A stretch of DNA of 32,000 nt from Xylanibacter ruminicola 23 (lineage in GTDB: Bacteria > Bacteroidota > Bacteroidia > Bacteroidales > Bacteroidaceae). Positions 1 through 32,000 of this stretch are shown here, piece after piece. Every line of letters begins with the position of its first letter. The stretch's first letter is position 1. The position numbers and the translations under genes were made by a program. The stretch covers positions 3,330,001 to 3,362,000 of the forward strand of contig NC_014033.1 in NCBI RefSeq assembly GCF_000025925.1, written 5' to 3'. A model generated the notes under the pieces. That model did no database searches and was not told the origin of the DNA. It was given only the letters and a program-made list of their open reading frames with translations.

Positions 1-2364
1 CTGGTGCAGCTTCTGGTCCTCGTACCAGTGACGCACATAGATGGCTATCAGGGCAATGGCCAGTAATATATAAATAAGGTAGGCCCAGATGGTGCGGTAA
101 TAAGGTGGCTTGATGTCGATGTGCAGTTGCGATACGGCCGTTTCCTTACCGTTCATCATGTTCTTGGCCTTTACATACAGCGTGTGACTGCCCTCGGCCA
201 TCTGGGTAAACGATATCACGTTGCTCGATCCGTTGTCAATCCATTCGCCATCGTCTGTCAGTCGGTACAGGTAATGGTAGAACGGCTCCTCCAGATAGTT
301 AAAGGTGGCTAAGCTCACGGCAAAGGAGTTCTGCGTGTGGTCTAATGTCAACGTCAGGTTATCGCGCTCGCCCTGCATAAAGTCGTTGATGTTCTGCAGC
401 TTACCCAAAATGTTGAGTGTGGTAAAACTAATGCGCAGTTCGTGTACCTGCTGCTGTACGGTGGTGTCGTTCACAATAGCCGTAAAGCCGTTGATACCGC
501 CAAAAAACAGCTCCCTGCCATTGGCAAAGGCGGCACCATCGCAGTATTCGGTTACATCCAGTCCGCTGTTCATGCCATACACCTTCAGCACCGTGCCGTT
601 GGGCGACAGTTCTACCAGTCCGCCGTTGGTGGTAGCCCATACTTCGTCTGCTGTACCTTTTGTAAAGGCATGTATGGTGTTGTTAGGCAGTCCGTTGGCT
701 GTAGTCAGATGGTGACTCTTGCCTTGCTTGTTACGTATAAAAATGCCCATGCCCGTACCTATCCACAGGTTATCGCCCACGGCCTGCAGCGCAAACACAT
801 CGTTAATGCTGGGGTCGTTGGTTGTCTGGCTGGGTGCCATATACTTCAGCTGTCCTTTCTCAAAGGTATAAAGTCCTTTTCCACGGTTTCCAAACCACCA
901 GCGGCCCTGTTCGTCGCAGGTCAAACAGAAGAAGTAGTTCGACGAGCCTTTGCCGCCATCCAGCACATAGCGTTTCATGTTGGTTAGTCGTGGCTGTCCG
1001 TTTTCTACGCTGATATCGGCCTTTACTATACCCGATCCCAAGGTAGCCATCCACAGTTCGTTGCCTTTCTCGCGGATATCTATCACCTGCTGCAGGTGCA
1101 TTTCGGCTGGTACGGGTCGTATGCTCTTGGTGGCTTGCGAGTAATAGCAGATGCCATCGCCGCCACTAATCCAGAACCAGGGATGTTTGCTCTCGGCCAG
1201 TTTGTAAACCACATTGCTGCTCAGACCGCTGTTTTGCTCTCTGTACACCGTTTCGCCCAGCTGGTGTGGGTTCTGGTAGATGCTGAAGTTGGGTACCTGT
1301 ATCAGTCCGTCGCCCTTGGTGCCCACCCATAGGTTGCCCTCGCCATCTTTTAGCAGGGCACGGATGGGGAACGATTTGCCGGCACGTAGCGAGGTGCTTG
1401 CAAACGAGCGTAATGTCAGTGGCTCGTCGCTATACATCAGCACGCCGGCACCATCCGAGCCTATCCATACGATATCGCCTAAGCGGTCCTTGTGCATACA
1501 GAATACGCCTGTTTCTACCCCTAAGTCAATCACCTCGGCAGGTCGGCCTTTGGGACGGTTCACTTTAATCACACCACCTTCGCCAAAGCCAATCATCAGC
1601 GACTCCTTGTATTGCAGTACCTCGTTGACGAAACCTCGTCGACTGATTTCATGGGCCAGCGACATCTCGTGTTGCAGGGTGAGTGCCTCCATCTGGTAGC
1701 TGTATAGCTGTCCGTCGTTGGTAACCAGGTATTCTGTATCGCCATCGGGCATGGCCGATACCAGGTGCATGCGTTGCACCATTTTGGGCTTGCCAATGGA
1801 GTATTGGTTGTTGTTGGCGCTTAGCTGATAGCTCACAATGCCATCGCGGTTAAACAGGTAAAGAGCCTTACTCGATACGGCAAAGTCGCACACGTTGGCC
1901 AGTGTTACGCCTTTCAGGGGTAGGGCATGTATGCTGCCGTCGCGCTTGTCGATATAGTTCAGTTTGCCGTCGGTAAGCAGGAATCCGTCGCCTTGCGGAT
2001 TCTTTCGTATGCGTCTTAGTCCTTGGAACTGTGGGTAGTAGCGCACCTCCTGTCCTTTGGGTGTTACAATGTTCAGACCATAGTTAGTCAGCACCCAGGT
2101 GTTGTTATCGCCTACGTTCAGCACATGCTCTATCAGGTTGCCGTAGAGTCGCTGTCCGGCATGCAGGGTGGCAGGGCGCACCTTACTGCCGTCGTAGCAG
2201 TTCAGTCCGTCGATGGTGCCAAACAGCATAGTGCCGTCGGGTTGCTGCTCAATACTGAGTATCGAACTGGCCGACAGTCCGTCGCCACTGGATATATGTC
2301 GGATGTTATAAGCCTGTACTTGCAGCACGAAAGCCGCGAAAGCAAGTAGTAATTTAATCTTCAT
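1..2364 (-). CDS. Hybrid two-component system (HTCS) sensor kinase/response regulator, N-terminal periplasmic sensor part only; 3' end lies beyond the window start
   Basis: Absent from the ORF track because it has no stop in the window. The reverse frame from ATG (2364-2362) stays open for 788 codons to position 1. Hand translation begins MKIKLLLAFAAFVLQVQAYNIRHISSGDGLSASSILSIEQQPDGTMLFGTIDGLNCYDG (signal peptide plus two-component-regulator propeller repeats). It ends ...HIDIKPPYYRTIWAYLIYILLAIALIAIYVRHWYEDQKLHQ (end of a Y_Y_Y-type domain plus TM helix). This is the same layout as the complete HTCS at 25428-29432. Confidence 0.85.
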   Translation of the reverse strand, partial: MKIKLLLAFAAFVLQVQAYNIRHISSGDGLSASSILSIEQQPDGTMLFGTIDGLNCYDGSKVRPATLHAGQRLYGNLIEHVLNVGDNNTWVLTNYGLNIVTPKGQEVRYYPQFQGLRRIRKNPQGDGFLLTDGKLNYIDKRDGSIHALPLKGVTLANVCDFAVSSKALYLFNRDGIVSYQLSANNNQYSIGKPKMVQRMHLVSAMPDGDTEYLVTNDGQLYSYQMEALTLQHEMSLAHEISRRGFVNEVLQYKESLMIGFGEGGVIKVNRPKGRPAEVIDLGVETGVFCMHKDRLGDIVWIGSDGAGVLMYSDEPLTLRSFASTSLRAGKSFPIRALLKDGEGNLWVGTKGDGLIQVPNFSIYQNPHQLGETVYREQNSGLSSNVVYKLAESKHPWFWISGGDGICYYSQATKSIRPVPAEMHLQQVIDIREKGNELWMATLGSGIVKADISVENGQPRLTNMKRYVLDGGKGSSNYFFCLTCDEQGRWWFGNRGKGLYTFEKGQLKYMAPSQTTNDPSINDVFALQAVGDNLWIGTGMGIFIRNKQGKSHHLTTANGLPNNTIHAFTKGTADEVWATTNGGLVELSPNGTVLKVYGMNSGLDVTEYCDGAAFANGRELFFGGINGFTAIVNDTTVQQQVHELRISFTTLNILGKLQNINDFMQGERDNLTLTLDHTQNSFAVSLATFNYLEEPFYHYLYRLTDDGEWIDNGSSNVISFTQMAEGSHTLYVKAKNMMNGKETAVSQLHIDIKPPYYRTIWAYLIYILLAIALIAIYVRHWYEDQKLHQ

Positions 2365-2389
2365 GTTTTTAATTTTTCCTTTTCGTGCG

Positions 2390-2397
2390 CAAAAATA
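2390..2397 (-). promoter_or_regulatory. Putative Bacteroidetes -7 promoter box (TATTTTTG) for the HTCS gene 1-2364
   Basis: Reverse complement of caaaaata is TATTTTTG, matching the TAnnTTTG consensus, 25 nt upstream of the ATG at 2364. Confidence 0.4.
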
Positions 2398-2520
2398 CAA
2401 AAATATTTTGTAACACCCGTTCTTTATGCCTTTTTTGTGACAAAAAAGTTATAATCATGCAATTACGTTAAATATTATTATAAGATGATTATTATAGTAT
2501 GATAATTGAAAGATAATAAT

Positions 2521-2528
2521 TATATTTG
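2521..2528 (+). promoter_or_regulatory. Putative -7 promoter box (TATATTTG) for the ATPase gene 2546-3670
   Basis: Exact TAnnTTTG match 17 nt upstream of the ATG at 2546, in an AT-rich divergent intergenic region. Confidence 0.45.
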
Positions 2529-2545
2529 CAACAAAAAAGCATGGT

Positions 2546-3670
2546 ATGGTAAACAATCCTTTTATTCTGTATGGATATGAGTCGGAGGAGTATTTCTGTG
2601 ATCGTCAAGACGAGACGAAGCATCTGCTCCGATTAATAGAGAATGGAAATAATGTTGCATTAATAGCTCCACGTCGAATAGGTAAGACGGGGCTGATAGA
2701 GAATTTATACCATCTAAAGGAGGTTCAGGAGAATTATTATACGTTTCTGATTGATATCTATGCAACTAAGAATATGGAGGATATGGTTATGGCGATGGGT
2801 AGCGCAATGCTTGCATCATTACGGCCTAAAGGTGCTCAGATTATGCAGAAGTTTACAGGCTTCTTGTCTTCTTTACGTAGCGGTATCTCTTTTGATCCTG
2901 CTGGAAATCCGTCGTGGAATGTGGAGATTGGAGATATCAGGATGCCAAGAACAACTTTAGAGGAGATCTTTCACTATATTGAATCGGCTGATAAACCATG
3001 TATTGTTGCTATTGATGAATTTCAGTCGGTTGCAAATTATCCTGATGGTCATGCAGAGGCACTTCTACGAACACATATTCAACATTGTCGCAATGCAAAT
3101 TTTATCTTTGCCGGGTCGCAACGTACCATGATGGCCGAGATATTTAATAGTCCGGCACGTCCGTTTTACCAAAGTGCTTCGATGATGAATCTTGGCTGTA
3201 TTTCAATGGATAAGTATTGCCAGTTTGCTCAGGAGCATTTTTCGAAGGCAGGCAAATCGCTTCCTGCCGATGTGTTCCAGATGGTTTACGAGCGCTTTGA
3301 AGGTATAACCTGGTATGTACAGCGTGTGATGAACGAACTTTTTTCTTTAACGTCTACAGGATCTGCCTGTACGGTGGAGATGATAGATGTGGCTATAGAT
3401 AATATTCTGCGAGCTAACGAATTCAATTATCAATCATTGCTGTTTCAACTGCCACCAAAACAAAAGATGCTGTTAGTGGCTATCTGTAAAGCAGGTAAGG
3501 CCACTGCCTTAACGTCGGCCGATTTTGTTCGTCGCTGGCATCTTCCGTCAACAAGTAGTGTTCAGTCTGCTATAAAGGGGCTGCTCGAAAAGAGTTTTGT
3601 GACAACTTCGCTTGGTGTTTACGAGGTTTACGATAAATTCTTTGCCATGTGGCTCCTCCGTCAATCATAA
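2546..3670 (+). CDS. AAA+/Arch_ATPase-type ATP-binding protein (COG1672-like) with C-terminal winged-helix-like segment
   Basis: 374-aa ORF. Walker A-like APRRIGKTGL and Walker B-like CIVAIDEFQS. The C-terminus (LPPKQKMLLVAICKAGKATALTSADFVRRWHLPSTSSVQSAIKGLLEKSFV) looks like a wHTH. Overall layout is typical of archaeal-ATPase family proteins common in Bacteroidales. Confidence 0.8.
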   Translation: MVNNPFILYGYESEEYFCDRQDETKHLLRLIENGNNVALIAPRRIGKTGLIENLYHLKEVQENYYTFLIDIYATKNMEDMVMAMGSAMLASLRPKGAQIMQKFTGFLSSLRSGISFDPAGNPSWNVEIGDIRMPRTTLEEIFHYIESADKPCIVAIDEFQSVANYPDGHAEALLRTHIQHCRNANFIFAGSQRTMMAEIFNSPARPFYQSASMMNLGCISMDKYCQFAQEHFSKAGKSLPADVFQMVYERFEGITWYVQRVMNELFSLTSTGSACTVEMIDVAIDNILRANEFNYQSLLFQLPPKQKMLLVAICKAGKATALTSADFVRRWHLPSTSSVQSAIKGLLEKSFVTTSLGVYEVYDKFFAMWLLRQS

Positions 3671-3718
3671 TTTTCAAAATTTATCTACCACTCTACCACC
3701 AATCTGCTGGGATGCCTG

Positions 3719-5239
3719 TTATAAACTTTGTAGGTAGTCATCCCATTGGGTGGGGGAGCCTTTCTGGCCGAACGATTTCTCGTATAGGCGTTCTCGGGTT
3801 GAACTGATTGCTTGCTTGCTTTTATTGAGTAAGTTTGCAACCTTTACGGGAGCAATGTCGATTTTCCTTAACAGGCAAATTTGGCGTTCAGTAGCGCTGA
3901 TATCACATAGATTCTCCAACCTCTCTGTAAAACGTGGATAAACTGTATTGATGACCTGTTCTAATTCCTGCCAGTCTTTATCGGTAATGTTAGGAGCAAA
4001 GGTCATACTGTTATCTGCAAAGTTGTAGAACTTTTTACGAATATCACATTCTTGTATTTGTTTTTTTCTTTCTTCTGATAGGGCTTTCTCTTCCTGTGTT
4101 TGTTGCCATTTCTTTGCCTGTTCTAATATTTCAGATCTCAGACTTTTTGTTTCTTTGTGTTTGGTGTAATACAAATATACAGCAATAAAAATAAACGCAA
4201 GCGTCAGGATGACGAAACAAGCTACTGTAAGATAAAAGTATATGCGTTGATTGCTTTCACGTAGCTCTGCATTCTCTTGTTCCTGTCGCTGATAATTGTA
4301 TAGTGCATTTATCTTGGCAACGGTTGCTGTGTTTGTTGTTTCGTTGATAGAGTCGTTAAGATTCTTATATACTGTTAGATAATGCAATGCTTCTTTTGCT
4401 TGTCCTCGTTTGAGGGCAATTTCGGCCAAGCGCTCATTAGCTGAGCAGCGAGCATATATTGTACCTATTTTTAATAGTTGCTTAGAGTAATATTCGGCAG
4501 AGTCCACCATACCGATGGTCATATAAATATTTGCTGCAGTTGTTAGTACGCCACTGCTGTCAGGGCCATATACGCAGGTTAAAGCTTCGTTTATCTCTGC
4601 TTTTGCTTTTGGGTAATTCTGCAATTTGCAATATAAACCTGCAAGGTTGCTTTTGTTACCATAATACAAATAGTCTATATTTTTTGCTTTTGTCAACTGG
4701 ATTGATTCCTGTAATATCCTTAGGGCCTCATCATATCGTTCATGGTCACTTAGTTCCTTTCCCCAATCTCTCAGGCCATATATCATACCGAGCGTATCTT
4801 TTTGGCTTTTACAGAACTGGTAGGAGCGTTTGAATGCTGCGATGGCCTCTTCTGGTAAGTCTTGGTACGAAAATACATAACCTATCTGGCTATAGATTAC
4901 TCCTTCCAAATCTGGGGTGTCGCTATGTGGTAGGGCTGATACTGCCTTATTGTAATAATGTAGTGACTTTGTGAAATCTCGTCGCTCGTAGAAAACACGA
5001 CCTGCGTAATAACATGCCTCAGCTAATTTCAGTTTACTGCCATGATGTTCATAATAGTCAACTAGCGAAAGTGCTAAAGAGTCAGATTCTGCAATAGGTT
5101 CATCGGCTTTATCTGCCGTTTTAATGCTTTGTAGCTTTTGATACATATCTTTTTCAAGAGAAGAATCCTCCCCCTGACACGAAAATGTAATGACCAATAT
5201 GGTAACGAATATGATGCGTTTTAGCAAATCTAATCTCAT
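3719..5239 (-). CDS. Membrane-tethered regulator: lipoprotein-type signal peptide + extracytoplasmic TPR repeats + single TM helix + coiled coil + C-terminal LuxR/FixJ-like HTH
   Basis: 506-aa ORF. The N-terminus MRLDLLKRIIFVTILVITFSC has a lipobox-like FSC. Residues ~60-300 carry TPR-like repeats rich in A/Y/L (e.g. AEACYYAGRVFYERRDFTKSLHYYNKAV). The TM helix is IYFYLTVACFVILTLAFIFIAVYLYY (residues ~333-358), followed by a K-rich stretch. The C-terminus ISATERQICLLRKIDIAPVKVANLLNKSKQAISSTRERLYEKSF fits the LuxR-type HTH pattern. Confidence 0.8.
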   Translation of the reverse strand: MRLDLLKRIIFVTILVITFSCQGEDSSLEKDMYQKLQSIKTADKADEPIAESDSLALSLVDYYEHHGSKLKLAEACYYAGRVFYERRDFTKSLHYYNKAVSALPHSDTPDLEGVIYSQIGYVFSYQDLPEEAIAAFKRSYQFCKSQKDTLGMIYGLRDWGKELSDHERYDEALRILQESIQLTKAKNIDYLYYGNKSNLAGLYCKLQNYPKAKAEINEALTCVYGPDSSGVLTTAANIYMTIGMVDSAEYYSKQLLKIGTIYARCSANERLAEIALKRGQAKEALHYLTVYKNLNDSINETTNTATVAKINALYNYQRQEQENAELRESNQRIYFYLTVACFVILTLAFIFIAVYLYYTKHKETKSLRSEILEQAKKWQQTQEEKALSEERKKQIQECDIRKKFYNFADNSMTFAPNITDKDWQELEQVINTVYPRFTERLENLCDISATERQICLLRKIDIAPVKVANLLNKSKQAISSTRERLYEKSFGQKGSPTQWDDYLQSL

Positions 5240-5258
5240 AACAATCTTTTTTCGCTTG

Positions 5259-5266
5259 CAAAGGTA
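5259..5266 (-). promoter_or_regulatory. Putative -7 promoter box (TACCTTTG) for the TPR-HTH gene
   Basis: Reverse complement of caaaggta is TACCTTTG, 19 nt upstream of the ATG at 5239. Confidence 0.45.
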
Positions 5267-5313
5267 ATACTTTTATTTCAAAAATTCCCCATTTCATCGA
5301 AATTTTACGGTTT

Positions 5314-5352
5314 TGCGTACAGTACGCAGAAAATGCGTACTCATTTGCGTAC
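5314..5352. promoter_or_regulatory. Array of four TGCGTAC heptamers (one inverted) - candidate operator/activator site in the divergent promoter region
   Basis: TGCGTAC at 5314-5320, GTACGCA at 5322-5328 (together the palindrome TGCGTAC-A-GTACGCA), and TGCGTAC again at 5334-5340 and 5346-5352. The array lies between the two divergent -7 boxes (5259-5266 and 5384-5391). Confidence 0.45.
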
Positions 5353-5383
5353 TAAAAAGTTTGGTTATATGTCATGAGCGTAT

Positions 5384-5391
5384 TAATTTTG
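5384..5391 (+). promoter_or_regulatory. Putative -7 promoter box (TAATTTTG) for the 5417-10806 gene run
   Basis: Exact TAnnTTTG match 25 nt upstream of the ATG at 5417. Confidence 0.45.
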
Positions 5392-5416
5392 CAGCATTAA
5401 ATTTAAAATTTACTGT

Positions 5417-5779
5417 ATGAAGAAATTAATTCCAATTCTATTATTGGCTTTCATAAGTCAAATTTGTTATGCAGAGGACACGCCTAATGGCAATAATGCA
5501 GATGGATATGATAAGGGAGAAAAAGGTCATCCACATAAGGCTCCCATAAAGCCATCTGCCCCACTTATCTCTTATAATCAAGGAGTGTTGTCTGTCTCAA
5601 CCCATAATACATTGTATAATGCAGAGATAATAATTCGTGATATTAATGGTAATATCATATATGATGTTGTTGATACCATCTCAAATGGTTATGTCATACT
5701 CTTGCCAGAATTCGTATCTGCTGAGATGTATCGTTTTGAATTGGTTTATTCAGAGAATCAGATTGTTTTATATTTCTGA
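5417..5779 (+). CDS. Small secreted protein, possibly DUF3244-type beta-sandwich (family assignment from memory, unverified)
   Basis: 120-aa ORF with signal peptide MKKLIPILLLAFISQICYA|ED. A low-complexity linker is followed by a ~75-aa beta-rich C-terminal domain (ISYNQGVLSVSTHNTLYNAEIIIRDINGNIIYDVVDTISNGYVILLPEFVSAEMYRFELVYSENQIVLYF). Confidence 0.65.
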   Translation: MKKLIPILLLAFISQICYAEDTPNGNNADGYDKGEKGHPHKAPIKPSAPLISYNQGVLSVSTHNTLYNAEIIIRDINGNIIYDVVDTISNGYVILLPEFVSAEMYRFELVYSENQIVLYF

Positions 5780-5830
5780 AATAGAATATGGATCCATAGA
5801 GGAAACTCCACAAATTCTATAAATATTAAC

Positions 5831-5853
5831 AATTTTAAAACAAAAGTAAAATG
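5831..5853 (+). repeat. Leader repeat copy 1 (AATTTTAAAACAAAAGTAAAATG) ending in the start codon of mini-protein A
   Basis: Identical except for one extra A to 7340-7363 (AATTTTAAAACAAAAAGTAAAATG). Confidence 0.85.
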
Positions 5854-6075
5854 AAGAAGTTTTTATTGATGCTTGCCATCATGGGAAGCGTAGTTACAAC
5901 TGCTTCGGCTGAAAAGAAAGAGCAGCCCAAAGAAGAATATGTTTATACTTTTCGTGGGCATTGCGAAACTTTGTCGATAACAAAGAGTTTTGATCATGTA
6001 CTTACAGATGCCGAAAAAGCATACTGGAATGGTTATGTGGATGGATTGTGTAATCCTCTACTACATTATTGTTAA
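5851..6075 (+). CDS. Secreted Cys-rich mini-protein A (74 aa precursor, ~54 aa mature), unknown family
   Basis: Signal peptide MKKFLLMLAIMGSVVTTASA|EKKEQPK. The mature part has 3 Cys and ends in HYC-stop. It is a clear paralog of the next ORF. Confidence 0.65.
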   Translation: MKKFLLMLAIMGSVVTTASAEKKEQPKEEYVYTFRGHCETLSITKSFDHVLTDAEKAYWNGYVDGLCNPLLHYC

Positions 6076-6093
6076 ACAATATCTGTGATGGTT

Positions 6094-6309
6094 ATGAAAG
6101 CATTTCTATTATTTCTATTACTAATTCTAGGACTTAATTTTGCTTACGCAGAAAAAAAAGAAGATCCTAAGTCACATTGTTATTTATTTGTTAGCAAGTG
6201 TGATAGATGCTATACAAAGGTTTTTGATCATGAACTATCTGATGCGGAATATGCATATTATCAAGGGTTTTATGATGCGCAATGTGATAAAAACTGGCAT
6301 TACTGTTAA
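6094..6309 (+). CDS. Secreted Cys-rich mini-protein B (paralog of A; ~52 aa mature), unknown family
   Basis: The track ORF starts at GTG 6085. ATG 6094 gives MKAFLLFLLLILGLNFAYA|EKKEDPK. The mature part has 5 Cys and also ends in HYC-stop. Shared pattern with A: TK.FDH.L[ST]DAE.AY..G..D..C....HYC. Confidence 0.65.
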   Translation: MKAFLLFLLLILGLNFAYAEKKEDPKSHCYLFVSKCDRCYTKVFDHELSDAEYAYYQGFYDAQCDKNWHYC

Positions 6310-6333
6310 TTATTTGATTAATCGATTATGTAA

Positions 6334-6341
6334 TAATTTTG
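6334..6341 (+). promoter_or_regulatory. Possible internal -7 box (TAATTTTG) ahead of GLPGLI gene 1
   Basis: Exact TAnnTTTG match, but only 15 nt upstream of the ATG at 6357. It could be a chance match in AT-rich DNA. Confidence 0.25.
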
Positions 6342-6356
6342 TAATTCTATGTTTAT

Positions 6357-7193
6357 ATGAAAAAAAAAGTCATTGTATTATTGCTAGGACTCGCAATAAT
6401 GAATCTATGCTATTCAAAGAATTTTATGGATAAGATGATGTTTCGTTTCGTCTATGACGTACAGGCAAAGGCTTTCGAAAAGAGTACCCGGTTGAATTCT
6501 GATGAACATTGGTTGGATATTGGTGAAAATGGTGTTAGCAAGTACTATAGTAGATGGAAGAATGATTATTGGCATATAAATGATAGTTTAAAAGCAATTG
6601 GCGGTGATTTTAACAGCATACAGCGCGTTGTTCGTGAAAAAGGGATAGAGTCATCACAATTCAACTACTATATCTACAAAAACTATCCTAGTCAGCGACA
6701 TCAAACGGTGGATTACTATTCAATAGAATTATTCCAGTATCAAGAGCCCATGGGGCAGGACTGGGAACTGGCAGAAGGAGATACTACAATTTTGAACCAT
6801 CCCTGCCATAAGGCTGTTTGCAATTATCACGGTAGAACATGGACAGCCTATTATGCCACAGATATCCCCATCTCTGATGGTCCATGGAAGCTCTGTGGGT
6901 TGCCAGGTCTCATATTGAGAGCTTACGATCACGATGGTGCTTTCATTATTAATTGTATCGGCATCCACCAGGAAGTTGGAGGTGAGATAACCATGCGTGA
7001 TGCTAAGAAAAGGAAAATGAAGCCAGAACAAGCGCATAAATTGATAGAACTGATTGATAGCGATCCTGATGCATATATGGAATCGCAAGGTCACAAAAGC
7101 ACGACTTATGATGAGAAGGGCAGACCAATGAAGATGCCTCAGATGCCCAAGCGTGCCTATTACGAAAGTTATTCCTCTGGAGATAAGAAATGA
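6357..7193 (+). CDS. GLPGLI family protein (TIGR01200-type), paralog 1
   Basis: 278-aa ORF with N-terminal signal/lipobox-like MKKKVIVLLLGLAIMNLC. Contains the eponymous motif in DIPISDGPWKLCGLPGLILRAYD. Confidence 0.85.
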   Translation: MKKKVIVLLLGLAIMNLCYSKNFMDKMMFRFVYDVQAKAFEKSTRLNSDEHWLDIGENGVSKYYSRWKNDYWHINDSLKAIGGDFNSIQRVVREKGIESSQFNYYIYKNYPSQRHQTVDYYSIELFQYQEPMGQDWELAEGDTTILNHPCHKAVCNYHGRTWTAYYATDIPISDGPWKLCGLPGLILRAYDHDGAFIINCIGIHQEVGGEITMRDAKKRKMKPEQAHKLIELIDSDPDAYMESQGHKSTTYDEKGRPMKMPQMPKRAYYESYSSGDKK

Positions 7194-7241
7194 GATATAC
7201 GCTGTTGACATTGATGGTGTGGCTGACAGCTATGGTGGTCG
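7159..7241 (+). repeat. 83-bp junction repeat, copy 1 (3' end of a GLPGLI gene + first 52 nt of the TonB-receptor gene)
   Basis: 82/83 identical to 8211-8293 (single G/A difference at 7219 vs 8271), while the two GLPGLI gene bodies are strongly diverged. Confidence 0.9.
7190..7241 (+). pseudogene. 5' relic of the TonB-dependent receptor gene (signal-peptide fragment MRYTLLTLMVWLTAMVV)
   Basis: The ATGA overlap with the GLPGLI-1 stop is exactly as at 8242-8245. The first 17 codons equal the start of the 8242-10806 ORF. Homology then ends, and the frame stops after 29 codons (stop codon 7277-7279). Confidence 0.75.
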
Positions 7242-7324
7242 GATTACGGACACCTTATTTATTTCATCTTGTTTCATGAAACACATTGAACCAAGAAAAA
7301 TTTGGTTGTTTGTGTAGTTTTGCC

Positions 7325-7332
7325 TATCTTTG
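7325..7332 (+). promoter_or_regulatory. Putative -7 promoter box (TATCTTTG) for GLPGLI gene 2 / receptor
   Basis: Exact TAnnTTTG match 58 nt upstream of the ATG at 7391, followed by the conserved leader repeat. Confidence 0.5.
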
Positions 7333-7339
7333 CCCCAGG

Positions 7340-7363
7340 AATTTTAAAACAAAAAGTAAAATG
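7340..7363 (+). repeat. Leader repeat copy 2, ending in a dead start (ATG TGA TGA)
   Basis: AATTTTAAAACAAAAAGTAAAATG matches 5831-5853. Here the ATG (7361-7363) is immediately followed by TGA. Confidence 0.8.
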
Positions 7364-7390
7364 TGATGAATTATTGAAAACTGGATTATT

Positions 7391-8245
7391 ATGAAGCTGT
7401 TATTAATTGGATTAATTCTATTTTGCATCGGAAACAATGCTTTTGGTCAGAAAACAATTTCTGACCAAAAGGTATTGGATACGGTTTCTTATCGCTTTGT
7501 GTACGATGTCCAGGCAAAGGTTTTTGAGAATAGCAATCTAAGGAAATCTGATGAACATTGGTTGGATATTGGGAAAAAAGGTATTAGTTATTATTATAGT
7601 GCTTGGCAAATGAGAAATATCCAAATCCATGATAGCATACGCAATATTGGTGGCTCAATGAATGATGTCTTTCGAGTGAAGTACGAGCAAGGTGTTGAAC
7701 CGTCAAATTTCCTTTATTTCATATTCAAGAATTATCCACTGACAGGGCAGCAGACTGTAGATTATGCGTCGATGGATTTATTCCAATATCAGGAACCGAT
7801 GGATTTGAATTGGAATTTTGTAGAAGGGGATACTATTATTTTGAATCATCCTTGTCAAAAGGCAATCTGCAATTATCATGGTAAAACATGGATTGCATTT
7901 TATGCCACAGATATCCCTATTTCTGATGGTCCTTGGAAATTATCAGGGTTGCCCGGGCTTATTCTCAGGGCTTACGACCTTTCCGACTCGTTCTTGTTTA
8001 ACTGTGTAGGCATCTATCAGAATGTAGGAGGAATTATTGCAATGATGCGTTCTAATAGAAAGATAACTACTCCTCAAAAAGTACATGAGACGACAAGAGA
8101 AATAGAAAAGGATCCCAATGCATATATGAAAGCAAAAGGCCAAAATGTCACAACGCTCGATGAAAAGGGGCGCCCTATCAATTTGGGTAAGATTCTGTCG
8201 AATATGGCTCATTACGAAAGTTATTCCTCTGGAGATAAGAAATGA
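7391..8245 (+). CDS. GLPGLI family protein, paralog 2
   Basis: 284-aa ORF with a signal peptide ending in NNAFG|QK (N-terminus MKLLLIGLILFCIGNNAFG) and the motif DIPISDGPWKLSGLPGLILRAYD. By eye it is ~55-60 percent identical to paralog 1. Its stop overlaps the next start (ATGA at 8242-8245). Confidence 0.85.
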   Translation: MKLLLIGLILFCIGNNAFGQKTISDQKVLDTVSYRFVYDVQAKVFENSNLRKSDEHWLDIGKKGISYYYSAWQMRNIQIHDSIRNIGGSMNDVFRVKYEQGVEPSNFLYFIFKNYPLTGQQTVDYASMDLFQYQEPMDLNWNFVEGDTIILNHPCQKAICNYHGKTWIAFYATDIPISDGPWKLSGLPGLILRAYDLSDSFLFNCVGIYQNVGGIIAMMRSNRKITTPQKVHETTREIEKDPNAYMKAKGQNVTTLDEKGRPINLGKILSNMAHYESYSSGDKK

Positions 8246-8293
8246 GATATACGCTGTTGACATTGATGGTATGGCTGACAGCTATGGTGGTCG
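8211..8293 (+). repeat. 83-bp junction repeat, copy 2 (functional GLPGLI/receptor junction)
   Basis: See 7159-7241. Confidence 0.9.
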
Positions 8294-10806
8294 AGGCCCA
8301 AACATCTTTTTCGGGACGTGTTGTTGCTGAAGGTTCGAAAAAGGGGTTGGGCTGGGCCAGTGTAGTGGCCGAGGATGGTAACCATAAGCCCGTGGCATTT
8401 GCTAGAACTAAGGAGGATGGCACCTTTGAACTGAAGGTGCAGGCAGGCAAGGAACCGGCATGGCTATCGTTCTCGTTGCTCAGCTATGCAAAAAAAACGA
8501 TTGCTGTAGCTGATTATCGCAATGGTCAGACCGTAAAAATGCGCGAAGAGGCACTAATGCTGAAGGAGGTAAAAGCCACCTCGAAGCGATTGGTTCGACG
8601 TAGCGATACGTTGGTATATAGCGTGGCAGGATTCCGCCATAAGCAAGACAGATCCATAGCCGACGTCATTGCTAAAATGCCTGGGCTTGAAGTAAAGCAG
8701 GATGGCTCTATCCAGTATCAGGGCAAGCCCATCAACGAGTTTTATATTGGAGGCATGAACCTGATGGGCAACAACTACTCGCTGGCCAGCGAGAATATCA
8801 ATGCCAACAAGGTGAAGAATGTAGAGGTTCTTACCAACCATCAGAAGGTGAAGGCCCTGCGTGGTGTGCAATTCTCCGACCAGGCTGCACTGAATCTTGT
8901 ATTAGAAGAAGATGCCAAGAATACCTGGTTGGGATTGGTGGAGACAGGAGTGGGAACCACATTGCAACAGAACGAGACCGACCGTCTGCTGCGCGACGGG
9001 CGCCTGATGGCCATGATGTTTGGAGGTAAGATGCAGAGCCTGTCGATGTATAAATGGAATAATACAGGTAAAAACATCAAACGAGAGATACGCGACCTGC
9101 AAAACACCATCGCCGACATCAGTAGTGCCAAAAGCATGATTAATAGTGTTGGACTGAGTGCCCCTGGCCTGATGCAGGAACGCTATACGATGAACGACTC
9201 CCGACTGCTGGCTACCAACTGGCTGCGTAAGGCTGGTAAGGATGCCACCATCAGGTTCCAGCTCAATGGCTTTATCGACAATACCGAGGGTAATCGCTAC
9301 TCAGAAACCACCTACTCGGATGTGATGGGTGGTGCCATCATCACAGAGGAAGCCAATGGCGAGAATCGGCAGAGCCAATGGAAAGGTGAATTGAAATATG
9401 AGCGCAATGGAGAAAAACTGTTTGTTACAAATGTATTGAGCGGCTATATGGATTTCGACAAGAGCTGGGCTACGACATACACAAACGGTCAGGTTCTGCG
9501 ACAAGAGGCTGCACCCAAAGAACGCTGGGTGGGCGACCATCTGGAAATCGTGAAGGCCTTGGGTAATGACCGTGTGCTGCGACTGAATGCCAGTGGCTTT
9601 ATCGCCTATCTGCCTGGTATGCTGCTACTGGCCGACAGTACTAGCCAGAATGTCGATCAGCATGCCACCCAATTGCGTGTAGGGGCCTCATTCCGCCATA
9701 AACTATTTGGTAAACTGTATGTTTCATATAAAACAGGTGTTGACTACGATGACGAGCGTTTCGCACTTAGTTGCCATCAACAGCCTACACAGCGCAACAG
9801 CTATCAACAGTTCAGCTGGTATCTGCAGCCATCATTCAATATCAAACGTAATGATCTGGAGCTTACGGCATCGCTGCCATTCAGATTAATCAATCGCCAC
9901 TTTGGTAATGAAAACAACACGCAGGGCATACTAACGCCAACAATAAACATTCATTATCAGCTGCTTAGCGAACTGGCTGTTATTGCCAGCTATAACTACA
10001 ACTGGCAGCCCGCCTCGTTAGAGGATATGACGGCAGTTCCTGTTTACAGCAGCTATCGAAGCTATAGTACAGGTATCGGCAGTCTCTATGCCCAAAACAG
10101 TCAGAATGGCAATCTGAAGTTTGAATACAGTAACCCTGTGATAGGTTTGTTTGGCCATATCCAGGCCACCTTGTTATATCAGGACAATCAGCCTCTTTAC
10201 AACAGCCAGTTGGACGGCATTTTCTACCATAGTAGCCCGTCGGGACAGTTCTACGACAATACCACATGGATGCTTTCCGGCCGTCTCAGCAAATCACTCG
10301 GCACTATGAAATTTATTACAGCCATCGACGGTAATCTGTCGAGCCGACGCTCCACCACCATGATGAGCGGGCTACTACTACCTTACCGTCTCGACAGCTA
10401 TCGTTGCGGCATCAGTTTCTCTTTGCGCCCGGCACAGACGCTGTCTTTCGAGGAAGAGAGTCATTATCAGTACAGCTGTCAGAAATTCAACAGCATTCAG
10501 TTGTCGGATAGCCGTGCCTTGCGTTCGTTTACCCATACTTTGAAGAGCTACTACATGCCAGGTAACTGGCAGATAGAATGGACCAACGAGATGTATCATA
10601 GTAACGACCATTCCGTATCGTTCACCTATTTCTCCGACCTGCAGGTGTCATACCGCACCAAAAAGCATGAGTTTGGTGTAAAGGTAGGTAATATCTTCGG
10701 CAACAAGGATTACGAACGCAGATACATCTACACCAATTACACCAGTTACACGATGAACCGCTTGCGCCCAAGAGAAATCCTATTGAAGGCTAGTTTTGAT
10801 CTGTAA
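8242..10806 (+). CDS. TonB-dependent receptor-like outer-membrane protein (CarboxypepD_reg domain + plug + large beta-barrel)
   Basis: 854-aa ORF with signal peptide MRYTLLTLMVWLTAMVVEA|Q. CarboxypepD_reg-like segment: FSGRVVAEGSKKGLGWASVVAEDGNHKPVAFARTKEDGTFELKV. TonB-box-like LKEVKATSK. Plug-like segment: DRSIADVIAKMPGLEVKQDGSIQYQGKPINEFYIGGMNL. The remainder is long, Y/S/N-rich and barrel-like. No SusD-like partner is present. Confidence 0.85.
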   Translation: MRYTLLTLMVWLTAMVVEAQTSFSGRVVAEGSKKGLGWASVVAEDGNHKPVAFARTKEDGTFELKVQAGKEPAWLSFSLLSYAKKTIAVADYRNGQTVKMREEALMLKEVKATSKRLVRRSDTLVYSVAGFRHKQDRSIADVIAKMPGLEVKQDGSIQYQGKPINEFYIGGMNLMGNNYSLASENINANKVKNVEVLTNHQKVKALRGVQFSDQAALNLVLEEDAKNTWLGLVETGVGTTLQQNETDRLLRDGRLMAMMFGGKMQSLSMYKWNNTGKNIKREIRDLQNTIADISSAKSMINSVGLSAPGLMQERYTMNDSRLLATNWLRKAGKDATIRFQLNGFIDNTEGNRYSETTYSDVMGGAIITEEANGENRQSQWKGELKYERNGEKLFVTNVLSGYMDFDKSWATTYTNGQVLRQEAAPKERWVGDHLEIVKALGNDRVLRLNASGFIAYLPGMLLLADSTSQNVDQHATQLRVGASFRHKLFGKLYVSYKTGVDYDDERFALSCHQQPTQRNSYQQFSWYLQPSFNIKRNDLELTASLPFRLINRHFGNENNTQGILTPTINIHYQLLSELAVIASYNYNWQPASLEDMTAVPVYSSYRSYSTGIGSLYAQNSQNGNLKFEYSNPVIGLFGHIQATLLYQDNQPLYNSQLDGIFYHSSPSGQFYDNTTWMLSGRLSKSLGTMKFITAIDGNLSSRRSTTMMSGLLLPYRLDSYRCGISFSLRPAQTLSFEEESHYQYSCQKFNSIQLSDSRALRSFTHTLKSYYMPGNWQIEWTNEMYHSNDHSVSFTYFSDLQVSYRTKKHEFGVKVGNIFGNKDYERRYIYTNYTSYTMNRLRPREILLKASFDL

Positions 10807-10909
10807 GTATTAGTTGTCATCTATATTCTAATTTATCTGATAGAGACTATTTGAGTGGTGCCTCATATACCCCATTATCACCAGTTGTAGTGATAAAAAG
10901 ATGTTAAAT

Positions 10910-10955
10910 ACTAAAAATTTAGTTGATAAAATTTGGAACTACTAAATATTTAGTA
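10910..10955. promoter_or_regulatory. Two palindromic operators (ACTAAA-N2-TTTAGT) upstream of the blaI-like gene
   Basis: ACTAAAAATTTAGT at 10910-10923 and TACTAAATATTTAGTA (perfect 16-nt palindrome) at 10940-10955. Centres are 31 bp apart. The second abuts the -7 box at 10956-10963. Confidence 0.5.
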
Positions 10956-10963
10956 TATATTTG
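10956..10963 (+). promoter_or_regulatory. Putative -7 promoter box (TATATTTG) for blaI/blaR1/tlpA-like genes
   Basis: Exact TAnnTTTG match. It lies 8 nt before ATG 10972 and 26 nt before ATG 10990, which favours 10990 as the start. Confidence 0.5.
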
Positions 10964-10989
10964 CCGGCGGAATGATAAACCTAAGCATT

Positions 10990-11376
10990 ATGAAGGAGAA
11001 AAAGAAGCAACTAACCAAGGCCGAGACGCAGGTGATGAACATCCTGTGGAGTTTGCCAGAACAGCAGGGCTTTATTCAGGACATCATCGATCGCTATCCT
11101 GAACCCAAACCTGCCTACACTACTATCCTGACGTTTATGAAGATTCTTACAGACAAGGGATTTGTAAAGCCTGAAAGGGTAGGCAAGGCCAATCGTTTTT
11201 CGCCGTTGGTAAGCAAGGACGATTACACCTACTCGTTTATCAGCGATGTAAAGGATACTTTTTTTGATGGCTCATTCACATCGCTTGTCAGCTTCTTTGC
11301 CAAAAAGGAGCAATATACCGACGAGGAGTTGGCAGAACTGAAGGAATTGATGACAAAAATCGAGTCGAAACGATGA
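10990..11376 (+). CDS. BlaI/MecI/CopY-family transcriptional repressor
   Basis: The track ORF is 10972-11376; I prefer the ATG at 10990 (MKEKKKQLTKAETQVMNILW...). The winged-helix pattern LTKAETQVMNILW...IQDIIDRYPEPKPAYTTILTFMKILTDKGFV is typical of the family. Its stop overlaps the next start (ATGA at 11373-11376). Confidence 0.8.
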   Translation: MKEKKKQLTKAETQVMNILWSLPEQQGFIQDIIDRYPEPKPAYTTILTFMKILTDKGFVKPERVGKANRFSPLVSKDDYTYSFISDVKDTFFDGSFTSLVSFFAKKEQYTDEELAELKELMTKIESKR

Positions 11377-12614
11377 TAACGGCATTTCTGTTATATATAG
11401 GTAAGGTGGCGATACTGTTGGCAGTGTTCTATCTGTTTTATCGCCTATTGATGGAACGTGAGACTTTTCATCGCTTTAATCGTGCCATCCTGCTTTTGTC
11501 GTTCTTGATAGCCTTTATCCTTCCGCTGTGCGAAATCACCCTGCACAAAACGGTTGTGGCTGCATCTACGTCTGCATCCGGGTCTAATGTTGCAGCTGGT
11601 GTTGTATCGGATATTCCCTCTGTAACTTACGGTAATCCCCTTCTATGGCTATTCGTTATCTATCTTGTAGGCGTAGTATTAAAACTGCTCCATACCGCCA
11701 TCAGCATCTATCGTTTGAACAAGTTGATTAACCAATGCGAGCAGCACCCGCAAGCAGATGGTACCACCATTGCCGTTTGCGCTCAGAATATTGCTCCGTT
11801 CAGTTGGTGGAACACCATTGTGTTTTCGCGTCGCGACTATCAATTACAGGATTCGGCCCTCTTGGTTCATGAGCGGGCACATATCAATAGCTATCACTCC
11901 TTCGATCTGTTGCTGATGGAGTTGGCGATTGCCCTGCAGTGGTTTAACCCTGCCATCTGGCTCACAGGTAGAGAGTTACGTGCCGTTCATGAGTACGAGG
12001 CCGATGCCAGTGTGCTTTCGGGTGGTGTAGATGCACACCACTATCTGAACCTGCTGATGGATAGGGCCAATGCCAAGTTGGAGTGTAAGTTGGCTAATGC
12101 CATCAGTCAGCAAACGCTGAAGAACCGTTTTCAGATGATGGCGCGTCATCGCTCCAAGCCTTCACGATTGCTCAAGGTGCTGTATCTGCTCCCCGTTGTA
12201 GCCATCACCTTAGCCCTGAATGCTCAGACGATTATTCACTATCAGGCACCTGAACCCGCTCCCAGCCATCCTGTTGCTGATACCATTCAGCCCCCTGCGT
12301 CACAGAAGGTGGCACCAGACCCTGAGGTTAAGCCATATAAACAGCAAAGCACTCAAAAGACGGAACCTCAGCCAGAAACCGCATTGCTGACGATTTCAGG
12401 AACGGTAGTTGACGAAGAAGGTAATCCCTTGTTAGGTACAGCTGTAAAGGAACATGACGGTGCAACAGGTACGATTACTGATTTTGATGGTAAATTCTCG
12501 CTCAAAGTACCCAAAGGCACTGTGGTAGATTTTCTGAATATAGGCGTGGCCACAGTCTCCATACAGGTAAAGAGCGATATGACTGACCAGAAGATAATTA
12601 TGAAACAAGAATAA
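11373..12614 (+). CDS. BlaR1-like M56 family membrane metallopeptidase/signal transducer fused to a C-terminal CarboxypepD_reg-like domain
   Basis: 413-aa ORF with several N-terminal TM helices. HExxH in LLVHERAHINSYHSFD and a downstream EYEAD. A Pro-rich linker (APEPAPSHPVADTIQPPASQKVAPDPEVKP) precedes ISGTVVDEEGNPLLGTAVKEHDGATGTITDFDGKFSLKVPKGT. Confidence 0.85.
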   Translation: MITAFLLYIGKVAILLAVFYLFYRLLMERETFHRFNRAILLLSFLIAFILPLCEITLHKTVVAASTSASGSNVAAGVVSDIPSVTYGNPLLWLFVIYLVGVVLKLLHTAISIYRLNKLINQCEQHPQADGTTIAVCAQNIAPFSWWNTIVFSRRDYQLQDSALLVHERAHINSYHSFDLLLMELAIALQWFNPAIWLTGRELRAVHEYEADASVLSGGVDAHHYLNLLMDRANAKLECKLANAISQQTLKNRFQMMARHRSKPSRLLKVLYLLPVVAITLALNAQTIIHYQAPEPAPSHPVADTIQPPASQKVAPDPEVKPYKQQSTQKTEPQPETALLTISGTVVDEEGNPLLGTAVKEHDGATGTITDFDGKFSLKVPKGTVVDFLNIGVATVSIQVKSDMTDQKIIMKQE

Positions 12615-12631
12615 CTTAACCAATAAAAGTA

Positions 12632-13726
12632 ATGAGTATGAAAAAAGTTTTTGTGATGATGGCAGTGTTGTTGGCATCAGTAACCGCATCTGCTAATGAC
12701 AACTTTAAGTTGACAGGTAAAATTGATGGTGCAAGCAATGATACGCTCTGCATCGAGTATACTATTTTGCAGCCTCAGAAACAGCACATGGTGCATAAGG
12801 TGGCTGTAAAGGCTGGTGAGTTTTTGTTCCACGCCAATCTGAAAGAGGCTTATTCGGCTAAAATGTATTTAAAGACGAATCCCAAAGAGAGTCTTTATTT
12901 CTATTTGGTTCCTGATGAGGAGGCTGTCTTTAGTGGCAGTCTTAATTCGGTAGACGAGCATTGGAGTGGTAGTACATTCTATCAGCAGTACGAACGAATA
13001 ACTGAACTCCAACGTCCTTTTAATATTGAGTTTGTGGCTGCTCGAAATGATCCTGATAGCATAAGGGGGGAGAAAAACCGTGATATCAATAGGCGCGCAC
13101 ATTCTGTATATATGAAATACATAGAGGAACATCCCGACGAGGATGCCACGGCAACTTTGATTGTTTATGTAGGTTACGAGCAGGTGTTGCCTGCTATGGC
13201 CAAGTTGACTCCGGAAGTTCGCAATGGCAGAATGAAAAGCGATTTGGATAGCTTGGAGAGAATGTTTAAGCAAGTGCTGAAAGAGGCGGCTGCACGCAAA
13301 GCCGTTAAGAACGATACTGTTACAATAGGCACTCAAGTACCAGAACTTGGGTTGAAAGATTTGCAGGGAAATGTGTTGGAATTGAAATCGCTTCGTGGTA
13401 AATATGTAGTGCTCGATTTCTGGGGCTCGTGGTGTACCTGGTGTATCAAAGGGTTCCCCAAACTAAAGGAGTACTACGCCAAATATAAGGATCGCCTTGA
13501 GATTGTGGGCATCGACTGTAACGATACTGCCGAAAAGTGGGCTGCTGCTGTTAAGAAACACAATCTGCCTTGGCTGCAGGTAAGAAGCGAGGATGGCATT
13601 ACAGAGGATAGATTCAGAATAAAGGGCTATCCTTATAAGGTGCTGATCTCGCCCGAAGGCATTGTGCTCAATGCCTACCTAGGCGAAACCGCCGATTTCT
13701 ACCAGTATTTAGATACCGCCCTTTAA
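12632..13726 (+). CDS. TlpA-family thiol-disulfide oxidoreductase (N-terminal DUF4369-like domain + thioredoxin fold)
   Basis: 364-aa ORF with signal peptide MSMKKVFVMMAVLLASVTASA and the thioredoxin CxxC in VVLDFWGSWCTWCIKGFPKL. Confidence 0.85.
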   Translation: MSMKKVFVMMAVLLASVTASANDNFKLTGKIDGASNDTLCIEYTILQPQKQHMVHKVAVKAGEFLFHANLKEAYSAKMYLKTNPKESLYFYLVPDEEAVFSGSLNSVDEHWSGSTFYQQYERITELQRPFNIEFVAARNDPDSIRGEKNRDINRRAHSVYMKYIEEHPDEDATATLIVYVGYEQVLPAMAKLTPEVRNGRMKSDLDSLERMFKQVLKEAAARKAVKNDTVTIGTQVPELGLKDLQGNVLELKSLRGKYVVLDFWGSWCTWCIKGFPKLKEYYAKYKDRLEIVGIDCNDTAEKWAAAVKKHNLPWLQVRSEDGITEDRFRIKGYPYKVLISPEGIVLNAYLGETADFYQYLDTAL

Positions 13727-13819
13727 GTTGATGGTATGGCTCAACATGTTCTGATTATAAGAAGATTGGAGAACGAATATATTAAGACGAATGACAAATT
13801 CCTATTAGTGGAACGCAGT

Positions 13820-13885
13820 GTTCCCAGGTTGGGAACAAAACATTCCCAGGTTGGGAATGAAACGTTCCCAAGTTGGGAAAAAATG
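13820..13885. repeat. Three exact-phase 22-bp tandem repeats, each containing the dyad TTCCCA-N3-TGGGAA
   Basis: Units: GTTCCCAGGTTGGGAACAAAAC (13820-13841), ATTCCCAGGTTGGGAATGAAAC (13842-13863) and GTTCCCAAGTTGGGAAAAAATG (13864-13885). A half-unit GGAAC at 13810-13814 precedes them with the same 5-nt spacing. Confidence 0.9.
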
Positions 13886-13937
13886 AAGCGCTTTTGGTGG
13901 CGAGGGTTGTAGTATTAGTTGGCGTTTCTTTTGAAAC

Positions 13938-14200
13938 TTTTGCAAAAAAATCTCTCATCTCTCCCTCAATCTCTCAAAACCCGCATAAACACAGGTGGTT
14001 TGAGCGATGAGAGATTTTTCGCATCCCTCCCTCATCTCTCATGTATCTCTCCCTATAGCATGAGAGATGTAGGGAGGGATTAGGGAGGGAAAAGGGAGAG
14101 ATTAAGAAAATCTCCACCCTCTCGAAATGCCTGTGTACAAAGGCTTTTCGGAAGATTGAGGGAGAGATGGCTGTTTTTACAGAGAAATTATTTGCAAAAA
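13938..14200. repeat. CT/GA-rich nested inverted-repeat element (MITE-like relic or structured RNA; function unknown)
   Basis: Outer 17-nt perfect IR: CATCTCTCCCTCAATCT (13956-13972) with AGATTGAGGGAGAGATG (14153-14169). Middle IR: ACACAGG (13989-13995) with CCTGTGT (14130-14136). Inner IR: ATCCCTCCCTCATCTCTCATG (14023-14043) with CATGAGAGATGTAGGGAGGGAT (14059-14080), with one bulge. Both ends carry TTTGCAAA(A/T)AA (13939-13949 and the complement of 14190-14200). Confidence 0.7.
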
Positions 14201-14319
14201 TTATCTCCGTTACCTCTTCTTTACCTATCTTGGCTTTGATGATATAAACACCTTTAGGCCAGCCTGCGGTAGAGATGGTGGTAGAGTGCTATATGTCAGG
14301 GACCAGTCCCGTGGCATAG

Positions 14320-14338
14320 ATAGGCTATCGCTAAATAT
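14320..14338. repeat. Direct repeat flanking the ATPase gene, left copy (ATAGGCTATCGCTAAATAT)
   Basis: Matches 15800-15817 (ATAGGCTATCGCAAATAT) with one indel. CCGTGGCAT also occurs next to both copies (14309-14317 and 15836-15844). Confidence 0.8.
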
Positions 14339-14382
14339 CTTCGAGAGATAACGTTATTAAATTGAGATGGTATGATCCAAAA

Positions 14383-15645
14383 TCAGATGCTGGCAAAGAT
14401 GCTACTCTTTGTTTCTAACTCTGAAAGACTAAGTTTTTTAGGGTTCCTTTTAATTTCGGCAGCAATACCAGTGTGCTCAAATTCATTGAGGGCAATCATA
14501 TCTATCTCATTCTCACCTTTACGATTCCACCAATTCCCCACTATCGTATATTGCCCCGATTCCATAGCTTGTTGTTGAAAGAACTGTTCAAGTGTACGCC
14601 CTGTAAACTGTTCATAACCTTTCCCCATATTCTGTCGCAACAAGGAAAGTTGCTGGCGTTCCACAAGTGCCTGATATGGCCACACAAAGCGGAACCAGAA
14701 ACGTAGGAACTGGTCGGAAATCTCGTAAGCACTGGTTTTGCTGTTAGGTTTGGCCAGTAGGGGTTTTAGACGCGAGATGATGTTATAGTTGTTTTCAAGA
14801 TTCTGGATGAAAGTACCCATATCCTTTTGCATTGCGCCGTCTATATCCGAACGCCTGGTCATACCTCCCGCTATTAGCTGGAGAATAGAAAAGTATGTGC
14901 TACTCTCATCGCCAAACTCCTGAATCATCAGATCGCGACCCTCTGAGAGAAAATAAGAATCCTGCCTGCATACAAAGTTTAGCATTTTCTCCTTTGTATA
15001 ACATCCTGCATCCATCAAAAGCTCTACGTATTTTGCCACTCCACCAGTAATCATATAGAGGCAAAGCAAGTCCTCATTGTTATAATGCGGGTGATGGTCG
15101 CCGAATATCTGCTTCAGTACATTAATAGAGAAAGGTAACAGTGTGAATTTTGAGGTGGGGCGTCCATAGAGCGGTTCGTTTCTATCTTCGAAGATACGTT
15201 TCATCAACGAACGGATACTACCCATCGTTATCAGGTTAATATGTGAGTCACGATGATACCTGTCCCAAATGTCTTGCATCTCACTAAAGATGGCTGGATT
15301 TACTTTATAGAAGTTCTGAAACTCATCAAAAACAATAGAAAAATGGCGATGTACCGATTCTCTCATAATAACCTCGAACACATCACGGAAGTGCGACAAT
15401 CGACCATATACCTGTATACCTACCTGTTCCTGGAGTGTTTGCTGAAACTTATGGCAAAGCATGGCTTCGCTATCTTTCGCCACAAAAAGATAAGCAAACT
15501 GGCACCCCTCCAAGGCTTTTATCACAAGCGACGTTTTACCAACTCGGCGTCTACCCATCAGTACTGTAAACACAGCATGCTGTTCGGCCTGCTTCTCATT
15601 CTGCTTCAGAATCTCCATCTCTGCTTTGCGATCATAAAACTTCAT
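14383..15645 (-). CDS. Arch_ATPase-type ATP-binding protein with C-terminal DUF234 / PD-(D/E)xK nuclease-like module
   Basis: 420-aa ORF. Walker A GRRRVGKTS and Walker B-like SIVFDEFQN. The C-terminal WWNRKGENEIDMIALNEFEHTGIAAEIKRN supplies a D...E.K signature. Confidence 0.85.
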   Translation of the reverse strand: MKFYDRKAEMEILKQNEKQAEQHAVFTVLMGRRRVGKTSLVIKALEGCQFAYLFVAKDSEAMLCHKFQQTLQEQVGIQVYGRLSHFRDVFEVIMRESVHRHFSIVFDEFQNFYKVNPAIFSEMQDIWDRYHRDSHINLITMGSIRSLMKRIFEDRNEPLYGRPTSKFTLLPFSINVLKQIFGDHHPHYNNEDLLCLYMITGGVAKYVELLMDAGCYTKEKMLNFVCRQDSYFLSEGRDLMIQEFGDESSTYFSILQLIAGGMTRRSDIDGAMQKDMGTFIQNLENNYNIISRLKPLLAKPNSKTSAYEISDQFLRFWFRFVWPYQALVERQQLSLLRQNMGKGYEQFTGRTLEQFFQQQAMESGQYTIVGNWWNRKGENEIDMIALNEFEHTGIAAEIKRNPKKLSLSELETKSSIFASI

Positions 15646-15646
15646 A

Positions 15647-15666
15647 ATATAAATCCGGATTTATAT
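15647..15666. promoter_or_regulatory. Perfect 20-nt palindrome ATATAAATCCGGATTTATAT abutting the ATPase start codon
   Basis: Self-complementary over all 20 nt. It occupies -2 to -21 relative to the ATG at 15645 (minus strand), i.e. the ribosome-loading region or an operator position. Confidence 0.5.
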
Positions 15667-15771
15667 AAATTGTCATTTATATTTCTGCTGCAAAGTAACA
15701 AAAAAAACTTCATATCTCCAAATATTATGGCTATTTTTTAATAGTTTACCTCACATTTGGACGAAAACTAG

Positions 15772-15811
15772 TAAAAATAGCGATAGCCTACTGACGAATA
15801 TAGGCTATCGC
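15772..15811 (-). terminator. Rho-independent terminator of the OM beta-barrel gene
   Basis: The minus strand reads GCGATAGCCTA-TATTCGTCAG-TAGGCTATCGC followed by TATTTTTAC. This is an 11-bp perfect stem (15780-15790 with 15801-15811), 37 nt after the stop at 15848. Confidence 0.55.
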
Positions 15812-15817
15812 AAATAT
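15800..15817. repeat. Direct repeat flanking the ATPase gene, right copy (ATAGGCTATCGCAAATAT)
   Basis: See 14320-14338. This copy also forms the right arm of the terminator hairpin. Confidence 0.8.
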
Positions 15818-15847
15818 GCCAGGGGGCACTTTATTCCGTGGCATGCA

Positions 15848-16381
15848 CTATTTCTTGCTATGGAAAGAGTAACCAATAGTAAGGCCTACATGCGAGTAGT
15901 ATTTCTTACTGATGTGGGCATCAAGGGTGAGGCGCAGGTGGCGGGCAAATTCTACACCTGCTCTTGGAATGATGCAGAGAGTTGTGCCCTCATCACCTAA
16001 GCTGCCCTTGATTTGTTGGCAATTCGCAACTCCAAGGCCAAGACCGATGAATGGTGATACCTTCGAGCCACGATTTATCTGATAGTCGGATAGTATAGCA
16101 AGCGATATCGTTCGGTTGCTGAGCGACTTGTCATCTTCGGCATGTCTTACAGCGCTGCCGATATATAGTTCTGCACCAACGTCCATCGGCAGCCGTTTCA
16201 GATTCCATCGCGATTCAAGTCCCAAGTTAACGCCTAACTTGTTGCTGATTCCCGATTCGCTATCCAACGGTAAATTGGTTCCTGCTTTTACTTCAAACTC
16301 AAACGGAGCAACACTCTGCTGGGCCCTGCTTGGCATAACGGCCATCAGGGCCATACATAATACAAGTTGTAATTTCTTCAT
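15848..16381 (-). CDS. Small outer-membrane beta-barrel protein (OmpW/OmpA-barrel-like, 8-strand class)
   Basis: The track ORF extends to 16522. The internal ATG at 16381 gives a clean signal peptide MKKLQLVLCMALMAVMPSRAQQ. The rest shows alternating-hydrophobic beta-strand sequence with G-rich turns and ends in GLTIGYSF-HSKK. A -7 box lies 30 nt upstream of 16381. Confidence 0.75.
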   Translation of the reverse strand: MKKLQLVLCMALMAVMPSRAQQSVAPFEFEVKAGTNLPLDSESGISNKLGVNLGLESRWNLKRLPMDVGAELYIGSAVRHAEDDKSLSNRTISLAILSDYQINRGSKVSPFIGLGLGVANCQQIKGSLGDEGTTLCIIPRAGVEFARHLRLTLDAHISKKYYSHVGLTIGYSFHSKK

Positions 16382-16411
16382 CTTTATTTTATTGGTTTGT
16401 AAATTCACGTG

Positions 16412-16419
16412 CAAAGGTA
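16412..16419 (-). promoter_or_regulatory. Putative -7 promoter box (TACCTTTG) for the OM beta-barrel gene
   Basis: Reverse complement of caaaggta. It supports the 16381 start over 16522. Confidence 0.45.
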
Positions 16420-16550
16420 CAACAATTAGTTGGAATATACTCAAGAAAATCCCTATATAGTGGTAGGTAATCCCCCTAAAGTAGCCATTGATGGTACAAA
16501 TAATAAAGTTTATGATACTCACGGAATAGAGGGTTTGGGGGATTTGTTGT

Positions 16551-16558
16551 AACTTTGC
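16551..16558 (+). promoter_or_regulatory. Putative -7 promoter box (TAACTTTG) for the GH10-CE1 gene
   Basis: Exact TAnnTTTG match 39 nt upstream of the ATG at 16598. Confidence 0.5.
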
Positions 16559-16597
16559 AGCCGAATAGATTAATAAACAGAAATCAAATTAGCAAAT

Positions 16598-18778
16598 ATG
16601 AAGAAACTATTAGTAGCGTTATCGCTTATCGCCGGTAGCCTGACAGCATCGGCACAGTGGGGACGTCCTGTAGATTATGCAGCAGGTCCTGGACTTAAGG
16701 ATGCTTACAAGGATTATTTTACTGTAGGTGTGGCTGTAAACAAGTTCAACATCTCTGATCCTGCTCAGACTGCAATCGTAAAGAAGCAGTTTAACAGCGT
16801 TACTGCCGAGAATGCTTGGAAACCAGGCGAGATTCATCCCAAAGAGGGTGTGTGGAACTTTGGCTTGGCCGACAGCATTGCCAACTTCTGCCGCGAAAAC
16901 GGTATCAAGATGCGTGGTCACTGCTTGTGCTGGCACTCACAGTTTGCCGACTGGATGTTTACCGATAAGAAGGGTAAGCCAGTAAAGAAAGAGGTATTCT
17001 ACCAGCGTTTGCGCGAGCATATCCACACCGTGGTTAACCGCTATAAGGACGTGGTTTATGCTTGGGACGTAGTAAACGAGGCTATGGCCGATGACGGTCG
17101 TCCATTCGAGTTTGTTGATGGTAAGATGGTGCCTGCCAGCCCTTATCGTCAGAGCCGTCATTTTAAGCTTTGTGGCGATGAGTTTATTGCTAAGGCTTTT
17201 GAGTTTGCACGCGAGGCCGACCCAACAGGTGTGCTGATGTACAACGACTACAGCTGTGTTGACGAGGGTAAGCGCGAGCGTATATATAATATGGTGAAGA
17301 AGATGAAGGAGGCTGGTGTGCCCATCGATGGTATCGGCATGCAGGGTCACTATAACATCTACTTCCCTGATGAGGAGAAGCTGGAGAAGGCCATCAACCG
17401 TTTCAGCGAGATTGTAAACACTATCCACATTACAGAGCTGGATCTGCGTACCAATACCGAGAGCGGTGGTCAGCTGATGTTCTCGCGTGGCGAGGCTAAA
17501 CCACAGCCTGGTTATATGCAGACACTGCAGGAGGACCAGTATGCCCGTTTGTTCAAGATATTCCGTAAGCATAAGGATGTGATTAAGAACGTTACATTCT
17601 GGAACCTGAGCGATAAGGACTCTTGGCTGGGTGTAAACAATCACCCACTGCCTTTCGACGAGAACTTCAAGGCTAAGCGCTCGCTGCAGATTATCCGCGA
17701 CTTTGATGCCGCTATGGACAATCGCAAGCCAAAAGAGGACTTTGTGCCCAACCCCATGAACCAGCCCGGACAGGAGTATCCTATGGTTAACTCTGAGGGT
17801 TACGCCCGCTTCCGTGTTGAGGCTCCCGATGCTAAGTCGGTAATTGTAAGCCTGGGTCTTGGTGGCCGTGGCGGTACCGTACTGCGCAAGGATAAAAATG
17901 GTGTTTGGACTGGTACTACCGAGGGCCCAATGGATCCTGGTTTCCACTACTATCACCTGACTATCGATGGTGGCGTGTTTAACGATCCTGGTACACACAA
18001 CTACTTCGGTTCTTGCCGTTGGGAGAGTGGTATCGAGATTCCTGCCAAGGATCAGGACTTCTACGCTTATCGCAAGGATATCAACCATGGTAACATCCAG
18101 CAGGTAACCTTCTGGAGCGAGAGCACTGGTAAGATGCAGACTGCCAATGTTTATCTGCCTTACGGTTACGGCAAGGTGGTAAAGGGTAAGCAGGAGCGCT
18201 ATCCTGTACTGTACCTGCAGCACGGTTGGGGTGAGAACGAAACCAGCTGGCCTGTACAGGGTAAGGCTGGACTCATCATGGACAACCTGATTGCCGATGG
18301 TAAGATTAAGCCATTTATCGTAGTAATGGCCTACGGACTGACTAACGACTTTAAGTTCGGTTCAATCGGTAAGTTTACTGCCGAGGAGTTTGAGAAGGTA
18401 CTCATCGACGAACTGATTCCTACTATCGATAAGAACTTCCTGACCAAGGCCGACAAGTGGAACCGTGCGATGGCAGGTCTGTCGATGGGTGGTATGGAAA
18501 CCAAGCTCATCACCCTGCGCCGTCCTGAGATGTTCGGTTACTGGGGATTGCTGAGTGGTGGCACCTATATGCCCGAGGAAATTAAGGATCCTAAGGCTGT
18601 GAAGTATATCTTCGTAGGTTGTGGCGACAAGGAGAACCCAGAGGGCATCAACAAGAGCGTTGAGGCACTGAAGGCTGCTGGATTTAAGGCCGAAGGTCTG
18701 GTTTCTGAGGGCACTGCACACGAGTTCCTGACATGGCGTCGTTGCCTTGAAAAGATGGCTCAGAGTCTCTTTAAGTAA
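16598..18778 (+). CDS. Bifunctional endo-1,4-beta-xylanase (GH10) / esterase (CE1-type, feruloyl/acetyl-xylan esterase-like)
   Basis: 726-aa ORF with a signal peptide. GH10 catalytic motifs WDVVNEA (acid/base) and ITELDLR (nucleophile). An Ig-like linker domain is followed by an esterase with GLSMGG (GxSxG) and a C-terminal His (GTAHEF). The architecture matches the xylanase-ferulic acid esterase fusion described in Prevotella ruminicola (from memory). Confidence 0.9.
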   Translation: MKKLLVALSLIAGSLTASAQWGRPVDYAAGPGLKDAYKDYFTVGVAVNKFNISDPAQTAIVKKQFNSVTAENAWKPGEIHPKEGVWNFGLADSIANFCRENGIKMRGHCLCWHSQFADWMFTDKKGKPVKKEVFYQRLREHIHTVVNRYKDVVYAWDVVNEAMADDGRPFEFVDGKMVPASPYRQSRHFKLCGDEFIAKAFEFAREADPTGVLMYNDYSCVDEGKRERIYNMVKKMKEAGVPIDGIGMQGHYNIYFPDEEKLEKAINRFSEIVNTIHITELDLRTNTESGGQLMFSRGEAKPQPGYMQTLQEDQYARLFKIFRKHKDVIKNVTFWNLSDKDSWLGVNNHPLPFDENFKAKRSLQIIRDFDAAMDNRKPKEDFVPNPMNQPGQEYPMVNSEGYARFRVEAPDAKSVIVSLGLGGRGGTVLRKDKNGVWTGTTEGPMDPGFHYYHLTIDGGVFNDPGTHNYFGSCRWESGIEIPAKDQDFYAYRKDINHGNIQQVTFWSESTGKMQTANVYLPYGYGKVVKGKQERYPVLYLQHGWGENETSWPVQGKAGLIMDNLIADGKIKPFIVVMAYGLTNDFKFGSIGKFTAEEFEKVLIDELIPTIDKNFLTKADKWNRAMAGLSMGGMETKLITLRRPEMFGYWGLLSGGTYMPEEIKDPKAVKYIFVGCGDKENPEGINKSVEALKAAGFKAEGLVSEGTAHEFLTWRRCLEKMAQSLFK

Positions 18779-18871
18779 GGAAAAGTGCGAAAAAAGTGTG
18801 ATTTTTTAGTGGTTGAAACAAAATAAAAAGTAAATGTAACATGAGGATAAGCCACTTTCGAAAAAATACAC

Positions 18872-18879
18872 TAACTTTG
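18872..18879 (+). promoter_or_regulatory. Orphan -7-like box (TAACTTTG) inside the GH10/GH95 spacer
   Basis: Exact TAnnTTTG match with no ORF downstream before the terminator at 18947-18991. Confidence 0.3.
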
Positions 18880-18946
18880 CACCCAGATAAAATAAAGAAT
18901 CGGTTAAAATTGTTTTAGTTATATTAGTAGTTAGTAGTTTTTCCTT

Positions 18947-18991
18947 CCCTGGGACTAAAGAAAGGCGTTTCTTGTCCCAGGGTTATTTTTT
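18947..18991 (+). terminator. Strong Rho-independent terminator
   Basis: CCCTGGGAC-T-AAAGAAA-GGCG-TTTCTT-GTCCCAGGG, i.e. a 9-bp outer stem (18947-18955 with 18974-18982) plus a 6-bp inner stem (AAGAAA 18958-18963 with TTTCTT 18968-18973), followed by TTATTTTTT. Confidence 0.7.
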
Positions 18992-19009
18992 AAATTCATA
19001 AATTATTTG

Positions 19010-19017
19010 TATCTTTG
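19010..19017 (+). promoter_or_regulatory. Putative -7 promoter box (TATCTTTG) for the GH95 gene
   Basis: Exact TAnnTTTG match 29 nt upstream of the ATG at 19047. Confidence 0.5.
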
Positions 19018-19046
19018 CAGCGAAATTTAAAACCAATAGTATATAT

Positions 19047-21512
19047 ATGAAACGATTATTGACTATCCTTGCCAGTGTGTGTGTAGCACTTGTGGTTAAT
19101 GCCCAGCAGCACAAGCTGTGGTACAGTAAGCCTGCCGCTCAGTGGTTAGAAGCCCTGCCTATAGGCAATTCGCACTTAGGTGCCATGGTGTATGGCGGTA
19201 TCGGTACAGAGCAGATACAGCTGAACGAAGAAACCTTCTGGAGCGGCTCGCCGCACAATAACAACAATCCTGATGCCAAGGTGGCTATGAAGGATGTGCG
19301 ACGCCTGATTTTTGAAGGCAAAGAAAAGGAAGCCGAGGCGCTGATTGACAAGACTTTCTTTAAAGGACCCCATGGACAAAAGTATCTGCCCCTGGGCGAC
19401 CTGATGCTTTCTTTCGACTACCAAAATGGGGCTGAACCAAGCAATTATCGTCGCGAACTGAATCTGGGTGATGCTTTGTGTACCACCAGTTTTGATGTGG
19501 CTGATGTGAAATATATTCGTACAGCCTTTGCCTCGCAGGCCGATAACGCCATTATCATACAGCTGACTGCCAGCAAGAAGAAAGCCCTGAACTTCGGGGT
19601 GAGCTATCAGCGCAACCAGCAGGCTGTTGAGGGCGGTGCTGTGGCCAAGAACGAGCATGCCTATATTATTAATAATGTAGAGCACGAGGGTATCGCTGGC
19701 AAGCTGCAGGCCGAGGTGCGTGTAAAAGTAGTGGCCGATGGAACTGTGACCGATATGGGCAGCGATATGCAGGTGCGAAATGCTACCAATGCCACTATCT
19801 TTATTACGGCGGCTACCAACTACGTGAACTATCAGACTATTAACGGCGATCCGGTTGCGAAAAACAACCTGACCATGCAGTTGCTGAAAGGCAAGAACTA
19901 CAAGCAACTGTTGAAACGCCATCTGGATAAGTATCAGGATCAGTACGATCGTGTGTCGCTGTCGTTAGCCAAATCGGCGCAGTCGGAGCTGCCTACCGAT
20001 GAACGTCTGGCAGCTTTCGATGGTACCGATCTGGATATGGTGTCGCTGATGATGCAGTACGGACGATACCTGCTGATATCATCGTCGCAGCCTGGTGGTC
20101 AGCCTGCCAACCTGCAGGGGGTATGGAACCATAAGATGGATCCCGCTTGGGACTCGAAATATACCATCAACATCAATGCCGAGATGAACTACTGGCCTGC
20201 CAATGTGGGTAATCTGGCTGAGACACAGGAGCCACTGTTCTCGATGATTCGCGACCTGAGTGTCACAGGCGCTAAAACGGCTCGTACCATGTACAACTGT
20301 CCGGGTTGGGTGGCGCATCATAATACCGACCTGTGGCGTATTGCCGGTCCTGTGGATGGTACCAGCTGGGGAATGTTCCCAACAGGTGGTGCCTGGCTTA
20401 CCACGCACCTGTGGCAGTACTACCTGTATACTGGCGACAAGCGATTCCTTGATGCTTGCTATCCCATCCTGAAAGGAGCTTCCGATTTCCTGCTGTCGTA
20501 TATGCAGGAATATCCAAAGAACGGCGAAGTGAAGCAGGCTGCCGGCTGGCTGGTAACGGTGCCAACAGTATCGCCTGAACATGGACCAGTAGGCAAGAAC
20601 ACCACCGTAACAGCTGGATCAACAATGGACAACCAGATAGTGTTTGATGTGCTGAGCAGTACCCTGAGGGCACACCAGATACTGGGCTATAATAATGTGG
20701 TTTATACCACCATGCTGAGCAATGCCATTGCCAAGCTACCACCTATGCAGATAGGTAGATACGGACAGTTGCAGGAGTGGCTGATTGATGGCGACGATCC
20801 AAAAGATGAGCATCGCCATATATCGCATCTGTACGGCTTGTATCCTTCGAACCAGATATCTCCCTACAGTCATCCCGATCTGTTTACCGCTGCGTCTAAC
20901 ACCCTGAACCAGCGCGGCGATATGGCTACTGGCTGGAGTCTGGGTTGGAAGATCAACTTCTGGGCACGTATGCAGGATGGCAACCATGCCTTTAAGATTA
21001 TCAAGAACATGCTGAACGTGATACCCAGCACCACAGAGTGGGGGCGCAGTGGCGGTACCTATCCCAACTTGTTTGATGCCCATCCACCATTCCAGATTGA
21101 TGGTAACTTCGGTTGCTCGGCTGGCGTATGCGAGATGCTGTTGCAGAGTCATGATGGCGCTGTACACCTGTTGCCCGCCCTGCCTGATAGTTGGAAAGAT
21201 GGCGAGGTGAGTGGACTGGTGGCCAGAGGTGCCTTTACGGTAAGTATGAAGTGGCACCAGGGTGAACTGACCGAGGCTACTATATACTCGAAGATTGGCG
21301 GACAGCTGCGTCTGCGTTCGTATGTGCCATTGCAGGGGGCTGGTTTGAAGCCGGCTCAGGGTGAGTGCAGTAACGAGCTGTTGGCACCTGCTGCCATCCG
21401 CGAGCCATTGGTGTCGGAAGAGCTGAAGGACTTTAAGACACTGCCCATCCGCAAGGTGTACGAGTATGATATCATGACCGCACCGGGGAAAACGTATTAC
21501 ATTAAACATTAA
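19047..21512 (+). CDS. Glycoside hydrolase family 95 (alpha-L-fucosidase/alpha-L-galactosidase type)
   Basis: 821-aa ORF with a signal peptide. The N-terminal signature [30 protein letters not shown]...[11 protein letters not shown] is typical of GH95 N-domains. The length and (alpha/alpha)6-like central region are consistent. Confidence 0.8.
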
Positions 21513-21549
21513 ACATTAAAGATTAAAGATTAAACATTAAAGATGAAAT
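21501..21549. repeat. Heptanucleotide tandem repeat (ATTAAAS)x6 + degenerate 7th unit, spanning the GH95 stop and GH3 start
   Basis: ATTAAAC ATTAAAC ATTAAAG ATTAAAG ATTAAAC ATTAAAG ATGAAAT. The GH95 stop TAA is 21510-21512 and the GH3 ATG is 21543-21545. Confidence 0.9.
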
Positions 21550-24128
21550 ATCAACTATTCTTATCATTGGCATTGTGTGTGGGGCTGGGAGCCTCGGCAC
21601 AAACATTGCCTTACCAGAACCCGAACCTCTCGGCTAAAGAGCGAGCCGTTGACCTTTGTAGTAGACTGACTTTGGAAGAGAAAGCCATGCTGATGCTGGA
21701 TGAGAGTCCGGCCATCCCCCGCTTGGGCATCAAGAAATTCTTCTGGTGGAGCGAGGCGCTGCATGGTGCGGCTAACATGGGTAACGTAACCAATTTCCCT
21801 GAGCCTGTAGGTATGGCTGCGTCGTTCAACCCTCATCTGCTGTTTAAGGTGTTCGACATCGCATCTACCGAGTTCCGTGCTCAGTACAATCATCGTATGT
21901 ACGACCTGAATGGCGAGGATATGAAGATGCGTAGCCTCTCTGTTTGGACACCAAACGTGAACATTTTCCGCGACCCTCGTTGGGGACGTGGACAGGAAAC
22001 CTATGGCGAGGATCCCTATCTTACCAGTGTGATGGGCGTGCAGGTGGTGAAAGGCTTGCAGGGGCCTGAGGATGCCAGATACCGTAAGCTCTGGGCCTGT
22101 GCCAAGCACTATGCCGTGCACAGTGGTCCTGAGTACACACGTCATACTGCCAACCTGACTGATGTGTCGGCCCGTGACTTCTGGGAGACTTATATGCCTG
22201 CCTTCAAGACATTGGTAAAGGATGCGAAAGTGCGCGAGGTGATGTGTGCCTATCAGCGTCTGGACGATGATCCCTGCTGTGGTTCAACCCGTCTGCTCCA
22301 GCAGATATTGCGCGATGAGTGGGGCTTTGAGTACCTCGTTGTGAGCGACTGTGGTGCTGTTAGCGACTTCTACGAGAACCATAAGTCGTCGTCGGATGCC
22401 GTACATGGTACATCGAAAGCTGTCTTGGCTGGTACCGATGTAGAGTGTGGCTTTAACTATGCCTATAAGAGTCTGCCCGAGGCAGTCAGAAAAGGTCTGC
22501 TCTCTGAGAAGGAGGTTGATAAGCACGTGATCCGTTTGCTCGAAGGTCGTTTCGACCTGGGTGAGATGGATGATCCGTCGCTGGTGGAGTGGTCGAAGAT
22601 TCCTTATTCGGCTATGTCGACCAAGGCTTCGGCTAACGTAGCGCTGGACATGGCCCGTCAGACCATCGTACTGCTTCAGAACAAGAACAATATCCTGCCT
22701 CTGAAGAAGAATGCCGAGAAGATTGCCATTATCGGTCCTAATGCTCATAACGAGCCTATGATGTGGGGAAACTATAATGGTACTCCTAACCATACCGTTA
22801 CCATCCTGGATGGTGTGAAGGCTAAGCAGAAGAAACTGGTTTATATACCTGGCTGCGACCTGACAAATGATAAGGTGATGGAGTGCCATCTGGCTACCGA
22901 CTGTGTAACTCCCGATGGTAAGAAAGGCTTGAAGGGTACATTCTGGAACAACACAGAGATGGCTGGAAAGCCCTTTACTACCGAATACTACACCAAACCG
23001 GTAAATGTAACCACTGCAGGTATGCACGTGTTTGCACCCAACCTGCCTATCGAGGATTTCTCGGCTAAGTACGAGACAACCTTTACAGCCAAAGAGGCTG
23101 GCGAGTATGTGGTAAACGTGGAGAGTACTGGTCATTTCGAACTCTATGTCAATGGCAAGCAGCAGTTTGTGAACCATATCTGGCGTGCAACACCAACACG
23201 CACGGTGCTGAAAGCTGAAAAGGGTCAGAAGTTTGATATTGAGGTACGTTTCCAGACCGTGAAGACATGGGGTGCTTCGATGAAGATTGATGTGGCTCGC
23301 GAGCTGAATATCGATTATCAAGAGACCATCGCCCAGCTGAAGGGTATCAATAAGGTGATTTTCTGTGGTGGTATCGCTCCCAGTCTGGAGGGCGAGGAGA
23401 TGCCTGTAAACATCGAGGGCTTTAAAGGTGGCGACCGTACCAGCATCGAACTGCCTAAGGTGCAGCGCGAGTTCCTGAAGGCCCTGAAGGCTGCAGGAAA
23501 GCAGGTGATCTATGTAAACTGTTCGGGTTCGGCTATTGCCCTGCAGCCAGAGACAGAAAGCTGCGATGCTATCGTACAGGCCTGGTATCCTGGTCAGGAG
23601 GGTGGTACAGCTGTGGCCGACGTGCTCTTTGGCGACTATAACCCAGGCGGAAAACTGTCGGTAACCTTCTATAAGAACGACCAGCAGCTGCCCGATTATG
23701 AGGACTACTCGATGAAGGGTCGTACCTATCGCTATTTTGATGATGCGCTGTTCCCCTTCGGCTATGGCTTGAGCTATACTACTTTCGAGGTGGGCGAGGC
23801 TAAGGTTGAGGCTGCTACCGATGGTGCGCTTTACAACGTACAGATACCTGTAACCAATACCGGCACCAAGAACGGTAGCGAAACCATCCAGCTGTATATC
23901 CGCAACCTGCAGGATCCCGACGGTCCACTGAAGAGTCTGCGTGGCTTTGAGCGTTTGGATATCAAGGCCGGTAAGACGGCAACAGCCAACCTGAAGCTGA
24001 CCAAGGAGTCGTTGGAGTTCTGGGATGCTGAGACAAACACCATGCGAACCAAACCCGGAAAGTACGAGATACTCTACGGAACCAGTTCGTTGGACAAAGA
24101 TCTGAAAAAACTGACCATCACTTTATAG
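21543..24128 (+). CDS. Glycoside hydrolase family 3 (beta-xylosidase/beta-glucosidase) with PA14 insertion
   Basis: 861-aa ORF with a signal peptide. GH3 motifs KHYAVHSGPE and YLVVSDCGAV (nucleophile Asp). A PA14-like insert is seen at GLKGTFWNNTEMAGKPF...YVVNVESTGHFELYVNGKQQF, with a C-terminal FnIII-like domain. Its position in a xylan cluster suggests beta-xylosidase. Confidence 0.9.
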   Translation: MKYQLFLSLALCVGLGASAQTLPYQNPNLSAKERAVDLCSRLTLEEKAMLMLDESPAIPRLGIKKFFWWSEALHGAANMGNVTNFPEPVGMAASFNPHLLFKVFDIASTEFRAQYNHRMYDLNGEDMKMRSLSVWTPNVNIFRDPRWGRGQETYGEDPYLTSVMGVQVVKGLQGPEDARYRKLWACAKHYAVHSGPEYTRHTANLTDVSARDFWETYMPAFKTLVKDAKVREVMCAYQRLDDDPCCGSTRLLQQILRDEWGFEYLVVSDCGAVSDFYENHKSSSDAVHGTSKAVLAGTDVECGFNYAYKSLPEAVRKGLLSEKEVDKHVIRLLEGRFDLGEMDDPSLVEWSKIPYSAMSTKASANVALDMARQTIVLLQNKNNILPLKKNAEKIAIIGPNAHNEPMMWGNYNGTPNHTVTILDGVKAKQKKLVYIPGCDLTNDKVMECHLATDCVTPDGKKGLKGTFWNNTEMAGKPFTTEYYTKPVNVTTAGMHVFAPNLPIEDFSAKYETTFTAKEAGEYVVNVESTGHFELYVNGKQQFVNHIWRATPTRTVLKAEKGQKFDIEVRFQTVKTWGASMKIDVARELNIDYQETIAQLKGINKVIFCGGIAPSLEGEEMPVNIEGFKGGDRTSIELPKVQREFLKALKAAGKQVIYVNCSGSAIALQPETESCDAIVQAWYPGQEGGTAVADVLFGDYNPGGKLSVTFYKNDQQLPDYEDYSMKGRTYRYFDDALFPFGYGLSYTTFEVGEAKVEAATDGALYNVQIPVTNTGTKNGSETIQLYIRNLQDPDGPLKSLRGFERLDIKAGKTATANLKLTKESLEFWDAETNTMRTKPGKYEILYGTSSLDKDLKKLTITL

Positions 24129-25410
24129 TGGTGGTCTTTTTTTGACGTAACAAAAGTGTAGTGGTGATAATCATAAACAGGGCTACACAGCCTGCAATCA
24201 CGTAGAACCAGTAATCAACAACAGGTTTCTCCTTGATTTTCTCCCAAATCTCACGAAGCACTTCCTGGCGGTCGCCACTGTCGCGTAGATAGCTGCAACG
24301 GCTGATGACGTCCTTGGTGGGATACATCACGCTATCTACATGAACGGCGGTTGCTTCAGGGCCAAAAAAATAACTCAGATCGATGGCAGGAAGACTGTCG
24401 TTGGTAACAGCTTGCAGTATCTCGGGTGTGCCGATGGCCGAACTGTAGCCTGTTTCTTCCATACACAACAGGGCTATATCAGGGCGGCACAGGAAGTTTA
24501 TCCAGAGGCTGGCGGCCTTGATATTCTTACAGGTGGTGGGAATCACCCAGCAGTCGGCCCAGCAGTCGCTACCCTCGATGGGTACAACATACTGCAGGTT
24601 GGTGTTGTCGCCTGCCTCGTCGATAGCCCATCTGGCGTCGCCGTTCCAGGTTATACTCATCCAGTCCTTGCCGGCTGACATCAGGCGCTTGTCGTCCTCT
24701 ACATCAAAACTCTTCATCTGTGGACGGGCCGACTCCAGCAAGTCCTCGACAATAGCGATGTTGCGGTTGGTGAGGTAGGCGGCCAACAGGTTGCGGTTGG
24801 CTACGCCCGACTTGATGTCATCGTAGAATGCGTAGTTGATAAACACGTTATAGATATCGCTGAACGAGTCTTTCATAATCACCTTGCCGCGATATTTCGA
24901 GTCGAACAGGAATGCCCAACTGTTTACCTCTTCGGGTTTAACAAACTTGGTGTTGATGAGTACGCCTGTGTTACCCCATAGATAGCCTACGGTGTAATCC
25001 TTGGCGGTGATGCCCTGTGCCTCGCCGATGTGCTGTAGCATGTTGTCGATGAAGGGTGAGGTGCCATGCAGGTAGTTAGGAATGCCTTGAGCCACGAAAC
25101 TGGTGTCGATCGGGGTGAGCATCTTGTGCTTCATCATGCGTTCGGCCAGATATTCGGGTGGACAGAACACATCCACCTCTGTCTGCTGGTCCTTTATCAT
25201 GTCGAAACACTCTTCAGGGTAGTCGTAGGTTACGTAGCTTACCTTGATAGGCTGGCCTGTAACCTGCTGGTACCATTTCTCAAACTTCTCTATAACGCCT
25301 ACACCAATGTAGTCGCCCCAGTTATATACCTTCAGTATCTGTTGACGGTCCTGTGCCTGTATGGCCAGACTGCAACACAAGGCAAGAATAGCGGTTGCTA
25401 GCCGTTTCAT
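24118..25410 (-). CDS. PotD/PotF-like (spermidine/putrescine-type) periplasmic solute-binding protein with C-terminal TM anchor; no cognate ABC genes in the window
   Basis: The track ORF runs to 25728 (overlapping the HTCS 3' end). The internal ATG at 25410 gives signal peptide MKRLATAILALCCSLAIQAQD and the PotD-like start LKVYNWGDYI. The C-terminus VVDYWFYVIAGCVALFMIITTTLLLRQKK is a TM helix. The start lies 17 nt after the HTCS stop. The 3' end overlaps the GH3 3' end by 11 nt (24118-24128). Confidence 0.8.
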   Translation of the reverse strand: MKRLATAILALCCSLAIQAQDRQQILKVYNWGDYIGVGVIEKFEKWYQQVTGQPIKVSYVTYDYPEECFDMIKDQQTEVDVFCPPEYLAERMMKHKMLTPIDTSFVAQGIPNYLHGTSPFIDNMLQHIGEAQGITAKDYTVGYLWGNTGVLINTKFVKPEEVNSWAFLFDSKYRGKVIMKDSFSDIYNVFINYAFYDDIKSGVANRNLLAAYLTNRNIAIVEDLLESARPQMKSFDVEDDKRLMSAGKDWMSITWNGDARWAIDEAGDNTNLQYVVPIEGSDCWADCWVIPTTCKNIKAASLWINFLCRPDIALLCMEETGYSSAIGTPEILQAVTNDSLPAIDLSYFFGPEATAVHVDSVMYPTKDVISRCSYLRDSGDRQEVLREIWEKIKEKPVVDYWFYVIAGCVALFMIITTTLLLRQKKTTTIK

Positions 25411-25427
25411 ATCGTTCCTTTTTTTGT

Positions 25428-28400
25428 TTAGCGCTCTTCGTGCTCCTTCATATAGTCGCGTGGCGACATACCGTAGAATTTCTTGAATACGGTAGAGAAC
25501 GAGGCTGAGTTTGCAAATCCACATGCATACATCACCTCGGTAACGTTCATGCCTTGGTTGGCCAGCAGCTGGGCGGCCTTCTTCAGGCGGATATTGCGGA
25601 TAAAGTCGTGAGGTGTCTGGCCGGTAAGGTCCTTCATCTTGCGATGCAGGTGTACACGGCTGATACCAACAGTATCGGCAATCATATCTACACTCAGGTC
25701 GGAGTTGTTCAGGTTCTTGTTGATGCACTCCATGATGCGCTCCAGCAGCTTCTCGTCGGGCGACTTGAGTTCAATCTCGTCAATCTGTTCCTCCAGGCTG
25801 TCGTTACGCTCGTACTTCAGGCGCAGCAGACGGTGCTTGTTAATGAGGTTCATGATGGTGCGGCGCAGAATCTCCATGTTGAATGGTTTAACGATGTAGG
25901 CATCGGCACCAGTCTCCAGACTCTCCAGTTTGTCCTCGTCGCGGTTCTTGGCGGTGAGCAGTACTACTGGGATAGAATTGGTGTTAGGATTGGTTTTGAT
26001 GCGGGTACACAGGGTGTTACCATCCATCTCGGGCATCATGATATCACTCAGTACCAGGTCGGGCTTGGTGCGGATTACCTCGCCAAGTGCCTCGCGACCA
26101 TTGGTGCAGGCATGTATATCGTAATCCTTCGAGAGCTCGCTCTCAAGGTAGTTGCGAATCTCCTCATCATCTTCGGCAATCACCAGAGTGAGCTTGCGGT
26201 TGCCAGGTGTCATCTCGCTCATCGGGTTAATCAGCTCTGTCTCGGGCTCCTCTTCCAACAGCAGTTCGGGGGTGATGGTCTCGGCGGCCTCGGCTGCTTC
26301 GGCTTCGGTAATCATCTCGTCAGCATTCAGATGGCTGTTGCCCATAGGGATGGTAATCACAAACTCACAGCCCTTCTCCAGGTTGTGAACGGTAATGGTA
26401 CCATGGTGCAGCTCAACCAGCGAACGGGTAAGGTCGAGACCGATGCCAGTGCCCACATAACGGTCGTTGAGCGTGGTGGGCGTCTGATAGAAGCGGTCGA
26501 AGATCTTGTTCATCTTATCCTCGGGGATGCCTTCGCCATTGTCGTAGATGGCGATTGTGGCCGATTCGTCAGTATGACTGATGCGAATGCCTATCTCGCC
26601 ACCGGTTGGGGTGTACTTGAAAGCATTCGAGAGTACATTCATAAGTACCTTATCGAAGTTCTGGCGATCTATCCATACAGGAATCTTATCGCTATCGTGT
26701 TCGTAGATAAACTTAATCTGCTTGGTCTTGGCCTGATTATCAAACAGGTCGTAGATATCCTTGGCAAAGCTTACCAGGTTGGTCTCACGCATTCGCATCT
26801 GCATCTGACCCTTGTCGATCTTTCGCAGGTCCATCATCTGGTTAATCAGACTGAGAATACGCTCGGCATTACGACGGATGGTTTCGTAAACTGCTTTGCG
26901 GCTGGGATCGTTGTCGTTCTTGATAAGCGAGAGCAACGGTGTGAGAATCAGCGTCATTGGGGTGCGGATCTCGTGACTCATGTTCATGAAGAAACGCAAC
27001 TTGGCCTCGCCCATCTCTTCGGCATGGATATGGGCCTGGAGGCGCAGCTTATCCTGCTCCTTATGGCGACGGTAAACCAAATACTGCCATACAAACATAC
27101 CGATAACCATAGCGTAGAAGAAATAAGCCCAAGCCGAGCGGTACCACGGACTGTGGATAACCACCGTGAACTCTCTTACGGGTGTTTCTACGTTATTGCG
27201 CTCGGCCTTAACCCTGAATCGGTAGGTGCCTTGTGGCAGGTGCGACAGGGTAAGCACGTTCTCGCCTGGCTGCAAGCGGTTGAATGGCTCGCCATTAATA
27301 CTATATAAATAAGATATGTGTTCAGGGTTCTCGTAGGTAAGGGTCGAGAACTGGATTGAGAACGTGTTATCGCTATAGCTGAGTTCGAAACGGTTGCTGG
27401 CAATGATGGTAGTATCGGTAACCAGATAACTGCCTGAATGGGTGGCACGACTTACCTGCTGACCATTGATAGAGAAGGAGGTGAGCTCAACCTCAGCCTC
27501 CCACTTGCTAGGAGCAATATGGTGAGAGTCGAACCACGAGATACCTGCTGTGCCACCCATGGTGAGGATACCATCGGGCGACATGAATGAGGCACCATCG
27601 CTGAACTCGTTACTCTGCAGACCATCATCCACAAAATAGTTCTGCCAGATATCGGATTTAGGTGTGAAACAGCTCAGTCCGTGGTCGGTACCTATCCAAA
27701 GACGGCCTTGCAGGTCGCGTTCGATGGTGGCAATACCGTTATCGGCCAAACCATCAGCACGGGTATATTGCTGGGTTTTGTGGGTACGCAGATCGTAGCG
27801 GAACAAGCCCTCGTTGGTACCATACCACAGGTTACCGTCGTATTCGCGGGTAATTCTTACAGGGGTGCTGTAGTTCAGACAGTTCATACCAAAGGTGCTT
27901 GTCCAGCTGTTGGCAGGGATGTCGAGACAGCATAACCCCATACTGGTGGATACATACAAACGTTTGCCATCGGGCGACAGTTGAACCTGCGATACATAAT
28001 CGTTGGTAATGCAGTTCATCTTCCTGTTCTTATCAGCGCCTGCCTTCATTTTGTAAATGGCCAGCACACGTCCGTCGTTGGGGTCCATCTTCACAATGCC
28101 ATGTTTCATGGTACCCAACCACAGGTAGCCATCGTTGCCCACGGCTATGTCCATTACAATCAGGTTGGGATCCATGGGGAATGGTACGCGGTGATACTGG
28201 AAGGTAACAGGATCAACCCAGCCGATACCTTCGCGGTATGTACCTAACCAGATACGTCCCTTCTGGTCTTCGGCCAGCGATACGATGACTGATGGATACT
28301 GGTCCTTAAGGTGCTTAGAGGCCTGGCTGTAGAAATCGTAGCAGTAAAGCCCGTCCTTATCGGTACCCACCCATACACGCTTCTTGCTGTCCAAGATAAC

Positions 28401-29432
28401 GCTGATGACGCAGGCTGTACCTAATATATTATGGGCACCAAGTTTATGTCCCATGTAGTGGAAGCCCTTAAAGCTGATGGGCTGCATAAAGATACCCTTC
28501 TGCAATAATCCGAACCACAGGTTGCCGCTCTTGTCCTCGGTAATAGAGTAAACCTTACTCATAGGAAGGTTAACCTCGAGTGAGAAGAACGGGTTATCAA
28601 TCAGTTCGGGTTTGCGGGGATTATAGAGGGCTATACCCTGACCATCGTAACCAATCACAATGTTACCATCGTGGGCACAATAGAGCGATGATACGGCTTT
28701 AGTACCTGTTTCGGCAATGTGAACGAACGTGTCGCCCTGCATTCTGAATACACCGCAGTTGGTGCTACCGGCATAGATGATGCCATCGGCACCTTCGCAG
28801 AGGCATGAGAACACCACGCTGGGCAGGTTCTGCATATGGCGCTTGACGGTCTTGCCGTTGTATGAGATGAGGCCCATGTGCTCTGTAACAATCCACAGGG
28901 TACCTGTACGGTCCTCAATCATACTGTTAACGGTGTGTATGGTCGCCAAAGGTCCCTTCTCCTGATAGGCTGTCTTCTGATCCTTGAACTTCAGGATACC
29001 TAGACCAGAGGTTCCCACCAGTACGTCGCCATTGGCACGCTCCAGGAAGCAGTTGGGGTAACTGTGACCGGCGTTGCCGTTCTTGTCGTACATGGTGACA
29101 TTATGGAATTTGGTGCCGTCCCACGTCTGCAGGGCGCCATACATACCAAAATAAAATAAACCATTGCGATCTTGCATCATGCTGTTCACATAGTTGCTGG
29201 CCAGTGAACTGTCGTGCTCGTTCTCTTTCTTGAATACGCGGAACTGATAACCATCGTAGCGATTGATACCGTTACGGGTGGTTGTCCAGATGAATCCCTC
29301 GTTATCAAGATATACTTGTGTTACAAAGCTGCTTGATAATTGATGATCGGTAGTGAAGAACTTTCCCCTTTGGGCGAAAGCACTCAACGAGAGAAGTGAA
29401 GTAGCTAGAGTCAGTATATACTTAACTTTCAT
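25428..29432 (-). CDS. Hybrid two-component system sensor histidine kinase/response regulator with AraC-type HTH (HTCS), complete
   Basis: 1334-aa ORF. It has a signal peptide, propeller repeats, a Y_Y_Y region and the TM helix AWAYFFYAMVIGMFVWQYLVY. H-box MSHEIRTPMT, HATPase GTGIGLDLTRSLVELHHG, receiver LVIAEDDEEIRNYL...DLVLSDIMMPEMDG, and C-terminal AraC HTH ...ACGFANSASFSTVFKKFYGMSPRDY. Confidence 0.92.
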   Translation of the reverse strand: MKVKYILTLATSLLSLSAFAQRGKFFTTDHQLSSSFVTQVYLDNEGFIWTTTRNGINRYDGYQFRVFKKENEHDSSLASNYVNSMMQDRNGLFYFGMYGALQTWDGTKFHNVTMYDKNGNAGHSYPNCFLERANGDVLVGTSGLGILKFKDQKTAYQEKGPLATIHTVNSMIEDRTGTLWIVTEHMGLISYNGKTVKRHMQNLPSVVFSCLCEGADGIIYAGSTNCGVFRMQGDTFVHIAETGTKAVSSLYCAHDGNIVIGYDGQGIALYNPRKPELIDNPFFSLEVNLPMSKVYSITEDKSGNLWFGLLQKGIFMQPISFKGFHYMGHKLGAHNILGTACVISVILDSKKRVWVGTDKDGLYCYDFYSQASKHLKDQYPSVIVSLAEDQKGRIWLGTYREGIGWVDPVTFQYHRVPFPMDPNLIVMDIAVGNDGYLWLGTMKHGIVKMDPNDGRVLAIYKMKAGADKNRKMNCITNDYVSQVQLSPDGKRLYVSTSMGLCCLDIPANSWTSTFGMNCLNYSTPVRITREYDGNLWYGTNEGLFRYDLRTHKTQQYTRADGLADNGIATIERDLQGRLWIGTDHGLSCFTPKSDIWQNYFVDDGLQSNEFSDGASFMSPDGILTMGGTAGISWFDSHHIAPSKWEAEVELTSFSINGQQVSRATHSGSYLVTDTTIIASNRFELSYSDNTFSIQFSTLTYENPEHISYLYSINGEPFNRLQPGENVLTLSHLPQGTYRFRVKAERNNVETPVREFTVVIHSPWYRSAWAYFFYAMVIGMFVWQYLVYRRHKEQDKLRLQAHIHAEEMGEAKLRFFMNMSHEIRTPMTLILTPLLSLIKNDNDPSRKAVYETIRRNAERILSLINQMMDLRKIDKGQMQMRMRETNLVSFAKDIYDLFDNQAKTKQIKFIYEHDSDKIPVWIDRQNFDKVLMNVLSNAFKYTPTGGEIGIRISHTDESATIAIYDNGEGIPEDKMNKIFDRFYQTPTTLNDRYVGTGIGLDLTRSLVELHHGTITVHNLEKGCEFVITIPMGNSHLNADEMITEAEAAEAAETITPELLLEEEPETELINPMSEMTPGNRKLTLVIAEDDEEIRNYLESELSKDYDIHACTNGREALGEVIRTKPDLVLSDIMMPEMDGNTLCTRIKTNPNTNSIPVVLLTAKNRDEDKLESLETGADAYIVKPFNMEILRRTIMNLINKHRLLRLKYERNDSLEEQIDEIELKSPDEKLLERIMECINKNLNNSDLSVDMIADTVGISRVHLHRKMKDLTGQTPHDFIRNIRLKKAAQLLANQGMNVTEVMYACGFANSASFSTVFKKFYGMSPRDYMKEHEER

Positions 29433-29485
29433 TGTTTTGTTAGTAATTAAATGGTTGCGTTAGTCGTTTTATTGTTTATATGTTG

Positions 29486-29493
29486 CAAAGATA
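29486..29493 (-). promoter_or_regulatory. Putative -7 promoter box (TATCTTTG) for the HTCS gene
   Basis: Reverse complement of caaagata, 53 nt upstream of the ATG at 29432. A TTTG lies 20 nt further upstream on the minus strand, in the -33 position. Confidence 0.5.
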
Positions 29494-29579
29494 GTGCATT
29501 TCTCGTGATGTAACAAACAAATGTTACAAATATTAAAGTTTTTGATACATTTAATGTGGTTTTACTCCCAAAAATGCCC

Positions 29580-29587
29580 TATCTTTG
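29580..29587 (+). promoter_or_regulatory. Putative -7 promoter box (TATCTTTG) for the GH115 gene
   Basis: Exact TAnnTTTG match 33 nt upstream of the ATG at 29621. Confidence 0.5.
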
Positions 29588-29620
29588 CGCAAAATTATAT
29601 AATTTGTAACATTCGTAGTG

Positions 29621-32000
29621 ATGAATAAAAGACTGATTTTGTTGAAGACATTGGCATTTTTGGTGTGCGTAACAGCTGTCTCTCAGTTGAAGGCGGCCAG
29701 CCAATTTGTGTCGTTCCTGCCAGAGGCTGATGCCTGGCAGTTGAAGAACCTGACTGTTGGCTTGAGTCAGAAAGAGCATAGTTGTGTGCAGCTGGCAGCC
29801 AAAAATCTCTTGGTGGATTTTGAGAAAGTAACGGGGCGGAAAGCATCGCTCTCGGAGGGTGCCGCCGAGGTGCTGGTTGGTACGGTGGGGTGTAACCCGC
29901 AGATTGACCAATGGGTGAAGCAGGGTGTGCTGCCTGGTTTGAAGGGTAAGACCGAGAAATATATCATTAAGACCATCGGCAGTCAGCTGGTGATTGCCGG
30001 TAGTGATAAGCGTGGTACGGTATATGGAATCTATGAGCTGTCGAAGCAGATCGGTGTGTCGCCATGGTATTATTGGGCCGACGTACCTGTAGAGCAGCAT
30101 GCTGCTATATATATTAATAAAGGTGAGTATACCGACGGCGAGCCTGCTGTTCGCTATCGTGGCTTATTCCTGAATGATGAGGCGCCTTGCTTGACTACAT
30201 GGGTAAAGAATACTTTTGATACCAATTATGGTGGTCATCAGTTCTACGAAAAGGTGTTTGAGCTGATTCTGCGTCTGAAAGGTAACTACCTGTGGCCAGC
30301 CATGTGGGGATGGGCTTTCTATGCCGATGATCCTGAGAACCTGAAGACAGCCGATAGGATGGGTGTGATGATGGGTACGTCGCATCACGAGCCTATGGCA
30401 CGTAACCACCAGGAGTATGCTCGCCATCGTAAAGAGTGGGGTGCTTGGAACTATTCTACGAATAAAGATAATCTGGATCGCTTCTTCCGTGAGGGTATCG
30501 AGCGTATGAAGAATACCGACGACATTGTGACCATTGGTATGCGTGGCGATGGTGATGAGGCTATGGGAAACGGTACTGATACGCGTTTGCTCGAGGAGAT
30601 TATCAATAACCAGCGTCGTATTATTAAAGAGGTGACCAAGCGTCCGGCTAAGGAAACACCTCAGATCTGGGCCTTATATAAAGAGGTACAGGATTATTAT
30701 GATGCCGGTTTGCGTGTGCCCGATGATGTAACCATTCTGCTTTGTGACGATAACTGGGGTAACGTGCGCCGTATTCCTACTGCTGAAGAAAAGAAACGTA
30801 AAGGCGGATGGGGATTGTACTACCATGTAGATTATGTGGGTGCGCCCCGTAACTCGAAGTGGATTAATGTAACGCCCATTCAGAATATGTGGGAGCAGTT
30901 GCAGTTGGCCTACAATGGTGGCATCCAGAAACTGTGGATACTGAATGTAGGTGATCTGAAGCCAATGGAGTATCCTATCCAACTGTTTATGGATATGGCT
31001 TGGGATCCTGCTAAGTATCAGGTTGACAATCTGTTGGATCACACCCGTGATTTCTGTGCCGAGAGTTTTGGTGTGCCGCATGCAGATGAGGCTGCATCAA
31101 TCCTGAACCTGGTTTGCAAGTACAACGGACGTATCACCTCGGAGATGTTGGATGCACGTACCTATACCTGTGACGAGTTTGAACGTGTGGTAAACGAGTA
31201 CAAGGCCTTGGAAACCCGTGCGTTGCGTTTGTTCTTAGAGTTGAAACCTGAGTGCCAGGATGCTTATCGCCAGCTTGTGCTCTTCCCTGTACAGGCCATG
31301 GGTAATATCTATGAGATGTATTATGCACAGGCCATGAACCTGCAGCTGGCTAAGAATCATGATCCAGAAGCCAACGAGTGGGCCGACCGCTGTCGTCAGG
31401 CTTTTAAACGCGATTCGTTGCTGTGTAACTATTATAATAAGGTGATGGCCCGCGGTAAGTGGGATGGCATGATGATCCAGAAACATATCAGCTATCGCAC
31501 ATGGAACGATAACTTCCGTGCCGATGTTTGCCCACGTCTGGTTGAGGTGCCCACCCCTGTCAGCGGACCGGTATTCTCGCCCAGCGATGGTTATATCAGC
31601 ATAGAGGCTGAGCATACCTATAGTCGTGAGGATGCTAAAAATGCTACTTGGACGGTGATTCCTTATATGGGGCGTACGTTGAGTGGCATCTCGCTGATGC
31701 CTTATACTGCTTCTACCGATCAGGCCAAACTGACTTATCAGTTCAAGGCTGCTGATGTAAAGACGGTAAAGGTGCATGTGGTGACAAAATCAACTCTCGA
31801 CTTCCTGGATAAGGGTGGCTTGATTTACGACTTGGCTATCGATGGCAAGCAGCCCGTGGCTGTGAACTTTAATAAAGACCTGAACGAGAAGCCTGAGAAT
31901 ATTTACACGGTTTACTACCCAACGATTGCCAAGCGTGTGGTTGAGATGGTAGTGGAGTTGCCAGTTGATGCCAATGAGAAGGTACACACACTGACCCTCC
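29621..32000 (+). CDS. Glycoside hydrolase family 115 (xylan alpha-1,2-glucuronidase), 5' part; runs off the window end
   Basis: Not in the ORF track (no stop before 32000). Hand translation from ATG 29621: MNKRLILLKTLAFLVCVTAVSQ...GSDKRGTVYGIYELSKQIGVSPWYYWADVPVEQH...RYRGLFLNDEAPCLTTW...MGTSHHEPMARN...IGMRGDGDEAM. I recognise these motifs as GH115. Confidence 0.85.
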   Translation, partial: MNKRLILLKTLAFLVCVTAVSQLKAASQFVSFLPEADAWQLKNLTVGLSQKEHSCVQLAAKNLLVDFEKVTGRKASLSEGAAEVLVGTVGCNPQIDQWVKQGVLPGLKGKTEKYIIKTIGSQLVIAGSDKRGTVYGIYELSKQIGVSPWYYWADVPVEQHAAIYINKGEYTDGEPAVRYRGLFLNDEAPCLTTWVKNTFDTNYGGHQFYEKVFELILRLKGNYLWPAMWGWAFYADDPENLKTADRMGVMMGTSHHEPMARNHQEYARHRKEWGAWNYSTNKDNLDRFFREGIERMKNTDDIVTIGMRGDGDEAMGNGTDTRLLEEIINNQRRIIKEVTKRPAKETPQIWALYKEVQDYYDAGLRVPDDVTILLCDDNWGNVRRIPTAEEKKRKGGWGLYYHVDYVGAPRNSKWINVTPIQNMWEQLQLAYNGGIQKLWILNVGDLKPMEYPIQLFMDMAWDPAKYQVDNLLDHTRDFCAESFGVPHADEAASILNLVCKYNGRITSEMLDARTYTCDEFERVVNEYKALETRALRLFLELKPECQDAYRQLVLFPVQAMGNIYEMYYAQAMNLQLAKNHDPEANEWADRCRQAFKRDSLLCNYYNKVMARGKWDGMMIQKHISYRTWNDNFRADVCPRLVEVPTPVSGPVFSPSDGYISIEAEHTYSREDAKNATWTVIPYMGRTLSGISLMPYTASTDQAKLTYQFKAADVKTVKVHVVTKSTLDFLDKGGLIYDLAIDGKQPVAVNFNKDLNEKPENIYTVYYPTIAKRVVEMVVELPVDANEKVHTLTL

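Follow-up and report, generated by a model that had tools for sequence, protein, structure and literature searches.

The region at positions 3719-13726 of the analysed window (32,000 nt of Xylanibacter ruminicola 23, NC_014033.1; all coordinates are positions in this window) is, we conclude with moderate confidence, a composite, inducible set of envelope genes centred on a TonB-dependent outer-membrane transporter and made up of three functionally linked, separately controlled transcription units. The parts of the locus recur jointly in many relatives, which gives a testable role to the GLPGLI family, whose function has, to our knowledge, long been unknown. The ORF positions given for this region in an earlier note match exactly, and every feature listed there was found (Table 1).

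Table 1. Features of the envelope locus and the basis on which each was assigned.
Feature	Position	Strand	Basis
One-component envelope regulator, 506 aa	3719..5239	-	TPR_12 and TPR_2 matches
Four TGCGTAC heptamers (inverted pair, then two direct copies 12 bp apart); proposed regulator-binding site	5314..5352	.	Sequence
Putative Bacteroidota promoter of 5417-10806 operon	5360..5391	+	Read from sequence, inferred
Secreted DUF3244-like Ig-fold protein, 120 aa, HKAP motif	5417..5779	+	Profile match
Mini-protein 1, 74 aa	5851..6075	+	ORF, signal peptide
Mini-protein 2, 74-aa paralogue	6088..6309	+	Start ATG 6088 or 6094; ORF from GTG 6085
GLPGLI paralogue 1, 278 aa	6357..7193	+	TIGR01200, 160 bits
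GLPGLI paralogue 2, 284 aa	7391..8245	+	TIGR01200, 159.7 bits
TonB-dependent-transporter-like outer-membrane protein (barrel), 854 aa	8242..10806	+	AlphaFold and Foldseek
blaI control region	10909..10963	+	Palindromes seen; promoter boxes inferred
BlaI/MecI-family winged-helix repressor	10972..11376	+	Penicillinase_R, 98.3 bits
M56 membrane metalloprotease, HERAH	11373..12614	+	Peptidase_M56, 41.6 bits
Secreted TlpA/ResA-like thiol-disulfide oxidoreductase	12632..13726	+	DUF4369 and thioredoxin fold, WCTWC

The GLPGLI-transporter pair

The plug/barrel receptor proposed in the earlier note is upheld at the level of fold. Foldseek with the AlphaFold model retrieved PirA, OprC, FpvA and FecA at E 3e-17 to 1e-15, with TM-scores to solved transporters of just 0.3-0.5, and on this basis the protein is predicted to be a transporter. 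The Plug match itself (16.9) was below the Pfam cutoff of 23.9, a TonB_dep_Rec match was not found by Pfam, and a single-sequence search found no PDB match; a profile search matched a SusC-homologue N-terminus at 5e-6. A CarboxypepD_reg N-terminal extension (NTE; residues 23-110) precedes the plug and the barrel, and residues 122-128 form an invariant TonB-box-like motif, DTLxYSV.

Directly upstream of the barrel gene, a GLPGLI gene was present in 74 of the 75 homologous loci with usable upstream DNA. The gap between the two genes was 30 nt or less in 68 loci, and 23 had the exact 4-nt ATGA overlap that had been described, and that the sequence confirms, between the GLPGLI-2 stop and the barrel start at 8242-8245. 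Barrel loci carry one to six tandem GLPGLI copies, and the pair is found in otherwise unrelated gene contexts. Judged from these comparative data, GLPGLI and the NTE-bearing barrel appear to be an obligate, translationally coupled pair and the invariant core of the locus. Regulators and TlpA are facultative associates of GLPGLI-barrel loci. Dedicated TonB-like genes (CarbopepD_reg plus TonB_C) lie upstream of GLPGLI in two loci (L165 and L115).

The two GLPGLI paralogues of the window are 54% identical. GLPGLI-2 has a signal-peptidase-I site (AFG↓Q), and most homologues have A-x-A↓Q sites and no lipobox. These proteins are predicted to be cleaved by signal peptidase I, not to be lipoproteins and, from the signal peptide, to be periplasmic; one GLPGLI protein was found in the Tannerella OMV proteome. 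The AlphaFold model of GLPGLI-2 (pLDDT 92.6) predicts a LolA-like half-barrel fold, for which Foldseek retrieved the N-domain of PNGase F-II (4r4z, E 1.7e-9) and then LolA, LolB and VioE. A GLPGLI profile search matched 4r4z as well as 7zgn, a structure that was deposited under the name 'Glpgli family protein'.

Regulator, promoters and the BlaI-M56-TlpA trio

By its architecture, the TPR protein would be a lipid-anchored activator of the one-component type, resembling SusR. A lipoprotein signal with Cys21, a residue invariant across 10 homologues, is followed by an extracytoplasmic TPR domain (residues ~60-300), a single transmembrane helix (residues ~333-358; 4166-4243), a cytoplasmic coiled coil and a C-terminal LuxR-like HTH (residues ~440-490). 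The HTH had been proposed earlier; Pfam did not detect it, but a profile of the C-terminus gave a weak, consistent match to LuxR/NarL-type HTH domains only (best E 0.03). Scores against DUF6377 (21 bits) and BT3442_fam (94 bits) were both under cutoff. The usual companion of the regulator is a DUF3244-like gene; the product of 5417-5779 scored 22.4 bits, just below the Pfam cutoff of 25, and eight of its nine homologues match DUF3244. BT_3442/BT_3441 of B. thetaiotaomicron are the same regulator/DUF3244 pair (PMC2954219).

The heptamer array claimed in the earlier note is real: four copies of TGCGTAC lie within 39 bp, against two in the remaining ~32 kb and three expected per window. An identical array was found at four regulator-linked promoters of close relatives (L005, L015 twice, and L095). 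Distant regulators have their own 7-11-mer direct repeats in the equivalent position, ahead of the target promoter, and direct repeats specific to the locus stand ahead of the -7 box in each of seven relatives that are independent of one another. The Bacteroides promoter consensus is TTTG/TAnnTTTG. Directly downstream of the heptamers, a putative promoter of the 5417-10806 operon can be read, with a -33 box TTTG (5360-5363), a -7 box TAATTTTG (5384-5391) and a 20-bp spacer.

The BlaI-M56-TlpA trio has a promoter and operators of its own, as had been suspected. Both BlaI palindromes were confirmed as perfect or near-perfect, operator 1 being TACTAAAAATTTAGT (10909-10923) and operator 2 TACTAAATATTTAGTA (10940-10955), and the putative promoter consists of a -33 box TTTG (10932-10935) and a -7 box TATATTTG (10956-10963). 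The true blaI start is probably ATG 10990, and the alignment to the MecI and BlaI models begins at residue 7; the blaI stop is overlapped by the M56 gene start by 4 nt. No BlaI operator was found upstream of the 5417-10806 operon, so BlaI may control its own trio only. M56 does share the CarboxypepD_reg-type domain of the barrel: its C-terminal domain scored 36.9 bits against CarbopepD_reg_2 and is 32% identical to the barrel N-terminal domain, and the protein matched positions 2-73 of the SusC/RagA model at 62.9 bits. Relatives of M56 carry TonB_C and/or CarbopepD_reg, and the M56 of the window is without TonB_C. The reading of the last gene as a CxxC TlpA oxidoreductase is borne out by its WCTWC motif.

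Mini-proteins and linkage across relatives

Mini-proteins 1 and 2 are 49% identical, and both have signal peptides. Cleavage of mini-protein 1 at its signal-peptidase-I site (ASA↓E) would leave a mature part of ~53 aa; the protein has conserved Cys38 and Cys67, an FDH motif and a C-terminal HYC. The mature part of mini-protein 2 contains five Cys; as regards its start, the protein P0257 has the N-terminus MVMKAF. Against orthologues in L001 and L009, dN/dS of mini-protein 1 was 0.09-0.13; the mini-proteins are genuine genes under purifying selection (dN/dS ~0.1). The family is tiny (~22 clusters in 1.8 billion proteins). Its suggested co-occurrence with GLPGLI holds in one direction: all 28 profile matches immediately precede a GLPGLI gene, but an HMM found mini-proteins in 8 of 80 GLPGLI-barrel loci, leaving ~90% without. 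Leaders are conserved and mature parts divergent. The mini-protein of L005 is of type 3, that of L015 is a type 1/2 chimera, and the near-identical L095 has none. The mini-proteins are optional, being swapped, fused or lost among near-identical strains. The likeliest role for them, put forward tentatively, is that of exchangeable ligands or of proteins that present cargo, handled in either case by the GLPGLI-transporter pair.

They could instead be competition factors, namely small disulfide-stabilised bacteriocin-like toxins, with the TPR regulator and DUF3244 as a general antagonism switch. The GLPGLI-transporter pair may then be a route of toxin export or uptake, or a receptor/immunity allele, likened to the Bacteroidales MACPF toxin BSAP-1 with its neighbouring target gene. 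We consider this unlikely. Mini-protein alleles are indeed replaced between flanks with dS 0.02-0.04, as at a hot spot, and the chimera, the loss, the duplication and the low GC of the mini-protein region (34-37%) point the same way. The same regulator/DUF3244 cassette also heads a MACPF/pore-former cluster (BT_3442-3433), in L015 it precedes an 82-aa Gly/Ala-rich secreted peptide and polytopic membrane proteins, and the modules of L001-L004 and L011 lie among defence/island genes (AAA_15, RloB, AbiH). However, the barrel is 99% and GLPGLI-2 98% identical between the window and L005 despite the change of mini-protein allele, and dN of the type-1 mini-protein (0.13-0.17) is lower than that of the barrel (0.20-0.22) and of GLPGLI (0.35). 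Neither an obvious immunity gene nor an outer-membrane export signal was found, and the mini-proteins have no similarity to any known bacteriocin.

Conserved synteny, which the earlier note had set as a test, extends well past this genome. At least five lineages (L097/98, L069, L070, L074) have all five parts of the layout (regulator, DUF3244, mini-protein, GLPGLI, barrel), with barrel identity as low as 34-54%. In regulator-seeded metagenome loci, GLPGLI, TlpA-like, BlaI/M56 and DUF3244 genes occur in shuffled order; GLPGLI adjoins in 14 of 38 clusters, TlpA-like in 11 and BlaI/M56 in 5. BlaI-M56 abuts the barrel and is operonic with it in L022, L030 (with overlapping stop/start codons) and L036; the order in L023 is BlaI-M56-GLPGLI-barrel, and in L025 the distance from GLPGLI-barrel is 3.3 kb. 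Co-occurrence in varying order was also seen in L105, L113, L115, L140/141 and L163. L140 has a regulator, three GLPGLI genes, a barrel and BlaI-M56 in this order, and its BlaI is 84% identical to that of the window. The joint recurrence of TPR regulator, DUF3244, GLPGLI, barrel, BlaI/M56 and TlpA-like genes supports their linkage. Thus, the idea of one envelope circuit stands as regards the linkage of its parts, but not as regards mini-protein sensing by the TPR domain.

These arrangements of BlaI-M56 make it quite unlikely that the regulator with the 5417-10806 operon, the autoregulated BlaI-M56-TlpA operon and the flanking ATPases are independent units that coincide in a variable island, the trio being unrelated to the transporter. 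Such a coincidence would fit the trio's separate control elements, the different cassette downstream of the barrel in the closest genome (L015), and the heterogeneous surroundings of the 80 barrel-seeded loci, whose immediate neighbours are mostly unrelated housekeeping or island genes. M56 sensors, on the other hand, are of the TonB_C or transporter-NTE type, and both types belong to the TonB/transporter interface. Since these genomes are rich in TlpA-like genes, some would be neighbours by chance, but this is estimated at ~1 of 38 clusters if ~1% of genes are TlpA-like, against the 11 in which such a gene adjoins the regulator or GLPGLI.

Improbable, finally, is the reading that follows the earlier note's idea of mini-proteins sensed by the TPR ectodomain: a single signalling circuit in which they are autoinducer-like ligands with positive feedback on their own operon, an RRNPP-like logic relocated to the envelope. 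In its favour, the mini-protein genes come first among the small genes of the operon that is most likely under activation by the regulator, they combine conserved leaders with divergent mature parts as in pherotype systems, and the five-part layout recurs. Against it, the regulator is SusR-like in topology, unlike RRNPP, 24 of the 38 regulator clusters are without adjoining GLPGLI and a mini-protein is present in L097/98 only, regulator relatives mostly lack a nearby mini-protein and lie beside other cargo (serpins, BspA-LRR, MACPF), and L005, L015 and L095 share one TPR variant. The TPR variant thus does not change along with the type of mini-protein, which argues against the mini-proteins as cognate signal for this sensor.

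Proposed mechanism and related systems

In the composite envelope locus that we favour, GLPGLI would act in the periplasm as a soluble adaptor or carrier of the LolA-like kind that docks to the transporter and passes on or receives bulky, probably hydrophobic or peptide-like cargo, the range of which tandem paralogues would widen. The regulator would sense a periplasmic cue via its TPR domain, bind the TGCGTAC repeats that lie immediately ahead of the -33 box, and turn on DUF3244, its habitual co-factor, together with the mini-proteins, GLPGLI and the barrel. The mini-proteins would be Sec-exported, stabilised by one disulfide, and act as strain-variable accessories of the GLPGLI-transporter pair. 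BlaI would repress its own blaI-M56-tlpA operon via the two palindromes bracketing the promoter. The NTE-type domain of M56 (TonB_C in relatives) may sense what state the transporter/TonB interface is in, and cleavage of BlaI by M56 would then induce the TlpA-like oxidoreductase.

The extracytoplasmic sensor of M56 is a CarboxypepD_reg domain of the transporter NTE type, in place of a penicillin-binding domain. The proposed M56/BlaI relay would resemble FecA/FecR surface signalling, made from BlaR/BlaI parts.

GLPGLI genes and their predicted transporter partner

The ten ORFs of the locus lie where the earlier note had placed them, and family scans agree gene by gene. The observation as a whole is confirmed: the mini-protein paralogues are 49% and the GLPGLI paralogues 54% identical to each other, the ATGA start/stop overlap between GLPGLI-2 and the transporter ("barrel") gene is seen directly in the sequence, the blaI palindromes are present, and the TGCGTAC heptamer, with four copies in the array, occurs only twice in the rest of the window. 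The locus is a probable TonB-dependent uptake/signalling locus with a partner family unrecognised before and a new small-protein family.

Coordinates of features in the window, and direct repeats at the promoters of related loci
Locus	Feature	Position	Strand	Remark
Window	ATPase_2 / DUF234-type AAA ATPase	2546-3670	+	flanks locus
Window	TPR regulator	3719-5239	-	
Window	direct repeat TGCGTAC	5314-5352		4 copies
Window	putative -33 box TTTG	5360-5363		abuts TGCGTAC array; read from sequence
Window	putative -7 box TAATTTTG	5384-5391		read from sequence
Window	DUF3244-like gene	5417-5779		
Window	mini-protein genes	5851-6075, 6088-6309		74 aa each
Window	GLPGLI-1	6357-7193		278 aa
Window	GLPGLI-2	7391-8245		284 aa
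Window	barrel	8242-10806		854 aa
Window	palindromes before blaI	10909-10923, 10940-10955		
Window	blaI	10972-11376		annotated start
Window	M56 gene	11373-12614		
Window	tlpA-like gene	12632-13726		
Window	non-coding region	13736-14380		3' of tlpA-like gene
Window	GGGAA/TTCCC hairpins	13841-13879	-	terminator-like score
Window	ATPase_2 / DUF234-type AAA ATPase	14383-15645	-	flanks locus
Window	GH10+esterase fusion	16598-18778		xylan-type cluster
Window	GH95	19047-21512		xylan-type cluster
Window	GH3 with PA14	21543-24128		xylan-type cluster
Window	hybrid two-component regulator	25428-29432	-	xylan-type cluster
L070	direct repeat AATTTAGACCT			3 copies
L034, L027, L028	direct repeat TGCAAACT			2 copies
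L055	direct repeat TTTGTGAAGT			2 copies
L065	direct repeat TTTGCAAAG			

GLPGLI and the barrel form an obligate pair. The barrel family comprises more than 438 clusters; 80 genome loci (barrel identity 33-98%) of Prevotellaceae, Bacteroidaceae, Muribaculaceae, and Porphyromonas were compared. A GLPGLI gene lies directly upstream of the barrel gene in 74 of the 75 loci with upstream DNA; the gap is at most 30 nt in 68 loci, and 23 have the exact 4-nt overlap. There are one to six tandem GLPGLI copies per locus, and the settings of the pair range from housekeeping genes (L013) to defence-type islands (L001, L011) and others. Surveyed with Pfam, the nearest neighbours at the 80 loci included no universal third gene. 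At one locus (L018, 159-5111), six tandem GLPGLI paralogues stand before one barrel gene, apparently split or frameshifted.

GLPGLI-1 and GLPGLI-2 scored 160.0 and 159.7 bits against TIGR01200 (cutoff 50 bits), covering nearly the whole model (positions 2-226 and 2-228 of 229); the family is also known as PF09697 (Porph_ging). The signature motif reads CGLPGLILRA in one paralogue and SGLPGLILRA in the other, and residues G186-L-P-G-L190 are invariant across 38 homologues. Most homologues have signal peptides that end in A-x-A|Q without a lipobox, from which we infer that GLPGLI is a soluble envelope protein processed by signal peptidase I; a GLPGLI protein is present in the Tannerella OMV proteome. 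The AlphaFold model of GLPGLI-2 (pLDDT 92.6) best matched, in Foldseek, the N-terminal bowl domain of PNGase F-II (4r4z, E 1.7e-9) and also matched 7zgn, followed by LolA, LolB, and VioE. The GLPGLI sequence profile likewise reaches 4r4z and 7zgn, the latter deposited under the title "Glpgli family protein". Membership of the LolA/LolB family was rejected, as the likeness is one of fold (Foldseek E 1.5e-4 to 1e-2, 4-9% identity) with no sequence match. Single-sequence PDB searches with GLPGLI, the barrel, and the DUF3244-like protein gave nothing useful, searching the literature for a role of the PNGase F-II bowl domain yielded noise only, and a full-text search for GLPGLI gave just four incidental mentions, the literature on the family being almost nil.

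The barrel is predicted to hold a plug inside 22 strands (pLDDT 85.3), and its model matched PirA, OprC, FpvA, and FecA in Foldseek (E 3e-17 to 1e-15, TM-scores 0.3-0.5). Pfam recognised CarbopepD_reg_2 and a Plug at 16.9 bits, below the cutoff of 23.9, but no TonB_dep_Rec; NCBIfam gave no match to the SusC/RagA model TIGR04056 (cutoff 368 bits), and only the CarboxypepD_reg-type N-terminal extension (NTE) resembles SusC homologues in the barrel profile. Since the protein misses the transporter thresholds of both collections, it appears, on the evidence of the model, to belong to a divergent clade of TonB-dependent transporters. The segment D122-T-L-x-Y-S-V128, which may be likened to DTLVVTA-type TonB boxes, is invariant or nearly so in 42 homologues. 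Stand-alone genes for TonB-like proteins (CarbopepD_reg plus TonB_C) precede GLPGLI in L165 and L115.

The two flanking ATPase genes, together with a GC content of 34-37% across 5-8 kb compared with 45-52% around, suggest that the locus is a variable island; the closest genome is a Xylanibacter (Prevotella) ruminicola MAG. Two adjacent hairpins lie in the non-coding region behind the tlpA-like gene, scored by a σ70 promoter and terminator scan that is ill-suited to Bacteroidota and performed no better than on shuffles. A xylan-type polysaccharide utilisation cluster occupies 16598-29432 of the window. Rfam searches of the window and seven loci for a riboswitch or other RNA hint at the substrate returned only one tRNA and one DUF805b motif (L033, 4832-4870; 38.8 bits, above the gathering score), the latter immediately 5' of a small secreted ORF that itself precedes GLPGLI.

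A cassette of small secreted proteins

The mini-proteins match no known family in Pfam or NCBIfam and form only 11 clusters among 5.8 billion proteins. Searching 1.84 billion representatives with a profile gave 23 matches, one of which (P0255, a 1149-aa repeat protein) was rejected as a repeat-driven false positive; nothing useful was obtained with the profile against the PDB. All have a nearly identical signal peptide and a charged spacer, then a β-strand, Cys38, an FDH motif, an amphipathic helix, and Cys67. All 28 copies found by HMM in the collected loci lie directly upstream of a GLPGLI gene. Carrier loci include L069, L070, L074, and L078, with a barrel only 34-46% identical, as well as L013; elsewhere the same position holds Cys-less look-alikes or other small secreted ORFs. 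For orthologues of the type-1 mini-protein, dN/dS is ~0.1 and dN is below that of the adjacent GLPGLI and barrel genes. Judged by this ratio, the mini-proteins are real genes.

The mini-proteins behave like a cassette, in a stretch where GC content drops to 34-37%. In L005 compared with the window, dS is 0.02-0.04 in the flanks and dN is 0.63 in the mature mini-protein, and GLPGLI-2 (98%) and the barrel (99%) remain nearly identical despite the changed mini-protein. L015, the closest genome, has a chimera of mini-protein types 1 and 2, and L095 has no mini-protein despite a 99% identical barrel. Modules of mini-protein, GLPGLI, and barrel genes also occur among defence-type genes (AAA_15/AAA_21 with RloB, AbiH, DUF2971, Peptidase_M78) in L001 (643-3022 and 8527-10610) and L011 (3468-11144).

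In one rival reading, the mini-proteins would have a bacteriocin-like role, which the cassette turnover and the toxin-type cargo carried by sister cassettes of the regulator support. A second rival, an autoinducer model, takes up the idea of the earlier note that the mini-proteins are ligands of the TPR sensor; its pherotype logic was tested by co-variation and rejected: L005, L015, and L095 have the same TPR variant despite their differing mini-protein content, and GLPGLI-2 and the barrel are unchanged too. Whatever their role, the mini-proteins are an unannotated family that turns over like a cassette in rumen Prevotellaceae, which bears on how strains compete and adapt to their niches.

Regulatory genes and their linkage to the pair

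Ten homologues of the 506-aa, divergently encoded regulator agree in their lipobox, whose Cys is invariant, and in having TPRs, a single TM helix, a coiled coil, and a C-terminal domain that is conserved. Given the lipobox with Cys21 and the TM helix at ~333-358, the TPR domain lies outside the cytoplasm. All PDB matches of the C-terminal profile were LuxR/NarL-type HTH proteins, at weak scores (E 0.03-1.8; best EvgA, PdeL, VraR, EL222, and EsrB), and Pfam gave no HTH match even at E 5. The regulator scored 21.1 bits against DUF6377 (cutoff 36.7; three of ten homologues match weakly) and 93.7 bits over residues 60-397 against BT3442_fam (NF053779; cutoff 940); by these scores it is a relative, not an orthologue, of BT3442. 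In polysaccharide utilisation loci, DUF6377 proteins carry the annotation of regulators, and SusR has been described as a regulator that senses the periplasm. BT_3442, followed by the DUF3244 homologue BT_3441, stands at the head of a MACPF cluster (PMC2954219). We rejected an RRNPP receptor as the identity of the protein on account of its lipobox and TM helix, the C-terminal position of the putative HTH, and the lack of co-variation with the peptides.

The product of 5417-5779 scored 22.4 bits against DUF3244 (PF11589; E 1.2e-4, model positions 18-92 of 96, cutoff 25 bits). Eight of its nine homologues match this family (best 2.5e-7), and the DUF3244 structure 3sd2 was reached at E 0.26.

Regulator relatives have locus-specific short direct repeats just before the TAnnTTTG box of the downstream operon, and in close relatives the TGCGTAC array is kept at four promoters with altered spacers. 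Bacteroides-type promoters have -33 TTTG and -7 boxes. As read from the sequence, the array has the position expected of an activator site, and the repeats are testable candidate operators for the whole SusR-like regulator family. Elsewhere, this family adjoins serpin, BspA-LRR, GH2, and MACPF genes; in L122 (4404-6920), L133 (4389-6926), L169 (7104-9686), and L104 (2639-4117), relatives stand beside tandem-serpin proteins of ~840-860 aa with two serpin domains each and beside a BspA-type LRR protein. In L015 (9844-13551), a second regulator and DUF3244 cassette, not BlaI/M56/TlpA, lies 3' of the barrel, and is followed by an 82-aa Gly/Ala-rich, bacteriocin-like secreted peptide (12164-12412); polytopic membrane proteins are also encoded there.

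BlaI scored 98.3 bits against Penicillinase_R (cutoff 22.6) and far below the cutoffs of the specific BlaI/MecI exception models. Its neighbour, recognised as Peptidase_M56 (41.6 bits, cutoff 31) with HExxH present as HERAH, is not a BlaR1 with a penicillin-binding (class D β-lactamase-like) sensor: its C-terminus is CarbopepD_reg_2, and blaR1_generic gave 28.8 against a cutoff of 400. Related loci have M56+TonB_C, M56+CarbopepD_reg+TonB_C, and M56+2xCarbopepD_reg, compared with M56+CarbopepD_reg in the window; the extra domains are those of the TonB/transporter interface. M56-TonB fusions have been noted in B. thetaiotaomicron and are uncharacterised (PMC10350073). The third protein of the trio (Thioredoxin_8 59 bits, AhpC-TSA 58 bits, WCTWC, signal peptide, DUF4369) missed the ResA/TlpA equivalog cutoffs and is therefore called TlpA-like rather than an orthologue. 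A -7-type box (TATATTTG, from 10956 on) ends only 8 nt before the annotated blaI ATG at 10972, and the alignments to the MecI and BlaI models begin at residue 7; translation therefore probably starts at the ATG at 10990. The two palindromic operators bracket the trio's own promoter, which implies autoregulation and makes blaI-M56-tlpA the demonstrable BlaI target. Before the GLPGLI operon, only a 3-mismatch half-site (5350-5364), no better than chance, was found.

The pair is recurrently linked to SusR-like regulators, M56-(NTE/TonB_C)/BlaI pairs, and TlpA-like genes, and this holds beyond the present genome. A metagenome scan seeded with the regulator gave 38 clusters, in which its neighbours were GLPGLI (14 clusters), TlpA-like (11), DUF3244 (6), and BlaI plus M56 (5) genes. 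With A for the regulator, E for GLPGLI, G for the barrel, H for BlaI, I for M56, and J for the TlpA-like gene, the orders include H-I-A-E-J, A-J-E-E-G, E-E-G-A-J, and A-E-E-E-G-H-I, the BlaI of the last being 84% identical to that of the window. The window's own divergent layout recurs in L097/98 (A 50-52%, G 54% identical), and hhalign revealed divergent regulators in L069 and L074. BlaI-M56 lies directly 3' of the barrel in L022, L030 (overlapping codons), and L036, and 5' of GLPGLI-barrel in L023. In at least five regulator clusters (e.g., L165, 9705-10694; L113, 10610-11596), the TlpA-like gene is followed by one for a conserved secreted TPR protein of ~329 aa; a 797-aa thioredoxin protein is encoded in L125. 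That the parts are adjacent by coincidence is disfavoured by gene order being shuffled while the neighbourhood is preserved, which argues for a functional linkage with facultative associations. The interpretation of the parts as one circuit, put forward in the earlier note, is thus partly supported: the recurrent linkage stands, while the associations are facultative and the GLPGLI operon has no BlaI operator.

Proposed pathway and comparison with known systems

In the mechanism we propose, the regulator would be an activator that binds the TGCGTAC heptamers, GLPGLI a periplasmic LolA-like carrier for the transporter, M56 a reader of the transporter/TonB interface that relieves BlaI repression of the oxidoreductase, and the mini-proteins exchangeable ligands or cargo of the pair. 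A more far-reaching reading is an undescribed trans-envelope pathway. In it, strain-specific, disulfide-locked mini-proteins, acting as protein ligands (shuttles, signals, or antagonists), would be captured at the transporter and handed to the GLPGLI carriers; M56 would sense the interface through its NTE or TonB_C domain and cleave BlaI, so reporting occupancy and inducing a dedicated disulfide oxidoreductase. In its entirety, this pathway is rather unlikely to be correct. If true, it would give first functions to GLPGLI, DUF3244, M56-TonB fusions, and the new mini-protein family. For GLPGLI, a large Bacteroidota family with no assigned function, this clade is an obligate, translationally coupled transporter partner of predicted LolA fold, which makes the biochemical problem concrete: what the cargo is and which way it moves. 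The surface-signalling arm of the locus is putative, and the recurrence of M56-TonB_C/NTE proteins beside these transporters suggests BlaR/BlaI-based cell-surface signalling in Bacteroidota.

Like SusC/SusD and RagA/RagB, the locus combines a predicted TonB-dependent barrel with a CarboxypepD_reg NTE, a tight dedicated partner gene, and a local envelope regulator. The partner gene is, however, upstream here and downstream there; GLPGLI is predicted to be a signal-peptidase-I substrate and not a lipoprotein, with a LolA-like half-barrel instead of the TPR-like fold of SusD; and the 854-aa barrel fails the SusC/RagA model in a locus without CAZymes or peptidases. The predicted GLPGLI fold resembles the PNGase F-II N-domain and LolA/LolB (the latter at 1e-4 to 1e-2), but there is no detectable sequence homology to LolA/LolB, GLPGLI adds a C-terminal helical region, and in the genome it is paired with a transporter rather than with LolCDE.

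With SusR-like, DUF6377, and BT3442 proteins, the regulator shares a periplasmic TPR-type sensor, a single TM helix, and a putative C-terminal HTH, in that order, a place beside the putative target operon, and an accompanying DUF3244-like gene, as BT_3441 accompanies BT_3442. It differs in falling below both family cutoffs and in its cargo, which is GLPGLI and a transporter, not starch or a MACPF cluster. RRNPP receptors (Rap, NprR, PlcR, PrgX) also join TPR and HTH in one polypeptide near small secreted peptide genes, but they are cytoplasmic, with an N-terminal HTH and imported, processed peptide ligands, whereas in the present regulator a lipobox puts the TPR domain outside the cytoplasm, the putative HTH lies at the C-terminus, and there is no co-variation between sensor and mini-protein.

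HasA-HasR and HmuY-HmuR likewise have a small secreted protein gene immediately beside a TonB-dependent transporter gene, and by analogy a hemophore-type logic, in which a secreted protein picks up a ligand and then goes back to its transporter, is plausible for the mini-proteins. These have no sequence or predicted-fold similarity to hemophores, however, are ~53 aa, optional, and hypervariable, and offer as a heme or metal site only the near-invariant His49 and the Cys residues.

The trio resembles BlaR1/BlaI and MecR1/MecI of Staphylococcus and Bacillus in its M56 protein with HExxH, Penicillinase_R repressor, overlapping genes, and two palindromic operators. It differs in that the sensor is CarboxypepD_reg rather than a penicillin-binding domain, the operator is ACTAAAnnTTTAGT, and the regulated product is a TlpA-like oxidoreductase. 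FecA-FecR-FecI offers a parallel in a transporter with an N-terminal extension and a cytoplasmic-membrane protein whose periplasmic domain is of a kind that could contact the transporter/TonB interface; by this analogy, regulated proteolysis would be the likely output. The extension here is Ig-like instead of STN, and the putative relay is a BlaR1-type M56 protein with BlaI, not an anti-sigma factor with an ECF sigma factor.

Follow-up and report, generated by a model that had tools for sequence, protein, structure and literature searches.

Small exported cysteine-containing peptides of Bacteroidales are exemplified by the bacteroidetocins (class IIf; PMC6671954, PMC8546649), with mature forms of ~40-55 aa encoded in strain-variable accessory loci. 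The bacteroidetocin loci consist of four genes, and neither TonB nor tetratricopeptide appears in the text of the paper that describes them (PMC6671954). The tandem mini-protein genes analyzed here, ORF1 and ORF2, are located in a 32,000-nt stretch of the Xylanibacter ruminicola 23 genome (hereinafter, the window), where they precede genes for proteins of the GLPGLI family and an outer-membrane protein (OMP). Like the bacteroidetocins, their products are Cys-containing peptides of the exported type and of similar size, encoded in a small accessory locus and variable among strains. Two related GLPGLI loci, L102 and L087, hold a double-glycine (GG)-leader peptide with two cysteines, accompanied by a C39-ABC transporter of the bacteroidetocin type and by a thiol oxidoreductase of the C39/VKOR type. 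However, the leaders in the window are Sec-type and the GG motif is absent from ORF1 and ORF2; the C39-ABC transporter and the thiol oxidoreductase, present in L102, were not found in Pfam scans of the main ORFs of the window; and the ORF1 and ORF2 proteins are acidic and hydrophilic rather than cationic or amphiphilic, and show no sequence similarity to the bacteroidetocins.

Adjacent paralogous precursors with a conserved leader, a divergent mature part and cassette-like exchange of alleles are also found among the class IIb two-peptide bacteriocins and pherotype peptides (ComC, AgrD). Unlike these, the mini-proteins belong to a Gram-negative host, carry Sec leaders, lack GxxxG helices and are accompanied by neither a histidine kinase/response regulator pair nor a dedicated peptidase. 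The position of a gene for a small secreted protein upstream of a gene for a TonB-dependent-type OMP recalls HasA/HasR and HmuY/HmuR, but there is no sequence or fold similarity to these proteins and there are no conserved ligand residues; moreover, the window mini-proteins are far smaller and hypervariable, and the locus includes an extra LolA-like component. The linkage of a TonB-dependent-type OMP to a secreted protein might also be analogous to Oar/PopC of Myxococcus xanthus (PMC6434023), although PopC is a large protease without a signal peptide.

Organization of the locus

The features of the window locus are listed in Table 1. The divergently transcribed regulator has a SusR/DUF6377-like architecture and matches Pfam TPR_12 (3e-14), TPR_2 (9e-14) and DUF6377 (2.6e-4) as well as, partially, the BT3442 family of NCBIfam. 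A DUF3244-like gene occupies the same position in nearly all related loci; the equivalent gene matches DUF3244 with 1.3e-13 in L102 and has a precomputed DUF3244 match in L030. In addition to the Bacteroidetes-type -7 motif upstream of the DUF3244 gene, such motifs (6334-6341 and 7315-7332) precede the two GLPGLI genes. The TAnnTTTG motif is absent directly upstream of ORF1, so that both ORFs probably share a transcript with the DUF3244 gene. A scan for sigma-70 promoters and terminators, based on a model that is ill-suited to Bacteroidetes, remained at background level, and an Rfam scan of the window yielded no matches.

Table 1. Features of the mini-protein locus and its surroundings, by position in the window
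Feature	Positions	Strand	Description
One-component regulator	3719..5239	-	lipoprotein-like leader, TPR repeats, one TM helix, C-terminal HTH-like tail
Promoter motif TAnnTTTG (Bacteroidetes-type -7)	5384..5391	+	26 nt upstream of the DUF3244 gene
DUF3244-like secreted beta-sandwich protein	5417..5779	+	120 aa; Pfam DUF3244 1.2e-4, below cutoff
Mini-protein A (ORF1)	5851..6075	+	74 aa, Sec-type leader MKKFLLMLAIMGSVVTTASA
Mini-protein B (ORF2)	6088..6309	+	71-74 aa by start codon, leader MKAFLLFLLLILGLNFAYA
GLPGLI protein, 278 aa	6357..7193	+	TIGR01200 7.5e-47; belongs to the inserted cassette
83-nt duplicate of 8211-8293	7159..7241	+	99% identical; GLPGLI 3' end and first ~50 nt of the OMP gene
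Third mini-protein gene remnant	7343..7394	+	RBS/ATG copy and 3' end of a P0006-type gene
GLPGLI protein, 284 aa	7391..8245	+	TIGR01200 9.2e-47; resident copy of the L007-type locus
Outer-membrane protein (OMP), 854 aa	8242..10806	+	signal peptide, SusC-type N-terminal extension, plug-like region, large divergent barrel
TlpA-like gene	12632-13726		

Both GLPGLI proteins exceed the TIGR01200 cutoff of 50 (160 and 159.7 bits) and contain the GLPGLI motif. The OMP matches Pfam CarbopepD_reg_2 (2.4e-6, below the gathering score) and Plug (9e-3). The N-terminal extension (NTE)/CarboxypepD_reg-like domain was matched in 26 of 28 OMP orthologs and Plug in 13 of the 28 (best 1.1e-4); a profile built from these orthologs retrieved the NTE domains 6ytc (2e-7) and 9hfj (3.4e-6) from the PDB, and the consensus of the alignment includes a TonB-box-like LKEVxVxS motif. 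No barrel family was matched. By these matches, the OMP appears to be a TonB-dependent-transporter-like protein with a SusC-type NTE.

The window locus is a cassette-type recombinant that bears the remnant of a third mini-protein gene. From position 7362 on, the window and L007 are 98.7% identical at the nucleotide level, and the 83-nt duplicate marks the right part of the inserted cassette, leaving a truncated OMP start (ORF 7190-7279). The window mini-proteins and their GLPGLI protein moved jointly as one cassette, and the view that this module has been rearranged or duplicated is borne out. The third copy, originally described as a decayed leader and start, is real but comprises more than a leader: positions 7343-7363 duplicate the RBS/ATG region 5833-5853 with 86% identity and are joined to the last 31 nt (7364-7394; CDELLKTGLL-stop) of a different family member, which the alignment with L007 shows to be of the P0006 type. 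Because the RBS/ATG copy is fused directly to the P0006-type end, the remnant represents an internally deleted gene; it overlaps the start of the next GLPGLI gene by 4 nt, as the intact gene does in L007.

A rare family of secreted mini-proteins

ORF1 and ORF2 represent an A/B paralog pair of ancient origin within a rare unnamed Prevotellaceae family. In agreement with the original prediction, the two proteins are paralogs (49% identity over 57 residues, BLASTP E 9e-16, far above chance), and the genes lie 9-18 nt apart, depending on which of the candidate ORF2 starts (GTG 6085, ATG 6088 or ATG 6094) is used. Both carry putative Sec-type leaders in which a K-rich n-region is followed by a hydrophobic core and then by an AxA site (TTASA/EKKE and FAYA/EKKE, respectively). 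The mature chains, 54 aa (acidic) in ORF1 and 52 aa in ORF2, contain 3 and 5 cysteines, three of which align, the last residue among them; the pI is 5.4 and the GRAVY values are -0.7 (ORF1) and -1.1 (ORF2). HYC followed by a stop terminates both proteins; this end, which had been proposed to be invariant, is indeed common to the two window copies and their closest orthologs but differs in other family members (GSC, IYC, YTI, FYL, AGLL, RNH).

The family has no match in Pfam, NCBIfam or the PDB: scans of ORF1 and ORF2 against Pfam (even at E 10), NCBIfam and PADLOC gave zero matches, and the mature-region alignment, run as a profile against PDB sequences, retrieved nothing. The family consists of 17 clusters among 1.84 billion representative proteins (profile search), and searches of 5.8e9 proteins yielded 11 and then 20 matches. 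Family members (P0001-P0031) are 51-101 aa long and share a design to which ORF1 and ORF2 conform, namely a signal peptide, a hydrophobic beta-strand, a conserved Cys in the hairpin, a second strand, an (F)DH-E-L-S/T helix cap and a helix closing in the second conserved Cys. The sole large profile match, the Flg_new-type repeat protein P0029 (1149 aa), was discarded as spurious. The AF2 model of ORF1 (pLDDT 81.6) has a beta-beta-alpha topology (beta-hairpin and helix), a generic EEH mini-fold; the best Foldseek match of the model in the PDB was not below E 1.9. The number of cysteines in the mature proteins ranges from 2 to 5, with only two conserved throughout the family, and this pair probably staples the fold. 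A zinc-finger or other metal site (C2H2-type, with four ligands) was considered and rejected because the ligands are not conserved, only the two Cys being invariant and the His of FDH being variable.

Despite the small size of the ORFs, their location in a low-GC region (34-37%) and the decayed third copy nearby, the possibility that they are chance or decaying frames without function is practically negligible and is refuted by the pattern of conservation. The dN/dS of ORF1 compared to its ortholog L001_A is not near 1 but 0.13 overall and 0.10 in the mature part; orthologs of the window mini-proteins are present on >100 contigs, in strict synteny; and the leader is conserved at the amino-acid level alone, with 0 nonsynonymous and 6 synonymous codon changes in the comparison with L011, where the mature parts are only ~20% identical. 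The leader is constrained at the protein level, whereas the mature part diversifies rapidly and is hypervariable. Within the population, the Cys patterns are retained across variants of both ORFs, including the 5-Cys pattern of ORF2, which is found in nearly all variants (a Cys-to-Tyr change occurs in the singleton P0162). Both ORFs are genuine genes under purifying selection; contrary to the suggestion that such short ORFs are often missed by annotation, they are already present in NCBI nr and UniRef as hypothetical proteins.

Conserved synteny and the GLPGLI protein

The window family occurs in rumen and gut Prevotella relatives. In all locus types examined, the gene order is mini-protein(s), one to seven GLPGLI genes and the ~854-aa OMP, usually headed by the TPR-TM-HTH regulator and DUF3244; the module closes with the conserved OMP gene in every locus, and a homolog of the regulator stands at the head of most related loci. 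In distant GLPGLI loci (30-45% identity), analogous signal-peptide mini-proteins occupy the same slot: a mini-protein was detected in front of 29 of the 87 first-in-run GLPGLI genes vs 12 of 310 other genes (Fisher p 1e-12), and L040, L041 and L058 have two GLPGLI genes with a separate mini-protein for each. The slot peptides are acidic overall and hydrophilic (pI 4.05-7.0 in 25 of 25), and GG leaders are confined to those of L087 and L102, where the locus also encodes HlyD. A joint alignment reveals a design common to the window family and the distant slot mini-proteins; in the hhalign comparison the Cys-to-Cys register is aligned, with E 0.006 and a probability of 6%. These values do not establish homology: the likeness may have arisen by convergence, or sequences of this length may give no useful score. 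About half of the sampled distant GLPGLI-OMP loci are without a detectable mini-protein, which implies that the module can work without one, and the numbers of GLPGLI genes and mini-proteins do not track each other (1:2, 1:1, 4:1, 7:1).

The GLPGLI family (TIGR01200/PF09697) is large and Bacteroidota-specific, with up to dozens of copies per genome, and its carriers include the pathogens Porphyromonas, Tannerella and Riemerella. No published function, structure or partner for GLPGLI was found in the literature, where GLPGLI, DUF3244 and DUF6377 are mentioned in gene lists alone. For the AF2 model of the 278-aa GLPGLI protein (pLDDT 92.2), the Foldseek matches include the N-terminal domain of PNGase F-II (2.5e-9) and LolA/LolB (1e-4 to 1e-2), and GLPGLI is accordingly predicted to be a periplasmic LolA-like open beta-barrel. 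The association of mini-proteins with GLPGLI and the LolA-like model are new observations. A contig scan with the GLPGLI alignment yielded only 3 loci, owing to the strictness of the derived patterns.

Possible functions of the mini-proteins

The most likely interpretation of these findings, with an approximately even chance of being correct, is that the GLPGLI/OMP module serves in strain-level interaction and that the mini-proteins are its ligand or cargo, variable and diffusible. This proposal draws on the fixed slot before GLPGLI and OMP, occupied by analogous mini-proteins in distant loci, on the joint movement of mini-proteins with GLPGLI as a cassette, and on the predicted LolA-like structure of GLPGLI and SusC-type NTE of the OMP. 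It is further suggested by the variants with a GG leader, C39-ABC, VKOR and HlyD (L102, L087), which are hallmarks of exported peptides and to which the C39-ABC/VKOR-type export genes of the bacteroidetocin loci are comparable (PMC6671954). Oar/PopC provides a precedent of a TonB-dependent transporter that is needed for protein secretion (PMC6434023). After Sec export and cleavage of the leader, the LolA-like GLPGLI protein(s) would bind the mini-proteins in the periplasm, and these would then be passed through, or received from, the TonB-gated OMP, such that the module might function as a bacteriocin-like or signal-like peptide system; the binding to GLPGLI, the passage through the OMP with its direction and the biological role are what we infer from the comparisons. 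The existence of mini-protein-free loci weakens the cargo interpretation, as does the number of GLPGLI genes, which does not follow that of mini-proteins; the acidic, hydrophilic mini-proteins (pI 4-5.6) are also unlike typical class II bacteriocins, which are cationic and hydrophobic, and TonB-dependent transporters normally import, so that transport might run either way.

It had been proposed that the odd numbers of cysteines leave a thiol in each chain free for an intermolecular disulfide, such as in a 3+5=8 heterodimer. That a heterodimer of A and B, or homodimers, linked through the unpaired C-terminal Cys would be the active species appears unlikely. Tandem A/B pairs persist in the window, L001, L111 and L113, loci that are divergent, and the 3- and 5-Cys patterns are held in nearly all population variants of the window lineage. 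The C-terminal Cys is limited to one clade. In P0004 and P0005, it could plausibly pair within the chain with the Cys of TFC, which ORF1 lost by a Cys-to-Arg change (TFC to TFR), while ORF2 gained one (CDRC). Terminal Cys also recurs across several lineages (L042, L096), and in an unrelated tandem pair (L070, L092), the lone Cys of each protein is the C-terminal residue (PYYC; HREC/HKEC), which lends an intermolecular disulfide some support. Nevertheless, the odd count is not a conserved property: the tandem pairs have 4+4 (L001), 3+4 (L111) and 4+3 (L113) cysteines, so that the 3+5 arrangement is not general; the totals in L111 and L113 are non-complementary, and the B-types of these two loci have no terminal Cys. 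L020 and L031 have one chimeric gene, which encodes 3 Cys and has no partner gene; only two Cys are family-wide, and some slot occupants contain none (L044, L053 and L069). In strict anaerobes, exported thiols may be oxidized poorly, and the rumen is strongly reducing. The suggested link to a TlpA-type oxidoreductase is rejected because there is no conserved synteny, the TlpA-like gene being located past an unrelated BlaI/BlaR1 pair in the window and not beside the module in other loci. The bacteroidetocin loci require a thiol oxidoreductase of their own (PMC6671954), which counts against the dimer.

As another explanation, the mini-protein might be an autoinducing peptide: once released, it would be re-imported via the OMP, bound by GLPGLI and sensed by the periplasmic TPR domain of the neighboring TM-HTH regulator, which would then activate the locus and, perhaps, loci for toxins. 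Peptide sensing is a classic role of TPR domains; the conserved leader and hypervariable mature part resemble pherotype systems; the regulator has the SusR/DUF6377-type topology found in loci centered on TonB-dependent transporters; and a regulator with 98% identity in L020 also precedes a locus that encodes a Gly/Ala-rich bacteriocin-like peptide. DUF6377 regulators also occur in PULs (bioRxiv 10.64898/2025.12.01.691665). The autoinducer is quite improbable, however, given that regulators and mini-proteins do not co-vary as cognate, RRNPP-like peptide/TPR pairs: regulators 73-98% identical accompany unrelated peptides or cargo (73% for the window and L027, with unrelated mini-proteins), L011 and L012 have the P0011 mini-protein in common with differing regulators (610 aa on the same strand, 538 aa on the opposite one), the modules of L001-L006 and L024 have no adjacent regulator, and RHS-toxin and C10-protease cargo can likewise follow the TPR/DUF3244 head. 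[quoted passage not shown] Yet this seems a poor prospect: the mature parts are hypervariable with no invariant potential ligand residue beyond the two Cys, the occurrence of Cys as a pair or not at all across slot occupants is easier to reconcile with a disulfide staple than with a metal site, and neither the PDB profile search nor Foldseek detected similarity to a known hemophore or metallophore protein. Alternatively, the mini-protein might never leave the cell, acting as a chaperone-like or inhibitory partner of GLPGLI or the OMP (cavity, plug) or as an immunity-type factor. The only export signal is the Sec-type leader, with no recognizable signal for outer-membrane export, the proteins are soluble and acidic, and the coupling to GLPGLI is tight (4-nt overlap in L007, co-transfer in one cassette); still, such an accessory is improbable too, as the variants with GG leaders and C39-ABC (L102, L087) point outward and the rapid diversification of the mature part would be odd for a housekeeping accessory.

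Implications

Under the cargo interpretation of the mini-proteins, the cluster of TPR-TM-HTH regulator, DUF3244, mini-protein, GLPGLI and OMP can tentatively be regarded as an undescribed Bacteroidales system, a possibility that we consider doubtful: a TonB-energized OMP and a LolA-like carrier would move a small folded protein outward, or take up a self-produced peptide, with the mini-proteins acting as strain-specific signals or narrow-spectrum toxins. If true, this would be the first function for the large GLPGLI family and could be the second case, after Oar/PopC, of protein traffic via a TonB-dependent transporter. Should the mini-proteins be exported toxins or signals, they would represent a new route by which Prevotella and Bacteroides of the rumen and gut compete or communicate through peptides. 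The slot mini-protein, the LolA-like model and the GG-leader variant make the anonymous GLPGLI family a testable system, and the mini-protein family gives a first handle on the substrate of an uncharacterized outer-membrane gene set.

A Pair of Paralogous Mini-Proteins from a Rare Family

As originally predicted, ORF1 and ORF2 encode tandem paralogous secreted mini-proteins: both carry Sec-type leaders (MKKFLLMLAIMGSVVTTASA in ORF1 and MKAFLLFLLLILGLNFAYA in ORF2, each followed by EKKE), and they are 49% identical across the full mature length (BLASTP, E 9e-16). The mature chains contain three and five cysteines, respectively, three of which align, and both terminate at HYC-stop; given the E-value and the shared cysteines and ends, the relationship is far beyond chance. 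The expectation that such short ORFs are missed by annotation was not borne out, as NCBI nr and UniRef already list both of them as hypothetical. ORF1 is found on >100 contigs and ORF2 on 74, two genome-size records included, and a closely related chimeric form is named from Xylanibacter (Prevotella) ruminicola.

ORF1 and ORF2 are real genes of a rare family that is new in the sense of being unnamed and unmatched. The homolog search proposed with the original prediction recovered 11 relatives among 5.8 billion proteins by word-indexed search and 20 by profile search, and when 1.84 billion cluster representatives were searched exhaustively with an HMM of the mature region, only 17 matched; all of these are unnamed and 51-101 aa long, save for one repeat protein that was rejected as spurious. 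Searches of Pfam, NCBIfam, PADLOC and PDB sequences with the mini-proteins produced no matches. The dN/dS estimate, likewise proposed, is 0.13 for ORF1 compared with its ortholog in the related locus L001, and 0.10 for the mature part alone. The 20-residue leader is identical in the window and in another related locus, L011, despite six synonymous codon differences, and therefore is constrained at the protein level; the mature parts of the same proteins are ~20% identical. The AlphaFold2 model (13-sequence mature alignment, pLDDT 81.6) consists of two strands (10-15, 22-27) and a helix (33-47), and has no significant neighbors in PDB according to Foldseek.

Features of the mini-protein locus and its surroundings (window coordinates)
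Feature	Position	Description
AAA protein	2546-3670	ATPase_2 type
ORF1 (mini-protein A)	5851-6075	74 aa
ORF2 (mini-protein B)	end at 6309	candidate starts: GTG 6085, ATG 6088, ATG 6094
GLPGLI-278	6357-7193	
83-nt direct repeat	7159-7241 = 8211-8293	99% identical; GLPGLI 3' end and OMP 5' start
Truncated OMP start ORF	7190-7279	left by the 83-nt repeat
Third mini-protein gene remnant	7343-7394	RBS/ATG copy and last 31 nt of another family member
GLPGLI-284	7391-8245	
OMP	8242-10806	854 aa
BlaI-like repressor, then BlaR1/M56 peptidase	10972-12614	
TlpA-like gene	12632-13726	
AAA protein	14383-15645	ATPase_2 type
Xylan/plant-glycan utilization set	16598-29432	GH10 and esterase, GH95, GH3, solute-binding protein, hybrid two-component regulator

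Gene Neighborhoods

The main finding on the mini-proteins is their gene context. All homologs examined are encoded directly upstream of at least one gene of the GLPGLI family (TIGR01200, matched by the two window genes at E 7.5e-47 and 9.2e-47), and in the homolog loci the GLPGLI gene(s) are followed by a gene for a TonB-dependent-transporter-like outer-membrane protein (OMP, 853-887 aa). These loci are usually headed by a TPR-TM-HTH one-component regulator and a DUF3244-like small secreted protein. The named hosts are X. ruminicola, Prevotella sp. and Prevotellaceae; P0108, a more distant GLPGLI relative, comes from a Bacteroidaceae bacterium.

Annotation of 80 metagenomic loci retrieved with a GLPGLI profile revealed that in many distant GLPGLI-OMP loci (30-45% identity) the slot immediately upstream of the GLPGLI gene(s) is occupied by a signal-peptide protein with 40-60 mature residues. 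Their layout is that of the window family and consists of a hydrophobic strand, a C/D-G turn, a strand, an L-T/S-x-x-E helix cap, a helix and a cysteine (alignment A7). A small signal-peptide ORF precedes 29 of the 87 distinct first-in-run GLPGLI genes, compared with 12 of 310 for the remaining genes of these loci (odds ratio 12, p 1e-12). Profile-profile comparison of the window family with the distant slot proteins gave an E-value of 0.006 and a probability of 6%, a score that does not prove homology. Three loci (L040, L041 and L058) encode one mini-protein for each of two GLPGLI genes. A mini-protein is not detectable in about half of the distant GLPGLI-OMP loci, and the copy numbers of mini-proteins and GLPGLI do not match, which argues against an obligatory role. 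In five human gut loci (L076, L086, L099, L100 and L110), the secreted mini-protein is replaced, upstream of the first GLPGLI gene, by an apparently multi-pass membrane protein of 80 aa (MIIFKLLITIALLAAGVYFDIRKRRN…).

The slot peptide of locus L102 has a double-glycine (GG) leader and two cysteines. The respective cluster (L102 3094-14295) combines the GLPGLI module with export genes of the bacteroidetocin type: it encompasses the TPR regulator, DUF3244 (E 1.3e-13), the GG-leader peptide, two GLPGLI, a C39-like/VKOR protein, a TonB-type OMP and a C39-ABC transporter; in L087, a GG-leader peptide lies behind an HlyD fragment. Genes of these types (C39/VKOR, C39-ABC, HlyD) are a hallmark of exported peptides of the bacteroidetocin kind (PMC6671954).

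Partner Proteins and Genomic Surroundings

The model of GLPGLI-278 (pLDDT 92.2) most closely resembles the PNGase F-II N-terminal "bowl" domain (4r4z, E 2.5e-9) and the LolA/LolB carrier superfamily. Given that most GLPGLI copies possess a type-I signal peptide, GLPGLI is probably a soluble periplasmic protein, with a predicted open beta-barrel. The OMP profile matches NTE domains in PDB (2e-7 and 3.4e-6), that is, the SusC-type N-terminal extension; a plug-like segment was matched in 13 of 28 orthologs, and a TonB-box-like motif, LKEVxVxS, was identified by eye in the consensus of the ortholog alignment (A9). No family matches were obtained for the barrel. An N-terminal extension of the same SusC/RagA type (TIGR04056, 2e-17) also forms the C-terminus of the neighboring BlaR1/M56 peptidase.

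The regulator combines a lipoprotein-like leader, TPR repeats, one TM helix and an HTH-like C-terminal tail, with a weak match to DUF6377. Regulators with 73-98% identity to one another occur with unrelated mini-proteins or with quite different cargo (RHS toxin, C10 protease, Gly/Ala-rich peptide) and so do not co-vary with the mini-proteins. In L001 (11626-14282), the TPR/DUF3244-like head is followed by an RHS/YD-repeat toxin gene; in L012 (374-3864), by a C10 peptidase that carries an I69 inhibitor domain. The X. ruminicola MAG L020 encodes a further TPR regulator, which has 98% identity to that of the mini-protein locus and is followed (9643-12769) by a DUF3244-like protein (140 aa), a membrane protein (69 aa), a Gly/Ala-rich bacteriocin-like peptide (82 aa) and a 183-aa protein; from this differing cargo, the head seems to drive variable secreted cargo in general.

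The AAA proteins that flank the window locus contain, in one case, a weak MarR_2 match and, in the other, a DUF234 domain; the upstream one also weakly matches the PADLOC candidate defense family PDC-S27. Related mini-protein loci adjoin AAA_15/AAA_21, RloB, MmeI-type RM and VapE-like genes. Such neighbors suggest an accessory-island setting. Farther along the window, the xylan/plant-glycan utilization set fits a Xylanibacter/Prevotella host from the rumen or gut.

Recombination at the Locus

Identity between the window and the related locus L007 is 90.8% over 4076-5943 and 98.7% over 7362-11302, and the intervening DNA contains a cassette made up of the mature part of ORF1, ORF2, GLPGLI-278 and one copy of the 83-nt repeat, which marks the insertion. 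The left junction is inside the conserved leader or just past it, and at the right junction a resident mini-protein gene of the P0006 type was destroyed. The decayed third copy that had been predicted at 7340-7363 is real, 7343-7363 being 86% identical to the RBS/ATG region at 5833-5853, but it is an internally deleted gene rather than a mere leader: in the L007 alignment, the copied segment runs straight into the final 31 nt of another family member (7364-7394, …CDELLKTGLL-stop), which share 4 nt with the GLPGLI gene that follows, just as the intact gene does in L007. In L020 and L031, further recombination, across a 44-nt segment shared by A and B (repeat family D4), has turned the two into a single chimera. 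The leader and flanking genes thus provide the homology for cassette exchange.

The GC content of 4001-8000 is 34-39% vs. ~50% in the remaining window; the dip spans the regulator, the DUF3244 gene, the mini-proteins and the GLPGLI genes, with the OMP outside. The signal-peptide coding part of GLPGLI-284 contains a perfect 14-bp inverted repeat (7440-7471, CTTTTGGTCAGAAA-ACAA-TTTCTGACCAAAAG). L007 (2053-2084) has identical arms and a reverse-complemented loop (TTGT), which indicates that the loop was inverted between strains, changing two codons.

Cysteine Patterns

Only two cysteines are invariant family-wide, the first within the hairpin and the second where the helix ends, and in the wider set of slot mini-proteins they occur together or are both missing; a structural disulfide fits this paired pattern better than a metal site. 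The HYC end, thought to be invariant, holds for the window pair and its closest orthologs but not for the family: other members end in GSC, IYC, YTI, FYL, AGLL or RNH, and the C-terminal cysteine is limited to one clade. The odd counts had been taken to suggest a disulfide-linked dimer (3 + 5 = 8). Nearly all variants of the window lineage retain the 3-Cys and 5-Cys patterns, and L070 and L092 encode an unrelated tandem pair with a single cysteine per protein, at the very C-terminus, an arrangement that favors an intermolecular bond. However, mature cysteine numbers range from two to five across the family (the orthologs P0004 and P0005 have four, with an additional TFC whose Cys is Arg in ORF1), and among the four divergent loci that keep the A/B tandem layout the sums differ (3 + 5 in the window, 4 + 4 in L001, 3 + 4 in L111, 4 + 3 in L113). 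A covalent dimer does not follow from the counts; it is possible but rather unlikely. The TlpA-type oxidoreductase gene exists as predicted, but it is separated from the module by the unrelated BlaI/BlaR1 pair, and this adjacency is not conserved at other loci.

Possible Roles of the Mini-Proteins

The favored reading, with about an even chance, is that the mini-proteins serve the GLPGLI/TonB-type OMP module as its variable ligand or cargo. Under this scheme, Sec export would come first, the LolA-like GLPGLI protein would then bind the exported mini-protein, and the latter would be moved through the OMP. Each direction of movement is favored by part of the evidence: the GG-leader/ABC variants of the slot peptide and the Oar/PopC precedent (PMC6434023) point outward, to exported peptides, whereas the SusR-like regulator and the fact that TonB-dependent transporters normally import favor uptake. 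The slot mini-proteins are without exception acidic (pI 4-5.6) and hydrophilic, which argues against a classical bacteriocin, typically cationic and membrane-active; they may be toxin-like, signal-like or capture proteins.

The fixed link between the mini-proteins and the GLPGLI and TonB-type OMP genes, as well as the predicted LolA-like model of GLPGLI, are new, being absent from the literature searched. The module belongs to a known kind, small exported Cys-stabilized peptides with dedicated envelope genes in Bacteroidales; that it is a distinct, undescribed transport or signaling system is possible, if rather unlikely.
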